Shown: one piece after another, positions 1 through 64,000 of the stretch | Numbering within the stretch: position 1 is the first letter of the stretch | Layout: each line of letters begins with the position of its first letter | Assembly (NCBI GenBank): GCA_027451365.1 | Contig: DAIDJN010000035.1 | Coordinates: 1-64,000 of the forward strand | DNA length: 64,000 nt | Source of the DNA: Phycisphaerales bacterium | GTDB taxonomy: Bacteria > Planctomycetota > Phycisphaerae > WQYP01 | Reading direction: 5' to 3' | Notes under the pieces: generated by a model | Database searches by the model: none | The model's input: the letters and a program-made list of their open reading frames with translations, nothing else | What the model was told of the DNA's origin: nothing | Translations under genes and position numbers: made by a program

Positions 1-36
1 CTCCAACGCTTCCTGACGACTGGTCGCTGCTGACAT
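1..36 (-). CDS. 5' end of a gene running off the window (MSAATSRQEALE...), product unknown
   Basis: ATG at 36 preceded by strong RBS AAGGAGG on the minus strand; frame is open to the window edge. Confidence 0.6.
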   Translation of the reverse strand, partial: MSAATSRQEALE

Positions 37-318
37 GTTTGTTCCTCCTTGAATAAAGTCACAACTGCCGAACCACATCCTGTGGATCAGTCTTCACATA
101 TTTTACCAAGCGATACCCTGGACAGAAACTGTCACAGGCCCCTTGCCCACTTTCCCGCAGCTTGCCCGCCGGACAAGGCAGATGTCGCATTGGTTCGTCC
201 CGTTCAGGTGCCATAAGCTTGCCGTCCGGTCGGGGCCAATCCGCCCTATTCTGCCTCTGCTGTGGCGGAATTCGCGTCGCCCAAGGAAAATACTCGCCTG
301 CGAACCACCTGCCCCCCA

Positions 319-1734
319 TTATCTGGAAATGGCTTGAAATACCGGCGCGGGGGCCTGATTCCATACCACATGGGAAACATCCTGACAGACAATGGCCGGC
401 CGGCCATCCGGCATTTCCAGGTGAAAATCCACATTATTAAGCCGCAGGTTGCTGACATGCCTTGCAAAAATGCCGTAGGCGGGAAAATACCTCGAAAACA
501 GATAGAAATCCGGAAATTCGCTTATGACCTCCGGGACGTGCACTTTGGCATCGGATGCGGCCGCCCCGCCGGTCAGGGTCATCTGAATATTGTCCAAGAC
601 CACACTGCCGATCGGATCTCCGGGAATTCCGGTTATAAACACGCCGGTCGGAAACAGCAGATGCCCCTCGTTGCAGGCGGTCGCCGTGACATTCCGGATT
701 ACAATATTGGTGATGGTACCGGGCTTTTCCGGCTTCTGGCCCGGATGGAACGTGCCAAGCCGCGCCCCCAGGCGAATGAAAATCGGCATGTCCACATTTC
801 GCATGGAAAAATTATCAAACCGGACATTGTGAATATGGCCGCCATCCATGCACAGAATTTTAATTCCGCCCAGACGGGTGTCATAGGCGTGGCAGTCGCG
901 GACATGAATATCGCTGAAAGTACCGCGCGATTCGCTGCCAAACTTGACCGCGGCGCACTGGCTGCTTAGGCGGCAGTCGCGCACGCGAATGTGGCGGCAC
1001 GGTGCGCGGGTGGTGGTTTTGAAGCAGATGCAGTCATCCTCGGAATTGATATCGCAGTGCACGATCCGAACCAGCTCGGACGAGTCAATGTCGATTCCAT
1101 CGTTGTTATAATTTGCATGATTATAAATAGTTACATGGCTAACAAGAACGGTCCGGCAATGGTAAAGATTCAATCCCCAGGCGGCGGATTGCGTCAGGCG
1201 GACATTCCGAACGGTAACACCCTGGCAATCCGCCAGGCGAACCAGAAACGGCCGATCGCCGTTGAAACCCACGCCGTCGCCATCAACCGTGCCGTGTCCG
1301 GTTATACCGATGTTTCGCGCCCCGGCGGCACCTATCAGGCAATAGCCAAAAGACTGGCCATCCCCATCCACAAATGGATCTACCTTGACATAATCCGCCA
1401 GATGCGGCGAACCGAATATTTCCGCCCCTTTTTCCAGATGCAGCGTGACATTGCTTTTCAGCAGCACCGTGCCGCAAAAGTATTTCCCTGGCGGAAACAG
1501 TACGGTTCCTCCGCCGTAGCTGGTACACGTATTAATCGCACGGTTGATTGCCGCGGTATCCGGATGAACCGCGTTGCCCATGGCACCGAAGTTTCGCACG
1601 TTATAAACCCCACTGGCTGACCTTCCCATCGCGGCCTGGCGAGCGAGGCGTCGCATGGCCACCACGGTTACCACAATCACCGCCGCGGCCAGCAGCACAA
1701 TGAGCAGATTTAATACCGGCGACAGACTTTTCAT
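319..1734 (-). CDS. Glycoside hydrolase family 28 (polygalacturonase-like beta-helix), N-terminal membrane anchor
   Basis: YNVRNFGAMGN..DTAAINRAI, NNDGIDID, EDDCICFK and KFGSES motifs typical of GH28. Confidence 0.85.
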   Translation of the reverse strand: MKSLSPVLNLLIVLLAAAVIVVTVVAMRRLARQAAMGRSASGVYNVRNFGAMGNAVHPDTAAINRAINTCTSYGGGTVLFPPGKYFCGTVLLKSNVTLHLEKGAEIFGSPHLADYVKVDPFVDGDGQSFGYCLIGAAGARNIGITGHGTVDGDGVGFNGDRPFLVRLADCQGVTVRNVRLTQSAAWGLNLYHCRTVLVSHVTIYNHANYNNDGIDIDSSELVRIVHCDINSEDDCICFKTTTRAPCRHIRVRDCRLSSQCAAVKFGSESRGTFSDIHVRDCHAYDTRLGGIKILCMDGGHIHNVRFDNFSMRNVDMPIFIRLGARLGTFHPGQKPEKPGTITNIVIRNVTATACNEGHLLFPTGVFITGIPGDPIGSVVLDNIQMTLTGGAAASDAKVHVPEVISEFPDFYLFSRYFPAYGIFARHVSNLRLNNVDFHLEMPDGRPAIVCQDVSHVVWNQAPAPVFQAISR

Positions 1735-1886
1735 AAATGTCAGTTCCTGAAACAGATTCTGTTTAGCATGACATCCCGGCGGCCATGGGCCAGCGTGGAC
1801 ATCTGATCGTACGATTTAAATGCCCGTCAGTCACGCGGACGTCCAGGCGGGAAAATCCAGGCAGCGGCGGGATCAGGGACGCTGAA

Positions 1887-3314
1887 TCACTTGGGCCTAT
1901 ATCCAAAAAAGCAGCGCTTTTGAATTATTTCAGAAACATTTTCCGGCACCATGGTCTTCCAGGAATCATCGCCGATCTTAATTTTCTGCAAAACATCGCG
2001 GGAAAAAATAGGCAGGTATTCCGGCCGGTAGTTATCCATCTGCTGAATGAATCCGCGCTCCAGCAGATACCCGTAAAGTTGGCCAAGTTCCGGCTTGATG
2101 CCCAGAGTCTGCGCGGTCACGATATTTTTTTCCGCATTCAGATAGGGGTACACATACAGCTTATGTTCATTTTTAAACAGTCGGCCGAGTGATTCCAGTA
2201 TGCCGCCTTCCAGATCGGCATAGTATTTTTCGTCGAATAATTCCAGCAGACTTGCGGCCCCCATGACCAATCCCAGCGGCATTTTGGTATAGCGGGCCAG
2301 GCAGGCGGCCAATCGGTAAAATTCGAAGAAATCCGAAATAAGCACGGTCTTTCCACAGGCGCACAGAATGTCGGCCCTTGCCAGAAAATCACGCAGATCT
2401 ATATCCGCACCACTTGCCTTTAGATTGCGCATGGTGATTTCCATTAATTCAACCGGCTCACCGATGCCCGCCCCGGCGACCTGCGCGAATTTTTCCCGGG
2501 CACAGCGCAACATGTCCAGGTTGACATGGGTGACAGGACGAAAGCTTCCACGCTCTACCAGAATAGGCTTATTATGCAGAATTTCAGAGGGCTGAAGCAC
2601 TTCGCCCGACGGGCCAAACATAGCCGAGTCACTTAAGCCAAGCTCCACCAGACGCAGGCTCATGATGCGGTTGTCCACGTGGCGGAATTCGATTCCAGTG
2701 AATTCAATCATATCGATTTCAATGCGGTCAATCGAAAGTCCGTCCAGAAGGGACTTAAGCAGCAACTCCGGTTCATAATGCAGGAAAAACGCGCCGTACA
2801 GCAGATTCACGCCCACGATTCCCAGCGCCTCCTGCTGTTGCGAATTTTCGCGATCCAACATGCGAACATGAAGGATGATCTGACTATCCTGATCGCGCGG
2901 ATGGGCCTGAAATTTAACTCCCAGCCAGCCATGCCCTTCGCGGGTGGAATTGAATCCACGCGCCGCCACTGTGTTGGCAAACGCAAAAAAGGCCGTGGTA
3001 TCGCCGCGCGATTCGTTCAATCGGCTTAAATTCAGTTTGTGTTCGTAATCCAGCATGGACTGAAGTCGGGCCCGGCTTACATACCGTTCGGATTTCCCGT
3101 AAATCGCATCGCTGACGGACATGTCATACGCACTAATGCTTTTGGCGATGGTGCCTGAAGCGCCGCCCGCGCGGAAGAACCAGCGGACAACTTCCTGACC
3201 GGCGCCGATTTCGGCAAACGTGCCGTAGCGCCGACGATCCAGATTAATTTCCAGTGCCTTGTGCGAAGGATCCATGTGTTCGCGTTTAACACCCGTGCCG
3301 TCGTTGCCATTCAT
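1887..3314 (-). CDS. Conserved cytoplasmic protein, putative nucleotidyltransferase-like (family often mislabelled TonB-dependent receptor)
   Basis: YGTFAEIGAGQEV..WFFRAGGASGTIAKSISAYDM and RGSFRPVT motifs; no signal peptide or beta-barrel pattern. Confidence 0.65.
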   Translation of the reverse strand: MNGNDGTGVKREHMDPSHKALEINLDRRRYGTFAEIGAGQEVVRWFFRAGGASGTIAKSISAYDMSVSDAIYGKSERYVSRARLQSMLDYEHKLNLSRLNESRGDTTAFFAFANTVAARGFNSTREGHGWLGVKFQAHPRDQDSQIILHVRMLDRENSQQQEALGIVGVNLLYGAFFLHYEPELLLKSLLDGLSIDRIEIDMIEFTGIEFRHVDNRIMSLRLVELGLSDSAMFGPSGEVLQPSEILHNKPILVERGSFRPVTHVNLDMLRCAREKFAQVAGAGIGEPVELMEITMRNLKASGADIDLRDFLARADILCACGKTVLISDFFEFYRLAACLARYTKMPLGLVMGAASLLELFDEKYYADLEGGILESLGRLFKNEHKLYVYPYLNAEKNIVTAQTLGIKPELGQLYGYLLERGFIQQMDNYRPEYLPIFSRDVLQKIKIGDDSWKTMVPENVSEIIQKRCFFGYRPK

Positions 3315-3607
3315 TGGCCATCTCCATACAGCTTGCCCGTACTTTCTGGCTATCGGCTTTGCGCCAAAGCAGCCAGAATACGGGAGCAGTTTACCGCATG
3401 ATGCTATAGACAGGCGACCCTTAAGACAAATTGATTGGTGATGAGCCTGTTGGTCTGGCGCGCCTGCCCGGCGATCTATCCCTTAAGAATGGAGCGACCG
3501 CACTCGCCGCCGGTCATTTTCCGCCGGTTTCAGGGTAACAAACCCGAAGGGGGAAAAAAATTCCGCCAGGTTCAAATCCCCGCCGTGCGCTGGTATAAAC
3601 GTATTCC

Positions 3608-4414
3608 ATGAACAGTGACAATCCACATGCATCGGTAAAACCTTCCGCCTCAGGGGGCGGACCGGCGTCTCCCATGCCCAAGAACCTGACCATTCTTGGC
3701 ATAGTTGCAACGGCACTTATCTGCCTGTTGAGTTTCAACGCCCGTCTGGATACCACGCTCTGGCGGGCGACACGGTGGCTCATGGGCGATCAGCAACCTT
3801 ACAGTTGGGCCGCCGTAAAATTAAATCCGGCAACCCATCCGCACGCTCCCTGGTGGCGAACCACCACCCCCCTGTTTCATTCCCAACTGTATCATCACAT
3901 GGAATCAACGTGGCGGGCACTGCGCGATGTCGGAGTTCCGGCTGAGGTTCTGTTCATCATGCTGCTGGTGGCGGTGTATGACCCGGCTCGCTGGCGCGGC
4001 GGAGCGATCATGCTGGGAAGCATTCTGGGAGCGGGCGGAGTATCGGAATTCTTTAAAAGTCTGTGCGGACGTATCAGACCTATTGGAATGTTACCCAGCG
4101 GTCATTTAAATGACGGATTAAATGTATGGATATTCGGCCGCGGCCTGCATACCCAAAAGGATTTGAGCTTTCCCAGCGGCCATGCGGTGGTTGCTTTTGC
4201 CATGGCCGCGGCACTGACATATTTATCGCCGCGCGGCAAATGGCTGTTTTTAATGGTCGCATGGCTGACAGCTTTTTCGCGCGTGGTCATGCAGGCACAT
4301 TTTTATTCCGACATTATTGCCGGCGGAACGATCGGCTGGTTTTGCGGCTTTGGCGTAGCTATTTGGCTTGGGGCGAAGCTTGGTGTTCCGCAGCGCCGGA
4401 CACAGGCAGCCTGA
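3608..4414 (+). CDS. PAP2-family membrane phosphatase
   Basis: K..CGRIRP, SFPSGH and SRVVMQAHFYSD motifs; several hydrophobic segments. Confidence 0.9.
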   Translation: MNSDNPHASVKPSASGGGPASPMPKNLTILGIVATALICLLSFNARLDTTLWRATRWLMGDQQPYSWAAVKLNPATHPHAPWWRTTTPLFHSQLYHHMESTWRALRDVGVPAEVLFIMLLVAVYDPARWRGGAIMLGSILGAGGVSEFFKSLCGRIRPIGMLPSGHLNDGLNVWIFGRGLHTQKDLSFPSGHAVVAFAMAAALTYLSPRGKWLFLMVAWLTAFSRVVMQAHFYSDIIAGGTIGWFCGFGVAIWLGAKLGVPQRRTQAA

Positions 4415-5723
4415 ATTTCGCCCGATTCGCAAACACCATCAGAGTAACCGCCAGACAAAGCGCGGCGGAAATGTAATAAGGCGCTGCGGGGAACAGATAT
4501 TCAAACAGCAGGCCCGCCAGAATAGGCCCGGCACAGCGCGCCAGGCTGGCCATTCCCTGATTCGCCCCCAACACTTCGCCCTGCTCATCGGCGCTGCAAT
4601 GACGGCTGATCAGGCTTTGCATGGCCGGGTTGAAGATGCCAATGCCTATGGCCAACAGCAGCCCGCCGATTAAAAATCCTGTCCATTTCCACGCCCAGTG
4701 CACGGGCAGGCCGATCAACACAAGGCCGGCGGAAATAATAATCGGGCCCGTGACAGCCAGTTTCAGTTCACCATATTTTTTGGTCAACCGGCCGATCATG
4801 CCGCCTTGAATCATCACAATCATCACACCAATCGCGCCAAACAGAAGTCCGGACGCCTCGGATGCCCGCCTGTCCTGCTTCTTGCGGAACGCGACTGCGC
4901 CGGGCGAATTGGAAAAAGCGCCGGTCGTAGGATGGGCGTCTGGCTGATTCGGAATAGGTGCGGTGACCGGCTGCATCGGATACAGGCGATTCTGAATAAG
5001 CAGGCTCAACGTTTGTTCCATTCCGGCAAAGGCGAAACCATTTACGAAAAACAGAAGAATCAGCGGCCCGATGATTGGCCGAACAATGGAATGCTGCAGA
5101 CCGCGGAAAGAAAAACGCCGGGCGGCGGCATCATTTTTCGTCGCATTCAGGACGCGCGATTCGGGTAAAGTGAACCAGGTCATCAGGAGAGCCGCAATGG
5201 TAAAGACTGACGCGGCCAGCGGGACATATTGCAAACCGAAAAATTTGCTGACCCCCGCGCCGATCAGCGGCCCGCACACAAATCCCAGGCCAAATGCCGC
5301 CCCGATGGCACCCATTCCCTTCGCCCGGTTTTCGGGCGTGGTGATGTCCGCTATGTAGGCATTAGCCGTGGAAATATTTCCACCGCTGATGCCGTCAATG
5401 ATACGGGATAAAAAAATCAGAATAATGCCCAGCGCCTGCCCGCGGAACGCGTTGGCGGCGAATAAAATCAGAAATCCCGCCAGCGTACCCAACTGGCTTA
5501 TGAGCAGCACAGGCCGCCGACCAATACGGTCAGACCACTTGCCCAGCACCGGTGCGAAGATAAATTGGAAAAATGAATAGGTCGCGCCGATTAATGTCAG
5601 ATAAAAATAATTGTTTATGCCATATTGCTGGCCATACAACTGCAGATTGGGCAGCACAATGCCGAAACCCACCAGATCAATAAAAACAATCAGAAATATG
5701 GTAAGCAAACTGGCTTTCTTCAT
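4359..5723 (-). CDS. MFS transporter, TetA/DHA1-like
   Basis: LGKWSDRIGRRPVLL motif A, RIIDGISGGNIS, AYIADIT; about 12 TM segments. Confidence 0.9.
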   Translation of the reverse strand: MKKASLLTIFLIVFIDLVGFGIVLPNLQLYGQQYGINNYFYLTLIGATYSFFQFIFAPVLGKWSDRIGRRPVLLISQLGTLAGFLILFAANAFRGQALGIILIFLSRIIDGISGGNISTANAYIADITTPENRAKGMGAIGAAFGLGFVCGPLIGAGVSKFFGLQYVPLAASVFTIAALLMTWFTLPESRVLNATKNDAAARRFSFRGLQHSIVRPIIGPLILLFFVNGFAFAGMEQTLSLLIQNRLYPMQPVTAPIPNQPDAHPTTGAFSNSPGAVAFRKKQDRRASEASGLLFGAIGVMIVMIQGGMIGRLTKKYGELKLAVTGPIIISAGLVLIGLPVHWAWKWTGFLIGGLLLAIGIGIFNPAMQSLISRHCSADEQGEVLGANQGMASLARCAGPILAGLLFEYLFPAAPYYISAALCLAVTLMVFANRAKFRLPVSGAAEHQASPQAK

Positions 5724-5806
5724 TTTTTCTCCATACAGCTTCTTTGCGCGGCTGCCCGCCGCGCGGATGATGATACTCTTCCACTACGGAATAGGCCATC
5801 AATCGT

Positions 5807-7123
5807 TCACCGGTTTATTCCAAGTTTTTTCTGATCAAAAGCCTGGCTGCCACGATTCACATAACCTTCAAACGCGGCCAGCACATCCCCCATTATCGTA
5901 TCGGATACCGCCACCGCCCGCGCGGTCAGGCGCAACCGGGAATCGGTTACTTCCAACAGGCCGAGCCCCTCGTATTTCTTCAAAACACCCGCAAGAATTT
6001 CAACCGCATCCAGGCCGGTGGTCTGCCCAAAGGCTGCAAGATTTAATCCTTCGGTCAGCCGCAGCGCCAGCATGGCCCGTTCACCCCAGCGCGCCGCGCC
6101 CACCAGTCGTTCCATTTGGGTGATCGGCAGGCGCGATGGGTGATCCAGCAATGCGGTCGCATAACGCATAAGACTTGGCACATTCTTCCAGCGGTATCCG
6201 GAATGGTGGCCAGCGGCGGCCGGCCCCCACGCCAGATAGTTTTGGCCACGCCAGTAATTTAAATTGTGCTGGCACTCAAAACCAGAACGGGCGAAATTGG
6301 AAACTTCATAACGGTTCAGTCCGGCGGCGGCCAGTGTGTCGCGCACCATGTCAAACATTTCCAATTCCAGATTTTCATCCATTGGAGCAATTTGTCCGCT
6401 CTTCAGCCGGGCAGTCATCGGGGTATTTGGTTCATAAACCAGGCTATAACAGGATATATGAGCCGGATGAAGTTCGATCGCCCGATGAAGGCTTTGGCGC
6501 AAAGAGGCCAGCGTTTGACCGGGAATTCCGAAAATAAGGTCGATGTTGATGTTCGAAATGCCTGCTTTTTGCGCGAAACTTATGGCCAGTGGCACACTTT
6601 CAGGATCATGATCGCGTTGTAGGGTTTTAAGCTCATTTAAATGGAATGATTGCGCGCCAAAACTAACGCGGTTTACACCCGCTTCGGCCAATATTTCCGC
6701 ACGTACCTGGTCGAAGGTGTTGGGATTGGCTTCGGTTGTAAATTCCTTTACGCGATTTATTTTAACTGATTTACGTAAATTATTCAGAAGAGCAGCCAAA
6801 TCCTCCGGCGGCAAAAGGGTTGGCGTGCCGCCGCCAATAAAGATTGTTTCTGGCTCTGGAGTACCGAAATGTGTCGTTTGCAGTTGCATTTCACAATTAA
6901 TCGCAGCCAAAAAGCGAGGAATCTGCTCTAAATGCCCGGCCAAGGAATAAAAGTCGCAATAATGGCATTTGGTCGTACAGAATGGTACGTGCATGTAAAT
7001 TGCCTGAACTGCTGATTGTGAATCTAACCTATCAGCGGGCGGCAGGTCAAAAAACCTCTCCAGCGGAAGGGGCTTGCCGCCAACAGGAACGGGCACTACG
7101 GGTAAATTTATTCTTTCTGTCAT
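5807..7123 (-). CDS. hemW: Radical SAM heme chaperone HemW (HemN-like); start could alternatively be 7165
   Basis: YMHVPFCTTKCHYCDF, GGGTPT, YEVSNFA, HNLNYW motifs; upstream part of the 644-aa ORF is the shadow of the FHA gene. Confidence 0.85.
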   Translation of the reverse strand: MTERINLPVVPVPVGGKPLPLERFFDLPPADRLDSQSAVQAIYMHVPFCTTKCHYCDFYSLAGHLEQIPRFLAAINCEMQLQTTHFGTPEPETIFIGGGTPTLLPPEDLAALLNNLRKSVKINRVKEFTTEANPNTFDQVRAEILAEAGVNRVSFGAQSFHLNELKTLQRDHDPESVPLAISFAQKAGISNINIDLIFGIPGQTLASLRQSLHRAIELHPAHISCYSLVYEPNTPMTARLKSGQIAPMDENLELEMFDMVRDTLAAAGLNRYEVSNFARSGFECQHNLNYWRGQNYLAWGPAAAGHHSGYRWKNVPSLMRYATALLDHPSRLPITQMERLVGAARWGERAMLALRLTEGLNLAAFGQTTGLDAVEILAGVLKKYEGLGLLEVTDSRLRLTARAVAVSDTIMGDVLAAFEGYVNRGSQAFDQKKLGINR

Positions 7124-7270
7124 ATTTTTTGCGACCTCAAGGGCATTATTGTACGATATATTCATCAGAGGGTCAGAGTTTTGAGATTCGGTGCAGCGCG
7201 CCGTGCCGGTTTCCCGGAACGGTTCGACGTAGTATTGCATAACCGCAGTTTTTATGCCGGAGGTTATACC

Positions 7271-7765
7271 ATGGATCTGACTCTTGTTGTCTTCAAGGAA
7301 GATGGCCAACGCCGCGAATTTCCCATCCACCGGACCAAAACGGTTATTGGACGTGGCGATGATTGCGAACTTCAGGTTCCGCTCGGAACCATATCTCGGC
7401 ACCATTGTGAAATTGCAATTGAAGACAACACAGCGATGCTGAAGGATGCCGGCAGTTCCAATGGAACTTATCACAACAATCAGCGCGTGACCGTGGACCA
7501 GCCCCTGATGCCCGGTGATCATATTCGCATCGGACCCGTGACATTTACGGTCGTTATTGATGGCGAACCGACACAAATCAAGCCGGTGCGCACCATTCTG
7601 GGCGAGGAAATTTCTGATCGAAGCCGCAACCAATCCGAAGATTCGGGTACGGTTGATATTGAACCAAAAGATGATCTGCCCGTGGCTGAAGAACTGGATC
7701 ATGAACATATTCCAGCGGACGACGCGCTTTCGGCATTGCAATCGCTTACCAAGCCCAAAGCTTAA
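7271..7765 (+). CDS. FHA-domain protein with acidic tail
   Basis: IGR..DC..ISRHHC..LKDAGSSNGT; GGAGG RBS before ATG 7271. Confidence 0.9.
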   Translation: MDLTLVVFKEDGQRREFPIHRTKTVIGRGDDCELQVPLGTISRHHCEIAIEDNTAMLKDAGSSNGTYHNNQRVTVDQPLMPGDHIRIGPVTFTVVIDGEPTQIKPVRTILGEEISDRSRNQSEDSGTVDIEPKDDLPVAEELDHEHIPADDALSALQSLTKPKA

Positions 7766-7774
7766 ATTTATGAA

Positions 7775-8548
7775 ATGAGAACGATCGTCCTATGCCAACC
7801 GCCCGGTGGGCCGCGTGTATCCGGCGGCTTGGGGTTGTTATGTCCTTGCCTGCTGGCGACATTTTTCCTTGTACTTCTAAACCCACGGTTTGCAATTGCC
7901 AACAAGCCGAATGAAAACATGCAGCGGGCCATCGGCCAGCTTGCTTCTGATCGCTGGCTTGAGCGGTCCCATGCCCAGCGCTGGCTGCTGCGACAAAACA
8001 ATTCGGCCCTTTCGGCGCTGGTATTCAAACTTCAGTTAACACACAATATGGAACAGAAGGCGCGCCTCATGCGTATCTGCCTGCAGATACTGCCTGTACA
8101 CGCAGAATTCGCTGCTGGTCCGCGACCGCTGATTGGCATCAACTTTTTTCCGCGACACCTGACGCTTACCACCAAAAAGAAAAGCATTCGTTTAAATGCC
8201 GCGCAGGTGATTTCGGTGCTGCCTGGCTTTCCGGCGGCCCGGGTTTTACAGAGCGGCGATATTATTCTTGCAATAAATTCTCATCCTTTTCCACACGGGG
8301 CTAATGCGTACACTTTTCCCCTGATGCTGAGCGCGTACCCACCCGGAGCGACGGTGAATCTGCTGGTTATGCGGGGAAGGAAACTGCGAACATTTTCGAT
8401 TCAACTGGTCGGAGTTCCGGCTTCTCCAACCGCCATCATTTCATTTATGCGGCAGCGCAATGCCATGACCGATAAATTTATCACACGGCATTGGCCATGG
8501 GGGCGTCCGCTTATTTTAGCGGCGAGCCCGAAACCGACGAAAAAATAA
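7775..8548 (+). CDS. Exported PDZ-domain protein
   Basis: V..VLPGFPAARVLQSGDIILAIN PDZ signature; N-terminal hydrophobic segment. Confidence 0.75.
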   Translation: MRTIVLCQPPGGPRVSGGLGLLCPCLLATFFLVLLNPRFAIANKPNENMQRAIGQLASDRWLERSHAQRWLLRQNNSALSALVFKLQLTHNMEQKARLMRICLQILPVHAEFAAGPRPLIGINFFPRHLTLTTKKKSIRLNAAQVISVLPGFPAARVLQSGDIILAINSHPFPHGANAYTFPLMLSAYPPGATVNLLVMRGRKLRTFSIQLVGVPASPTAIISFMRQRNAMTDKFITRHWPWGRPLILAASPKPTKK

Positions 8549-8567
8549 CCCACGCGCGTTGCAACTC

Positions 8568-8603
8568 AAAAAAAAGCCCGGATTTTGAAAGCAAAATCCG
8601 GGC
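8568..8603 (-). terminator. Rho-independent terminator after the PEP-CTERM gene
   Basis: 12-bp stem GCCCGGATTTTG/CAAAATCCGGGC with 4-nt loop, followed by a T-run on the minus strand. Confidence 0.8.
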
Positions 8604-8636
8604 CGCGAACGTTTTGCGTATGATATCCAATGAGAA

Positions 8637-9608
8637 TCAGATCATCATTTTTCGACGGCGAATCAGCATCGGAAACAGAGCCAATCCACCAACCGCCAGC
8701 AGGCCAAACGAAGCTGGGGTCGGCACGGACGGTCCAGCGGGAATAGTGCTTGGGTTGGGAACATTCAGTGTGATGGTGCTAAGAAGCACCGTCTGGCCCG
8801 GCGTGCCGGGCTGGCAATGGCTGCCAGCCTGACCGGCGGCAGCGGCCGTGATGTTAAGGTAACTTTCGCCCATCAATTCACTAAGCGAGATCGTTGTGGA
8901 TTGATTTGAGCCATTGCCGGAAGCTACGGAGCCAATTTGCTTACCGATGGTTCCCAGCGATGCGGATACAGAAATAATCGCCTCATCCGGGCTTTGCAGG
9001 CTGCCGATGGTGAGTGTGGCATCGGCCGGGCTGGCATTTGCCAGGAAGGCCAGAATGTTAGTCAAATCAATTTGAACCACGCCGGTCTGGTAGGTTTCGG
9101 TAGTGGTCACAATGCGGAATTTTCCCGAATGACTATCCTTCGTCGCGATTGACGGCGGTGTGTCGCTAATTTCATTGTCTGGGAAGTTGTACAAGCCGAG
9201 GCCCGTTTCAGTAGGATTCAAGTCCTTTCCATACAACGCAGCGGCGTTAGTAGTATTAGATGTGTAGGCTAACGTAACCTTGGGGCTGCCCACTTGGTGG
9301 CCCTTCGAAGAATATTTCGTAACAGTCGTTACGGAAGTTCCAACCTCCTCACCGTAGGCTTTAACACCCAAGTCGCTGCTCAATGGGAAGCCAAGAGAGT
9401 TGGCCGGGGATTCGCTGCCCGTGAAAGTCGCGTAATCGCCTAAATCTCCAGTGGTACTTAAGGAGGCCGAACTTGATGCGGTACTGAAGTTCCAGGTAAC
9501 TGCAGTGGCGCTGCCCGCAAAAGCGGTTCCGGCGTTTAAGGCTGCGGCCACGACGCAGGCCAGAACGGAGGTAACTTTAAATTTTCCAGCAAGCGCTTTG
9601 TTCACCAT
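8637..9608 (-). CDS. PEP-CTERM-like surface protein (VPTP variant), Ser/Thr-rich
   Basis: Signal peptide; C-terminus VPTPASFGLLAVGGLALFPMLIRRRK. Confidence 0.8.
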   Translation of the reverse strand: MVNKALAGKFKVTSVLACVVAAALNAGTAFAGSATAVTWNFSTASSSASLSTTGDLGDYATFTGSESPANSLGFPLSSDLGVKAYGEEVGTSVTTVTKYSSKGHQVGSPKVTLAYTSNTTNAAALYGKDLNPTETGLGLYNFPDNEISDTPPSIATKDSHSGKFRIVTTTETYQTGVVQIDLTNILAFLANASPADATLTIGSLQSPDEAIISVSASLGTIGKQIGSVASGNGSNQSTTISLSELMGESYLNITAAAAGQAGSHCQPGTPGQTVLLSTITLNVPNPSTIPAGPSVPTPASFGLLAVGGLALFPMLIRRRKMMI

Positions 9609-10100
9609 GATATATTTCCTTATTAAATTGCGACAATACGATTGTCACCAAACTCTGCTCCCTCTCATACGCCACAAACCACATGGTTCGCATCCATAAC
9701 GCATGGAAGAGGAATGCTTATCAGGAGCCAAATTACTCCGCAAACCCGCGGAACTGACGATCCTGATTAGGTGTTGAAAGAAAACCAGAACGAGATGTCT
9801 CTCCCGCTCACAAGTATCTTTCCTGAATCGCTTCAAACAACAACGACTTCTGACTGTTCTAATCTGTAGTTTTTTTAAATCATGGGGGGTGGTTGCTCTC
9901 AGCTTATATCAGGTCGGAGTCTCAATCCGACGAGCCTACTTTAATTCCCATTGGCAGATTTGTCAACAGAATTCTGCCTGTATTCTCGGTCCGTCGCGCC
10001 AAATATCGCGATTGCAAAATTTTGTTAATTGTGCGATGCAGTATCCGACTCCCAAAAATCGACCTAAAAATTAGACCGAATTCACTTTTGGCCTGATTTC

Positions 10101-10475
10101 TTATGGCTCCGGCCGAAAAATCGCCACACACCCTGGCGCCTCGGTTATACGCACTTCGGCCAGCCGAACCATTGCCGACATTTGCTTCGCCAATTCACGG
10201 CCAATAAATTCGGCAACCCGTTCTGCGGATGGGTTCCATTGCCGGTCAAATGGCGGAAAATTATTGAGATTCCGGTTCACCCACGGCCCCACGATTTGAT
10301 CCACAATTGCCTGAAGCGCATGAAAATCCATCACCGTTTCCAACGCATCAAGATTCGTGCTTTCCACCCGCACCGTCACGTGCCAGTTATGACCGTGCAA
10401 TGATTCCACGCCGCCATCTGCCAGCCGAAGCTGATGAGCTGCGCAAAATTCCCTGGTCACTTCAATGGCGTACAT
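10101..10475 (-). CDS. queD: 6-carboxytetrahydropterin synthase (QueD/PTPS family)
   Basis: F.AAHQL, LHGHNW, MDF, NPSAE..A, V.ITE motifs. Confidence 0.8.
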   Translation of the reverse strand: MYAIEVTREFCAAHQLRLADGGVESLHGHNWHVTVRVESTNLDALETVMDFHALQAIVDQIVGPWVNRNLNNFPPFDRQWNPSAERVAEFIGRELAKQMSAMVRLAEVRITEAPGCVAIFRPEP

Positions 10476-10555
10476 CTGCTTGGTCTCGTCAAGATTTCAA
10501 ATGTCTAGAACCGGTGGCGGCGGTGCCGAGGCTTTTCCGCGCACAAATTAAATCA

Positions 10556-11383
10556 TTACCTTGCCAATTGCCGCCCACGTTCCTGTGCCGCCGCAAGGGC
10601 GGCTTCCATTAGTGCCTGAAAGCCACGCGCTTCCATAGATTGAATGGCAGCCTCGGTAAAACCGCCAGGACTGGTCACTTTACGGCGCAGCTCAACCGCC
10701 GAATCAGTTGATTCCGCCAGCATCTTGCCGGCACCTATTATTGTCTGGCGAGCCAGAAGTTCCGCTTCCGCCTTGGGCAGGCCCATTTTCTGTCCAGCGG
10801 CGGCCAGAGCCTCGGCCATGAAAAAAACATACGCCGGGCCGGATCCGGAAAGGCTGGTCACCGCATCCATCAGGTTTTCCGGAACTTCCACGGTTTTACC
10901 ACACGCCCCAAAAAGTTTGCGGGCCTTGGCCATATCGTCCGCGGATGCCAGATTTCCCCGGCATAGTCCGCTGGCACCGCATCCGACTAGCATCGGAGTA
11001 TTGGGCATCACGCGAATCACGCGAACGGGAGGCAGCACGCTTTCGATATAACGTGTGGATACAGCGGCTACGATGCTGATCAGCAGGGTGCCTGAGTGAA
11101 TGCCCGTCTTAAGTTCGGTCAAGGCTTCCGTTATTTTCTGCGGCTTGACCGCAAGAATCACACAATCTGACCGTGCGGCGGCCAATGCGGCATCATCCGC
11201 GCCGGCAATATGCAACTGATTCAAAAAAATCGCCAGGCGTTCCGCCACGGGATCAACTGCGGTCATCTGACCGGGCTTCAAGATTCCGGTGGAAATGATT
11301 CCGCGGGCAATAGCCTCAGCCATATTGCCTGCGCCAATGAAGCAAAGCGATGTCCGATGTGTGGCGGAAGAACCAGCGACCAT
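10556..11383 (-). CDS. proC: Pyrroline-5-carboxylate reductase
   Basis: GAGNMA, AVKPQ, RVMPNTP, SGSGPAY, VTSPGG. Confidence 0.95.
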   Translation of the reverse strand: MVAGSSATHRTSLCFIGAGNMAEAIARGIISTGILKPGQMTAVDPVAERLAIFLNQLHIAGADDAALAAARSDCVILAVKPQKITEALTELKTGIHSGTLLISIVAAVSTRYIESVLPPVRVIRVMPNTPMLVGCGASGLCRGNLASADDMAKARKLFGACGKTVEVPENLMDAVTSLSGSGPAYVFFMAEALAAAGQKMGLPKAEAELLARQTIIGAGKMLAESTDSAVELRRKVTSPGGFTEAAIQSMEARGFQALMEAALAAAQERGRQLAR

Positions 11384-12147
11384 ATTCCTGACTCCTGTGT
11401 GCCTGTCGGGTGCATCCATAGCCGATCACGAACCGATCGACATTTATTTGCCCCGATCAGGGAAAAGGGAAGTTTAACGGAAAATCGTGCGGGCGGCCAA
11501 AAGATGAAAACCGCCTTTTTAAGTAAAATGCGAAGCGCGATGGGCGGGCAGGAAAGCGTAGATTTTTTTCCGGGCGGCAATCTACTTTGCAGGCCAGGTG
11601 GCCAGACGCGTCAATCATTGAGTTGCGGTTTAACCCGCTGTGGATCGGCGGAGACGCAGTGCGCCCGGCTTCACCGATGAACGCTATTGAATGCGCGATG
11701 GCAAGATTCCATCACGTGCCCGGTTTATGTGGAAGATCGCTAAGTTTGTGATTCGAGAATATTTTTGTGGCCATCAGGCATCCTGAGGCTGTCTCCATAG
11801 CGGGCAAAATGAGGGCCGGCTCGTTTGGCAGGCACATAGAACGCCCCCCAGTGTATTTGCATTTTGCTTATCTGGGGGTCGGGCACCCTGGCCGAAATTT
11901 TACAGCTTTACTTTGGCTCTACTTGCTGTTCTTTCCTGATCATCCATGCCTTCATGACGGTTCCACACTCCAACGTTCGTAATTTGACCCGCTTGCGATC
12001 TTATCAATTCAGCCCTTTAAAAGCGTTTAAATTCACAGCGTGCGCGAAATATCCATAGCATTCATTTCGCGTCCCAATAGAAGCGGACACGGTCGGAATT
12101 TTGCGCCAAAACAATTTTGCCTGCGCGACAGAAGCTTAAAAGTCTGG

Positions 12148-13359
12148 TTAATTGGCACCCGTTGGCGAGTTTCCATCCGCGGCATCCAGCACCAGGCAGC
12201 TATAACTGGTCACCAGGACCGGGTTAAATTCCAGCCACCGTTTGGACCAGATATTTTTCCAAGAACCGTTTTTCCGCTGCAATGCGGCAAGCTTCTGGTG
12301 AATTTCCCGCCGCCAATTGTGCTGAATGCCATTGGCATCGGTAATTTCTGGCGTGCCCAACGCCGCCAGGCTGCGTGCAAACATCAGGTAATAATAAAAC
12401 AGCCCCATTTTACTGTGACCGGTTCCGGGATTGAAAGACAGTGTCCAGTTAGCCCGTATCCACTTAAGAGCGGCTTTAACCCGCGGATCGGTTTTAGTAA
12501 GACCGGCGTACACCATGCTTTTCAAGCCGGCGTAGGTCATGGTGCCGTACGCCGCAAGAGTGGATCCCCCCTTTAGATTATCCCGATCGCCCGCCTGCGA
12601 TTCGCCACCATTGGCTGCGGTGTAAATAAATCCGCCATTGCTGAGTCCTTTGGCGAAGGGCTGGGAATTTGTTTCGCTGTTTTCCTGGCACCGCGTCACA
12701 AACACCAGCGCCCGCTGAATGGCCGGATTAGAGGCGGGAACGCCGCTGTCATGCAGGGCGGAAATGAAAAATGTGGTATTGGAAAGGTCCGGCCGCCCCG
12801 CGCCATAACCCACGCCGCCATACCAGGAATTACCGGGTGTAATGGGCTGGCCGCTGGCATCTTTCATTGGCGCTACCCGTTGGAGGGAAATCAGGTAATG
12901 CTGGGCCTGGCGAATTTGTTTTTTCCATTCTTTGCCGGGAAGCATAGCCAAGGTACTCAGCACAATGCTGGTGTTGTAATTCTGAAGCATGTTGTGAACA
13001 TAAAAGCCGCCATCGGGCTGATGGGTACTTTCAATAAAATGCAAAGCGCGGGCAATGGCCGGGCTGGAAACGGGTATTCCCGCCTGCACAAAAGCCTTCA
13101 CCACCAGTGCGGTCGTGGCTGGCCCCACCTGGTCAAGCCAAGCCCCATTAGGCTGCTGGACGGTTAACAAATAATTCAGTCCGCGGGCCAGCACACGATC
13201 CTTCACCGCAACACCGGCTACCATAATGGCGGGCTTGGCCGTGCTGGCGCGGGCAATCGCGCAATCGTCCCCGCCGCCCAGCGGCAGATTCAAAAATACC
13301 CCCGCCCCAGCGAACAATGCGAACAATATTCCCAGAACCGGACGACCGAATCGCATCAT
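12148..13359 (-). CDS. Exported prenyltransferase/squalene-oxidase repeat protein
   Basis: Repeated L...Q..[ND]G[AGS][WF] motifs, DLSNT, YGTMTYAG; AAGGAG RBS. Confidence 0.8.
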   Translation of the reverse strand: MMRFGRPVLGILFALFAGAGVFLNLPLGGGDDCAIARASTAKPAIMVAGVAVKDRVLARGLNYLLTVQQPNGAWLDQVGPATTALVVKAFVQAGIPVSSPAIARALHFIESTHQPDGGFYVHNMLQNYNTSIVLSTLAMLPGKEWKKQIRQAQHYLISLQRVAPMKDASGQPITPGNSWYGGVGYGAGRPDLSNTTFFISALHDSGVPASNPAIQRALVFVTRCQENSETNSQPFAKGLSNGGFIYTAANGGESQAGDRDNLKGGSTLAAYGTMTYAGLKSMVYAGLTKTDPRVKAALKWIRANWTLSFNPGTGHSKMGLFYYYLMFARSLAALGTPEITDANGIQHNWRREIHQKLAALQRKNGSWKNIWSKRWLEFNPVLVTSYSCLVLDAADGNSPTGAN

Positions 13360-13829
13360 CAACTCCTTATTGCCAGTCAAACCCACGGCGGTTTGTATGA
13401 TTATATACGCCACAGACTCTCAAAGCGTTTGTCGCATGCAGACATACATGTGAGCCAAACCTAAATTTTTAGGTTATCTGATTCCACGAACATTGTCAAA
13501 TTGGCGGGCGGACCTGAATATCCTGCCCTCCGTTAAAGATTTGCCTTTGATGCACGAGCACATTCGTATAAAAGCGGACTACCGGGATTATTCCAAATCG
13601 CGCGGCATCCGGGCAAGGTTGTTGAGGGCGATCATTTCGGCTCATAAGTTTTTGCCGCCGCCACGACTTATGTTCGGCGGCATATCGCCCCATGGATGAT
13701 CCGCCCCGGACACACGCATTCGGCGCATTTGAATGCAATATAAGCAGTTCGCCGGGTTTCAAACCGCACGGCGACCGGTATAATTCATTTCAGTTCAGGG
13801 GTTGCAGATTTTGGTTATTGGAGATTGTT

Positions 13830-14246
13830 GTGCAGGAAAGTTCACCCGTCAGGTCTGATTCAACCGGAAAACCACGGAGCGATCCGGCGACGGAAATGGC
13901 CGCCGAACGCACGACGCTGGCCTGGATGCGCACCGGCCTGGCGCTGATGGGCTTTGGCTTTGTGGTAGCGAAGTTCGGGCTGTTTTTACAGAAACTATCG
14001 GAATTGCGCGGCATGCATATCCATATTTCGAGCAACCAGTCGTTTTCGGTCTGGATCGGCATTGCATTGGTGATGCTGGGCGTGGCGGCTAATCTTATTT
14101 CGGCGGTCCGCTTTGCCATGACCATCCGGCGCATGCGCGCCGGAATTCCTGCCCACCCCACGCAGTGGCCCCAGGCGGTCATTATTGCCGTCATTCTGGC
14201 GGGAATCGGGCTGACGATTACCGCCTATCTTGTGCGGCTGGGTTGA
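13830..14246 (+). CDS. DUF202/YidH-family inner membrane protein
   Basis: MAAERTTLAWMRTGLALMGFGF motif; 3 TM segments; GTG start after GGAG. Confidence 0.85.
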   Translation: MQESSPVRSDSTGKPRSDPATEMAAERTTLAWMRTGLALMGFGFVVAKFGLFLQKLSELRGMHIHISSNQSFSVWIGIALVMLGVAANLISAVRFAMTIRRMRAGIPAHPTQWPQAVIIAVILAGIGLTITAYLVRLG

Positions 14247-14359
14247 TCCGCCGGTTACTGGCCCAATTCTGTTTTCTGAAGAACAAGCCGCGTCTCTTCT
14301 TGTCTCATGGCTTATTCAAAGGCTAAGCGTCCGTTCTTTCTGCATCTAAACTGTATCGC

Positions 14360-16837
14360 TTATTGGTCATTGGTCAGAGCGCGGCTGCCGCGCCGCCGCA
14401 ACAATAGCCCCAAGCCACCCAACCCGACTATCGCCAGCGCGGTTGGTTCAGGGGCCGCCGGGCCGGAACCCGATGTGGCATTTCCGAAAATAATATTCGG
14501 ATCAAACGTGGCCCCAGGGCTGCTGGGAGTAACATCCAGCAGAAAATTGAGCGTGAAGGTGCTGTTTGGAAGCGCGCCGAGATTTAGGGTATTGTCCGTG
14601 AAAAAAGTATCGGCGGTCGAAAAACTCGCGCCAGTAAGCTCCATGGTTTTAGTTCCATTTAGATTCACGGCAAAACTAACGCTACCCGTTCCTGTTGAAT
14701 TTGCGCCAAGCAATCCGGCTAAAATACTCTGAGGGCCATGCGCCAATTGTGCCGGATTGATGGTCCAATCCACTTCGTTGTGGTAGGTGGCGGTAGAACC
14801 GGTGCTCATGTTGCTGGAGTCCAAGGTCATAAGTCCCAGTACATCGCTGACTGGTCCAGTGCCGTTGCCTCCCACATTAAAATTACCGCGCACGTTTGGC
14901 GAACCGGCTAAAGCCGCATTTGCATCGCTATTGGAAGGAAGTGCGGAGGCATAAGAGACGGCCTGAATACCATTGGCAGCAGATGAATCGCGGGCTGGCC
15001 CCATGGTGATCGCAAAAGATTCGGCATGGGCAGTTGCACCACTGATAACCGGTGCGCTGGCACTGGCTCTTACCGCCCAGATTGCCCCGCCACGGGAGTC
15101 TGAGTATGAGGTCGACGTTCCACCCAGGCCAGTCGCGTACGCATCTGCCAAAGCCGGCCCCGAGCCGCCGGTTGAAATAGTGGCTCCAGCATAATTGCTT
15201 CTCGCATAGGCGGTTGCGTTCACATTTTCCGAAGTAAGCCCGGTGGCCGTAGCCTTGGCGGTTGCACTGCCGACATTTCCACCCGACAAGCCGCCTCCCC
15301 GGCCGCCAAGGATTGTATAGATGCCCCCCTCATCACCGCCGAAAGCGGTGGCACCTACTGTAACACTGCCGCTGCCATCGCCAATACCCACAGCCGTGGC
15401 CATCCCCGCCCCTCCGCTGCCGGCGGTAAAACCGGTCGTGGTGCCGCCGCGTCCGCCGCTGCCGCCGTACCCATAGGCATTTACCGTAACACTACCGGAT
15501 CCATCGCCCGTGCCAGTGGCGGTAGCCACGCCGAGTGCGCCCTGGCCGCCGTTGCCGCTGTAGCTAATGCCGCCAGAACCGCCAGTACCGGTACTGACAA
15601 TGGTAAGATTGCCATTATTGGTTACCGTACCGGTCGCCAATGCCGTTCCGGGCGTTCCGTTACCGGCGTTGCCGCTGCTTGCGTATGAAATGCCTCCGAC
15701 GGTGTTGCTATTGCCCGCCGTCACATTCAAATCAATATTGGATGCCGCGGTAATGGTTGATTCCGCGTACGAAGTTCCTGCATTACCACCATTGGCCTGG
15801 AGAGAATGGGAGGCACCATAGCCGCCTTCGCCGCCATAGGCAATATTGTTGATGGTTATAGAACTGGGAGTCAGCACATTCGCCAGCGTGTTAAAATTGA
15901 TATCCATAATGGAAGAAGCATTTCCGGCCAGACCTCCAACAGTACCTGAACTTAAACTGCCGCCTCCGGTACCTCCGGTTGCACTTTGGCTAAGATTCAA
16001 TGCTCCTGTGGTGGAACCTAACACAGCGTAGGAACCATTGGCTCCCAGACTTGTGCCAGTTCCATTAGCACCACCTGCTGTACCAATTCCATATCCGCCC
16101 TGACCTCCAAATAAAGAAGCCGCGACGGTAACAGCGCCACCGCCCGTTGATGCGCCGAAAATGATTCCGGATGCCAACAAAGCAGTCCCGGCGTTGCCGG
16201 CGATGCCACCCTTGCCGCCGTACGCCGCCGCAGCGCTGACCGTAAGGCCCACAATACCAGTTGCGTAAACACTGGAAGCATCAATGGTGGCGTTACCGCT
16301 GGCACCGGCATCTACGCCAGAGCCACCATGACCGCTATTGGCATAGGCTCCGCTAGCCCCGATATTTCCAATGTACGGATTGGCCAATGTCCCTATGTTA
16401 ATTCCAGCCTGTGCGCTACCGCCATCCGCTCCCGCGCCTGCGGAGAAACTTCGGTTATAGCCAGCACCGCCGTTGCCGCCGTAGCCACCTGTCGCATGGG
16501 CGGTATTTGTTCCAAGAAATGTGTTCGTGGGAATTCCGGATGTGATGGTCGCATAGGCGTCGCCGCCGGTGCCGCCATTACCACCGTTGCCACCACCATT
16601 GCGGTATGTACCCGAACCACCGTCGCTGCCATTACCACCGTTGGCGATAGCGGGATTGTGAGTTGTATCGGAGGCATTCGCCCCATTGGCACCATTGGTC
16701 CCGATATCTGCAAACACCCTGGATGCACCCACAGACCCGAGCGTAAAACAGGCCGATATCACCATAAGTCTGGCTGCCACGGCGATTTTTACGGGCCTCT
16801 GACCGGCCCGGATTTGTACCGGTATTTGGTTAATCAT
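14360..16837 (-). CDS. Gly/Ala/Thr-rich PEP-CTERM surface protein
   Basis: Signal peptide; recurrent GGxGGxG...A.A.A units; C-terminus APEPTALAIVGLGGLGLLLRRR. Confidence 0.85.
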   Translation of the reverse strand: MINQIPVQIRAGQRPVKIAVAARLMVISACFTLGSVGASRVFADIGTNGANGANASDTTHNPAIANGGNGSDGGSGTYRNGGGNGGNGGTGGDAYATITSGIPTNTFLGTNTAHATGGYGGNGGAGYNRSFSAGAGADGGSAQAGINIGTLANPYIGNIGASGAYANSGHGGSGVDAGASGNATIDASSVYATGIVGLTVSAAAAYGGKGGIAGNAGTALLASGIIFGASTGGGAVTVAASLFGGQGGYGIGTAGGANGTGTSLGANGSYAVLGSTTGALNLSQSATGGTGGGSLSSGTVGGLAGNASSIMDINFNTLANVLTPSSITINNIAYGGEGGYGASHSLQANGGNAGTSYAESTITAASNIDLNVTAGNSNTVGGISYASSGNAGNGTPGTALATGTVTNNGNLTIVSTGTGGSGGISYSGNGGQGALGVATATGTGDGSGSVTVNAYGYGGSGGRGGTTTGFTAGSGGAGMATAVGIGDGSGSVTVGATAFGGDEGGIYTILGGRGGGLSGGNVGSATAKATATGLTSENVNATAYARSNYAGATISTGGSGPALADAYATGLGGTSTSYSDSRGGAIWAVRASASAPVISGATAHAESFAITMGPARDSSAANGIQAVSYASALPSNSDANAALAGSPNVRGNFNVGGNGTGPVSDVLGLMTLDSSNMSTGSTATYHNEVDWTINPAQLAHGPQSILAGLLGANSTGTGSVSFAVNLNGTKTMELTGASFSTADTFFTDNTLNLGALPNSTFTLNFLLDVTPSSPGATFDPNIIFGNATSGSGPAAPEPTALAIVGLGGLGLLLRRRGSRALTNDQ

Positions 16838-16916
16838 AATTATCTACCTAAAAAAAAGGAACTAAAACAATTCAGCACATTTCAAACGAGTACCAAGGCG
16901 ACGGTCGCACAAATCT

Positions 16917-18080
16917 TTACTCTCTCCATGCCGCTCTCACGACTCCGCGACGCCGCCCCAGCAGCAGCATTCCTGCGCCCGCAATACCGAGCATAGCCAG
17001 CGCACCGGGTTCCGGTGTGGGCGTTAAAAGAAAGGCTTCGTTGTGTTGTGGCCAGCTATTGTTGTAGCCCACTCCAACAATGTCGCCGAAGGAGTTGATC
17101 GCATAGGCGTCCTTCAGCAGGAAGGTATTGGGCAAATTGACCGTCAGGTTATTTAGGTCGCTCATCGCGCCATTGGAGTCAACAAAAGCATGGTAGGCCC
17201 CTGATGACACGTCCGACATCCCCACAACAATGCCGGAATCGCTAATACCGTTCGCGGTGCTGACGGAGCCTCCAGGTAAAACACCCAAGTCGCTCATCAT
17301 GCCGTTGGAGTAACTGAATGCGTGCCCGGAATAACCGTTCAACAAATAAGATGAACCCACTATCGTACCACCAGTGTTAATTGCGTTGGCGACGCTGTAT
17401 GTACCCCCCAAGGTGCCAAGATCCGTCATCGTGCCGTTCGAATAACTGAAAGCGTGCTCCGTTCTAATCGTTGCGGTGTCCGAGTTCCCCACCACTGTAC
17501 CCGAACCGTTTATGGCATAGGCGTAGCTGTTGTTCCCGCCCGGCAGGGTTCCTATCACTTGCAATCCACTGGCCGATGTGTATACGGTTGCCCTGGTATA
17601 TCCCGCCGAATTCACGGAATAACCGACAATTGTGCCCAAATCGTTTATGGCGGAACCCCGGCTGTAGGTACCTCCATATAGAGGAACGCCTAAATCCCCC
17701 AGATTCGACATTCCACCAGAAGAGGTATAACTAAAAGCAAACACACCGTTTGCCGCCGTTGCTTCACCAACCACTGTGCCGGAATTGTTTATACCCAGCG
17801 CCGCGCTGTTTGGACCTCCCAACGTTCCCAAATCTTGCATTCCGCCGGACGATGTGTAAATAAACGCATGCAATTGGTCGGAGGAATTGACGGCTTGACC
17901 CACCACGGTGCCTGAATCGTTAATTCCGAAAGCATAGCTGCCCGAACCCGAGGTCAAAGATCCCAAGGCAGTGAAATTATATGTCGTGGCCTGGACTGGT
18001 AGAGTGCCCGCGACCGCCACACTCGCAAGAATGGCCGCACTGATGACGCTCGGGAACATCGATTCCATTTTTATTTTCAT
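16917..18080 (-). CDS. HAF-repeat (extracellular beta-propeller) PEP-CTERM protein
   Basis: About 7 repeats of HAF.Y..G.M.DLG.L.G..S.A.GIN.SG.VVG; C-terminus TPEPGALAMLGIAGAGMLLLGRRR. Confidence 0.9.
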   Translation of the reverse strand: MKIKMESMFPSVISAAILASVAVAGTLPVQATTYNFTALGSLTSGSGSYAFGINDSGTVVGQAVNSSDQLHAFIYTSSGGMQDLGTLGGPNSAALGINNSGTVVGEATAANGVFAFSYTSSGGMSNLGDLGVPLYGGTYSRGSAINDLGTIVGYSVNSAGYTRATVYTSASGLQVIGTLPGGNNSYAYAINGSGTVVGNSDTATIRTEHAFSYSNGTMTDLGTLGGTYSVANAINTGGTIVGSSYLLNGYSGHAFSYSNGMMSDLGVLPGGSVSTANGISDSGIVVGMSDVSSGAYHAFVDSNGAMSDLNNLTVNLPNTFLLKDAYAINSFGDIVGVGYNNSWPQHNEAFLLTPTPEPGALAMLGIAGAGMLLLGRRRGVVRAAWRE

Positions 18081-18629
18081 CTGCAATCTCCACGAACTTC
18101 AGTAATCGAGTCCTTATGTTTTACTCTGGCGGTCCCCATTCGGTGGGAACTTAGTCATGACGATAACGCGATCTTTTGTTCTCGAATCCGAAGACGAAAA
18201 TGTTTTGGCGGGACGAACTCTCTCTCAACGCATCAGGCGACGCCTGATTCATACGCCGAGTTGTCTGACGCATACTACACCTTTGAACTAATTAACTCAA
18301 TACGTATAAATACGCATTATTCTAGAAATATCGACTCGCTATTTTCCGGACATCGGCCGCACAGACCACCACCATCGCGTTCCATTGGCCGCCCGATTTT
18401 TGAGAAACAGCGTGCGACAACATGTGCTGGCCAGACACGATTTTTTTTGTATTGAGGTTCGAGCTATGCTGCGCCGCGTTGCCAAATTCTGATATTGTTG
18501 CGCTGCGGCAGACGGTGGAGGCATGCGATTCCGAATGTTTCCGCGGAATTCGCCAACGCCGGCGGGAATAAGGCTGCACTCTCCGCTTATGAAAAATGCG
18601 AAGTTTCCGGCTTGCTTTCCCGCCGGGCA

Positions 18630-18638
18630 TGGTATAAT
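18630..18638 (+). promoter_or_regulatory. Extended -10 promoter (TGgTATAAT) for the DUF3300/DUF2950 genes
   Basis: Perfect TATAAT with TG extension 40-60 nt upstream of the candidate starts. Confidence 0.5.
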
Positions 18639-18698
18639 AAAGTCACTATTGTGAGAGAGTTGTGGCGGATTGCGTTCATTATGACGGGGTTTGACAAT

Positions 18699-20069
18699 AT
18701 GAATACGAGTCATGATTCTGTAAGACCGCTACAGTGGATTGCAAAGCTTTCGGTTATTCTGCTGGCGTTTAGCGTTAACGGCTGTGTGCTGTATGGCCAA
18801 TCGTATCAGGCCTATTCCGGCTACCAGCCCGCTTATCAGCCGGTTTATCAACCGGTGTATCAGCCGGTTTATCAACCGGCCAATGGTCAGTATCCCGCCA
18901 ATAACGGTGCGGTGACATATCCCGGCCCACCGGTGCAGGCCAATCCGCAGGTGGTACCCGCGATGTCACCCGAACAGATTGACCAAATTACCGGTCCCAT
19001 CGCGCTTTATCCCGACCCATTGCTGGCGGAACTGTTGCCTGCATCAACTTATCCTGAGCAGATTCAGCAGGCCGCCCAATGGCTTGCGTACAATCCGGCA
19101 CCGAACGATATATTAATTAACATGCAGCCGTGGGACGCCTCGGTCAAGGCGCTTGTACATTACCCATCGGCGTTGGCGTATATGAAAGCGAATTTGAACT
19201 GGACTGAGGCGCTGGGCGTGGCGTTCCTGAATCAGCAGGCGGACGTGATGGCTTCCATCCAGCGGCTGCGCGCTGCGGCCATCAGCGCAGGCACACTGCA
19301 AAGCAATCCGCAACAACAGGTTATTTCACAAAATGGCATTATATGGATCGAACCATCTAATCCACAAATTTTATATGTGCCGCAATATAATCCGGAACTT
19401 GTATACGAAAGCCAACCAAACATTTCCCCTGGTCTGCTCATTACCTTCGGATTCGGTTTTGGCATTGGCACATGGCTGAACAACGATTGCGACTGGCGCC
19501 AGCATTGGATATCCACCGGCGACGGCTGGCAGCGAAACTGGCAGCGTGACAACCGCGGTCACTGGCTTCGTCGTGATAACGGACCGCGCGGCCGCGATCA
19601 GAACGGTGCCCGATGGAACCAACCAGCACCGCGGCAGTGGACGCGCGACCGGAACCAGCCCATGCCCGCGATTCGGCCCGACATGAGTCCGCGCGGTGCG
19701 CTGCGGCAGTATCGTGGGTGGCAGCCATCCGTTCAACAAAATCGCGGTCCGCGAGTTAACCCCGGTTACCGCGGGCAACCTGGTCCGCGGGGGCAACCCA
19801 ATCGGAATCCGCATCTCGGAAATGCACCTGCCTGGCACCCACCTGTTTTCGGGGGCACCTACCGCAATCAGGCCACGGTGAACCGCCAAATGAACCGTGG
19901 ACGCCAGAGCCTTCAACATTCCGTTTACCAGCCCAGAAACCAGGGTGGGCCAGCGCGTGGCCGCTCCGCGCCAGACCGTGGCGGAAACGCATTTCAAATT
20001 CGGAATTCGAACCGCCAGGTGCAACAGGAAAGTCAGCGCGGGCGGCAATCCATGCGACACAAGCGTTAA
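18699..20069 (+). CDS. DUF3300 family exported protein with Arg/Gly/Gln-rich tail (start could be 18681)
   Basis: PIALYPDPLLA, WDASVKAL, LG.AFLNQQADVM.SIQRLR, IEP.NPQ..YVP.YNP. Confidence 0.85.
   Translation: MNTSHDSVRPLQWIAKLSVILLAFSVNGCVLYGQSYQAYSGYQPAYQPVYQPVYQPVYQPANGQYPANNGAVTYPGPPVQANPQVVPAMSPEQIDQITGPIALYPDPLLAELLPASTYPEQIQQAAQWLAYNPAPNDILINMQPWDASVKALVHYPSALAYMKANLNWTEALGVAFLNQQADVMASIQRLRAAAISAGTLQSNPQQQVISQNGIIWIEPSNPQILYVPQYNPELVYESQPNISPGLLITFGFGFGIGTWLNNDCDWRQHWISTGDGWQRNWQRDNRGHWLRRDNGPRGRDQNGARWNQPAPRQWTRDRNQPMPAIRPDMSPRGALRQYRGWQPSVQQNRGPRVNPGYRGQPGPRGQPNRNPHLGNAPAWHPPVFGGTYRNQATVNRQMNRGRQSLQHSVYQPRNQGGPARGRSAPDRGGNAFQIRNSNRQVQQESQRGRQSMRHKR
18822..18881 (+). repeat. 5 x 12-nt tandem repeat encoding YQP[AV]
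   Basis: taccagcccgct tatcagccggtt tatcaaccggtg tatcagccggtt tatcaaccggcc. Confidence 0.9.
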
Positions 20070-20105
20070 CCTAATTTTAACAGACCATTTTTCCAGGAGC
20101 GTAGC

Positions 20106-21149
20106 ATGAAGCCCATCACGGCACCTGACAGAAATCAGTTGACTATCATCCGTCTTGCAGCAGCCGGATGCATGGCGTTTGCCATGGTTCCATTCCTGAC
20201 TGGCTGCCAAAGCCAGCAGGCCGCCAGCTCCGCGCCGGTCGCCGTAAAAATGACCGCCCAGCCGGCTATCATGGCACCCGACACGCCGGCGGCCGGACAG
20301 GAAGTATTCACTTCTCCCAAGGCCGCATCGGCGGCCCTTCTAGCGGCTGTGGAAAAACAGGATCACAAAACATTGCACCGGATATTCGGTCCAGAAATAA
20401 AGAAACTGGTTACCGGTGACAAGGTTGAGGATCACCGCCATTTTGAGGCTTTTGTCGCGCACGCACGGCAAAAGTTTCAACTGCGGCAAACCAGCGCTGA
20501 TACAGCTGTCATTCATATTGGCAATAAGGCTTGGCCCTTTCCGATACCCATACGGAAAACCACGGAAGGACAATGGTATTTTGACACGCACGCCGGCCTG
20601 GCGGAAATTCTGGCCAGGCACATCGGGGCTGATGAACTTGAAACCATTAAAGTGTGCGATGCATACGTTTACGCCCAGCGCCAATATGCCGCCACATATC
20701 ACGACGGCAGCGATGTACTTCAGTACGCGCAGCGCATGGTCAGCAAACCCGGAACACACGACGGTCTCTATTGGCCCCCCGCCGCAAATCAGCCGGAAAG
20801 TCCGTTCGGCCCGCTGGCGGCACAGGCGGCCGCCGAGGGCTATACGCCTGGCGTGCATAAAAACAGTCACGGACCGCATCCATTCCACGGATATCTGTTT
20901 CATATTTTGAAAAAGCAGGGTCCGGCGGCACCGGGGGGGAAATACAATTACGTGATTAACGGCAATATGATCGCCGGATTTGGACTGGTTGCATTTCCAG
21001 ATAAATATGGAGCCTCCGGCGTGATGACCTTTATTGTGAATCAGCAGGGGAAGGTTTATCAGAAAGACCTTGGCCCGGATACGAACAAAATCGCTGCGCG
21101 AATGACACGTTACAACCCGGACAACACCTGGACACTGGTACAGGAATAA
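20106..21149 (+). CDS. DUF2950 family lipoprotein
   Basis: Lipobox LTGC; WPFPIP, DGLYW, PFHGY.F.IL, YG.SGVMTFIVN; usual partner of DUF3300. Confidence 0.9.
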   Translation: MKPITAPDRNQLTIIRLAAAGCMAFAMVPFLTGCQSQQAASSAPVAVKMTAQPAIMAPDTPAAGQEVFTSPKAASAALLAAVEKQDHKTLHRIFGPEIKKLVTGDKVEDHRHFEAFVAHARQKFQLRQTSADTAVIHIGNKAWPFPIPIRKTTEGQWYFDTHAGLAEILARHIGADELETIKVCDAYVYAQRQYAATYHDGSDVLQYAQRMVSKPGTHDGLYWPPAANQPESPFGPLAAQAAAEGYTPGVHKNSHGPHPFHGYLFHILKKQGPAAPGGKYNYVINGNMIAGFGLVAFPDKYGASGVMTFIVNQQGKVYQKDLGPDTNKIAARMTRYNPDNTWTLVQE

Positions 21150-21201
21150 CCGTCGGCCTGAGTTTGTCCGGCGGGAATGCGGCATGAACGGCCGGTCACA
21201 T

Positions 21202-22473
21202 TCACTTGCGAATGTGGCCGCGGCCGGTGACGACAAACTTGTAAGTACAAAGGTCAGCGGCTCCCATGGGGCCGCGCGCGTGGAGTTTATCCGTACTGAT
21301 ACCAATTTCCGCCCCAAGGCCGTATTCGTATCCATCTGCCCAGCGGGTGGAGGCATTGACCATGACACTGGCTGAATCCACGCGGGCGGCAAAAATCCGC
21401 GAATGCTCCAGATTATCCGTTATAATCGCATCGGTGTGCTGCGAACCGTACCGGTTGATATGGTCCACGGCCTGATCTAGTGATTGAACCAGACGGATCG
21501 CGACAATCATGTCCAGAAATTCCTGGCCCCAGTCGGCATCCACGGCGGCGATGGCCCCGGAAAGCAGCGGCAGACTTGCCGCATCGGCCCGCATTTGTAC
21601 GCCCGCGGCCCGATATTTGCGGCCAAGTTCCGGCAGTACGCGATCCGCCACCGCCGCATGCACCAGCACACATTCAGCGGTATTGCACACAGCGCATCCG
21701 TCCACTTTGGCGCTAAGGGCAACATTCACAGCCATGTCAATATCTGCGAATTCATCTATGTATATATGGCACACACCTTTATAATGTTTGATAACCGGAA
21801 CGGTAGCCTGTTCAACCACGGCGCGAATCAGCGATTCACCGCCACGGGGAATAACAAGGTCCACCAGTCCTTCCGCGGTCACAAGCGCCCCCACCGCCGC
21901 CCGGTCTGTTGTTTCGATCAATTGAACGGCGTCGGGATGAACGCCCGCGCCGTCCAGTGCAGCCCGAACAACCGCGGCAATCGCCAGATTGCTTCGCACG
22001 GATTCCTTGCCGCCCCGCAGAATGCACGCATTGGCGCTTTTCAGGCAAAGCGCCGCCGCATCGCTGGTCACATTTGGCCGGCTTTCGAACACAATGCCAA
22101 TGACACCGATCGGCACGCGGCGTTTTTCCACCCGCAGGCCGTTGGGGCGGTCAGAGGCTTCCAGCGTCTGCCCGACCGGATCCACCTGACCGGCAATTTC
22201 GCGAATACTGCGTGCCATCGCCTCAAGTTTTTTTTCGGTCAGAGTCAGCCGACCGATCAAAGCGGAAGAAAGACCATCGCTTGTGGCCGCAGCCACATCT
22301 TCAGCGTTGGCCGCAAGAATAACGGCCTGTTGGCCGATCAGGCCATCAGCCATGGCCAGAAGTGCCGTATTGCGAGCCGCTCCGGTAAGGGTTACAAGCT
22401 GTGCGGCGGCGGCTCGGGCCTTGCGTCCCATGGTCCGAACGCGCGAAATAACATCGGATTCTGTAACTGTCAT
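21202..22473 (-). CDS. proA: Gamma-glutamyl phosphate reductase
   Basis: ESRPNVT, LRGGKE, IPRGG, EIGIST.KLHARGPMG. Confidence 0.95.
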   Translation of the reverse strand: MTVTESDVISRVRTMGRKARAAAAQLVTLTGAARNTALLAMADGLIGQQAVILAANAEDVAAATSDGLSSALIGRLTLTEKKLEAMARSIREIAGQVDPVGQTLEASDRPNGLRVEKRRVPIGVIGIVFESRPNVTSDAAALCLKSANACILRGGKESVRSNLAIAAVVRAALDGAGVHPDAVQLIETTDRAAVGALVTAEGLVDLVIPRGGESLIRAVVEQATVPVIKHYKGVCHIYIDEFADIDMAVNVALSAKVDGCAVCNTAECVLVHAAVADRVLPELGRKYRAAGVQMRADAASLPLLSGAIAAVDADWGQEFLDMIVAIRLVQSLDQAVDHINRYGSQHTDAIITDNLEHSRIFAARVDSASVMVNASTRWADGYEYGLGAEIGISTDKLHARGPMGAADLCTYKFVVTGRGHIRK

Positions 22474-22512
22474 TGTGTCTCCCATGGGGCTGCGCGGCCG
22501 CAAAAAAAAGAG

Positions 22513-23688
22513 TCAGGCCGCAACTTCGCGCAGGGCCGCGATAAGTGTATCAATATCCGCAACAGTATTAAAATGTCCGGGGCTCATGCGCACGGCGCCG
22601 TCGGGAAATGTGCCTATAACCCGATGCGCATAGGGCGCACAATGCAGGCCGGGACGAACCGCTATGGAAAACGTTTCATCCAAAATGCCGCCCAATTCCT
22701 GCGGTGAATACCCGGCCACATTGAAGCTGACGGTTCCAATCCGATTGGTGGAACCGTCCCGACCGGAGGGGCCATAAATAGTAAGGGCGGAAATATCCGC
22801 AACGCCGCTGATAAAATGCTGAACCATTTGCCGTTCATGCGCCAGCGTGGCGGCCGGATCATGCTTCCGGACGAAGCTTAACGACGCCCCCAGCCCAGCC
22901 ACGCCCACGGTATTCGGCGTGCCGCCTTCCAGCAGATAAGGCATCAGCCGCGGTTGCACCGGTGTGGCGGAATCTCCGCCGGTACCACCTTCACGAAACG
23001 CAATCAGCGCATCAATTTCCACGGATTTATTCACATAAAGCCCTCCAGTACCGGTAGGCCCGAGAAGCGATTTATGACCAGGAAAAGCCAGAAAATCGAT
23101 CTGATCGCGTTCCATGTGAATGGGAACCACGCCGATGGTCTGCGCCACATCCAGCAGAAATTTCACACCATGGTCGCGGGCAATTTTTCCCACAGCCGCC
23201 GCCGGCTGAATGGTGCCCAGCACATTGCCGGCGTGTGATAAGGCGATAAGGCGCGTGCGCGGCGTGATGGCCCGACGAATTTCATCCGGATCAATCAACC
23301 CTGTTTCCGGCGAAAAGCCGACGCGGGTCAGCGTGATAAACCCACTGTCCGCCATGCTTTGCAGCGGACGGCTGACACTGTTGTGTTCCAACATGGACGT
23401 CAAAACATGATCACCCGGACGCAAAAAGCTTTTGAATGCAATGTTCAGCGCATCGGTGCAGTTAAGTGTAAATATAAGCCTGTGCGGATCGGCACCTCCA
23501 ATAAAATCCGATACTTCTTTGCGCACACGATCCAGCATTTTTTCGGCGGCAATCGCCATGCGGTGGCCGGCGCGGCCAGGGTTGGCCGCGTCCTTCGCCA
23601 GAAATTCGGTCATGGTTTCGGCAACGACGGGCGGTTTGGGCCAGCTTGTGGCGGCGTTATCAAGATAAGTGACTTGTGGGTTATTCAT
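22513..23688 (-). CDS. Cysteine desulfurase family protein (class V aminotransferase)
   Basis: YLDNAATSWPKP, D.AQ, PGHK (PLP Lys), RPGLHCAP (persulfide Cys). Confidence 0.9.
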   Translation of the reverse strand: MNNPQVTYLDNAATSWPKPPVVAETMTEFLAKDAANPGRAGHRMAIAAEKMLDRVRKEVSDFIGGADPHRLIFTLNCTDALNIAFKSFLRPGDHVLTSMLEHNSVSRPLQSMADSGFITLTRVGFSPETGLIDPDEIRRAITPRTRLIALSHAGNVLGTIQPAAAVGKIARDHGVKFLLDVAQTIGVVPIHMERDQIDFLAFPGHKSLLGPTGTGGLYVNKSVEIDALIAFREGGTGGDSATPVQPRLMPYLLEGGTPNTVGVAGLGASLSFVRKHDPAATLAHERQMVQHFISGVADISALTIYGPSGRDGSTNRIGTVSFNVAGYSPQELGGILDETFSIAVRPGLHCAPYAHRVIGTFPDGAVRMSPGHFNTVADIDTLIAALREVAA

Positions 23689-23792
23689 CCGGATTTGAGC
23701 CTCAAAAATACGGTCATCATTACTGTTAGACCGCGCGGATCGGATTGTACAATTATCCCGGATTATACAGGCATCCTGGATTCCATGGCCGA

Positions 23793-24293
23793 TCACATCC
23801 CCGCGTGCGGTAAACCGGCGAGCTTTCGCCAGGTGGCAATCTGGCCGGTATGGTACGCGCGGTGAGTGATTGCAACACAGACCGCCATGCCAATTGTCGG
23901 GAAAAGCTGGCTTAACTGTGCGTCTGGATTCGGTAAATCCATATCAGAATCGGATTTAGTCGCGATAAACGCGGTAATCTGGCCGCAGGTTTCCGCCAAC
24001 GCGGCCAGATAAAAATCCTTGGGTTTGTACATGGCCCGATCCGGTTTTGGCACGGAACCTATGCCATAAATTTCCCACCAATTGCCGTCAAGTGCGGTCT
24101 TTAACGGACGACCGAGCACGCCCGTGGCGATTTTCGTTTCCACCGCGAGCAAATGGCCCAGTATCCAGGCCGGATGATTCACGCCGGCAACCGGCTGAAG
24201 GGACATCTGGTCATCCCGGATATCGGCAGTCAGCGTGGGCAGCATTTTTTCCTGATGGCGTCCAATCAGAATCGCAAAGGAATCTTTAACCAT
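23793..24293 (-). CDS. DinB/YfiT-family protein
   Basis: NHPAWILGHL ... HRAYHTGQI three-His signature. Confidence 0.85.
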   Translation of the reverse strand: MVKDSFAILIGRHQEKMLPTLTADIRDDQMSLQPVAGVNHPAWILGHLLAVETKIATGVLGRPLKTALDGNWWEIYGIGSVPKPDRAMYKPKDFYLAALAETCGQITAFIATKSDSDMDLPNPDAQLSQLFPTIGMAVCVAITHRAYHTGQIATWRKLAGLPHAGM

Positions 24294-24458
24294 AATAAAC
24301 TCCATTGGTATGAATTCATTTATTCAATAATGTCAATTTTTAAAATCGTCCGCATGTAATGAGCGCGGAACTCAACACCATAAGCCGCCGCCGAAGTCAA
24401 GCGGGCACGGCGCCGCCATGGTCTAATTGGCGCGGGCACAAGCGGAGATTCCCGCTGT

Positions 24459-24944
24459 TTACACCGCCGCCAGGCCCTGCACGCGACGCCAAGCCGAAAT
24501 CTGGCCGGCGTGATACCCTTCGTGCCAGGTACCGTACATAAAAACAGTGTGGCCGATGGTCGGGAACCGCTCGCGCCGGGTCGGATCCGGATGCGGCTGG
24601 GCCAATTGTTCGGGCTTGATATTTTTCAGCCGTTCGATAATCTGGGCGCGAATCTGAGCCAGATGGTCCAGATAATATTGCTTAGGCTTGTACATAGACT
24701 TATCCGCACTTGGCACGCTACCACCGCCATAAATTTCTTTCCAGTTCGCTTCGGTCGCCGGGGTTGGTCCGCCCAGCAGGGTCAAAAAGCTTCCTTCCAC
24801 CAGCAGCAGATGGCCAAGCACCCATGCCGGATGATTGGTCTTGGGTGCCGGCTGAAGCGTCATCTGGTCATCGGTAAGATCCGCCACCAGTTTCAAGGTG
24901 GCGTTGCGGGTGTGGGTAATGGTGGCAATGAATGCGTCGAGCAT
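24459..24944 (-). CDS. DinB/YfiT-family protein, paralog of the adjacent gene
   Basis: NHPAWVLGHL ... HEGYHAGQI; GAGGAG RBS. Confidence 0.85.
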   Translation of the reverse strand: MLDAFIATITHTRNATLKLVADLTDDQMTLQPAPKTNHPAWVLGHLLLVEGSFLTLLGGPTPATEANWKEIYGGGSVPSADKSMYKPKQYYLDHLAQIRAQIIERLKNIKPEQLAQPHPDPTRRERFPTIGHTVFMYGTWHEGYHAGQISAWRRVQGLAAV

Positions 24945-25004
24945 AATTGACTCCTCAAAAGCGGTGATACAACAGGATGGCAAACATTTCCATCCGCCTG
25001 AATT

Positions 25005-26144
25005 TCAACTTCCCACATACTTGGCGTATATGGCTTTGGCCACGGCGGCCTCACTGGTACCTTTTATAATAGCACGCCCATCCGCAAAAAGTGTCAGTTC
25101 AAAATTTTTGCGACCATCCGCTGGCCCTTCGGTAATAGCGCACTTAAGCATGAACTTATTAAAAGTCGGCTCGCCGACCGCCCGCAATCCGTCGGCAATC
25201 TGCGCGAAATCGACCCGATGTCCCGCGGGCTGTGTTATCTGAATAGCGTTGCGGCCGCAAAGGGACGTGGCGCTGCTGCCGAATTTGCCGGTCAGATATT
25301 CAAAATTGTGATGTTTGCACGCCGGGCAATCGGCGATTTCCCGGGCGCGGGAAACGTTCAACTGCTGATAGCGATTATCCCAAAGATCGAAGCTGAAGAG
25401 GCTTCTGCTGACGGCGGCCACGTTTCCGGTCAGCAGTTTGATAGCCTCCATAGCCTGCCAACTGGCCACCACATTCACCGTTGGACCAAGCACCCCGGCG
25501 GTATCGCAGGTTGGATTCATTCCCGGAGGCGGCGCTGTTTCAAAAATGCAGCGCAGACATGGAGTAATGCCGGGTCGAACCACCATGCCCAGCCCCATAG
25601 CGCTGATGCACGCACCGTAAATCCATGGAATATTGAGTTTAATCGACACATCGTTAATCAGAAAACGGGTTTCAAAATTATCCGTGCCGTCCAGCAAAAG
25701 GTCCTTGCCGGCGGCATATTGTTCAATGTTGGTGTGGTTGACATCCGCCACAATCGCTTCCACCCGAATCTCGGAATTAATGGCGGCAAGTTTGCGCTGT
25801 GCCGCGACCGATTTCGGCAGTTGATCGGCAATGTCCTGCTGATCGAAAAGTACCTGCCGCTGAAGGTTATTGATCTCGATAAAATCACGGTCGATGATGG
25901 TTAAATGCCCAACGCCGGCGCGGCCCAGCGTGTTGGCCAGCACGGTGCCAAGCGCGCCGCAGCCAACCATAAGAATTTTGGAATCGCGGAGCTTTTTCTG
26001 GCCCTCAACGCCAATAGGTTCCCAAAGCATCTGCCGGTTGTAACGCGCCAGTGCCGGGTCCGCTTTTTCCAGTAATTGTGCCTGATCTGATAATGCCATG
26101 GTTGGTTTCGTATCCTGTTTTAGTTTGCGAAGTTCATTTTGCAT
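25005..26144 (-). CDS. ThiF/MoeB-family (E1-like) adenylyltransferase, no rhodanese domain
   Basis: RYNRQ, GCGALG, NLQRQ, DGTDNFETR, CLRC and CPAC zinc motifs. Confidence 0.9.
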   Translation of the reverse strand: MQNELRKLKQDTKPTMALSDQAQLLEKADPALARYNRQMLWEPIGVEGQKKLRDSKILMVGCGALGTVLANTLGRAGVGHLTIIDRDFIEINNLQRQVLFDQQDIADQLPKSVAAQRKLAAINSEIRVEAIVADVNHTNIEQYAAGKDLLLDGTDNFETRFLINDVSIKLNIPWIYGACISAMGLGMVVRPGITPCLRCIFETAPPPGMNPTCDTAGVLGPTVNVVASWQAMEAIKLLTGNVAAVSRSLFSFDLWDNRYQQLNVSRAREIADCPACKHHNFEYLTGKFGSSATSLCGRNAIQITQPAGHRVDFAQIADGLRAVGEPTFNKFMLKCAITEGPADGRKNFELTLFADGRAIIKGTSEAAVAKAIYAKYVGS

Positions 26145-26183
26145 GCGGCCTTTCAGCCGCGCCGGTCCCCGCGGGTTGGACCG

Positions 26184-26438
26184 TCACCCTTCCATAACTG
26201 ATTTTTCAATCGGTTCCACGGTGACTCCCTGCTGTTGAAGAAATTTCAGCGCCGCGTCCACCGCGGGTGCTTCGCCTTGAAAAAGAACGGCCATAATACC
26301 TATTTCCGCGGTTACGCTGGCCTGGCGGATATCAAAACTGACTTGGGGAAATTCCCGCGCCATACGCCACAACGCGGGTGTTTCCACCATCCGCTTGTCG
26401 CCAAAAGTCAGCCATACGCGTTTGTGGGCCATTGTCAT
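26184..26438 (-). CDS. Stand-alone NIL-domain protein
   Basis: L.F...P.L......V.FDIRQASV....G.M.V...G pattern; 84 aa. Confidence 0.7.
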   Translation of the reverse strand: MTMAHKRVWLTFGDKRMVETPALWRMAREFPQVSFDIRQASVTAEIGIMAVLFQGEAPAVDAALKFLQQQGVTVEPIEKSVMEG

Positions 26439-26439
26439 T

Positions 26440-26715
26440 TCAGCCCCCCGCTATCGCAGGAACAATACTGACATCATCGCCATCTTTTACGGGAGTTTCC
26501 AAATTGGAAAGAAAGCGAATGTCTTCATCGTTGACATAAATATTGACAAACCGGTTCAGTTCACCGGGCTGCTTGAACAGGCGCTTATCCATGCCGGCGA
26601 ATTTTTCACACAACTGTCCCAGAAGTGCCGCCACGGTGGCCCCTTGAACTTCGGCCATATCTACGCCACCGGTCAACTGCCGCATGGGAGTGGGAATTCG
26701 AATTTTAACCGCCAT
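26440..26715 (-). CDS. MoaD/ThiS/CysO-like ubiquitin-fold sulfur carrier protein
   Basis: RFVNIYVNDEDIRFL; mature C-terminus PAIAGG. Confidence 0.92.
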   Translation of the reverse strand: MAVKIRIPTPMRQLTGGVDMAEVQGATVAALLGQLCEKFAGMDKRLFKQPGELNRFVNIYVNDEDIRFLSNLETPVKDGDDVSIVPAIAGG

Positions 26716-26797
26716 ATAAATCTCCGCTTTACGTCCAAAAAAAATGGTAAAGTGCCCGCCGGGAGTATCGCCCGGCGGTAAAATAATTATACGGTTA

Positions 26798-28087
26798 TCA
26801 ACGCCCGGCGCTGGCTGGAAGTTCCACGTGGCCTTCCATTAACGTGCGCGGCCCGGGCACAAGTCCCGCAATAAAGGCGTCAAACGCTTCGAGTTTCGCA
26901 GGAATTGACGCCGGCTGGCGAAGCTGATCCACGACTACTTCCACCGTTTTAAGTCCGTTGCCGGTAATGCACACACAAATACTTTCATCACGTGGGATGC
27001 GGCCGCGTTCGATCAATTTAATGGTCGCGGCCAGCGTCGTGCCACCGGCCGGTTCGGTCCAGATGCCTTCTGTGCAGGCGAGCAGCTTGATCGCATCCAC
27101 AATTTCCTGATCCGTGGCATCGGCACCCCAGCCGCCACTCTGTTTGACCGCCTGCACCACATAATATCCGTCCGCAGGGTTTCCAATGGCGATGCTTTTG
27201 GCGATGGTTTTGGGCTTCTGAGGTTTAATCAGATCTCGGCCAGCTTCAATGGCCTCAACCACCGGATTGCAGCCCGCGGCCTGCGCGGAATATATCTTCG
27301 GGTGGTTATCCTCCACCAGTCCCAGATCAATAAACTCGCGGTAGGCTTTGTAAATTTTCGGAAGAATGGTCCCGCCTGCGGTCGGGCAGACCGTATGACG
27401 GGGTAATTTCCATCCAAACTGCTCGGCAATTTCAAAGCCGAAGGTTTTGGCACCTTCGGTATAAAACGGGCGCAGATTCACATTCACAATCGCCCATTTG
27501 TACTTATCCGCAATTTCCGAACAGAGTCGGTTCACGTCGTCATAGTTGCCCTGAATACGCACCATCGTGGGATTGAAAATCAGGGATCCGAGCACTTTGC
27601 CCACTTCAAGGTCGTGGGGAATCATGACGAACGCCTTAAGACCCGCCATGGCGGCATGGGCGGCCACGCTATTGGCCAGATTGCCGGTGCTGGCACACCC
27701 GACGGTGTCGTATCCAAGTTCCGCCGCCTTGGTAATGGCCACGCTTACCACCCGTTCCTTGTAACTCCAGGTGGGGTAGTTGGCGGAATCGTCCTTTATA
27801 TACAGTTCTTTTACACCCAGAACTTTTTCCAGATTCCGGGCGCGACGAAACGGCGTAAAACCTGAATTGTGTCCTGTTCGCGGTTCGCCTTCGATCGGCA
27901 ATAGATCACGATAACGCCATAAATTGCGATCTCCGGCTTCAATGGATTGCCGGGTTACGCGGCCGCGCATGGCGGAATAATCGTACTGCACCTCCAGGGG
28001 GCCGAAGCAGACCTCGCATACATGCACACCTTTTTGCGGATAGTGCTGGCCGCATTCACGGCATTTCAAACCAAGGACGTAGGACAT
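26798..28087 (-). CDS. Threonine-synthase-like PLP enzyme with N-terminal Zn ribbon (candidate sulfur-carrier-dependent homocysteine synthase)
   Basis: CRECG..CEVC, SYKER (PLP Lys), ASTGNLA, NVNLRPFY.EG.KT, ITGNGLK; GGAGG RBS. Confidence 0.8.
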   Translation of the reverse strand: MSYVLGLKCRECGQHYPQKGVHVCEVCFGPLEVQYDYSAMRGRVTRQSIEAGDRNLWRYRDLLPIEGEPRTGHNSGFTPFRRARNLEKVLGVKELYIKDDSANYPTWSYKERVVSVAITKAAELGYDTVGCASTGNLANSVAAHAAMAGLKAFVMIPHDLEVGKVLGSLIFNPTMVRIQGNYDDVNRLCSEIADKYKWAIVNVNLRPFYTEGAKTFGFEIAEQFGWKLPRHTVCPTAGGTILPKIYKAYREFIDLGLVEDNHPKIYSAQAAGCNPVVEAIEAGRDLIKPQKPKTIAKSIAIGNPADGYYVVQAVKQSGGWGADATDQEIVDAIKLLACTEGIWTEPAGGTTLAATIKLIERGRIPRDESICVCITGNGLKTVEVVVDQLRQPASIPAKLEAFDAFIAGLVPGPRTLMEGHVELPASAGR

Positions 28088-28288
28088 TACAACCTCCGAA
28101 ACCGGCGGTCCCGCCGGACTGGTGCTGGTCCGGATATGCCAGACGGCTAGCCATCGGCAATCCAAACGACAGCGGCCTCTTATCAGGAGCCATCCAGCAA
28201 AAGGCCGGAACGCCAATCCCCGATAAGAGGCCGCCGCTTGATTCCTTCCGAATTACCCCGCAAAGCGGAGAATAAAGGTGAGAAGCTG

Positions 28289-28450
28289 CTCCACTTATCT
28301 ATCCCCAGGTTCGCCAGAACAGCGGTGAAAACCGAAATTCCAAGCGAGCGGGAGGGAATTAGCACCCGCTTCAACCGATGCATTTCATCGGATTTGATGG
28401 GTTGCTGTGCCTTCGACGGGCCCGTCCCTCAGGCACTCTTGATAAGAGCC
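28289..28450 (-). ncRNA. SAM-I (S-box) riboswitch
   Basis: Minus strand reads CTCTTATCAAGAG-TGCCTGAGGGACGGGCCCGTCGAAGGCAC-AGCAACC ... GGTGCTAATTCC ... GGATAGATAAG; upstream of sulfur genes. Confidence 0.93.
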
Positions 28451-28470
28451 TTATTCAATTGTCAGGGAGG

Positions 28471-28499
28471 ATATTAGAAAAACGCGTCAGAAATGTCAA
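28471..28499 (-). promoter_or_regulatory. Sigma70 promoter of the SAM-riboswitch operon
   Basis: TTGACA-N17-TAATAT about 20 nt upstream of the aptamer. Confidence 0.75.
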
Positions 28500-29022
28500 G
28501 TTTCCGGGTGTTACACATTCTTGCAAGGCCGGCCGCACCGTTCAACCATTCGGCAGACGGGAATCAATCCGCGTTTAACCTCCCAAAGCGGCGGCGCGAT
28601 GATCGTTTAGACCATAGCGCATGGTGGGATTGCACACATGATTTATAAATGCCAGTAGCTCTGAAAACACGCGGCTCCAACGCGCGACAACCGTTCTACG
28701 CGATGCCCGGACCATTTGACAACCTGATGGCAAATCAAATTCTGACACTTCGGGTGGACAGTATTTGGCAATTCGCGCTTCGTCGTTCTTCGCCTGCGAT
28801 TATGCGCCGGCAATAACGGGCTAAACCGCTGGCCGCAGATGAACAGAGATGAACGTCGGCAACCTGCCGTTTTGTCACAAACTCTGCCGCAACCCCAGGA
28901 AATGCTGCCAGCCCGGCAGGAACGCGGCGCGAGGCAACAGGCTGTTTTTGGGTGCAAGAAAAATTCATAACCATTTATTTTATAACGTGTTACAGATATT
29001 CATCCGCCGCTGATAAAGCAAA

Positions 29023-29038
29023 TGGCATAACCCTTGCT
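29023..29038 (+). promoter_or_regulatory. Sigma54 (-24/-12) promoter upstream of the chaperone operon
   Basis: TGGCATAACCCTTGCT = GG-N10-GC. Confidence 0.7.
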
Positions 29039-29222
29039 TACAATCCGCCCAAGCGCATGGTGCGCCGGGCGAGCGAAATTAGCCTCCGACCCGCAGCGTC
29101 GCGGCGTATTGCAGCGGCCCTGGACCCGGACTAAGGGCGGACCATGAAACTGATTGGAAACTGAAAATTCGCCCATCGGTTGTTAATGCGAAGGAAGTTG
29201 CGGCAATAAATCACACAATTGA

Positions 29223-31019
<1,797 letters not shown>

Positions 31020-31032
31020 CTTAATCGCGGCT

Positions 31033-31058
31033 CTGTGCGGGCCAACCGGCCCGCACAG
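31033..31058 (+). other. Intergenic stem-loop between groEL and groES
   Basis: Perfect 11-bp stem CTGTGCGGGCC/GGCCCGCACAG without an adjacent U-tract. Confidence 0.6.
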
Positions 31059-31138
31059 GCCTGACGGTTTTGGCCGCACTGGTCCATCCCGGTAACGTTT
31101 TGCACTATGTGAAAAATCAGATAACAGGAGTTCATATT

Positions 31139-31429
31139 ATGAAAATCAGTCCATTAGAAGATCGTCTGGTAGTCAAGCCCGCCGAAGCGGAATCCAAAAC
31201 AGCATCAGGCATCGTTCTGCCTGAAACCGCCAAGGAAAAGCCGACGCGAGGCAAAGTGATAAGTGTCGGGCCGGGCAAAATGCTGGACAGCGGCACCCGC
31301 GCGCCGGTCGGGGTAAATGTTGGCGAAGAAGTGTATTACGGAAAATATGCAGGAACGGAAGTGAAGATCAACGACGACAAGTTCGTGATTCTTCGCGAAA
31401 GCGACCTGCTGGGCGTTGTCGTAAAGTAA
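31139..31429 (+). CDS. groES: Co-chaperonin GroES
   Basis: PLEDRLVVK, TASGIVLP.TAKEKP, KYAGTEVK. Confidence 0.97.
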   Translation: MKISPLEDRLVVKPAEAESKTASGIVLPETAKEKPTRGKVISVGPGKMLDSGTRAPVGVNVGEEVYYGKYAGTEVKINDDKFVILRESDLLGVVVK

Positions 31430-31516
31430 TTTACAATCGTCGGGCCATGTGCGCCAGCTGGCGCGTCAGGGTCTTATCGGTGTCTTACATACAAACTTAT
31501 TATGAGGTAATGAATC

Positions 31517-33130
31517 ATGGCAGCGAAACAATTGATGTTCGATCAGGCGGCTCGGCAGAAAGTTTTCAACGGTGTTTCCAAACTTGCCGCGGCAGTAAAA
31601 GTGACGCTTGGCCCGTCCGGGCGCAACGTCGTGCTTTCCCGCAGTTGGGGCTCGCCCCAGGTCACCCGTGACGGCGTGACCGTCGCCAAGGAAGTAGAAC
31701 TGCCCGAACCATTTGAGAACATGGGCGCCAAACTTGTGAACGAAGTCGCAGGCAAAACCAACGACATTGCCGGCGACGGCACCACCACGGCCACCGTTCT
31801 GGCTGAAGCGATTTACGGTGCCGGCCTGCGGCATGTGACCAGCGGAATGAATCCGGTGGTGGTAAAGCGCGGCATCGACAAAGCTGTTGAAGTTGCAACT
31901 GAGTCCATTCGGGGAATGGCCCGCAAGGTCAGCGGCAAAGAAGATCTTCGCAAGGTAGCGACCATATCCGCGAATTCAGACACCGCCATTGGCGATCTGG
32001 TTGCCGACGCGCTGGATCGTGTGGGCAAAGACGGCGTGGTCACGATTGAAGAAGGCAAAAGCATTGAAACCACCATGGAAGTGGTGGAAGGCATGGCCTT
32101 TGACAAGGGATATCTGTCCCCCTATTTCATGACCGTTCCCAGCACCCAGGAAGCGGTTCTGGATGATGCATACGTCCTTCTTTATGAGAAAAAAATCAGC
32201 ACCATCAGCGAATTGCTGCCGCTGCTTAATAAGCTGGTCACTGCGGCCAAGCCGCTGCTGATTGTGGCTGAGGATGTGGAAGCCGAGGCGTTGGCCACGC
32301 TGGTAGTCAATCGTCTGCGCGGCATTTTGCAGGTGTGCGCGGTGAAGGCTCCAGGATTTGGCGATCGCCGCAAGGCGATTATGGGTGATTTGGCTGTCGT
32401 CACCGGGGGCAAGTTCATCAGCGAAGACCTCGGGGCCAAACTCGACACGATAGAACTGTCTGATCTTGGCCGCGCGAAAAAGATAGTGGTGGACAAGGAC
32501 AACACCACCGTCATTGAAGGCGCCGGCAAGAAAAAGGATATTGAAGGCCGTGTCGCCCAGATTCGCCTGCAAGTTGAAAAAACCACCAGCGACTACGACC
32601 GCGAGAAACTTCAAGAACGCCTTGCCAAACTGACGGGCGGCGTGGCGGTTCTGCGGGTCGGCGGCGCCACGGAAACGAGCATGAAGGAACGCAAGTTCCG
32701 TGTGGAAGATGCACTTAACGCGACCCGGGCCGCCGCTGAAGAGGGCATTGTTCCCGGCGGAGGCGTGGCCTTCCTGCGGGCGATTGTAGATATAGAAGCG
32801 GCCAAAAACCGCGCCCGCGGCGATGAAAAGGTTGGATTTGACATTATCCTTTCCGCCTTGCGTGCCCCATGTTCACAAATTTGTGCCAACGCCGGTGAAG
32901 ATGGCAGCGTGGTCGTAAACACGATTCTCGAAAAAGAAGGTGCTTACGGTTATAACGCGGCCACCCGCGAGTTCGGCGATATGTTCAAAATGGGTGTAGT
33001 TGACCCGGCGAAAGTTACCCGCACTGCCTTGCAGAACGCTGCTTCGGTAGCGGGCCTGCTGCTGACCACGGATGTTCTGGTGACGGAACTAAAGGACGAA
33101 AAGGAGGCCATTGTCGGCAGCGTGCGATAA
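31517..33130 (+). CDS. groEL: Chaperonin GroEL (copy 2, no GGM tail)
   Basis: [26 protein letters not shown]. Confidence 0.97.
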
Positions 33131-33210
33131 GCCTCCTGCGGATGGTGCCGGGCAAGATCCGATTCTTCATGTGCCCGGTCGGCCAACGTCCAGACGGCCA
33201 AATGTTTCAA

Positions 33211-33248
33211 AAGCCCAGGGGCTGGATTCAATCCCTGGGCTTTTGTTT
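33211..33248 (+). terminator. Rho-independent terminator after groEL copy 2
   Basis: AAGCCCAGGG...CCCTGGGCTT followed by TTGTTT. Confidence 0.75.
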
Positions 33249-33396
33249 GTTGGCCGGTATGCCGCATTGAAACCTGGCCACGGTCGTATAATGCGCTAAT
33301 GCACCGAGCCGGCAAAGGCAAAATCGGCCAGAAGCATTGATTTTCCGGGCCGCTTTACGGCAGGCCGGATTCACCCGATAACGCGAGTACGGGAAC

Positions 33397-34566
33397 ATGC
33401 CAACCAAACGTGATTACTACGAGATTCTGTCGGTTTCCAAAACCTCATCGGCGGATGAAATAAAGCGGGCATACCGGAAAGCCGCATTGCAGTTTCACCC
33501 GGATAAAAATCCGGGCGATAAGGAAGCTGAAACGCGCTTCAAGGAATCCGCCGAGGCTTATGAAGTACTCTCTGATCCGGACAAGCGATCCCGTTACGAT
33601 CAGCACGGTCACGATGGCCTTCGCGGCACCGCCGTGCATGATTACCAGAACATGCAATATGACGATATATCGTCACTGTTTAACGATATTTTCGGCGGTG
33701 GGATGGGGCAAAACCGCCGACAGGCTGGGCGTCAAACCCGTGGATTCGACCTTGAAACACAGGTGGAAATAGCGCTTAAGGATGTGGCGCAGGGCTGCCA
33801 ACGCGAAGTCAGCTTCACCCGGCAGGATATATGCGAAACCTGTTCCGGAACCGGCGCAAAGACCGGAACCAAACGCAAAATATGCGCCACCTGCGGCGGT
33901 CGCGGCCAAGTGCTTCAACGCGGATTCGGCGGCATGTTCCAAATGGTCAGCACCTGTCCATCCTGCATGGGCCAAGGGTCTACAGTGGACAAACCGTGCA
34001 CCGCGTGCGATGGCAGCGGACGCAGCCCGCTCAAGCGAACGGTGATTGTCAAAATTCCGGCCGGCATCCATGATGGTCAGGCAGTGCGCGTGCGCGGTGA
34101 AGGCGAACCGGGGGAAACAGCGGCCAGTCGTGGCGATCTTCATGTCTATGTGCGCGTGACAGAGCATGAATTTTTCCGACGGCAGGAAAATGATCTCATT
34201 CTGAATGTGCCTATCAGCTTCAGCCAGGCGGCGCTGGGTGCGGATGTGGAAATTCCGACTCTGTTCGGAAAAACATCCATGCGGGTGGAACCCGGTACGC
34301 AATTCGGACAGATTGTGAAAGTCAAAGGACTTGGCCTGCCCGATGTGCATGGCGGACGTCAGGGCGATCTGCTGGCACAAATTCTGGTCGAAGTGCCTCG
34401 AAAGCTTTCCCGCAAACAGGAGCAATTGTTACGGGATTACGCCGCCGCCGAAGAACATGCGGTACTCCCCGCACAAAAGAATTTCTTTGAAAAACTGCGC
34501 GACTACCTGGTCGGTAATGAAGAAGCGGCCAAAGTCGCAGAAACCCAGGGCGAAGGGAAAAAGTAA
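33397..34566 (+). CDS. dnaJ: Chaperone DnaJ
   Basis: J domain with HPD; four CxxCxGxG repeats. Confidence 0.97.
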
Positions 34567-34610
34567 GTCCATCAGGATTAAGGATTTTGATACTCATTCG
34601 GGAGGCTTAT

Positions 34611-35150
34611 ATGCCGGAAGATAAAAACAAGCAGGACATGGCACAAGATTTTCAGGATGAAACGGGGACCGGATCGCAGGCCGCCGATTCCGATTCGGCT
34701 CTGAACGCCGCGATTGCCGAGGCCGAGGACCTGCGGCAAAAGCTGCTGCGCTGGCAGGCGGATTTTGAAAATTTAAGGCGTCGCAGCGCCCGGGAAGCGC
34801 TGGATACCCGGCAGAATGCCGAGGGCGATTTTGCGCGCGACATGCTGGACGTTCTGGACCACTTTGAAATGGCCCTTAGCGTAGACCCGACGAAAACCGA
34901 TTCGTCCACGCTTCTGCAAGGCGTGAAAATTACGTATGACGAATTGAAAAAGGTTCTGGCAAGGCGCGGCATTCAATCGTTTGATCCAACCGGCCAGCCG
35001 TTTGATCCGAATTTGCACGAGGCAATCGCCCGAGAAAGCAGTGCCGAAAAGCCGCCGATGACGGTGCTTCAGACTTTTTCCAAAGGCTACAAATCCGGCG
35101 ATCGGGTGCTGCGATCGGCCAGGGTTAAAGTCAGCATGAGCCCGGCTTGA
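34611..35150 (+). CDS. grpE: Nucleotide exchange factor GrpE
   Basis: ADFENLRRR, FDPNLHEA, KGY...RVLRSARV. Confidence 0.95.
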   Translation: MPEDKNKQDMAQDFQDETGTGSQAADSDSALNAAIAEAEDLRQKLLRWQADFENLRRRSAREALDTRQNAEGDFARDMLDVLDHFEMALSVDPTKTDSSTLLQGVKITYDELKKVLARRGIQSFDPTGQPFDPNLHEAIARESSAEKPPMTVLQTFSKGYKSGDRVLRSARVKVSMSPA

Positions 35151-35240
35151 AAACAGAACACCCGGGAGCGACATGACGCACGTCGCCTGCCCGTTCCACC
35201 GGCGGCAAATGCCGCCCGAGAAAAGATTGGAGTTGCGGCC

Positions 35241-35636
35241 ATGCCAACTTACGAATACCGCTGCGAAAAATGCGGCCACGAATTTGAGGAATTTCAATCC
35301 ATCACTTCCCGCCCCATTCGCAAATGTCCCAAGTGCGGGAAAAATGCGGTCCATCGGCTGATCAGTGCAGGGGCTGGCTTTATTTTCAAGGGCACCGGCT
35401 TTTACCAGACGGATTACCGCTCGGAAGGGTATAAAGAGTCCGCAAAAAAAGATGCCGCACCCACCGCCACATCGGCACCGGCCTCTGCCGGAAAACCGGA
35501 GTCCAAAAGCGGCACCGAAAGCGGTTCAAGTGCAGCGGCGCCAAAAGCCCCCGTGGCACCGGCCGCCAGCGAAAAATCTGAACCCTCTCAGAAGGCATCC
35601 CAAAAGCCTGCGAAGTCAGCTGCGAAATCCAAATAG
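35241..35636 (+). CDS. FmdB-family zinc-ribbon protein
   Basis: [12 protein letters not shown] ... CPKCG ... FKGTGFY.TDY; low-complexity tail. Confidence 0.9.
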
Positions 35637-35678
35637 TCTCTACGGAGTCAAATGCATCCCCGCAGGAAATGGTGAGCT

Positions 35679-36362
35679 ATGTTCGACGCGCCACCCCCCC
35701 CCGCCGACCAGACACGACAAACGTGGTTCGAGAATGTCTGGCGCTGTCGCGAGGAAAAGATTTATCCGCAACTGTTCGGCGGCAGTCCGGACGGCATTTT
35801 TCGAATGACGGACGAGATTTTCCGGCAACTTGGACAAAGCGAAATTGACCCGCGATGGAAAACACTCAGTGTGCTGCGCTTTTGGAACTGCCCGATGAGC
35901 GGGGAATGCCTGTACGTCACCAGCGGCCTTTCCACTCCGTGGGGATTTGATCCAAGTCAGAAAAATACCGAGGTTTTCAGCGGCCTTGGCTTCGAGTTTT
36001 TCATGCGGTTTTCTGGAAAAGCCGATTTTGCGGCCACTGTGCTGCTATGGCTCGCGGCAGTTCAAACGCTGGTTGCCTGCGGACAGTTGCGCGGCGAACT
36101 GGTGGAGGCGCTGGACCGCGTGCCGCTGGGGCGGCCGATAACCGAAGGCTCCACACTGGATACCCTGTTCATATTTCCACCGGACGATATTCCCGCGGCG
36201 TTTGAGCTTGAATCCGGTGTGGTGGATCTGTTTTGTGTCACCGGCATTACAGTTGTCGAAAGCAGCTTTGCGAAAAGTCAGGGCGGAGATTCATTGCTGA
36301 CATTGCTGCGACATCATGAAGCGGATCGCCTGACGAACCTTCACCGCGGAAGTGTGGTTTAA
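35679..36362 (+). CDS. Suppressor-of-fused (SUFU) domain protein
   Basis: YVTSGLS, SGLGFEF, G.V....VTGIT..E motifs. Confidence 0.75.
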   Translation: MFDAPPPPADQTRQTWFENVWRCREEKIYPQLFGGSPDGIFRMTDEIFRQLGQSEIDPRWKTLSVLRFWNCPMSGECLYVTSGLSTPWGFDPSQKNTEVFSGLGFEFFMRFSGKADFAATVLLWLAAVQTLVACGQLRGELVEALDRVPLGRPITEGSTLDTLFIFPPDDIPAAFELESGVVDLFCVTGITVVESSFAKSQGGDSLLTLLRHHEADRLTNLHRGSVV

Positions 36363-36473
36363 CGAAGCAGGTAAAGTCAAACGGTGCCGTTGCCGCCGTA
36401 CGGGCCAGCGCGAATAAAGCCTTTGAGTAAAAAGGGCGGGAAGTTTCATCGTCAGACGGATATAATCAGGACC

Positions 36474-37667
36474 ATGACAATTAAACGCATACACGAAACA
36501 AACACCAGCAGCGGTACTGGCGAAGAACTACCGGAAAGCGCGATTCAGGCGACAGGAGCCCAGAATGAATCGCGTCCATCCATATTGGGTATGAATGTTG
36601 CCGCGCTGGAGGCACAGGTCACCGGAATGGGAATGCCGAAATTCCGCGCGGGCCAGATTATGGAATGGATCTACCGGAAACGGGCAACCGGCTTTGCCCA
36701 GATGACCAATCTTTCTCTGGCCGACCGAACCGCTCTGGACACAAAATTCACACTGTTTACGGGTGAACTGGTGCGGCATCTGCAGGCAACCGACGGCACT
36801 GAAAAATGCCTGTTTCGCTGGCCCGACGGCGGCCTGACTGAAAGCGTCATGATTCCATGTGATGAAGACGCCGTGGACGACTCTGGCCGCACAAACATTA
36901 CCCTGCGCCGAACGGCCTGCCTTTCCACCCAGGTGGGCTGCCCGGTCGGCTGCGCCTTTTGTGCAAGCGGATTGGCCGGATTCAAAAACAATTTGCAAAC
37001 CAGTCAGGTGGTGGAACAAGCGCTGCGATTGACCCACCTCCTGCCTGCGGACGGCCGCCTTAGCAACGTGGTATTCATGGGAATGGGCGAACCACTGGCA
37101 AATTTTGATGTGACCGTCAGCGCGATCGGTATTCTGATGGCGCCATGGGCATTCCACATTGGCGGGCGAAAAATTACCGTCAGTACAGTCGGTCTGCCTC
37201 CGCAGATTCGCAAACTTGCGGATGTGGGCGCACCGGTGACACTGGCCCTTAGCCTGCATGCCCCCAATGATGAATTGCGCAAGCAAATTATTCCGTGGGC
37301 AAAAGGCATCGAATTGGACCAGTTGGTTGTGGCATGCCAGTATTACTTCCAAACCACCGGGCGCGAGGTCACTTTGGAATATATCATGCTCGACGGCGTG
37401 AATACCCTGCCCGAGCACGCGGATGAACTCGCAGCGATAGCACGACGGATGCGGGCGAACGTGAACCTGATTTATTACAATGAAGTGCCAGACTTGGCAT
37501 TTAGACGGCCTTCCGGCCCAACCATGTTTCAATTTCAGACCCGTTTGCGTGAATTCGGCATTAAGGCGCATGTGCGTAAAAGCCGCGGCCGGGACATTGC
37601 CGCGGCCTGCGGCCAGTTAGCCCGGCAAGATTCTCCGGGCGTTCACAAGGCAGTGAAAGCAGATTGA
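36474..37667 (+). CDS. rlmN: rRNA/tRNA m2A methyltransferase RlmN
   Basis: CPVGCAFC, MGMGEP, SLHA, AACGQL. Confidence 0.93.
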   Translation: MTIKRIHETNTSSGTGEELPESAIQATGAQNESRPSILGMNVAALEAQVTGMGMPKFRAGQIMEWIYRKRATGFAQMTNLSLADRTALDTKFTLFTGELVRHLQATDGTEKCLFRWPDGGLTESVMIPCDEDAVDDSGRTNITLRRTACLSTQVGCPVGCAFCASGLAGFKNNLQTSQVVEQALRLTHLLPADGRLSNVVFMGMGEPLANFDVTVSAIGILMAPWAFHIGGRKITVSTVGLPPQIRKLADVGAPVTLALSLHAPNDELRKQIIPWAKGIELDQLVVACQYYFQTTGREVTLEYIMLDGVNTLPEHADELAAIARRMRANVNLIYYNEVPDLAFRRPSGPTMFQFQTRLREFGIKAHVRKSRGRDIAAACGQLARQDSPGVHKAVKAD

Positions 37668-37778
37668 TTTCCGCCAAAACCGCATCCGGGTCATGCGGCG
37701 TTGATTTGGCATTGAGAAAAAGGGTCCCTAGAATTTAGTTTGTATTTTAGCCTGCGGGCGGAATTGCACGGAGTTTTC

Positions 37779-39137
37779 ATGCGGCGCGTGGTTGTTACCG
37801 GATTGGGAGCTGTTTCTCCTCATGGTTTAAGCACAAAGGAATTCTGGAACGCATTGCTGGATGGCAAGTCCAGCACAACTTCCCTGACACAATTCGACAG
37901 CAGCACATTCCCCAGCCGCGTGGCCGGCGTAGTGCCCTCGTTTAAAGTTACAGATTTTGTCCCCAAAAGCTATCGCAAAGCGACCAAAATCATGGCCAGG
38001 GACATTGAACTTGCCGTTCTTGGAGCCGATGGCGCGCTGCGGGACGCGAAAATCGCCACCAGGGGAATTATTGAAGCCAGCGGCGGAAAAAAGCCGGATG
38101 ACACCTGGTACCTGCCGAACCCCGCTCGACTAGGCTGCAACATTGGTGCTGGACTGATATGTGCGGATTTAACTGAACTGTCCGCCGCGCTGGCTCAGGC
38201 CAAGGCCCCTGACGGCAGTTTGGATATGCAGCGGTGGGGTCGGTCAGACAATCCAACTCAGACCAGCGGAATGGAAAATCTGACACCGCTTTGGCTGCTT
38301 AAATATCTTCCGAATATGCTGGCCTGCCATGTCAGCATCATTCATGACACACAGGGACCATCCAACACAATTACCTGTGGGCAGGCCTCAGCTGGCCTGG
38401 CCCTGGGTGAAGCCTGCCGCACCATCGCTCGCGGCCAGGCGGACATGGCCCTGGTGGGCGGCTGCGAATCTCTGATTCATCCCGTCGGGCTGATGCGCTG
38501 GTCGTTACTCAATCGCGTGAATACCCAAGCCAATGATCGCCCGGCGGAAGCCTGCCGTCCATTGGATATCGATGCGCAGGGCACAGTCATAGCCGAAGGC
38601 GGCGGCGTTCTTGTAATTGAGGAACTGAAGAGTGCGCTGGGGCGCAACGCGGAAATTTATTGTGAAATCGCCGGCCTTGGGGAATCAAGCTCTGCCCAGA
38701 AAGTCTGTCAGGCCGACCCAACCGGTGAAGCCCTGGTGGTGGCGATGCACAAGGCGATGGCCAAGGCTGGAATTTCCGCCGATGCTGTGGATATGGTCAT
38801 CCCATCCGGCTACGGCATTCCGGCTTATGATCAGGCCGATGCCGCGGCCATTCGCGCGGTATTCGGCGCCAGAACACCTTTTGTGTCTCCCATCCGCGGC
38901 GGCGTCGGCGATTGCGGTGCGGGAAGTCAGGCGTTGGACCTTGTGGCGGCGGCACTGGCCATCGACGAACAAAAGTTGTTCCCCGTGGTAAACAACAACC
39001 ACCCCATTGCGGGATTGAATGTTCCACATGAACGGCGCGACGACGCGAACCTTCGCCATGTGATGGTCCTGTCAACTTCCATGGCGGGACAAAATTCCGT
39101 GGTGGTCTTCCGTAAAACGGGTCTGCAGGAAGTCTGA
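37779..39137 (+). CDS. Ketosynthase-like protein lacking the catalytic triad (chain-length-factor-like)
   Basis: FabF fold motifs (RRVVVTGLG, CRPLD, EGGG), but Cys->Gln (TCGQASA), HGTGT->SGYGI and GH->GD. Confidence 0.75.
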   Translation: MRRVVVTGLGAVSPHGLSTKEFWNALLDGKSSTTSLTQFDSSTFPSRVAGVVPSFKVTDFVPKSYRKATKIMARDIELAVLGADGALRDAKIATRGIIEASGGKKPDDTWYLPNPARLGCNIGAGLICADLTELSAALAQAKAPDGSLDMQRWGRSDNPTQTSGMENLTPLWLLKYLPNMLACHVSIIHDTQGPSNTITCGQASAGLALGEACRTIARGQADMALVGGCESLIHPVGLMRWSLLNRVNTQANDRPAEACRPLDIDAQGTVIAEGGGVLVIEELKSALGRNAEIYCEIAGLGESSSAQKVCQADPTGEALVVAMHKAMAKAGISADAVDMVIPSGYGIPAYDQADAAAIRAVFGARTPFVSPIRGGVGDCGAGSQALDLVAAALAIDEQKLFPVVNNNHPIAGLNVPHERRDDANLRHVMVLSTSMAGQNSVVVFRKTGLQEV

Positions 39138-39203
39138 CCAGAATCAGCACTGGGCGGTTGACAGAATGGACCGGCCGAAGACACAACAAATGGAGAAGCT
39201 AAT

Positions 39204-40511
39204 ATGCAACAACGTGTCGTCATTACAGGAATGGGTTGGGTCACGCCGCTGGGACACAATCTGGATGAGGTCTGGCGCGGCCTGCTGGCGGGCCAAAGCG
39301 GCATCGCGCCGACGACCTTGTTTGACGCACAGTCATTTCCCACCACTTTTGCCGCGGAAGTAAAACATTACAGCTTTCCTCCGGATCTTGCCGCCACCGG
39401 CCGCCATACCCATGCGGCGCGGGCCACGCTTTTTGCGCTGGACGCGGCGCGACAGGCCTGGCTGCAGGCGGGCCTGGGAAACGCCGGCACCCACGAAAAC
39501 AATATCAACCCTTATGATGTGGGAGTATATCTTGGTGGGGGCGAAAGCCCGGTGGAATTCGACGCGTTCACCCGCACGGCACTGGCCGCATGGGACCCGG
39601 CAACCCGATCGCTGAACATGCCCGAATGGGGCACTCGCTCTATGAAGACCTTTCATGCCATGCGTGAAATTGAACAGGAACCCTCCATGCCGATCGCACA
39701 TCTGAGCATGGAATTTAATGCCCGCGGACCGGCCATGAACTGCCTGACCGCATGCGCGGCTTCCACACAGGCGCTGGGCGAAGCCATGGAAATTATCCGG
39801 CAGGGAGATGCCAAAATCATGATATCCGGTGGTGCGCATTCCATGATCCATCCGTTCGGCGTAACGGGTTTTAATCGCCTGACGGCCCTTTCCACTTTTA
39901 ACGACAATCCGCGGCGCGCCTGCCGCCCGTTTGACGCCACCCGCAGTGGATTCGTGATTGGTGAAGGAGCCGGCATTCTTATCCTGGAAAGTCTGAATCA
40001 CGCCAAAGCCCGCGGGGCCACCATTCTGGCCGAAGTGGTTGGTTATGGCAGTTCTGCCGATGCATACCGTGTTACCGACCAGCATCCGGAGGGGCGCGGG
40101 GCAGTCGTAGCCATTAACGAAGCGCTGAAAGACGCTGGCCTCGCGCCGACGGATATTGATTATATCAATGCCCATGGAACCGGCACAAAGGAAAATGATT
40201 CAACTGAAACCTTGGCAATTAAAAAGGCTTTCGGCGACCGCGCCCGACAAATTCCAATCAGCAGTATCAAAAGCATGATGGGCCACCTGATAGCGGCCGC
40301 CGGTGCCGTGGAAGCCATTACCTGCGTGCTGGCTCTGCGCGATCAGATTCTTCCCCCCACCGCGAATTACAGTGTGCCGGATCCAGAATGTGACCTGGAT
40401 TACGTTCCCAACACGGCGCGCCATGCGAAGGTCAAGGTGGCCATGTCCAACAGCTTTGGCTTCGGCGGCCAGAACGATACGTTAATTTTGCGGCAATTTG
40501 ACGGGAATTGA
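39204..40511 (+). CDS. fabF: Beta-ketoacyl-ACP synthase II (FabF-like), intact C-H-H triad
   Basis: TACAAS, NAHGTGT, KSMMGHL, SNSFGFGG. Confidence 0.85.
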   Translation: MQQRVVITGMGWVTPLGHNLDEVWRGLLAGQSGIAPTTLFDAQSFPTTFAAEVKHYSFPPDLAATGRHTHAARATLFALDAARQAWLQAGLGNAGTHENNINPYDVGVYLGGGESPVEFDAFTRTALAAWDPATRSLNMPEWGTRSMKTFHAMREIEQEPSMPIAHLSMEFNARGPAMNCLTACAASTQALGEAMEIIRQGDAKIMISGGAHSMIHPFGVTGFNRLTALSTFNDNPRRACRPFDATRSGFVIGEGAGILILESLNHAKARGATILAEVVGYGSSADAYRVTDQHPEGRGAVVAINEALKDAGLAPTDIDYINAHGTGTKENDSTETLAIKKAFGDRARQIPISSIKSMMGHLIAAAGAVEAITCVLALRDQILPPTANYSVPDPECDLDYVPNTARHAKVKVAMSNSFGFGGQNDTLILRQFDGN

Positions 40512-40710
40512 CTCATATTGCATTGCGGATGAATCAACTCTGTTCGTTTTGATCACCGTGCCCGTCAGACCGCGACCGTTTCGCCCGCCTGGACCGGCCT
40601 GACCAATACCATTCGACCATGACAAAACTTTGGACAATCACCCTTTTTTACGGTATGTTCTCGGATAATAATATTAGGGTGCTTAAGGTTTATTACAGGA
40701 CACTTTTATC

Positions 40711-42588
40711 ATGCAAACACAGACCACCGCTCCGAAACCATTATCGAATCATTCGACCGAATCGCTGGCCGCGCTGGCACGGCAACTTCGCATTGATTCC
40801 ATCCGCTGCACAACCGCCGCGGGTTCGGGCCATCCGACTTCATCCATGTCTGCCGCAGAACTTATGGCCGTGCTGATGGTGGAACATCTGCGTTTTGACT
40901 GGTCTACGCCGCATCACCCCAACAACGACCGGCTGATTTTTTCCAAGGGCCATGCGTGCCCGCTGCTGTATTCGATGTATAAGGCCGCCGGCATTATTTC
41001 CGACGCCGAACTTCTGCGTCTAAGGAAAATTGACAGCCCACTGCAGGGGCACCCGAATCCGCACGTCCTTAAATGGGTGGACGTGGCCACCGGCTCGCTG
41101 GGGCAGGGCCTGCCGATCGGTGTGGGCATGGCACTGAACGCCAAGAACGTGGACCATCTGCCCTACCGTGTGTGGGTACTGCTGGGCGACAGCGAAATGG
41201 CGGAAGGCTCCGTCTGGGAAGCGTTTGATAAAGCCTCGTATTACAAGCTGAATAATCTGATTGCGATCATTGATATGAATCGCCTTGGCCAGCGCGGCGA
41301 AACCGACCTTGGATGGCATGGCGAAATTTATGCGGCCCGTGCCCGCGCCTTCGGCTGGCACGCCATTGAAATTGACGGCCAGGACATCAGCCAGGTTCAA
41401 AAGGCCTACAAAGAAGCGCTTGCCCAGACAGACCGCCCCACCGTCATTATCGCGAAAACTCAAAAGGGCAGTGGCGTTTCATTTCTGGCCAATAAGGATG
41501 GCTGGCACGGCAAAGCTCTTTCCGCAGATGAAGAGAAAAAAGCCATCGCCGAACTGGGCACACCAACTAACCTGGTGTTTCAAACACAGAAGCCAGAGAA
41601 TCTTCAGCCCACCGGCTGGGACCCGGCTGCAACGCTGACACTGCCAACGTATGCACTTGGCGGCAAGGAAGCGGCTCGCAAGGCCTATGGCGACGCGATT
41701 GCCGCCTTGGGCCACGCCGACCCCACCATTGTGGCAATGGACGCGGAAGTCAGTAATTCAACCCATGCTGACGAATTCAAGAAAGCCCATCCCGGCCGAT
41801 TTTTTGAAATGTTTATTGCCGAACAGCAACTGGTATCAGCAGCCGTTGGCTTTGGCGTGCTCGGCAAAAAAGCATTTGCCTCCACCTTCGCGGCATTTTT
41901 CTCGCGAGCCTATGACCAGATTCGCATGGCCGCGATTTCCAACGCCACCATTCGCCTGGCCGGATCGCATCCGGGAGTAAGCATCGGTCAGGATGGCCCT
42001 TCGCAAATGGCTCTGGAAGATATTGCGATGATGCGAAGCGTTTTTGAAAGTACAGTATTCTATCCATCCGACGCGAATCAGACAGTGAAGCTTGTGGCTC
42101 TGATGGCTGGAGTTAACGGCATTTCCTACATCCGCACCACACGCGAAAAACTTCCGATTATTTACAGTCCGGACGAGCAATTCAAAATCGGCGGCTGCAA
42201 AGTGATTCGCCAGTCGGCGCAAGATCGTCTGACCGTGATCGGGGCGGGAATCACGTTACATGAGGCCATCAAGGCGGCCGACGCGCTCGCCAAAGAAAGC
42301 ATTGCCATTCGCGTCATCGATTTGTATTCCGTCAAACCGGTCGACCATCAGACTTTGGCCAAAGCCGCCAGCGAAACCAACAATAAATTCATTGTGGTGG
42401 AAGACCATTGGGAAGAGGGCGGCCTGGGAGATGCCGTGCTCGATGCCTTTGCGCAATCGGCTAATCGCCCGCTGGTGGTGAAACTGGCTGTGCGGAAAAT
42501 GCCCGGCAGCGGCAGCCCGGCCGAATTGATGGCGGCTGCCGGAATTGATGCCGCCCATATTGTGGCCGCCGCCAAAAAGATGGCCTGA
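40711..42588 (+). CDS. tkt: Transketolase
   Basis: SGHPTS, SKGHA, TGSLGQG, GDSE..EG ThDP motif, GQDGPSQ. Confidence 0.93.
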   Translation: MQTQTTAPKPLSNHSTESLAALARQLRIDSIRCTTAAGSGHPTSSMSAAELMAVLMVEHLRFDWSTPHHPNNDRLIFSKGHACPLLYSMYKAAGIISDAELLRLRKIDSPLQGHPNPHVLKWVDVATGSLGQGLPIGVGMALNAKNVDHLPYRVWVLLGDSEMAEGSVWEAFDKASYYKLNNLIAIIDMNRLGQRGETDLGWHGEIYAARARAFGWHAIEIDGQDISQVQKAYKEALAQTDRPTVIIAKTQKGSGVSFLANKDGWHGKALSADEEKKAIAELGTPTNLVFQTQKPENLQPTGWDPAATLTLPTYALGGKEAARKAYGDAIAALGHADPTIVAMDAEVSNSTHADEFKKAHPGRFFEMFIAEQQLVSAAVGFGVLGKKAFASTFAAFFSRAYDQIRMAAISNATIRLAGSHPGVSIGQDGPSQMALEDIAMMRSVFESTVFYPSDANQTVKLVALMAGVNGISYIRTTREKLPIIYSPDEQFKIGGCKVIRQSAQDRLTVIGAGITLHEAIKAADALAKESIAIRVIDLYSVKPVDHQTLAKAASETNNKFIVVEDHWEEGGLGDAVLDAFAQSANRPLVVKLAVRKMPGSGSPAELMAAAGIDAAHIVAAAKKMA

Positions 42589-42619
42589 TCGCCAGACGAC
42601 CCGCACCGGCGGCCATTGG

Positions 42620-43756
42620 TTACAACCAGCCGCGAATCAACACGTCCGGCCCCAGACGCTCTGTTTCCCAACGGGAAATGTGGTGTGCGCTCGCCAATGG
42701 AATGGTGGCCGCAGACTCTACTGCATGACGGGCCAATGCGTCACCCAGAACAATAGGTGCAATAAAAACCCAGGTCTCATCTATCAGGCCATCACGCAAC
42801 AGCGACGCAATTAAGCGCGGCCCCCCTTCCACCAGAATATTGGTGCAGCCCATGCGGGCCAGGCGGCCAAGAACGGATCGCAGCGCCAGGGAACCAGCTT
42901 TGCGTCTGGCCGCGGGCATAAGCTGTATACCAGCTTTTTGCAATAATTTTTGACGCGACACAGCCGCACGATTCAGATTATTCCCATGCACCAGCAACAC
43001 GGGGAATTGGCCGCATGTTCGAACCAGATTGGATTCCAGCGGCAGACGGCATTCGCTGTCCAGCACCACCCGAAGAGCTATGCGATCAAGCATGCGCATT
43101 TTCACCGGTCGCGCCGTCAGAAACGGATCATCTGCCAAAGCCGTTCCAATGCCCACCATAATCGCATCCACCCGGCTGCGCAGGGCGTGCACACGCTGCC
43201 GTGAAAGATCGCCGCTGATCCATTTTGAGCGGCCGTGGCGATCCGCAATACAGCCGTCCAAACTTTGGGCCCACTTGGCAATAACATACGGTTGTTTGCG
43301 GGTAATCCATTTTATAAAGGGACGGTTGAGTTCCACGGCCTGATCCCGGCAGACATTCCGCGCCACGTTAATTCCCGCCCGCGCCAGCGCTGCCAGCCCC
43401 TTGCCGCAAACCTTTGGATTGGGATCGAGCATCGCCGCAACCACACGACTGATTCCCGCCGTTATAATCGCTTTGGTGCATGGCCCGGTTTTGCCGGTAT
43501 GGCAGCATGGCTCAAGAGTGACATACAGGGTTCCGCCGCGAGCCTTATTTCCGGCCTTTTTCAGCACCTCGATTTCCGCGTGAGGTCCGCCAAAACGCTG
43601 GTGCCAGCCACGTGCGATGACGCGGCCATTTTTAACCAGAACCGCCCCGACCATCGGATTAGGTTCCACCGCTCCGCGCCCAAGTCGGGCCTGCCGCAGG
43701 GCGATCCGCATAAAGCGATGGTCGGATGAATCACCGAAGGCGGCCTTGATGGTCAC
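42620..43756 (-). CDS. ribD: Riboflavin biosynthesis deaminase/reductase (start uncertain, 43756 or 43798)
   Basis: PNPMVGAV, HAE, LEPCCH.GKTGPC, SLDG, VEGG. Confidence 0.93.
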   Translation of the reverse strand: MTIKAAFGDSSDHRFMRIALRQARLGRGAVEPNPMVGAVLVKNGRVIARGWHQRFGGPHAEIEVLKKAGNKARGGTLYVTLEPCCHTGKTGPCTKAIITAGISRVVAAMLDPNPKVCGKGLAALARAGINVARNVCRDQAVELNRPFIKWITRKQPYVIAKWAQSLDGCIADRHGRSKWISGDLSRQRVHALRSRVDAIMVGIGTALADDPFLTARPVKMRMLDRIALRVVLDSECRLPLESNLVRTCGQFPVLLVHGNNLNRAAVSRQKLLQKAGIQLMPAARRKAGSLALRSVLGRLARMGCTNILVEGGPRLIASLLRDGLIDETWVFIAPIVLGDALARHAVESAATIPLASAHHISRWETERLGPDVLIRGWL

Positions 43757-43956
43757 AACAAAATCCTTGCGAAACAGGTATTGAGCCGCCGCAGACATCG
43801 TTTGGCTCTGTCGGCAACTCGTACCATCATATTATGGCGCAGCCCCCCTGGATTCACCAGCCAGGAATAGCTCTGGGCAGGAATATGAATATTAAACCAC
43901 AAATTGACAAAGGTGTTCCGCCCAATCCGGCTCGGCTGTTTCATTCCAGACCTGTT

Positions 43957-45336
43957 CTATTGTTCTGGTGGGGACGGATTGCCTGCTGCCGCGGCGGCGC
44001 GGTTGGGCACTGCGATATGATGGAGCGGCAGCGCGACAATTGCGTCCAGATCCGCGAGCCGTTCCAGGGCATCGGTCTGCAGGTCCAGAATGATCGCCTG
44101 AATTTCCAGTTCCTTCTGTCTGGCCCGAATTTGCCCCTGAATTCCTGCAGTACCCTGCTGATAATCCGACCGGGCCAGGTATGCGATCAATTTAACCCGT
44201 GGAAGAACTTTTTTGGAAAAAATCCGCAGCCGTAATTGATCATCTTGCAATGCCAGCAGATCAATGGTCAATTCGGCGTCCAGATTTATTTTTCTGCCGC
44301 GTAACATGGCATTGGCGGCCCGCAAGTCGCTTCGTGCCTGGGCAATGGATGCGTTAATCGACTGATATTGAAACAGCGGCATAATCAGCGCGCCGGTTAA
44401 ATTCTGCACTGTACCATCCAGCGATGTGGAGAGCCCCAGATCAAAATTAGGAATGTACTGCATTTTTGCCCGCTGGATACTTAATTTTCCAGACTTTTGT
44501 AATTGCCGCAATTCCTGTAAATCCGGGTTGCGCCGCACCGCAAGTTGTAAAAGCTGGCTGTCATTTAACTGCAGCGCTTCAACCGCGGGCAACGCCGACG
44601 GCGGGTCAAGAGGGGCCGTGGCGGATCGACCGAGCACCGCATTAAGCCGCGCTAATAGCGACGGCGTTCTGGCCTTCAGTGCGGCAATGCGCACCCGCAG
44701 AGTGTCTATTGAATTTTCACCGGTCAGCCAATCTGAAGTCGATCCGCCGGTGCTTACGGCCACCTGGCGAAGCAATACAGCCGACCGGATGATCACCAAT
44801 TGGCGTTGGACCAAATTCAACAATTGAAAAGTCCGGACATATCTGTACCAGGCAGTCAGAACATCCCTGCGGAGGGCAAAACGCGCTGACATAAATTTCC
44901 ATCCGGCCGCCTTAGCCTGGTGGAAGGCCCTTTCAGCCTGTACGGACATTTTTGAAGGCCAGCGAATATCGGCGCTCCCCATGTTAGACACACCCAGCGT
45001 CGAATTTGCCAATGAAGCCGAGCCATTGGTCAGAAGTGTGCCCGCATTCAACATCACGGTGGTCGGTTCGGCACCCGCCTGCGGTATTTGATCAATAGCT
45101 GAACGCCAGTTCCAATAGGCCTGCTCCACAGCGGGGTTGTGGATCAGCGCATAGGCCACCAGTTGGTCCGGCGTGGCCTTGATTGGCAATGGCGGCAGGT
45201 GGCGCTGCGCATATGGTTTGGCAAACGGCTTTCCATCGCGCGCCGCCGCCAGACGCAAGCGCGATTCCCCCGCCGGATGCATGGTGCAACCCGTCAGACT
45301 TGCAAGAAGAAGTACAATGACACAGCGACTTTTCAT
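43957..45336 (-). CDS. TolC/CusC-family outer membrane efflux lipoprotein
   Basis: Lipobox LTGC; A...NP repeats; overlaps the cusA stop codon. Confidence 0.85.
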   Translation of the reverse strand: MKSRCVIVLLLASLTGCTMHPAGESRLRLAAARDGKPFAKPYAQRHLPPLPIKATPDQLVAYALIHNPAVEQAYWNWRSAIDQIPQAGAEPTTVMLNAGTLLTNGSASLANSTLGVSNMGSADIRWPSKMSVQAERAFHQAKAAGWKFMSARFALRRDVLTAWYRYVRTFQLLNLVQRQLVIIRSAVLLRQVAVSTGGSTSDWLTGENSIDTLRVRIAALKARTPSLLARLNAVLGRSATAPLDPPSALPAVEALQLNDSQLLQLAVRRNPDLQELRQLQKSGKLSIQRAKMQYIPNFDLGLSTSLDGTVQNLTGALIMPLFQYQSINASIAQARSDLRAANAMLRGRKINLDAELTIDLLALQDDQLRLRIFSKKVLPRVKLIAYLARSDYQQGTAGIQGQIRARQKELEIQAIILDLQTDALERLADLDAIVALPLHHIAVPNRAAAAAGNPSPPEQ

Positions 45337-48300
45337 GACTGGTCTCCTGTGGATTCGGTTGGCTTACGCCACATTTTCAGTGAAATCCGTGGTGCGCCGA
45401 ACAGCGTCCAGCCCATGACGATATAGTAAAGCGCCGGCAGCACCAGAAGTTCCAGAACAAATGCCGTTCCCAGGCCACCGATCATCGGGGCGGCCAGACG
45501 ACGCATGACCGTTGCCCCTGCGCCGTGTACCCAAAGCAATGGCGTCAGTCCGATCAGTGCAGCGCAGACCGTCATGGTCTGCGGACGAATGCGCCGCACC
45601 GCACCGGTCCGCACCGCCTCAAACAGATCCTTGCGGTCACGCAGAACGCCCATATATCTGGCCTCGTTAAAGCTTACATCCAGGTACAGCAGCAGCACCA
45701 GTCCCATTTCCGCACATAGACCGGCCAAGGCGATAATCCCGACCCAGACCGCCACCGAAAGCTGGTAGTGCAGAAAATACAGAGCCCATATCGCACCCAC
45801 CAGACCAAATGGCACGGAAAGAAGCACACCCAGCACGCGCCCGACGCTTCCAGTCGCGACGAACAACAGAATAAAAATTATCAGAAGCACCAATGGTATG
45901 ACGAGTTTCAGGCGGTCATTGGATTCCTGAATCTGTTTGTAAAGACCGATCCACTGGTAAGTGTAGCCAACGGGAAGCACAACGTGACTGCGGATCGCCG
46001 CATTGGCACGGTGTACATAACCAATGGTGTCATTTACAGTTGATGTAATGTTGATGTAATTAAGTGTTAAGGCGTCCTGGGAGTCTATTTCCGGCGGACC
46101 CGAACTGTAGTGGATATTGGCTAACATTCCCAGATTGATAAAAGCACCACTGGGTGTGGCGATGGGCAAGGCTTTCAGGGCAGAGACGCTCCCGCGCAGA
46201 TTCCGGAAATACCGCACAGTAACAGGCAGCCGCTTCAATCCAAGCACCATGGTGCTCACCGGCTCTCCCCCGATGGCCATGGTGATCATTTTCTGCACCG
46301 CGCCCTGGGTTAAGCCATATCGCGCCGCACGCAGTCGATTGATATGAATGCTCAGGTAATACCCCCCCAGCGGCTGGTCCGCAATCGCACTTCCAGTTCC
46401 GCGAACACCCTGCAACGCGTGGGCAATCTGATTGGAAACCTTGCCCAGCACTCCCAGATTTTCGCCAAACACCCGGATACCCAGCAGTGTTTTGCTGCCC
46501 GTATTCACCATGTTCACCCGATTGGCGATGGGCATCGTCCAATAGACGGCAAAACCAGGAATTTTCAGGGCCTCATCCATTCCCGGATGATGTTTCCCGT
46601 CCGCACCCGTCCAGCCGTGCTTTACCTGCATCAGCGTCAGGTGCGCTGTGGAAGGCCAGAACGTATGCGCAAAGGGCCACTGTATCCAGTGCGGCCAGGA
46701 ATCATAAAATCGCCTCACCGGCGCGCTGGGCCATTGTGCCCGGCGTTTAAGCCGCACAATGGTATCTACCATATTCATCGGTGCCGAATCGGTGGCGGTA
46801 TCCGCGCGGCCAATCTGGCCGAAAACAGTCTTCACTTCGGGAAAGCTCTTGATAATTTTATCGCTTTGCCCCAGTACATACCGTGCCGCCCCAACACTGA
46901 TACCGGGGTAGGTCGTCGGCATGTATTCCAAATCCCCTTCGTAAAGCGGGGGCGTAAATTCCGTTCCCAGCCGGGACAGTGGCCAGAAAATTGAAAGGCA
47001 AAGCCCCGCCATCAGGACAAGAATTGGCCAGCGCAAAAATATGGCGATACGGAAAACAGGATCAAAGCACTTTTGCAGCAGGCGGGCAACAAAATTGTGG
47101 TCTTCATGAATGATCTCCTGCGGTATGACCAGCAATATCGCCAGAGCCATCCAGCCGATACACAGCCACCCGCGGTAGTGCCCCAGTTCACTGCCCAGAC
47201 CTATCACATGATAAAGGCCTATTGCCGGCAGAATCACAATAGCCAGGGCAACTGGCCATTGAATCCATCGTGGCCAGCTTTCCGGAAACAATCGCGGACT
47301 GATGAAATAAATCATCAGCACCGGCACAATGGTAATTGACAGCAGCGCCGCGGAGGCAATCGCAAAGGTCTTGGTAAGCGCCAGCGGCGAAAACATTTTG
47401 CCACTTTCGCCCGGCAATACAAATATCGGCAGAAAACTTACCGTAATAATCAGCAGGCTGAAAAACAGACTCGGCCCGACCTCCGCCGCCGCGGATAGAA
47501 TCAGGTCGGCTCGCGGTACTGGCGGATATCCGTTTGTGACGCGCTGTTCATCGCGATTTATATGCTGGTGTGCGTTTTCCACCATCACAATCGCGCTGTC
47601 CACCACCACTCCAATCGCAATGGCAATCCCGCTTAAACTCATAATATTGGCGCTGATCCCCAACCAGTACAAAATAGCCAGGCTTATAATCATGCTGGAT
47701 GGAATAACCGTTATCGCCACCAGACTGCTGCGCCCATGAAGCAGAAACACCAGGCATATCACCGCGACAACAATCATTTCCTCCATCAACGTATCGGACA
47801 GAGTATGAATGGAACGGCTGATCAGATTCGTGCGATCGTAGCCGGTTTTAAACATGATTCCCGGCGGCAAACTGCTGGTCAGGACCGCGATTTTCCTTTT
47901 GACCTGCTGAATCACTCTGTAGGTATCCGCGCCCGAACGGACCACCACAATACCTCCCACCGCCTCCCCCAGACCATTCCAATCCAGAACGCCCAGCCGC
48001 TGCGCGCCGGCTATCTGTATCGTGGCGACGGTACCCAGCAAAATCGGCGTGCCATTCTTCGCCTGGCCAACTGGCACATCTCTTAGCTGCCCGACATTTT
48101 TCAAATACCCGCGGCTGCGCACAATGTATTGAAATTCGCCACGATCCACGACCGCGCCACCCACATCATTATTGGACTGTTGAATGGCGAGCGTTACCTG
48201 ATTGATGCCGAGGTGATACGCCCGCAACTTGTTGGGATCCAGCACCACCTGGTATTGCTCTTCAAAACCACCCAGCCCGGCTACTTCGGAAACACCCGGC

Positions 48301-48986
48301 ACCGCTTCAAGCTGATATCGTACGAACCAGTCCTGAAGCGACCGCAATTGGCCCAGATTGATATCGCATGATACCAGAGGCTGCCCCGACAGCGGTGATT
48401 TTCCCGGATGGTCAAAAGCCCGCACCAGTTGCAGTTGCCTGCGGTCTTTCACCGGCGCCTGTGCTCGATGTGCGTACCAATGATTGGTTTGACCGTTATG
48501 CCAAATCCCATTGGGATGATGCCGGGCATACCAGCCCGGATAGAGCACATACTGAAAAGCCCAGCCCGCCCCGGTCGCGTCTGGACCAAGTTGCGGATTA
48601 ACGCCCACGGGCAGAAGGGTTTTGGCATAACTGAGGTATTCGAGTACGCGACTTCGCGCCCAGTAAAGATTCGTTCCATTTTTGAATACCACCGTCACCA
48701 GCGAATATTCAAACATGCTTGAACCGCGTACAGCTTTTACATCTGGCGCGTGAATCAACTGCGTTTCCAGCGGATAGGTTACTTGCTTTTCCACGACTCC
48801 GGGCGATTGACCGGGGTAGTTGGTCAGCACCAGCACTTGCACGTCAGATAAATCGGGAACCGCATCCAGCTTGCTGTGAAAAGCGGCCCAGCCCGCAACG
48901 GCCACCACCATCAGTGATAACAGCACCACCAGCACGCGGTTCTTTACAGACAATTCAATAATTTTACGGATCATGTTGTGGTCCAT
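45333..48986 (-). CDS. cusA: CusA/SilA-type heavy-metal RND pump with several insertions (start 48986 or 48974)
   Basis: DAVPDLSDVQV, YWARSRVLEYL, LGPDATG, AIGVVVDSAIVMVEN; Met triad at YMPT, PMNMVDT, RVNM. Confidence 0.9.
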   Translation of the reverse strand: MDHNMIRKIIELSVKNRVLVVLLSLMVVAVAGWAAFHSKLDAVPDLSDVQVLVLTNYPGQSPGVVEKQVTYPLETQLIHAPDVKAVRGSSMFEYSLVTVVFKNGTNLYWARSRVLEYLSYAKTLLPVGVNPQLGPDATGAGWAFQYVLYPGWYARHHPNGIWHNGQTNHWYAHRAQAPVKDRRQLQLVRAFDHPGKSPLSGQPLVSCDINLGQLRSLQDWFVRYQLEAVPGVSEVAGLGGFEEQYQVVLDPNKLRAYHLGINQVTLAIQQSNNDVGGAVVDRGEFQYIVRSRGYLKNVGQLRDVPVGQAKNGTPILLGTVATIQIAGAQRLGVLDWNGLGEAVGGIVVVRSGADTYRVIQQVKRKIAVLTSSLPPGIMFKTGYDRTNLISRSIHTLSDTLMEEMIVVAVICLVFLLHGRSSLVAITVIPSSMIISLAILYWLGISANIMSLSGIAIAIGVVVDSAIVMVENAHQHINRDEQRVTNGYPPVPRADLILSAAAEVGPSLFFSLLIITVSFLPIFVLPGESGKMFSPLALTKTFAIASAALLSITIVPVLMIYFISPRLFPESWPRWIQWPVALAIVILPAIGLYHVIGLGSELGHYRGWLCIGWMALAILLVIPQEIIHEDHNFVARLLQKCFDPVFRIAIFLRWPILVLMAGLCLSIFWPLSRLGTEFTPPLYEGDLEYMPTTYPGISVGAARYVLGQSDKIIKSFPEVKTVFGQIGRADTATDSAPMNMVDTIVRLKRRAQWPSAPVRRFYDSWPHWIQWPFAHTFWPSTAHLTLMQVKHGWTGADGKHHPGMDEALKIPGFAVYWTMPIANRVNMVNTGSKTLLGIRVFGENLGVLGKVSNQIAHALQGVRGTGSAIADQPLGGYYLSIHINRLRAARYGLTQGAVQKMITMAIGGEPVSTMVLGLKRLPVTVRYFRNLRGSVSALKALPIATPSGAFINLGMLANIHYSSGPPEIDSQDALTLNYINITSTVNDTIGYVHRANAAIRSHVVLPVGYTYQWIGLYKQIQESNDRLKLVIPLVLLIIFILLFVATGSVGRVLGVLLSVPFGLVGAIWALYFLHYQLSVAVWVGIIALAGLCAEMGLVLLLYLDVSFNEARYMGVLRDRKDLFEAVRTGAVRRIRPQTMTVCAALIGLTPLLWVHGAGATVMRRLAAPMIGGLGTAFVLELLVLPALYYIVMGWTLFGAPRISLKMWRKPTESTGDQS

Positions 48987-49037
48987 TTTCGGGGAACAAT
49001 CGGGTTTGAAATCAGAATCACCCGCGCCAATGCGCAA

Positions 49038-50408
49038 CTATTTGGATATATTCGGGGCCAGCGTAGTGCCGACGACCGGCTTCGCCGCCGTGGCTTTCGG
49101 CAAAAAACGCGCCTTAAGCTGGCTATATTGAGACTCCACATCAATCATGAATTGACCGCTGGTCACCACTTTTTGCCCCGGCCCGAGTCCGGATATTACC
49201 TGCACCAGACCATGCGCCCCCACCAGTCCGGTCGTGACCTTTACCGGATCAAAATGCCCGTGCGACGTTTCAATAAACACCAGTTCGCCGGTACCAGTGT
49301 TTATTACAGCGCGGCGCGGCACCAGAATGGTGTGCTTCAACGGACTGGTAAGAACATCCACCATGGCAAACATTCCCGGGCGAAGCATCCCGTCGGAATT
49401 GTCCAGAGCCACACGAACTGTGATTGTGTGATTTTCCGGATTTTCAAGCGGGTCTATGAAAATAATGCGGCCGGTAAATTGTTTGCCGGGAAACGCCGCG
49501 ATACTGGCCACTACGCGCTGTTTCATCGCAATCCAGGGAAGCTGGTTCTCATACACATAGGTGTTAAGCCAAAGTGTGGAAAGATCATCCACGCGCATCA
49601 CGGTCATGCCGGCCGTAATCGGCGATTTCTGCTGTACTTTTATCTCCGCAAGAATGCCGTTGGCGGGACTGGTAAAAGTGACATACACTTCCGGTTTCAG
49701 GGTTTTAAGGACCCTTTGAATGGTAACCTGATTCACCCCCAGAAATTTCAGCCGCATGGACACAGACCGAACCAGTTCTCGGGCTTGGCCAATCGCCTGC
49801 CTGTCCGCACCTTTTCCAGCCATGGAAACCATCTTTTGAGCCGCCACGAGTTCCTGCTCCGCGGCCACAATCTTCGGACTGTACAGCGTGAACAGCGGCT
49901 GCCCGCGGCGGATGATTTGCCCATTGGTGGTCGCAAACAGTTTGCCAATCCAGCCATCCGCGCGCACTGTGATCGCCACGCGTTTTGGTGCGGCTACCTG
50001 CAACGTGCCGACAGTCCGTACCCGCCTGGTCAATGCCCCCAGGGTGACCAAACCGGTTTGAATGCCCATGTTCTGTACCATGGCGGGATCCACATGAACC
50101 TGTCCCGGATTATTGCTTTCGCTTGATGGCGCATAAACCGGTTTGAGCGGCATACCCATGGAACTGATGCCCGGTTTGGGCGAAATAGACGATGCTCCGA
50201 CCATGGAGTCCCACCAATACAGTATCTTTCGTTTGGGGACGGCCTTTTTCGTGGCAGATAATTCGGCCGTTTTGTTCGGTTTGCTCTGTCCGGCAACACC
50301 ACCGCCGACGGCATGGCCGAGGGCAGATTGCAGAACAATCGCCAGCATAAAGCCAAATATCGCGCAAATAATTCCGACAAGTCCGGTCGTGATCAATCGA
50401 AGTCGCAT
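49038..50408 (-). CDS. cusB: CusB-type membrane fusion protein with N-terminal Met-rich metal-binding domain
   Basis: ILYWWDSM...KPG.S.MGM.LKPVY; LYSP, LRPGMFA, GQKVVTSGQFMID.ES. Confidence 0.88.
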   Translation of the reverse strand: MRLRLITTGLVGIICAIFGFMLAIVLQSALGHAVGGGVAGQSKPNKTAELSATKKAVPKRKILYWWDSMVGASSISPKPGISSMGMPLKPVYAPSSESNNPGQVHVDPAMVQNMGIQTGLVTLGALTRRVRTVGTLQVAAPKRVAITVRADGWIGKLFATTNGQIIRRGQPLFTLYSPKIVAAEQELVAAQKMVSMAGKGADRQAIGQARELVRSVSMRLKFLGVNQVTIQRVLKTLKPEVYVTFTSPANGILAEIKVQQKSPITAGMTVMRVDDLSTLWLNTYVYENQLPWIAMKQRVVASIAAFPGKQFTGRIIFIDPLENPENHTITVRVALDNSDGMLRPGMFAMVDVLTSPLKHTILVPRRAVINTGTGELVFIETSHGHFDPVKVTTGLVGAHGLVQVISGLGPGQKVVTSGQFMIDVESQYSQLKARFLPKATAAKPVVGTTLAPNISK

Positions 50409-50533
50409 TAAAATACCCCAAATATAGTTGCCAAGGCCCGGCGATCCGGGTCTGGACGGACGCCGTGGGCAATAAATGCCTGTGATGGCGAAATCGCCGT
50501 CACACACATATAAGATCTATATTTGTAGATATT

Positions 50534-50977
50534 TTAGATTATTAATACGATGTACCGGCTCTGCGGTGTGTGCCAACGGAAATAAGGCAGCCGACGAACC
50601 TCCGCCGACCGGATTACCGCATGATGAAAACAAAATGCCGCAGCAGCCAGTCGCGGCATAACAGGATTCAAGACAATCGATACGGAGGGGCAAAATGCCA
50701 ACGGAAATCCGCCTGAACCGGTCAGTCGGCATTTGGAGCACGGCCGCGACCCGCCACCGGTCTGCGGAAGGCCCGTGCACGGATTGCCATTCATTCGCCG
50801 CATACAGGCGTTGCCGACAGGGCCACACCGGCAGCATGGCATCGTGGCCATACACCGGGCTTGCCTCATCGGCCTGCGATGAATATCACGGCCTCCCGCG
50901 ATCCGGCATTGCGCCGGCCGCGAGACCGGCGCAAATAGCACACTCACGCAGACCAGAATGACAAAAAAAAGTTTCAA
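50534..50977 (-). CDS. Cys-rich exported/leader protein upstream of the cus genes
   Basis: Signal-like N-terminus; PCCRC and CSKC; hydrophobic C-terminus YIVLII; co-oriented with cusB. Confidence 0.55.
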   Translation of the reverse strand: MKLFFVILVCVSVLFAPVSRPAQCRIAGGRDIHRRPMRQARCMATMPCCRCGPVGNACMRRMNGNPCTGLPQTGGGSRPCSKCRLTGSGGFPLAFCPSVSIVLNPVMPRLAAAAFCFHHAVIRSAEVRRLPYFRWHTPQSRYIVLII

Positions 50978-51042
50978 CCGTCAAATACCCCGGGTTAAAA
51001 TTGCCTACCGGTACTGCAAACCCGACGGGCAACCGTGAAGCC

Positions 51043-51459
51043 TTATTGATGAAGGTTATCGCTCAGATGAATCTTCATCCACATATCGCCCATGCGCCAC
51101 CAGATTTTGGTCGGGTAAATCACTTTGTCCTTCATATCCTCTTTTCCGACCACCTTAATCTGCACACCGACATATTTTGCCAGCGGCTTAGGATTGGTCA
51201 GCAGCGTAAACGCATGACCGCCGATCAGGATGCCCGCGGGTATGCCACTGGCCAGGCACTTTTGGCCGCAGGTTTTGCCATGCGCCCGCCCCGTCATGCC
51301 CATAGTGCTGTAGCACGCCATATCCAGCAGTTCCCCTTTCGCAGTGATCTTCTTTATTACCGGCTTAGCCACCGAGGCTGCATGGAGGGGTAACGCAACG
51401 GCGGACAATAAAGCCAATCCAATTGCCGAACCGCAAGACATCTTCAAAAACTGCTTCAT
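51043..51459 (-). CDS. Small periplasmic protein with GE..D.AC...H..C...C...G.P.GIL motif, Met-rich
   Basis: Signal peptide ending LHA-A; GGAG RBS; clustered Cys/His/Met. Confidence 0.75.
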   Translation of the reverse strand: MKQFLKMSCGSAIGLALLSAVALPLHAASVAKPVIKKITAKGELLDMACYSTMGMTGRAHGKTCGQKCLASGIPAGILIGGHAFTLLTNPKPLAKYVGVQIKVVGKEDMKDKVIYPTKIWWRMGDMWMKIHLSDNLHQ

Positions 51460-51674
51460 ATAAAAACTCCTGAAAATGTGTGAAACAACTTCCGTCTGCA
51501 ATTGAGATAATTCTAATCAATAGTGGCATCTCGGGCCACCACTTAAAAAAATGCCTTAAGCAGGCCCGCGTCGACGGATTGTCGACACCACTGGCCGACA
51601 ACCTGACTACAACCGGTTGCCGCCAAGTCGCGGACATGGCGCATAACGACATGCACATTCAATCAGTTGCGTAT

Positions 51675-52025
51675 TCACGGGCGACCATGGATCGCCCAAT
51701 CCGGGTGGTAATGTCCTTTGGAATCAGTAAACAGCGACGGATTAGATGACACAAGATGAGCGCGCCCCGTCAAGGCATACGGCGAGATCTGAACCATTGG
51801 AAGCCCAAGTCGCTTATTGCTTGTCGACAAAGTCGCAAAGTACCAATCCGGGTGGTAATGCCCCTTGGAATCAGTAAATGCCACGGGATTGAATGTTGCT
51901 TTGGCCGCGACGTTCCCGTTTTGACTCTTGGCAAATGTCGCTGCCTGCGCCATGATGCCGCCGGCGGTCACACAGCCGACTAATACCCCCAACACCAGCC
52001 CATTCTTCAGGTTTAACGTAAACAT
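51675..52025 (-). CDS. Secreted small protein with two FTDSKGHYHPDW repeats
   Basis: RBS GAGGTG; signal peptide ending AQA-A; internal repeat; shares its motif with 53609..53848. Confidence 0.85.
   Translation of the reverse strand: MFTLNLKNGLVLGVLVGCVTAGGIMAQAATFAKSQNGNVAAKATFNPVAFTDSKGHYHPDWYFATLSTSNKRLGLPMVQISPYALTGRAHLVSSNPSLFTDSKGHYHPDWAIHGRP
51696..51878 (-). repeat. Two 36-nt direct repeats (51696-51731, 51843-51878) encoding FTDSKGHYHPDW
   Basis: The copies differ at 2 positions, both synonymous. Confidence 0.92.
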
Positions 52026-52101
52026 GATACCACCTCGCTATATTAAGCGTCCGCCCGCAATCTGAACCGACACCCGGTTTCGCGACTGCGGGAACAATAA
52101 A

Positions 52102-52132
52102 TAAGACGCCCTACACGGGGCCAAAAGTTCCA
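52102..52132 (-). promoter_or_regulatory. ECF-sigma-type promoter P1 (repeat-peptide gene, possibly the whole cus operon)
   Basis: TGGAACTT-N16-CGTCTTA. Confidence 0.75.
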
Positions 52133-52346
52133 CTGATTGTCAGAATTTGGTTTCCTTGAGGTGCAACCGAATTGAAACAAAATATGCGATGCCGACAGTT
52201 ATGCACGCAAGCCGCTTCGCCCGATTTATCCGCAAACTATCCGAAACTGTCTGTTAATAAGGCAATAATGTTGGACGACGGCATATTTAGATGCAAATTG
52301 CCCACAGTTTTATAAATTGGCACAGATTTTGTAGTGCTATTTTGGC

Positions 52347-53021
52347 ATGAACAGAAATTGGATGGCGCGAGCCTGCTCAATATTGCTTTTGCTGGTTTTG
52401 GGTGGTTGCACGTCTGGAATGGACGCTGGCGACCAGTCCGCCGTCGAAAGCCAATGGGTTTTGCAGCGCGGTGGTGTTATTCGCGGTTCGCAGCAGTTGC
52501 GCGCACAACTGTTATGCGATCGCTTATGCCGCGGCTGGATACATAATTCAATTCATGTCCGGATCGTCAATAGCAGTTTGCTTGGTGCGTGGACCTGGCC
52601 AGACAGGGATATTTATATTACCCGGGGGCTGGCCTTACATCTGACCGATGATGAACTTGCCGCGGCAATTGCCCATGAAATGGGGCATCTTATTAACAGC
52701 AACGCCGTCCAATGTCCGTATGCACTGGGTCGCAACGGTGAAAAGTTGGGAATTGAAGCCGGTGCCGATCTTACGGGATCTCGCGTTTTGGCCGCTCATG
52801 GCATTTCGCCGCAATGCTTGATCCGGGTTCTGCAGTTGTTATACCGGTGCAGTTCCAATGTATCGCTTCGGAATTCACTGCAATTGCGGATTCAAGCACT
52901 CTTATCCGCAATCTCTTCCGGAAGCATTGATAAACGTCTGCGCAATGTCTCCCGGGCACGCGATACCCGCGATCTTACCGTTCCCACTTGCACAGCCAAT
53001 ACCTCTGCAGCAATTTCGTAG
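52347..53021 (+). CDS. M48-family zinc metallopeptidase, lipoprotein
   Basis: Lipobox LGGC; IYITRGL...DDELAAAIAHEMGH; E..AD. Confidence 0.85.
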   Translation: MNRNWMARACSILLLLVLGGCTSGMDAGDQSAVESQWVLQRGGVIRGSQQLRAQLLCDRLCRGWIHNSIHVRIVNSSLLGAWTWPDRDIYITRGLALHLTDDELAAAIAHEMGHLINSNAVQCPYALGRNGEKLGIEAGADLTGSRVLAAHGISPQCLIRVLQLLYRCSSNVSLRNSLQLRIQALLSAISSGSIDKRLRNVSRARDTRDLTVPTCTANTSAAIS

Positions 53022-53473
53022 CTTAGTTGTACAACATCCACAAGCAGGATGGTCCACCGCATATCTTCCGGCAGCGATTTTAGCGCCGCAATCACAGTTT
53101 GATCCGAAAAAGCCTCCATCATCGCATCGGCATTACGAATATCCAGCGTTTCCGCGACAGCATCCGTATCTGCGGGATCATTGCCCGATTCACATAATTG
53201 ATCCAGGCTCGCATTGTGATGAATGTGCGCACCATCAGACCGCAGGCGGTCAACCCAGGTATGCCGCAGTATCGTCAGCAACCAGGCTCGCAGATTCCCA
53301 CCCTTTTCATCAAACTGATGCAAGCCACGCCATGCTTTCACAAGTGCTTCTTGTGCAATTTCCTCGGCTTTTCCGGCGTTATGCGTCATCAACATAGCCG
53401 CACGAAGCACCGTTGATCGTTCTGGCCAAACTAATTCGTAAAAGCGCTTTGAATTGCTTTCCGGCGTTTTCAA
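52892..53473 (-). CDS. ECF RNA polymerase sigma factor
   Basis: Region 2 AEEIAQEALVKAW..LRAWLLTILR; region 4 LSYE.AAEVL....GTVRSRVSRAR; TTG start after GGGAG. Confidence 0.92.
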   Translation of the reverse strand: MKTPESNSKRFYELVWPERSTVLRAAMLMTHNAGKAEEIAQEALVKAWRGLHQFDEKGGNLRAWLLTILRHTWVDRLRSDGAHIHHNASLDQLCESGNDPADTDAVAETLDIRNADAMMEAFSDQTVIAALKSLPEDMRWTILLVDVVQLSYEIAAEVLAVQVGTVRSRVSRARETLRRRLSMLPEEIADKSA

Positions 53474-53506
53474 TTCCCGCTCCCAACAGTAATAAACAAT
53501 TGGCAA

Positions 53507-53537
53507 TGGAACCGTTTAGCCGGGCGACTTCGTCTGA
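53507..53537 (+). promoter_or_regulatory. ECF-sigma-type promoter P2 (small lipoprotein gene)
   Basis: TGGAACCG-N16-CGTCTGA. Confidence 0.75.
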
Positions 53538-53608
53538 TTAAACGTGGCTGAGTTATCGGCAACGTGCCGGATACCTGTGGCCGAAGGAACCGCAAAAGGA
53601 GAAAAATC

Positions 53609-53848
53609 ATGTCTCGCACACGTCTTGTTATAATCAAGGTGCTGCCAACCTTCCTCTTAGGGGCAAGTGTCGTGGCGCTGGTTGGTGGATGCACTTCCAC
53701 ATCCAGCAACCCGGGTGCCTATGCCCTCACCGGCACAAACAGCCCGCCGACATTCATTCCGCCTGCGTCAACAATTGACGGCAAAGGCCATTACCATCCT
53801 GACTGGTATTTTCATGGCCGCCAGTTACCCTCTGGACAGGGTCAGTAA
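53609..53848 (+). CDS. Small lipoprotein with YALTG and DGKGHYHPDWYFHGR motifs
   Basis: AAGGAG RBS; lipobox VGGC; motif shared with 51675..52025. Confidence 0.85.
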   Translation: MSRTRLVIIKVLPTFLLGASVVALVGGCTSTSSNPGAYALTGTNSPPTFIPPASTIDGKGHYHPDWYFHGRQLPSGQGQ

Positions 53849-53920
53849 AATTTCATTCTCCGTTGCGAAAGTGTCAACATAATTTTGCATCGGAGCCTTA
53901 TAACGTTCTTTCCTCAATCC

Positions 53921-53977
53921 GCCGCCCGGTTTAACTTTCTTATTACCGGTTGTTAACCGGGCGGCTGTTGCCTTTTT
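53921..53977 (+). terminator. Probable terminator after the small lipoprotein gene
   Basis: GCCGCCCGGTTTAAC...GTTAACCGGGCGGC stem with a T-rich tail. Confidence 0.55.
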
Positions 53978-54253
53978 AAGCGACCGCGCCACGCAGTTTA
54001 CACTCCTCTTTCATCGATAACCAAAAGCCCCTCTCTGCGTTAACCGACCACATAACGCGACGGCGATGAGAATTTAAGCACATTGCCCCGATTATTTCCG
54101 ATGGCAAGTCAGCGCTCGCGACGATTTCCTGCAGGACGGTCCAGATTATCCGTCGCCGCGATAAAACAGCAATAGACCGACAGGTAAATGCGTGGCTGGC
54201 GGTCAAATAAGTCTTATTTAACCAAGTCAAATACTCGGACTCTAAAATCAAAT

Positions 54254-54910
54254 TCACCGTCCACTCGAATGCATCTGATTAGCAATTAACATAAGCTTAC
54301 TTACCCGCTGAGGCCCCATCACACATATCCAATGCCGACTGCCGGATTGAATCACCATATTCAACTGACCGGTCTTTTGCACGATAAAGGACTTACCGTC
54401 TAATCGTCGAAGCTGCCCCTGTGGATATTCAAGTTTTCCGGCAGGCACAACCACCACCCCCACTGTCTGATTGCCGCGCTTTACCAGCATGCACGCCACA
54501 CGATGATGATGAAGAGTTTGCATGCAACAATTGGCCATATTCCCTGCCTGAGGCGAACACATGCGTTGAAGATTATTTTTCTGCGCGTCGGTCATTCCGC
54601 CTGACATGGGTGAAGCCAGCATATGATTATAAATTTGTGATAGATCGTTAACCGACGCCCGGCTGCTATGGGGCGCCATAAGGGGGATTAGAAATGCGGC
54701 CAGCATAACTGCGGCCGCAACCAGGCCAGATACGGCGATCCGCCAGGTGCCAACGCTTCTTTTGGGTGCCAAAATTTGCTCCCGTAGTGCACAATCCAGA
54801 CCGGTTGTGTCCACCGGCATGGTTGCTAGACGGGCCAAGCGGCGGGCGACGGCCTGATTGTCCCCGTCTTGCTGGGAATTGCATTCAGAATTGCGAATCT
54901 GTTCAGCCAT
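54254..54910 (-). CDS. Putative single-TM anti-sigma factor with Cys/His/Met-rich periplasmic domain
   Basis: Short helical cytoplasmic N-terminus, one TM segment, then MCSP..MANCCMQTLHHH..CM; near the ECF sigma gene. Confidence 0.65.
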   Translation of the reverse strand: MAEQIRNSECNSQQDGDNQAVARRLARLATMPVDTTGLDCALREQILAPKRSVGTWRIAVSGLVAAAVMLAAFLIPLMAPHSSRASVNDLSQIYNHMLASPMSGGMTDAQKNNLQRMCSPQAGNMANCCMQTLHHHRVACMLVKRGNQTVGVVVVPAGKLEYPQGQLRRLDGKSFIVQKTGQLNMVIQSGSRHWICVMGPQRVSKLMLIANQMHSSGR

Positions 54911-54990
54911 AAGATGCCCCGGAAGCGTTTAGTCAACAACAAAATTCCAAATCACGGCACGCACCGTAATTGCGCAGCTTTACCAAAATA

Positions 54991-55021
54991 TATAACGATT
55001 AACAGGCCTCGGAAAGTTCCA
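54991..55021 (-). promoter_or_regulatory. ECF-sigma-type promoter P3 (anti-sigma gene)
   Basis: TGGAACTT-N16-CGTTATA. Confidence 0.7.
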
Positions 55022-55383
55022 ACGTGCCAATCGCCATCCGCATCCCCATCCGCAGTTCATTTTCGCCGCTAATTAAAAATTCCGCGGCATGCCGAATCCA
55101 GCAAAATAACGGCCTGGCCTTGCGGAAAAGAATTAACGCATAGAAGGAAAGCACTTCGAAATTAGAAGAGTTCTATGGTCGTGGACTTATTTATCCTCGG
55201 CTTGGGAACACGCGTCAGTCGCATTTGGCGATCTGCAAAACCGGCCGAATTGGCCAATTTTTGATCCCCCAATAAGTTCGTGCATCAGACCGCGCTTCCC
55301 ACCGCATTGCAGGGTTTGCGCATTACGCATATAACCACGGCGCGTAAACTGAAAATGGTCAGCATTGGAATAAAGGAACGAAT

Positions 55384-56280
55384 GTGCCACCCCTATCCGA
55401 CGCTCTGATGAATTCATCCATACCGAATCTGGCTGTGCGCCGCGGGAAGGTTCGCGATGTCTACGACCTTGGCGATACGTTGCTGATTGTGGCAACCGAT
55501 CGCATTAGTGCTTTTGACGTCATAATGCCCACGCCCATACCGGGTAAAGGTCGTATTCTTACCCAACTAAGCAATTACTGGTTCAAGAGGCTGTCCAGCA
55601 TAGTCACGCATCATCTGGTGGCCACGCGGATGGAAGATTTCCCCGCGTCGCTTCAGCCGTTTGCGGCACAACTTGCCGGCCGATCTATTTTGGCGCGGAA
55701 AACCAGCGTTATCCCAGTGGAATGCGTGGTGCGAGGTTATATAGCCGGCGGCGGGTGGAATGAATATCAGCGCACTGGCGCAGTCTGCGGAATTGACCTT
55801 CCAACCGGATTAGAGCGGTGTCAAAAACTTGCGCAGCCCATTTTTACACCCACAACCAAAGCCGCGGCGGGTCATGATGAAAGCATATCGTTCGTGGGCG
55901 CTGTACAGATTGCCGGCCTGCAAACCATGGAATTTGTGCGCGACATGTCGATCCGGCTTTATGAAGAAGCGGCTAAAATTGCGCTGGCCAGAGGTATTAT
56001 TATTGCGGACACAAAATTTGAATGGGGCATTCCATTCGGTGAATCGCGTCCCATTCTGATAGATGAAGCCCTCACACCAGATTCCTCCCGGTTCTGGCCA
56101 GCGGAAAATTATCGACCGGGAACCGAACCCGTCAGTTTCGACAAACAATATGTACGCAATTATCTTGAAACTCTTGCGTGGAATAAACAGCCGCCTGGGC
56201 CAATCCTTCCCGCAGATGTCGTCGCCCAAACTCTGCAAAAATATCAAGACGCGTACGATAAGCTCACGGGCGAGCGGTAG
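55384..56280 (+). CDS. purC: SAICAR synthetase
   Basis: GKVRDVY, ATDRISAFD, ECVVRGY, IADTKFE, DE.LTPDSSRFW. Confidence 0.96.
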   Translation: MPPLSDALMNSSIPNLAVRRGKVRDVYDLGDTLLIVATDRISAFDVIMPTPIPGKGRILTQLSNYWFKRLSSIVTHHLVATRMEDFPASLQPFAAQLAGRSILARKTSVIPVECVVRGYIAGGGWNEYQRTGAVCGIDLPTGLERCQKLAQPIFTPTTKAAAGHDESISFVGAVQIAGLQTMEFVRDMSIRLYEEAAKIALARGIIIADTKFEWGIPFGESRPILIDEALTPDSSRFWPAENYRPGTEPVSFDKQYVRNYLETLAWNKQPPGPILPADVVAQTLQKYQDAYDKLTGER

Positions 56281-56387
56281 ACCACGACCAGAATGTAGAG
56301 TCCAAGACTGAAGTAAGAACGTCGATTCCGGCTTAATCCATTCAAATCCGCGATTAATGGCAATTGTTTCCGTTCTCGTCCGGTTTG

Positions 56388-56396
56388 TGCTATACT
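56388..56396 (+). promoter_or_regulatory. Extended -10 promoter for SRP RNA
   Basis: TGcTATACT just upstream of the RNA. Confidence 0.6.
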
Positions 56397-56413
56397 TGCA
56401 ACTCTGTCGCTTC

Positions 56414-56521
56414 AGCCATGGTCGGGCCCGATGCACGGGTCGACTGTGAACCTGGTCAGGTCCGGAAGGAAGCAGCCATAAGCATGCCCGGTCCGGTGCC
56501 GTCGGTAGCCCGACCATGGCT
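56414..56521 (+). ncRNA. ffs: Signal recognition particle RNA (small bacterial, 4.5S)
   Basis: GGTCAGGTCCGGAAGGAAGCAGC core; terminal stem AGCCATGGTCGGG/CCCGACCATGGCT. Confidence 0.95.
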
Positions 56522-57010
56522 TAAGCGCCTTACACCAGATTTAAACCGTCGCATTCTCGGCCAGCAGGCAATAGATTCCAAGTGTGTCATTTCTCCGGTC
56601 CACAAGGCAATCACGAGCTTTTTGATCGTCGGTAATCACTTGCCGCCCGGCGCGTGCCGCCATCGGATATTATCCTATGCGTTGCCTGTGGATTTTTCTG
56701 ATAGCGAATGCCAAACTCAAACCGATTTTGTTTGTCAACCGGGCAGGATACAAGTGACGATGGGCAGTGAAGCTGATGGCACGGTTTTGGTACCGCGGCC
56801 AGCGCCCGAATCTGCCGTTGGCCGCAGGGGCCGAGCGGCGGATCCCGGCGGTTCTCCGAAAACACCAGACGGGCGAGACCGGGTTGGCAATTTTCGGAAT
56901 TGGTAACGGCGGGCCAATCGCGCCCTTGCGTTCCTTCGCAGCAGTTGGAATCTGCCATCTTAGAATTTTTGCGGCATCTGCCGCGACTGGATTCCGCAAT
57001 GGAGGCAACT

Positions 57011-57595
57011 ATGCCTGAAACCACACTGGCCGCAACCGCCAGAGAAGTGCTGCATCTGCTGCGAAGCTCGTCGGACTCCGGCGCGCGTGCCAGCCAGCTT
57101 GAAAACGCCTGTGCCCGCCTGGCGAACGAGGTGCAGAAATCTGCGTCACCGCCGAGGAAAACGGAATTTAATCGAATTCTTGTGGCAATTGATGCCAGCT
57201 TGCCGGCTGTACATGCGCTGGAAACCGCTCATTCAATGGCCAGGGAATTGGGCGCGACGCTGGCGGTCGTGCATGTAATCGACGCCTCACCCGTACCGAT
57301 CACCGAACCACCTGATGTATCCGCTCTTGGTTTTGCGGCTATCGAACGTGAATCCATGGATTTGTGCAATCGGCTGCTGGCCAGAATAGATCGGTCGAAT
57401 GTGCAGCTATTCTTGCGGCGCGGCAGTCCGCCGATGGAAATAATGCAAACCGCGTCGGAATGGAAAGCAAAACTTATCATCATGGGAAGCCACGGGCGCA
57501 GCCGCCCGGGAAAGTTCTTTCTGGGAACGACCGTAGAGGCAGTTCTGCGGGAATCAACCTGCCCGGTAATGGCGGTGGGCGACGCGATGCATTGA
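57011..57595 (+). CDS. Universal stress protein with N-terminal extension
   Basis: RILVAIDAS, G.P..EI, LIIMGSHGR, LG.TVE.VLR..TCPV; GGAGG RBS. Confidence 0.88.
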   Translation: MPETTLAATAREVLHLLRSSSDSGARASQLENACARLANEVQKSASPPRKTEFNRILVAIDASLPAVHALETAHSMARELGATLAVVHVIDASPVPITEPPDVSALGFAAIERESMDLCNRLLARIDRSNVQLFLRRGSPPMEIMQTASEWKAKLIIMGSHGRSRPGKFFLGTTVEAVLRESTCPVMAVGDAMH

Positions 57596-57839
57596 AGCAT
57601 CTCCGCAGATTTTAATCTCGGAAAATGATGAAAACCAATTCCGAGAGCCGGCTGGGCGGCGACCAAATCAATATTCTTACGGCGGCAACTGGCCGCAAAT
57701 CGATATTCTGCTAAAATTCAAAAGCGCAATGGAGTAAGATATTCCGAATCGAGCAGCTTATTGCGGCCGAGTTGATCGGAGTTCATCGAATATAATTATC
57801 ATTGGCGGCAGAGCCGACCGGCACAAAGGATTAACGCCC

Positions 57840-58052
57840 ATGCTTGACGATGCCATCTGGCAGTTACTGGTTTGCCCGCTGACGCGAAGCAAACTTACCC
57901 GGGAGGGCGAATTTCTGGTTGCACAGGTTGGCGGACTGCGTTATCCGATTGTGGATGGCATCCCCGTTTTAGTGGCGGAACAGGCGGTTCTTCCGGAAGG
58001 AATAACATCGCTTGCGGAATTTAAGGAAAAGTTCAAGGACCAAATTCCGTAA
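57840..58052 (+). CDS. Trm112-like (YcaR) protein
   Basis: LLVCPLTR..L, YPIVDGIPVL. Confidence 0.85.
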   Translation: MLDDAIWQLLVCPLTRSKLTREGEFLVAQVGGLRYPIVDGIPVLVAEQAVLPEGITSLAEFKEKFKDQIP

Positions 58053-58130
58053 GCCAAGGCGCGCAACGTTCGAGGTGCCGGTCATCATCCAGAAGCCGCG
58101 CATTCGCGGATGGATTGTGCCATTGTGTCG

Positions 58131-59063
58131 TCAGGCAGCTGACCCGTCTTGAGCATCGTGGTTACCGCGCTGATTACCTGCAGATCTACCGCGTGGCAAC
58201 CGCCCGAGCCGATCGCGGCTTTCGCGCCGGTGCGAAACAGGCGAGTTGCCGGCGCGAATTTCTCCCGCGCTGGCGGCATCGGTAGCCTGAAGGGCCATCA
58301 ATTGATCCCGCAGAGAGGCGGCTTCCTCATATCGTTCATGCGAAAGTGCCCGTTGCAACTGCCGGTGCAATTCCACGCGCGGATCGGGCGGCAACTGCCG
58401 ACGTATGTCGCGCATCATGGCCAGAATGGTTTGGGCCTCCATGGACTTGCGGGCCTCCGGCTGGCCATACGCGGAAATAATTTTTCGCAGGGTGCCCCGC
58501 AAATATGCCAATGCCGTTTTGGCGTAGCCCGCCTCAAGTGCCACCATTCCCCGTGCGCGGCCCTGCATCATCAGGATATACGGGCGGTATTGTTCCAAGT
58601 GTTCGCGATCACGTTCGGACGCGGCGTATTTTCGGCACATATCCAGCACATCCAGATTGTGCTGAGTATCACGGATCACAGCCTCGAAGCGGCCCAGAAT
58701 AAACATGCTCAGGTAGCGATGGTAGTACAAGGCGGATTCCTGCCGTAACGCCTGACAATCACGTGCCACCAATTGGAAATCCTGATCCGAGTTATGGGTC
58801 TTAATGTGACGGTTGAGCCGCGAAAACTGATAGTCCAGTTCAGAACGTGAATTGTGAGGACGCTTGCCATCCGGCCGGCCGGAAAGTTCCATCTGCAATA
58901 CGCCAAGCTCCAGCCGAACCTGAATTTTGCTTTTTCTGTTACGACCGCTGATAAGTCGCACGTTGATCTGTCCGGGTTGAAAACTCCAACCGGCAAGCGC
59001 AGCGGAAATATCAAGATTTTCTCTGGAATCGGTGCTCTGCCGCTGTTTTGGCTGCTTTGCCAT
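58131..59063 (-). CDS. Conserved protein with C-terminal UvrB/UvrC motif
   Basis: LQME..GRPDG.RP, E..LYYHRY, EQYRPYI, L..AL..E.YEEAA.LRD. Confidence 0.8.
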   Translation of the reverse strand: MAKQPKQRQSTDSRENLDISAALAGWSFQPGQINVRLISGRNRKSKIQVRLELGVLQMELSGRPDGKRPHNSRSELDYQFSRLNRHIKTHNSDQDFQLVARDCQALRQESALYYHRYLSMFILGRFEAVIRDTQHNLDVLDMCRKYAASERDREHLEQYRPYILMMQGRARGMVALEAGYAKTALAYLRGTLRKIISAYGQPEARKSMEAQTILAMMRDIRRQLPPDPRVELHRQLQRALSHERYEEAASLRDQLMALQATDAASAGEIRAGNSPVSHRRESRDRLGRLPRGRSAGNQRGNHDAQDGSAA

Positions 59064-59654
59064 GTCACAACCTCCCTGAATTTCTAACCCTCATTTAATA
59101 GATTATATCCAAGTTTGGAAATGTTGCACGCAAAACTTTAGAAAAACGCACTTTTTTTTTAGTCCGAAAATAACAGAATTTTTAAAACCTCAGGTGCGGA
59201 TTGAAATATCGCAGTCGGTCCAAATAATGCCGCGTGCGTGCGGGCGAAGATAAAGTCCGATTTTGTGACCTTCCCGATCAGTCGTGCGACATGGCGTTGG
59301 CCTTTTTAATCGCATCGCCGCCCGCCTGTGCGGCTCATGGGGAACGGCCCAAGATTGCAAATCGGCGGGCGCAGTCCTTGGGGGGAATCCTCCATCAGCC
59401 GGCCAGATAACCGCCCGACCGGATACGCCTGTGCACCTAAACGCTGCAGCAATAGCGTGTCGTACTACGTCATGCAAATCAGTAAATTGCGACATTCCTG
59501 TGCAACTGGAGAAGCAGGCAAAATACAGTTAAAATAGCCCTCGGAATGTTGCCGACTCTGGCTTTAGGTTACACCATAAATGCCATGCTGCGACTTTATA
59601 CATAAGTGGCATTCAGAACGCGTTGTCAGGCGGCAGAGCGTCGAAAGGATTTGC

Positions 59655-60485
59655 ATGAAAACAGTTCTTGTTCCGGATGAACGCCGCTACGCCACCTTGA
59701 ACAGTCGCGACCTTCGGGAAGGCTTTTTGCTTGATTCACTGTTTAACGTCGGTGAAATTAATCTGGCCTGGTGCGACTTGGACCGAGCCATCATCGGTTC
59801 CGCGGTTCCGGCGCGTCATACCCTGTCGCTTCAGCCGCATGATTCGATGCGAAGTGAAACATTTCTTGAGCGGCGCGAATTGGGAATTCTAAATGTGGGC
59901 GGTGTCGGACGCGTGGAAGTGGATGGCCAATCATTTGAATTGCGAAACGCAGATGGCCTTTATGCCGGACTAGGCTGCCGAAAAATTGTTTTTTCCAGTC
60001 TCAATGCAAATCATCCCGCTAAATTTTATCTGCTCAGTTATCCGGCTCATTCGGCGTATCCAACGGCAGTGGTTCGGCATGATTCCGTGGTCCCGCTGGA
60101 GTTGGGGGCTCCCACCGGAGCCAATCAGCGTAGACTTTATAAATATATTCATCCCGACGGCGTGCGAAGCTGCCAGCTTGTGATGGGTTTTACGCGCCTG
60201 GCACCCGGAAGCGTATGGAATACCATGCCGCCGCACACACACCTGCGGAGATCAGAGGTCTATCTCTATTTTGAGCTTGCACCCGACGCTCGCGTGGTCC
60301 ATCTGATGGGCCGCAGCGATGAAACCCGTCACCTGATGGTAGCCGATTGCCAAGTCGTTCTTTCGCCAGGCTGGTCCATTCATGCCGGCGCGGGGACAAC
60401 CGCTTACAGCTTCTGCTGGGGCATGGGCGGGGAAAATCAGACATTTGCGGATATGGATGCCGTAGCTGTCGCCGATCTTCGCTAA
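59655..60485 (+). CDS. kduI: 5-dehydro-4-deoxy-D-glucuronate isomerase
   Basis: FLERRELGI.N.GG, SCQL.MG.T.L..GSVWNTMPPHTH.RRSEVY.YF, MGGENQ. Confidence 0.95.
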   Translation: MKTVLVPDERRYATLNSRDLREGFLLDSLFNVGEINLAWCDLDRAIIGSAVPARHTLSLQPHDSMRSETFLERRELGILNVGGVGRVEVDGQSFELRNADGLYAGLGCRKIVFSSLNANHPAKFYLLSYPAHSAYPTAVVRHDSVVPLELGAPTGANQRRLYKYIHPDGVRSCQLVMGFTRLAPGSVWNTMPPHTHLRRSEVYLYFELAPDARVVHLMGRSDETRHLMVADCQVVLSPGWSIHAGAGTTAYSFCWGMGGENQTFADMDAVAVADLR

Positions 60486-60504
60486 CCTGAAAGGCTGTTC
60501 AATA

Positions 60505-61269
60505 ATGACGATGCATTTATTTTCACTGAAAGGTAAAACTGCACTGGTAACCGGTTGCCGCCGCGGGATCGGCCGGGCCATTGCGACCACGCTGGCCCAG
60601 GCCGGCGCGGACATTGTTGGAGCGAGTGCCAACCTTGAAACAGGCAGCGAAGTGGAAAACGCGGTTCGCAGCGCCGGCAGACAGTTCACCCCGTTTCAGG
60701 TGGATTTGAGCCAGCGATCTGCAGTGGAACATCTGCTGCGCAATTTGGCGTCCCACGGAGCGCCAATCGATATTCTGGTAAATAATGCCGGTATCATCAG
60801 ACGGCAACCCGCGGCCGAATATTCAGATGAAAATTGGGATACCCAATTGGAAGTGAATCTGACCGCACCGTTTGTATTAGCGCGTGGATTGGGACGGGAA
60901 ATGCTGACGCGCAGATCCGGCAAGATCATTTTTATCGCATCCCTGCTTAGTTTTCAGGGCGGCCTGACGGTTCCTGGGTATGCCGCCAGTAAAGGAGGCA
61001 TCGCACAACTTACCAAGGCGCTGGCCAATGAATGGGCCGGGCGGGGCGTGAATGTAAATGCCATCGCACCGGGCTATATTGCCACAGACAATACCGCGCC
61101 CCTTCGCGCCGATGAGAAACGCTGCGCCTCAATACTTGAACGCATTCCGGCGGGCCGCTGGGGGGTGCCGGAAGATGTTGCGGGAGCCGCACTGTTTCTG
61201 GCCAGCGAAGCCAGCGGTTATGTCCATGGAACCGTTCTAACGGTGGATGGCGGATGGATGGGCCGCTGA
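60505..61269 (+). CDS. kduD: 2-dehydro-3-deoxy-D-gluconate 5-dehydrogenase (SDR)
   Basis: TGCRRGIG, NNAGIIRR, SFQGG..VPGY.ASK, VDGGWMGR; follows kduI. Confidence 0.92.
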   Translation: MTMHLFSLKGKTALVTGCRRGIGRAIATTLAQAGADIVGASANLETGSEVENAVRSAGRQFTPFQVDLSQRSAVEHLLRNLASHGAPIDILVNNAGIIRRQPAAEYSDENWDTQLEVNLTAPFVLARGLGREMLTRRSGKIIFIASLLSFQGGLTVPGYAASKGGIAQLTKALANEWAGRGVNVNAIAPGYIATDNTAPLRADEKRCASILERIPAGRWGVPEDVAGAALFLASEASGYVHGTVLTVDGGWMGR

Positions 61270-61376
61270 ATGATCCGGTCGGATCGCCCGGGATACAACC
61301 TTAAAAAATATTGATATATCTCGCATTAGTTATTTTAAGCCGACCTTTAAAGACGTTCCCTGATTTGGAGCACCCC

Positions 61377-63359
61377 ATGATAATCAATCGCCGCTTTTCG
61401 CCCCGCACAGCCGGACTTTTTATCGCCGCCGGGCTGACACTGCTGTCGGGGCCTGTTCACCTGCTCGCCGCTGCCCCGGCAAAAACGCAATCGGCCCGAC
61501 GGATTATTGTGGAACTCCGGCGAGCGGCTGATGCCCAGATCAAGGCGTATGGCTCGCATGTTGATACCACCTGGCTTGGCGGCACGTTCTGGGATGGCTT
61601 GGCCGACTTGCAGCACCTGACCGGCAGTAAACGCTATGCGGCGGCGATGCTGGCCGCGGGTAAAAAAGCCGGCTTCCGCGAACATCCCCGCTTTCACAGC
61701 CGAATCTTCGCCGATAATTTCTGCATCGGCCGGCTTTATGAAGCAGATTTTCAACTGGCGCATGATCCGGCGATGCTCGCAGCGCTTCGCGCCAGCGCGG
61801 ATAAACTTGGAACGTTGAATTTATCCCGGGTTCTGCCGCACCACCGCGTACCCTGGTTCTGGTGCGACGCGCTGTTTATGGCCGGTCCGGTGCTGACCAG
61901 GCTGGCGGTACTGACCCATGACCAAGCCTATGTGCACACTATGAACGTAAACTGGGCGCGAACCGAGTCTCTCCTTTATGATCCGGCCAAACAACTCTTC
62001 TTCCGCGACCCGCACTTTATACATGCGCACGATCCCAACGGCCACCGGATTTTCTGGTCGCGCGGAAATGGATGGGTCGTAGCCGCACTGGCGGAAAATC
62101 TTAAATATCTACCGGCCGACGCGCCCCAACGCAAAGACTATGTATCGCTTTTAAGACGGATGGCGGCCCGCCTGGCAAAACTGCAACCAGCGGACGGCCT
62201 TTGGGCACCGAGCCTTACGGATCCGGCCTGGTTTCCGCTGCCCGAATCCAGCGGAACCGCGTTGGACTGTTACGCCATGGCATGGGGTGTGCGACATGGC
62301 ATTCTTAATCGGAAAATATTCCTGCCGGTAATTGAAAAGGCGTGGGCCGGTCTGCTGAAATGCCAGATGACCAGCGGCCTGATTGGCCGAACCCAGCGCG
62401 AGGGAGTGGCACCGGCATGGGTGCGGGCACGCTGCAGCAGACCCTTCAGCGTCGGGGCTTTTCTGATGGCCGGCTGCCAGATGGTGAAATTAGCGCCGTT
62501 CCAATTGCCCCGTCTCGCCCAGATGCCCAAGCCGCCCGTTCGCCATACGTCGCTGCATTTTGTCAACAACCATATTGTCCAGCCCACAGGGCCGGCATTT
62601 GTCCGGTATGTACCCGAACGCTTCGATGACATCGCCTGGGAAAACGACCGGATTGCCCATCGTATTTATGGGCCGCAGCTGGGTCTGGTTGAACCGGCCG
62701 GAAGTGGAATAGATGTCTGGGTTAAATCCGTGCGGTTCCCGGTTATCAACATCCGCTACAAATCCGGCATTTACCATGTGGACCAGGGCAATGGACTCGA
62801 CTGCTACAACACGGGCTTCAGCCGCGGTTGCGGCGGACTGGGAATCTGGTCGGGCGGCCGATTATGGAATTCGGTTTACTGGCAGTATTACCGTATCCTG
62901 CAACGCGGACCGAATACCGCAAAATTTCAGGTCTGGTACAAGCCGTGGCGGGTCGGCCGACGATTGGTGTGGGAAAAACGCACCGATACGCTTCGGGCTG
63001 GCGACAATCTGGACCGCATTCAGACCGTTCTGCAATCCAATCGGCCGGGACCGCTCACCGTAGGGATTGGCGTAGCCCGGCATGGCAAAGGGACCCTGAT
63101 AATTGATAAAAAAATTGGAATGTTATGTTATTGGGAACCGCCTCAGAAGCATTATGGTTCCACCGGAATTGGTGTATTGGTGGATCCGAAAATGCTGGTC
63201 GGTGTGACTCAGGACAAATTGAACTATCGGCTTTTACTGGTAAATGTGAATCCGGGCGAGGTTCTTACCTATTATACCGGCGCATGCTGGAGCAAAGGGC
63301 TGGATTTCCACACCGCCGCCCAGTGGGAAAAATATCTGCGCGGATTCAAACGGTACTGA
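61377..63359 (+). CDS. GH105/GH88 unsaturated uronyl hydrolase fused to DUF4861, exported
   Basis: WCDALFM, FWSRGNGW, ESSGTA; C-terminal PERFDDIAWENDRIA.RIYGP, GIDVW.K. Confidence 0.85.
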   Translation: MIINRRFSPRTAGLFIAAGLTLLSGPVHLLAAAPAKTQSARRIIVELRRAADAQIKAYGSHVDTTWLGGTFWDGLADLQHLTGSKRYAAAMLAAGKKAGFREHPRFHSRIFADNFCIGRLYEADFQLAHDPAMLAALRASADKLGTLNLSRVLPHHRVPWFWCDALFMAGPVLTRLAVLTHDQAYVHTMNVNWARTESLLYDPAKQLFFRDPHFIHAHDPNGHRIFWSRGNGWVVAALAENLKYLPADAPQRKDYVSLLRRMAARLAKLQPADGLWAPSLTDPAWFPLPESSGTALDCYAMAWGVRHGILNRKIFLPVIEKAWAGLLKCQMTSGLIGRTQREGVAPAWVRARCSRPFSVGAFLMAGCQMVKLAPFQLPRLAQMPKPPVRHTSLHFVNNHIVQPTGPAFVRYVPERFDDIAWENDRIAHRIYGPQLGLVEPAGSGIDVWVKSVRFPVINIRYKSGIYHVDQGNGLDCYNTGFSRGCGGLGIWSGGRLWNSVYWQYYRILQRGPNTAKFQVWYKPWRVGRRLVWEKRTDTLRAGDNLDRIQTVLQSNRPGPLTVGIGVARHGKGTLIIDKKIGMLCYWEPPQKHYGSTGIGVLVDPKMLVGVTQDKLNYRLLLVNVNPGEVLTYYTGACWSKGLDFHTAAQWEKYLRGFKRY

Positions 63360-63427
63360 CCCGGTCAACGTATGCCAATTGAAATACCAGCGTGGATGGC
63401 CTGCGATCGTGCCACACCCTACTTGGC

Positions 63428-63982
63428 TTATTTGCTGCCAACCGGCGCCGGCATGATAACCGCGTCAATCGGGTAAATCACGGCATTGTTGCAGAGAATT
63501 GGTTTGCCTACCACATGCGCTCCGTCTATGCCGGTAATTTCGGTTCCATTGGACGAAACCAGGGCTTTTTGTCCGTTAGCCATCGTCTGAACAGCCTGCC
63601 GCGCGGCCGCTGGCGGCGTGATGTCCACGGTACTGACGTGATACCAAAGCACGTTCCGCAGCGGTTCGTGATTGGATGCGCTTTCCAAGGAATGAAGCGT
63701 TCCGGCCGGCAGGCGGGCGAACGCAGCGTTGGTGGGTGCAAAAATAGTGTAATTGCCTTGCATCTTGAAAGTGTTGTTCAGATGGGCGGCGGCAATCGCA
63801 TCCTTCAGCGAGGAAAGCTCCGGCTCTGAATAAATGACCGAATAGGCGGTATGTTTACCGGTATTTTTCAGGACCCGGCCGGCAAAGCCCGGTCCACGGT
63901 ATTCACAGCCAATAAGCCCAACCATGGAAATGCTCAAAAGCGCGATTCCGACCGATAATCCCATTTTCCGCAATTTACGCAT
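63428..63982 (-). CDS. Fasciclin (FAS1) domain lipoprotein
   Basis: Lipobox LIGC; YTIFAPTNAAF, L.YHV, N.VI..ID.VI.P. Confidence 0.88.
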   Translation of the reverse strand: MRKLRKMGLSVGIALLSISMVGLIGCEYRGPGFAGRVLKNTGKHTAYSVIYSEPELSSLKDAIAAAHLNNTFKMQGNYTIFAPTNAAFARLPAGTLHSLESASNHEPLRNVLWYHVSTVDITPPAAARQAVQTMANGQKALVSSNGTEITGIDGAHVVGKPILCNNAVIYPIDAVIMPAPVGSK

Positions 63983-64000
63983 CGGAGTTTCCTTGTTAAA

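Follow-up and report, generated by a model that had tools for sequence, protein, structure and literature searches.

Two described settings already place ECF sigma factors beside metal efflux or copper-stress peptides. In CnrYXH-CnrCBA of Cupriavidus metallidurans (ECF291), an ECF sigma factor and a membrane anti-sigma factor stand beside a full HME-RND operon (PMC7826278), and the bufferins under SigF-NrsF (ECF16; PMC11626156) are ECF-controlled, Sec-exported small peptides of a copper-stress context. Upstream of copper genes, leaders of the CruR/CutF type (DUF2946) carry a CxxC and a RAPP about 45 residues apart (PMC9426467). M48 peptidases are generally regarded as having a single autoinhibitory plug in common, and substrates are known for only a few of them; the HPx4R motif is conserved across PF01435, and in BepA its His is both the fourth zinc ligand and the autoinhibitory plug (PMC7950410).

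The locus described here comes from an uncultured planctomycete (genome 4.06 Mb, 93% complete) and lies in an analyzed stretch of 64,000 nucleotides (the window). An earlier note on this DNA had listed a cusCBA-type pump, an ECF sigma factor, a putative anti-sigma factor, an M48 peptidase and two peptide genes, all of which were located; the outer-membrane factor (OEP), cusA, cusB, Cys-rich ORF, periplasmic protein and repeat peptide are co-oriented on the minus strand, as that note had stated. The ECF and anti-sigma genes also lie on the minus strand, with the M48 and peptide 2 genes on the plus strand, and the features are as follows.

43957..45336, minus: outer-membrane factor, CusC/TolC type (PF02321, 62.5 bits, cut-off 22)
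45333..48974, minus: CusA-type HME-RND pump (TIGR00914, 958.7 bits, cut-off 701.45; ORF open from 49037, probable start 48974)
49038..50405, minus: CusB-type membrane fusion protein (PF16576; ORF open from 50507)
50534..50977, minus: Cys-rich exported ORF (40% identical orthologue in locus L004)
51043..51459, minus: periplasmic OB-fold protein in the CusF position (alignment, AF2 model, fold comparison)
51675..52025, minus: peptide 1, exported, repeat-PYALTG-repeat (homologues P0001-P0004)
52106-52131, minus: ECF-type promoter for peptide 1, periplasmic protein, Cys ORF and cusBAC (GGAAC-N18-CGT plus matrix)
52347..53021, plus: minimal M48 lipoprotein peptidase (PF01435, 33 bits, cut-off 20.3)
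52892..53506, minus: ECF sigma factor (PF04542 and PF08281)
53508-53533, plus: ECF-type promoter for peptide 2 (GGAAC-N18-CGT plus matrix; conserved in homologues)
53609..53848, plus: peptide 2, lipoprotein (homologue alignments)
54254..54910, minus: one-pass membrane anti-sigma candidate (alignment; ECF in most loci)
54995-55020, minus: ECF-type promoter for the anti-sigma gene (GGAAC-N18-CGT plus matrix; the genome's top-ranked site)

The 3' ends of the M48 and ECF genes overlap by 130 nt, and the ECF sigma factor, which has no C-terminal extension, probably starts at TTG 53473, judging by homologue starts. An ORF at 53976-54257 was dropped as a part of the locus, as it had no homologue in the compared loci.

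The Cus-type pump and its small neighbors

The pump protein aligned with E. coli CusA (3t51) at an E value of 2e-262, and Met was kept at all three aligned sites of the triad, which agrees with the earlier claim of a CusA Met triad; we take these sites to be M573/M623/M672 of the E. coli protein. For CusB, the best NCBIfam match was the CusB family NF007303, with a score under its cut-off; a membrane fusion protein (PF16576) and an outer-membrane factor (PF02321) adjoin cusA. By sequence, the pump is thus a CusCBA-type copper/silver exporter. Searched against this genome (93% complete), the CusR and CusS models (TIGR01387 and TIGR01386) gave nothing above their cut-offs, in line with the noted absence of CusRS; the best pair below cut-off was on contig C84, close to another RND gene. 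The locus resembles E. coli CusCFBA/CusRS in its Met-triad CusA, CusB, outer-membrane factor and small periplasmic OB-fold protein upstream, and differs in that neither CusRS nor CusF (PF11604) was found above cut-off in the genome and that the OB-fold protein uses Cys/His, whereas the metal site of CusF is formed by His/Met/Trp.

The periplasmic protein, a putative Cu(I) chaperone, had no Pfam match. Cys49, His60, Cys64 and Cys68 were invariant in its homologue alignment, and its AF2 model (pLDDT 82.9) matched only OB folds, with Z up to 6.2, while a Foldseek search with the model returned nothing at E up to 0.001. The Cys-rich ORF may possibly be a CruR/CutF-like copper-sensing leader: it is exported, about 147 aa long and located 5' of copper genes, with a CxxC followed 44 residues later by R-x-x-P. 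It differs from CruR/CutF in its degenerate RAPP (RRLP in the window, RHPP in L004), which sits some 16 residues short of the C terminus, and the Pfam scan, DUF2946 included, gave no match. ORFs resembling it also occurred in L040, L043 and L046.

The probable ECF/anti-sigma regulon

The anti-sigma candidate has one helix at residues 54-78 and a periplasmic domain in which Cys128 is invariant and Cys140 and Cys196 are near-invariant. Its model matched the C-terminal domain of MucB/RseB with Z of 8.6 and 7.8, and Foldseek returned nothing for it at E up to 0.001; CusF, CnrX and CnrY were absent from the structural matches listed. The family was detected in 73 of 401 Phycisphaerae genomes, and among its long loci (n = 43) an ECF gene was present in 41 and cusA or cusB in 31, which makes this ECF/anti-sigma/cus core a common one in the class. 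By analogy with CnrYXH, in which an ECF gene likewise adjoins a complete metal-efflux operon, this core would work in the same manner while being built from different parts. The pump here is of the Cu/Ag type, an M48-peptide module is added, and the anti-sigma factor bears its own Cys-containing periplasmic domain with a MucB/RseB-like fold; no CnrY or CnrX domain was matched by the locus proteins in Pfam or NCBIfam, which bears on membership only, since CnrY itself varies in sequence. A likeness to ECF28/DUF3379 was also seen, consisting of a one-pass putative anti-sigma factor and a weak DUF3379 signal: the window protein had no DUF3379 match, one of two homologues tested reached 17.2 bits (under the cut-off of 33.2), and the protein falls in an Atlas cluster with 31% DUF3379 at 0.96. 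ECF28 differs, however, in being gammaproteobacterial and in its aromatic-degradation context, with no conserved promoter described.

The earlier note had stated that three of the genes share one promoter motif, and three GGAAC-N18-CGT sites were indeed present, although the bare motif alone is weak evidence. In the window, six such motifs were found against 2.1 expected, a number reached in 2 of 100 shuffles, and across the genome N18 spacing (133) was no commoner than N16 (128), N17 (128) or N19 (139). A matrix scan of the genome ranked the three sites 1st, 2nd and 10th among 68 sites scoring >12, the matrix being built from 37 homologous sites of other genomes that had themselves been chosen by the same motif; no clear regulon member was recognized at the other high-scoring sites. 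In homologues, the promoter lay 98-113 nt 5' of the start in 16/16 KG-repeat peptides, and 22 of 30 peptide genes had the motif at -85 to -120, a stretch for which the background rate is 0.0017 per window. In relatives it recurs ahead of cusB, OEP, the periplasmic gene, ECF and anti-sigma genes. These findings support placing the peptides in the ECF regulon and, as the note had suggested, control of the Cus-type pump by the ECF factor instead of CusRS. The M48 gene has no ECF promoter motif at this locus and is therefore probably constitutive; scans for sigma-70 promoters and terminators stayed at chance level.

The M48 peptidase and its peptide partners

The M48 protein shares PF01435, HEXXH plus Glu, a conserved Arg and an envelope location with LoiP/YcaL and BepA (PMC7950410), and its H110, E111, H114 and E137 were invariant in 14/14 sequences. 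It differs from them in its length of about 190 residues, in its dedicated peptide partner and in the absence of the HPx4R plug, found in 0/27 of these M48s (0/14 in the smaller alignment), with Arg181 alone retained. An AL.G motif occupied the protein's own loop past HEXXH in 26/27 (PYALG in the window protein). We treat these proteins as an atypical M48-like subfamily; alternatively, loss of the plug His could mean that the enzyme is weak or dead.

Peptide 1 carries two DSKGHYHPDW repeats at 147-nt spacing with PYALTG between them, and peptide 2 carries a lipobox, then AYALTG, then a single DGKGHYHPDW repeat. KGHYHP occurs three times in six frames of the 4.06-Mb genome, every time inside the two peptide genes. 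The repeat does not vary within this genus. Its form KGHYHP[DE]W, seen in 9/30 homologues, is a lineage variant. The HxH element, taken in the earlier note as the defining feature, did not hold up as such: it was kept in 12 of 30 homologous genes (12/16 of the KG type), the mature part lacked His in three, and either His could be replaced by Arg, Gln or Met (L052, L137, L138, L164, L169, L204, L217, P0028, P0041 and P0042). L169 and L217 also ruled out the first His of KGH as an invariant residue. The family constant is instead a PYAL(T/R)G-type motif, found in 30/30 peptides (strict form in 26/30) against 0.5% of small ORFs, the pattern having been fitted to the same peptides, many of which were found by looking beside M48. 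At least three tail types follow this motif (KG repeat, RxGTNGxY and GNYxYETEL); urea-transport/UreFG loci carry the same peptide-M48 pair with a different tail, and one peptide gene (L201) is broken by an insertion. With bufferins they share small size, Sec export, ECF control and a copper-stress context; they differ in having no conserved core Cys (the only conserved Cys being that of the lipobox), in the one-pass anti-sigma factor where bufferin systems have a six-pass one, and in a dedicated protease in place of a modifying enzyme. The noted lack of a modification enzyme was borne out, with no MNIO (DUF692) or DUF2063 among the 16 locus ORFs scanned.

The family appears to be undescribed: literature searches for KGHYHPDW, GHYHPDW and PYALTG found no paper with these motifs, and a search on ECF, anti-sigma and CusA in Planctomycetes found nothing on this system. 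Among 49 GTDB loci matching DxxGxYHPxW, four were true homologues (L057, L058, L069 and L079, the last being a repeat of the L004 stretch and counted once), and the remaining 45 proved to be non-coding frames or proteins unrelated to the family. A search of 1.84 billion proteins gave 20 matches, comprising 14 small peptides (P0038 of these without the core motif) and six long repetitive proteins, which were discarded, and no peptide-M48 fusion was among the 20. A flavoprotein-like false match (L034) was rejected, and of the weak peptide-alignment matches, which also comprised L112, L115, L117, L122 and L124, the six inspected individually (L110, L111, L113, L114, L116 and L120) were dropped for want of the motif.

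Genome comparison showed that peptide and M48 are inherited together. Of the 401 genomes, 15 encoded peptides, and each of these also had an M48 of this type: 14 belong to the set of 27 M48-positive genomes, and in the 15th a diverged M48 lies about 0.5 kb from the peptide gene. Eight of the 15 lay outside the training alignment, and M48 was present in all eight. Among anti-sigma genomes, the peptide was found in 12/18 with M48 versus 0/55 without it, counts in which kin are not independent, and in genus g3 peptides were present in three M48-positive genomes and found in none of the other seven. Of 28 peptide loci, many of them short, 22 had M48 within 2.5 kb and 9 had cus within 12 kb; five had no M48 nearby, and their genomes encode it elsewhere. 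Conversely, 10 of 29 M48 places had no intact partner inside about 2.5 kb. The co-occurrence test suggested in the earlier note thus linked the peptides more closely with M48 than with the pump. That note had left open whether M48 processes the peptides or the anti-sigma factor, and the former is the better-supported branch: M48 occurs in just 18 of 73 anti-sigma genomes and is thus dispensable for the sigma switch, which argues against a role as anti-sigma protease. In a profile-profile comparison of M48 and peptides only the signal peptides aligned, which leaves a short common motif that may have arisen by convergence. Complex prediction for M48 (22-195), Zn and peptide 2 (28-79) gave a score of 0.02 (mark 0.32), with the partner fold uncertain, and was given no weight in either direction.

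Proposed mechanism and competing explanations

What the DNA itself shows is the type of pump, the arrangement of the genes and the promoter motif ahead of the anti-sigma gene, the peptides and the pump operon. We propose that the pump is likely switched on by the adjacent ECF/anti-sigma pair and that the plug-less M48 probably cuts the induced peptide at PYAL(T/R)G, a combined reading whose chances we put a little short of even. Periplasmic Cu(I)/Ag(I), or the resulting thiol damage, would hit the conserved anti-sigma Cys, and the freed sigma factor would transcribe the pump, chaperone-like protein, peptide and anti-sigma genes, which we consider probable. The M48 would then recognize the motif and cut at or near the YA-LTG junction, a step on which our judgment is almost balanced. 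Such a cut would detach the C-terminal cargo from the lipid anchor or separate the two repeats of peptide 1, and PYALG in the M48 loop may be a built-in self-substrate replacing the missing His plug. Speculatively, the copper-regulon cargo (an aromatic-x-D-x-K-G-H/R hairpin) might buffer or signal periplasmic metal, and urea/UreFG loci might employ the same module with a differing tail. The fuller proposal is a new envelope peptide system, in which M48 swapped its His plug for its own copy of the substrate motif, matures PYAL(T/R)G precursors and releases interchangeable C-terminal peptides, the cargo being wired to the ECF copper regulon (as metal buffer or feedback signal) or to urea/nickel loci; we offer it tentatively, as more doubtful than the combined reading.

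An unlikely competitor keeps the same regulon and makes the peptide an uncleaved inhibitor or trans plug that docks via PYALTG, perhaps lending its His as fourth zinc ligand in a feedback loop, or makes M48 a non-cutting scaffold. The missing HPx4R, whose His has just these functions in BepA (PMC7950410), would suit it, as would the H-P of many peptides, the lipoprotein nature of both partners and the co-inheritance (12/18 versus 0/55), which fits it as well. However, partners without His or without the KG repeat adjoin the same M48 type (L144 and L169), so His cannot be the general plug, and varied tails after one motif resemble cargo rather than an inhibitor. Slightly less probable again is the version of the earlier note, in which the unmodified HxH repeats serve the pump as copper chelators or chaperones and M48 is either a bystander or breaks down the anti-sigma factor. 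Peptide 1 heads the pump operon with its repeat doubled, the repeat is constant in this genus, HxH is kept in most KG-type peptides, and DNA and RNA holders carry mine-drainage labels, all of which favor it; the replacement of His by Arg, Gln or Met at either site does not, nor does the finding that 55 of 73 anti-sigma genomes have no M48 and none of those a peptide. Same-genus L004, moreover, lacks peptide 1 and keeps the operon, with the promoter retained ahead of the periplasmic gene.

That the sigma factor responds not to copper but to envelope or thiol stress in general, with the pump as one of several targets, seems improbable. The MucB/RseB-like anti-sigma domain is compatible with it, cusA/cusB was not seen in 12 of 43 anti-sigma loci (some cut by contig ends), and the gene 3' of the promoter in L049 and L197 is presumably lgt-like; yet cusA or cusB is present in the other 31, often with the motif immediately 5' of cusB or OEP, and further targets are metal-related, for example the gene in L215, which we take from its motifs to be heavy-metal P-type ATPase-like. 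Least probable is that peptides and M48 are passengers, functionally unlinked to each other or to the pump: the patchy distribution and the insertion in the L201 gene speak for this, whereas the promoter distance is fixed even where ECF is not adjacent (L032, L069 and L217) and co-occurrence spans at least four families and several gene orders.

If cleavage by M48 under ECF control is the right reading, the locus shows how Planctomycetota can control Cus without a two-component system and adds a Cys-bearing, MucB/RseB-like sensor domain. The larger point would be the protease-peptide pair, a plug-less M48 subfamily with a likely substrate and the substrate motif in its own loop, which makes M48 regulation and specificity directly testable using two small proteins. 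In bacteria of acid mine drainage, the peptides may also be an unmodified equivalent of the bufferin-type copper peptides.

RNA contigs from three mine-drainage metatranscriptomes of one study, which give neither strand nor level, span the periplasmic gene as well as the 3' portion of peptide 1; those of one run also cover peptide 2. Runs with a small share were set aside. Almost none lay over cusA/OEP or most of the control stretch 24000-43400, where contig absence proves nothing. Both the DNA and the RNA holders of the system are labelled mine drainage.

Conserved probable regulon around the Cus-type pump

The genes, strands and motifs that the earlier note had read in this locus were present as described, with the M48 peptidase and peptide 2 as its plus-strand members:

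51675..52025, minus strand, peptide 1
52347..53021, plus strand, M48 peptidase
52892..53506, minus strand, ECF sigma factor
53609..53848, plus strand, peptide 2
54254..54910, minus strand, anti-sigma candidate
52106..52131 (minus), 53508..53533 (plus), 54995..55020 (minus), GGAAC-N18-CGT promoter sites

The system is conserved and real, with homologous loci in records of Tepidisphaeraceae, Phycisphaerales, and Planctomycetota, and its pump type, layout, and promoter conservation were directly observed. Its regulatory core is a variation on a known design, the new part being an M48 lacking the HPx4R active-site plug together with PYAL(T/R)G peptides. CusA exceeded the TIGR00914 cut-off in a profile search and matched E. 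coli CusA (E = 2e-262), and the Met triad claimed previously was retained at all three aligned sites. This is the only CusA of such type in the genome (remaining RND genes, <31% identical), and CusR and CusS, which the note had stated to be absent, as well as CusF, gave no profile match over the cut-off across the 93%-complete genome. A heavy-metal-like two-component pair, below the cut-off, lies close to another RND gene (source genome, G000:C84:36200-43940).

The periplasmic protein was modeled as an OB fold with generic structural matches, has invariant Cys, His, Cys, and Cys in an alignment of 15 sequences, and presumably shares the gene position and fold class of CusF; a second copy, 53% identical, occurs at G000:C59:19096-19374. 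In the Cys-rich ORF upstream of cusB (50534-50977, minus strand), CxxC is followed 44 residues on by RRLP, and by RHPP at the same distance in the homologous locus L004 (9070-9510). This arrangement resembles the CxxC/R-x-x-P of CruR/CutF copper-sensing leaders (PMC9426467), and the ORF could possibly provide a second, translational control layer.

The anti-sigma candidate, with a single membrane helix and conserved periplasmic Cys residues, was found in 73/401 class genomes. Among 43 long anti-sigma loci, some of which stop at contig ends, 41 carried an ECF, 31 cusA or cusB, 7 M48, and 6 the periplasmic gene. The promoter motif recurred as [GT]GAAC-N17/18-CGT upstream of cusB, OEP, ECF, anti-sigma, and periplasmic genes in homologous loci. 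The bare GGAAC-type motif hardly exceeded chance frequency in window and genome counts; under a matrix of 37 foreign sites, the three sites proposed earlier ranked 1, 2, and 10. Within the window, no such motif was found for the ECF gene itself (52892-54254 region) or upstream of M48, which is often convergent to the sigma operon in homologous loci. Transcription from the anti-sigma promoter would cross peptide 2 in antisense, the ECF and M48 3' ends overlap by 130 nt, and ECF homologues apparently start mostly with TTG or GTG. In two loci (L049 and L197), the promoter divergent from ECF carries the motif and is followed by a gene that we take to be lgt-like; the regulon may include lipoprotein maturation.

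The functional layout is like that of CnrYXH-CnrCBA (PMC7826278) and parallels SigF-controlled bufferins (PMC11626156), but lacks the membership features tested for either system. A literature search for the peptide motifs and for the whole system returned no match within its coverage, which mostly excludes subscription journals.

Peptide family and its link to M48

Protein, DNA-pattern, profile, and neighborhood searches yielded 30 tabulated peptide genes, with L217, L240, and L241 located afterwards. By patterns fitted to the same sequences, the core motif occurred in relaxed form in 30/30 and in strict form in 26/30 (background, 58/12,290 small ORFs), the [DN]xKG[HR] repeat in 16/30, and KGHYHP[DE]W in 9/30. 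The earlier note had named the peptides by KGHYHPDW; given these counts and the exchange of His for Arg at either position (L164, L169, L204, L217, P0028, P0041, and P0042), the sequences indicate PYAL(T/R)G as the family signature and KGHYHP[DE]W as a lineage variant. In the source genome, KGHYHP occurs three times, confined to the two peptide genes. In 22/30 peptide genes, including 16/16 with KG repeats, the promoter motif is positioned between -85 and -120, and it is kept even in loci without a neighboring ECF (L032, L069, and L217). A Cys of peptide 1 could belong to a lipobox, but its four homologues lack this residue.

Several variants were seen. With 67 aa and only one repeat, P0005 (7 contigs) is 98% identical to peptide 1 and reflects either assembly collapse or repeat loss. 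In some relatives, other small Cys-rich exported proteins stand where the peptide would, within or close to the regulon (L048 near 2760, L200 near 11040, L214:9909-10280, and L215:8259-8600), and genus g2 (L110, L111, and L114) has a distinct small lipoprotein family ending in KNVHW[CG]DEF.AN, without PYALTG. Near 13700 in L201, the promoter is intact and the peptide gene start is broken by an inserted, presumably transposase-like sequence.

Peptides and M48 are co-inherited. Profile-detectable peptides occurred in 15/401 genomes and the M48 subfamily in 27/401, overlapping in 14 of the 15, with a diverged M48 ~0.5 kb from the peptide in the 15th; training rows came from 7 of the 15 genomes, two picked via M48, and the remaining 8 were all M48 positive. 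Anti-sigma genomes had peptides in 12/18 cases with M48 and 0/55 without; related genomes in these counts are not independent cases, and the urea-locus type escapes the profile. Excluding G286, an unpublished genome (L057 is apparently the same stretch) included once in the counts of 15, 27, 73, 12/18, 30, and 28, the values were 14/400 for peptides, 13/14 for M48 overlap, and 11/17 and 0/55 with and without M48. Alignments A3, A4, A6, and A7 each contain one row from G286, which also provided two sites of the matrix and a single M48 loop, and was the sole source of a CsoR-like repressor and P-type ATPase adjoining a peptide.

Proposed peptide maturation and rival readings

A common motif before variable tails, inherited with one protease, fits a maturation logic, on which we propose that M48 cleaves the peptide. 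Copper would be sensed, the sigma factor released, and the induced peptide cut at or near YA|LTG, with a function for the cargo. The M48 clan favors a hydrophobic P1' residue. HEXXH, Glu137, and Arg181 were invariant in 14/14 subfamily members, and [ASML][LI]x0-2G followed HEXXH in a loop of 26/27 (CPYALG in the window), a copy that would act as self-substrate. HPx4R is described as an autoinhibitory plug conserved across PF01435, its His being the fourth zinc ligand in BepA (PMC7950410), and was found in 0/27 members of this subfamily; the peptide could alternatively be an uncleaved trans-plug of M48.

The peptides could also be direct His chelators. HxH occurs in 12/30, and 3/30 are His free. 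A general envelope-stress regulon is another candidate, the anti-sigma periplasmic domain resembling MucB/RseB C-terminal domains in structure comparison (Z 8.6, rmsd 4.0, 102 aligned; Z 7.8, rmsd 2.8, 94 aligned), level with TM1622 (Z 8.8). Finally, peptides and M48 could be passengers. The co-occurrence that the note proposed to test held for M48, within 2.5 kb of 22/28 peptide loci, and less so for ECF or anti-sigma (12/28) and cus within 12 kb (9/28). Of 29 M48 places, excluding G286, 19 had an intact partner within ~2.5 kb, 9 had none found, and 1 had an interrupted gene. In L144-L147, the pair sits amid urea-transport-type binding protein, UreF, UreG-type, and amidase genes; these peptides have neither KG repeat nor upstream ECF promoter, and 3/4 end in RxGTNGxY.

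Occurrence in sequencing runs

Metatranscriptome contigs covered 51016-51735 in run X9, 50998-51876 in X7, and parts of the same stretch in X11, with X7 additionally covering 53664-53993; the three come from one study, carry no strand or level information, and do not prove a single transcript. Mine drainage was the label of the four DNA runs in which half or more of the sampled words were present; all belong to a single study, and the source sample may be among them. In run X1, one DNA contig extended over 47411-55500, with 52 differences from the window and no repeat loss listed. The flanks (37740-43798 and 55384-63359) have a housekeeping or sugar-acid look, with ribD, purC, and Usp by profile match and what we take to be two ketoacyl-synthase-like ORFs and transketolase-like and kduI/kduD-like genes.

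Follow-up and report, generated by a model that had tools for sequence, protein, structure and literature searches.

What are two small exported proteins, joined by short repeated segments, doing among the genes of a heavy-metal efflux system, and with which of their neighbours do they work? The window (the whole stretch of DNA analysed, 64,000 nucleotides) carries, in order, the genes for a putative anti-sigma factor, protein B, an ECF sigma factor, an M48-like lipoprotein, protein A, two exported proteins of no known family, CusB, CusA and an outer-membrane factor (Table 1). In a profile search the RND pump matches TIGR00914 above cut-off, and the adaptor's best match is CusB, below the CusB cut-off; Rfam gave no match in 50400-55400. 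Homologues of the Met/Cys/His-rich exported protein stand behind the same ECF promoter in two other loci (L123 and L126).

Table 1. Features of the locus, with positions in the window.
Feature	Position	Strand	Description	Basis
Gene A	51675..52025	minus	116 aa, Sec-type export, predicted signal to ~AQA-A, core-PYALTG-core	orthologues, selection
Gene A core 1, FTDSKGHYHPDW	51843..51878	minus	AF2 micro-hairpin, locally confident, block pLDDT 80	genome scan and repeat finder
Gene A PYALTG linear motif	51765..51782	minus	proposed protease recognition/cut site; predicted disordered, pLDDT <50	
Gene A core 2, FTDSKGHYHPDWAIHGRP	51678..51731	minus		genome scan; orthologue alignment
ECF-type promoter GGAACT-N17-CGTC	52105..52131	minus	106 nt 5' of gene A	
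M48-like lipoprotein	52347..53021	plus	HEMGH, E137-x-x-AD and R181 present; H-P plug absent	
M48-like 22-aa loop with PYALG	about 52716-52733	plus		protease alignment
ECF sigma factor	52892..53506	minus	true start uncertain; 3' end overlaps M48-like gene by 130 nt	
ECF-type promoter GGAACC-N17-CGTC	53508..53534	plus	101 nt 5' of gene B	
Gene B	53609..53848	plus	79-aa lipoprotein (VGG-C28)	
Gene B AYALTG	53717-53734	plus	motif	
Gene B core DGKGHYHPDWYFHGR	53777-53821	plus	core	
Putative single-pass anti-sigma factor	54254..54910	minus	periplasmic CC...VAC cluster	beside ECF gene in 40/40 fetched loci
ECF-type promoter GGAACT-N17-CGTT	54994..55020	minus	110 nt 5' of anti-sigma gene	
Exported Met/Cys/His-rich protein, no known family	51043..51501	minus	likely start 51459; next gene 3' of gene A	
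Cys-rich exported ORF, no known family	50534..50977	minus		homologue in G001
cusB (49038-50507), cusA (45333-49037), outer-membrane factor (43957-45336)	43957..50507	minus	heavy-metal RND efflux	

Re-reading the DNA reproduced the two small exported open reading frames of the original prediction, with the same boundaries and motifs, and its count of three cores: GHYHPDW occurs 3 times in a six-frame translation of the 4.06-Mb genome, always inside genes A and B, and YALTG 5 times, 2 of them in these genes. A repeat finder reports the duplication in gene A as a 53-nt direct repeat (81% identical, spacing 147), with inverted matches to gene B. Two finer claims survive in part. The full module, including its distal HG, is present in two of the three copies and missing from gene A core 1, which ends WYFAT and has no PYALTG-type motif upstream; and the statement that the two copies in gene A differ only at synonymous sites is right within the FTDSKGHYHPDW core, whose 12 codons show 2 synonymous differences and 0 replacements, and wrong for the flanks, where residues differ. 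The selection on the peptide that had been read from those copies is borne out by an orthologue: between gene A and its counterpart in L041, the 51 motif codons hold 28 synonymous codon changes and 1 replacement, and by this codon comparison purifying selection acts on gene A.

An initial search for homologues gave 12 proteins, namely 4 full-length orthologues of gene A (54-70% identity), 1 single-core form of it and 7 lipoproteins of the gene B type. Among those 12 the core is (near-)invariant and signal and spacers drift; the histidines are invariant inside the gene A orthologue set and inside the gene B set. AF2 predicts gene A with a pLDDT of 55 and a pTM of 0.25, with a small hairpin, locally confident, for each core and disorder across the motif. 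As for RNA, the metatranscriptomes of 1 mine-drainage study (4 runs) gave RNA-library contigs, which carry no strand or level; these partly cover gene A in each of the 4 runs and gene B in 1 of them, and a 20-kb control stretch is mostly free of such cover, short conserved matches excepted. Neither the M48-like gene nor most of cusBA has contig cover, a lack that we do not use as evidence.

Is this a known family? Genes A and B have no Pfam or NCBIfam match above cut-off, as had been supposed when no named family was recognised; the best E-value against PDB sequences was 0.59, and for these two genes the ESM Atlas returned only matches below the 0.9 threshold. When five homologues were compared with NCBIfam, one had a below-cut-off match, at its own lipoprotein N-terminus, and literature searches with the motif strings or related topics found nothing on the family, what matched the strings being unrelated. 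Members of the wider family are lipoproteins or Sec-exported proteins, about 57-135 aa in length except for a few longer ones. Several matches of the homologue search were rejected as signal-peptide noise, and two pattern matches as chance: one (L009) lies opposite an Ffh-like gene and the other (L049) within a 1216-aa ORF.

Which part of the peptide, then, does the family keep? In an alignment of 34 rows, which is a selection of the homologues seen rather than all of them, the xLxG motif is kept in 33, and a DxKG[HR] core in 28, the core being wholly absent from the other 6. The first His is present in 26, HxH in 15, and HxH together with the distal His in 8. Because xLxG is so nearly constant and the histidines so patchy, the constant element of the family is PYALTG, and the suggestion that H-Y-H plus a distal His forms a metal site is not supported as a description of the family. 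The His-rich core is, as this alignment has it, a clade-specific cargo: the motif sits between the anchor and a C-terminal cargo that differs from clade to clade, with variable spacers, and the core of the G351 homologue reads DDKGRYRQDL. Many cores contain H-P. Since the genes carry a cus-regulon promoter, copper binding is plausible for the cores of this His-rich clade, and it would be compatible with every reading considered below.

That promoter, [GT]GAAC[CT]-N16/17-CGT[CT], stands ahead of gene B, gene A and the anti-sigma gene at the distances given in Table 1. It occurs in 22 of 27 homologue upstream regions (shuffles average 0.09 and never exceed 2), the pattern having been derived from those same 27 regions, which include close kin and some mis-set starts; in 11 of the 27 a twin element faces the sigma gene. 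Across the genome the pattern is not enriched (147 found, 132 expected), so only the position of the element is informative. A scan for sigma-70 sites turned up 4 where 5.9 were expected. The region upstream of the M48-like gene in the window gave no ECF promoter. In many relatives' loci cusB or cusC stands behind the same element, and in a genome of the same genus (G001) gene A is missing and its promoter still stands ahead of the operon; it is likely that the promoter ahead of gene A drives both gene A and the downstream cus operon.

The anti-sigma family is present in 79 of 401 genomes of the class, a count that includes G286, though none of our claims depends on that genome. In all of the 40 anti-sigma loci fetched (from 39 genomes) an ECF gene is adjacent, and in 31 of them Cus genes lie within 11 kb. 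Genes A and B are likely members of a copper-export regulon, because their promoter is common to the anti-sigma gene and, in relatives, to cusBA. That the signal is copper or silver we infer from two things: neighbouring genes for Cus, CopA and CsoR, and periplasmic cysteines that are conserved. Elsewhere, the first-gene slot of cus operons holds YHS-like, Cys-rich or Met-rich exported proteins. Several loci have an extra lgt behind the peptide gene, and a second lgt is known in a copper-resistance element (PMC8689077, in the part of it available to us).

The promoter ties the peptides to a regulon. With which neighbour do they travel? A motif-bearing exported ORF lies within 1.5 kb at 15 of 29 M48-like loci, at 6 of 29 anti-sigma loci and in 14 of 300 random windows (we wrote the pattern for adjacency with the peptides already in view, and related genomes are not independent). 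By these neighbourhood counts the M48-like lipoprotein is a tighter partner of the peptides than the anti-sigma factor, and the peptide is an optional member of the regulon. The M48-like profile matches 30 of the 401 class genomes; it was found in 14 of the 14 genomes whose peptide match was judged true. Peptide-profile matches in 5 of 20 genomes (G029, G087, G176, G272 and, in a long ORF, G251) were rejected as noise, and G286 was also left out. Conversely, an intact peptide gene is present in 22 of the 25 genomes with a close M48-like homologue, a count that leaves out G286 and four distant M48 relatives, in which both an adjacent peptide and the loop motif described below are absent. The peptide gene of G326 is interrupted; none was found in the 10-14 kb around the M48-like gene of G009 and G216; and the peptide gene of G012, G138 and G162 turned up only at a distance from the protease gene.

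The linkage takes many forms. Adjacent pairs are divergent, convergent or in either tandem orientation, and a second set lies in urease and urea-uptake clusters, where the peptide tails are His-poor and the regions upstream of the peptide genes gave no ECF promoter. Among 20 metagenome loci (one chance match removed), 12 hold the sigma gene and 9 the protease, 8 of the loci being shorter than 2.1 kb. In a sample of the whole phylum the protease profile, which contained one wrong-frame row, matched 3 of 401 genomes, and these 3 belong to the same class as the window. The loci hold what one would look for in a precursor system, a conserved recognition motif and core with a candidate dedicated peptidase gene nearby; no tailoring enzyme of the RiPP kind is conserved across them. 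In L011 a methyltransferase gene lies between those for peptide and protease, and neighbours elsewhere differ. We think that peptide and protease are probably coupled functionally in some way.

What kind of protease is it? Its predicted structure (AF2 mean pLDDT 77) finds 3C37 (E=6e-6) and BepA (E=2e-4) as best Foldseek matches, at a TM of about 0.45-0.52, and its sequence has the HExxH and third-ligand Glu (ExxAD) of the zinc site along with the conserved Arg. By the account of Bryant et al. (10.1101/2020.07.30.230011, in the portion consulted), an H-P-x(4)-R plug is conserved throughout PF01435 and serves as an autoinhibitory zinc ligand. The H-P is present in 0 of 30 aligned M48-like sequences (31 rows minus one wrong-frame row, L094:4522-5058), which keep the plug's Arg, and it is absent from 12 of 12 further proteins, some of which overlap the aligned set. 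We therefore file the neighbour, on its sequence, as M48-like rather than as a canonical M48. Distant relatives and an M56-like protein likewise have no H-P, so the absence of a plug does not in itself call for a partner.

In place of the loops of 59-81 aa carried by the genome's three canonical M48s, which have H-P-x4-R, the M48-like proteins have a loop of 19-25 aa with [AS]-L-x-G (all 30 have L or I at the motif position), and that of the window reads PYALG. Could this loop be a copy of the peptide motif? A matrix made from the peptide motif alone has its best site in that loop for 19 of the 30 proteases (shuffles: mean 3.9, maximum 11), and hhalign selects the same match (E=0.097); 2 of 6 control families (CusA and Lgt) hold a column that scores as high or higher. 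The resemblance is weak, and we call it suggestive. A complex prediction of the protease domain with mature gene B and zinc, its protease alignment including the wrong-frame row L094:4522-5058, scored 0.02 (mark 0.32), a result that weighs on neither side.

The original prediction offered, as one of its ideas, that the repeated cores are precursors cut into short peptides, and this is now the better-supported lead, because the genes travel with the M48-like protease. We favour, at somewhat less than an even chance, a dedicated protease-precursor pair that releases His/Trp cores. The anti-sigma factor would sense periplasmic Cu(I) or Ag(I) through its Cys cluster and let go of the sigma factor, which would then transcribe gene A (soluble), gene B (lipid-anchored) and cusBAC. 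The protease would recognise [AS]LxG, its own [AS]LxG loop lying over the cleft as a pseudo-substrate that replaces the lost plug. Cleavage at or near YA-LTG would take the core off the membrane anchor in protein B, or separate the two cores in protein A; the freed cores would bind copper in the His-rich clade, and other clades would carry other cargo. Linkage, protease anatomy, the likeness of the loop, a motif placed between anchor and cargo, the Ste24 precedent and the regulon all speak for such a pair. Against it stand the weakness of the loop likeness, plug loss without a partner elsewhere, an adjacency pattern written after the fact over related genomes, the 3 of 25 genomes without an intact peptide gene, the 3 in which that gene lies away from the protease, an M48-like gene with no ECF promoter found ahead of it, and a core 1 with no motif upstream.

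Other arrangements would use the same parts. The peptide might inhibit the protease instead of feeding it, that is, supply the missing plug in trans, with PYALTG in the cleft and a core His (the HP of HYHPDW, or KGH) at the fourth zinc site; the sigma factor would then tune the protease through the peptide, which copper could displace. The same gene linkage fits, the protease has no H-P and yet keeps the plug's Arg, H-P occurs within many cores, and the plug His of BepA is an autoinhibitory zinc ligand (10.1101/2020.07.30.230011, as far as the accessible text goes). We nevertheless consider it unlikely: relatives do without the His (the G351 core is DDKGRYRQDL, and core-less peptides accompany urease-linked proteases), the spacers between motif and core vary widely, and plug-less relatives exist that have no adjacent peptide. 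Or is the protease incidental, or there for recycling, and the pair of peptides simply a copper or silver sponge, one soluble and one tethered, whose H-x-H/Trp cores bind periplasmic metal? His-x-His binds Cu(I). Both genes carry the cus-regulon promoter, exported YHS-like, Cys-rich and Met-rich proteins take the first-gene slot elsewhere, the histidines do not change within either orthologue set, and the RNA runs with cover derive from mine drainage. As a stand-alone function it is improbable all the same, given that HxH with the distal His is found in so few homologues, that the motif conserved family-wide holds no metal ligand, and that a sponge does not account for a linkage to the protease that recurs in four orientations and within urease clusters.

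Perhaps peptide and protease do not act on each other at all, and motif and loop both bind another envelope component, such as a beta-barrel porin, an assembly machine or an efflux channel, the protease being an assembly or quality-control factor like BepA. The best fold matches (3C37 and BepA), the porin-like genes of several loci and the extra lgt would agree with this; it is made distinctly improbable by the short enzyme (224 aa in all), which is without BepA's TPR domain, by a locus in the window where no porin gene was recognised, and by the want of any candidate conserved across copper and urease contexts. Most improbable of all, to the point where we would be surprised to see it hold, is a partner or sensor of the anti-sigma factor in the manner of CnrX or RseB, with the M48-like enzyme as site-1 protease. 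Peptide and sigma/anti-sigma genes often diverge from twin promoters, but the peptide gene is not an obligate companion (the 6 of 29 loci above), the M48-like gene is present in only 18 of the 79 anti-sigma genomes, and the pair of peptide and protease is found in G030, G162 and G251, where no anti-sigma was found.

If we return to the protease-precursor pair and generalise it, what might it be? It could be a two-gene envelope module of the Phycisphaerae, in which a plug-less M48 with a pseudo-substrate loop copying the substrate motif releases exchangeable peptide cargo from lipid anchors. This wider claim is doubtful as it stands; were it true, copper regulons would have copper-binding His/Trp micro-hairpins as the cargo, urease clusters would have different tails, and bacteria would have a counterpart of Ste24/a-factor processing that yields ribosomal metal-binding or signalling peptides on demand. 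A natural plug-less M48 subfamily with a linked candidate substrate or inhibitor also makes a small, soluble test system for M48 regulation and substrate choice, and short synthetic peptides are suited to copper-binding tests. For a largely unstudied class, an ECF copper regulon is now defined by promoter, anti-sigma factor and targets, in 79 of 401 genomes.

How does all this compare with systems already described? In the literature, parts of which were available to us, we did not find the peptide family, the plug-less M48 subfamily or their linkage; the ECF group may already be classified in the supplement of PMC7826278. The logic of ECF factor, anti-sigma and RND pump is of a known kind: in CnrYXH-cnrCBA (ECF291), too, an ECF sigma with a membrane anti-sigma drives an RND metal pump as well as its own promoter (PMC7826278, from the part consulted). 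The anti-sigma factor here looks unrelated, with a Cys cluster and no Pfam match, and the peptide is not obligate, a comparison made by description. CusF and other small periplasmic copper chaperones are likewise small, exported and encoded at the head of a cus operon, with His plus Trp. The ligand set of CusF includes His plus Trp. Unlike such chaperones, genes A and B have no profile match, no predicted folded domain (by that pTM of 0.25) and no Met ligands, and their histidines are not family-wide.

The protease itself resembles BepA/YfgC, LoiP and Geobacter 3C37 in its HExxH, third-ligand Glu, conserved Arg and fold. LoiP, like the M48-like neighbour, is a lipoprotein, and the L010 homologue has an NF052399 match below cut-off. 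Canonical M48 enzymes differ from the neighbour in that the neighbour is plug-less, has no TPR domain and is linked to a gene for a small exported peptide; the lid region of BepA spans H145-S195 in the text available to us, against 19-25 aa here. Ste24 and ZMPSTE24 are M48-type proteases. Their handling of a-factor and prelamin A offers the nearest precedent for what we propose, a lipid-anchored precursor cut upstream of its mature part: the lipid-anchored precursor of a-factor is cleaved by Ste24, and the cleavage site of ZMPSTE24 is SY-LL, which resembles Y-ALTG (10.1101/2020.05.13.093849, in the section available). Those enzymes are eukaryotic and integral to the membrane, and their substrates carry a C-terminal farnesyl anchor, whereas here a bacterial lipoprotein enzyme would meet an N-terminal anchor, the cleavage being proposed only.

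The GAAC-N17-CGTT regulon is defined by a family of putative anti-sigma factors, which in Pfam and NCBIfam finds no match and goes unnamed, and whose members lie in the window and in loci L091-L130. Conserved in this family is a periplasmic cluster, CC or CY...[VMT][AS]C, and its genes, mostly single-copy, are carried by 79 of the 401 Phycisphaerae genomes sampled. In all 40 of the loci that we examined an ECF sigma gene adjoins the anti-sigma gene, and the heavy-metal efflux genes cusBA are its usual neighbours. The window also has a promoter-like GGAACT-N16-CGTT, which precedes a MoaD/ThiS-like gene by 110 nt and may be a chance match.

Coordinates of the features discussed
Feature	Coordinates	Strand	Sequence
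Promoter-like GGAACT-N16-CGTT	26799-26825	-	window
MoaD/ThiS-like gene	26440-26715		window
Exported Met/Cys/His-rich protein	51043-51501	-	window
Inferred 5' leader, gene A	52026-52099	-	window
Sigma/M48-like gene overlap	52892-53021		window
Inferred 5' leader, gene B	53540-53608	+	window
Putative anti-sigma factor gene	54254-54910		window
Extra lgt	456-1325		L044

Genes A and B, which encode the small exported PYALTG-type proteins, have inferred 5' leaders, with homologous ones at related loci L010, L018, L041 and L043. These leaders are about 60-80 nt long, unlike each other in sequence and matched by nothing in Rfam; on folding, each places a bulged hairpin ahead of the ribosome site, with z-scores that are mostly weak (below -2.5 in 4 of 18). 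A 67-aa form of gene A with a single core (P0007), in which the 147-nt repeat unit is collapsed, is recorded on seven contigs; it may have arisen by natural recombination or have been collapsed during assembly.

The neighbouring M48-like gene converges on the sigma gene, and their 3' ends overlap by 130 nt, as they likewise do in genome G001 and locus L041. In five genomes (L195, L197, L196, L191, L199) an M48-like gene lies within urease, nickel-insertion or urea-uptake clusters, usually accompanied by a PYALTG-type peptide gene; the vicinity of the one in G138 (L191) showed no peptide gene.

Cys-rich lipoproteins with a CxxC repeat are found in the copper loci L098, L109, L110, L111, L118-L120 and L202, several of their genes directly downstream of the same ECF-type promoter. 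At L044, L092, L094, L100, L145 and L186 an extra lgt stands directly 3' of a peptide gene, or of the promoter of one, and the next gene often codes for a heavy-metal-binding lipoprotein or CopA. The window's exported Met/Cys/His-rich protein, which has no family match, is a candidate copper chaperone; its homologues in L123 and L126 lie downstream of the same ECF-type promoter and upstream of cusB.
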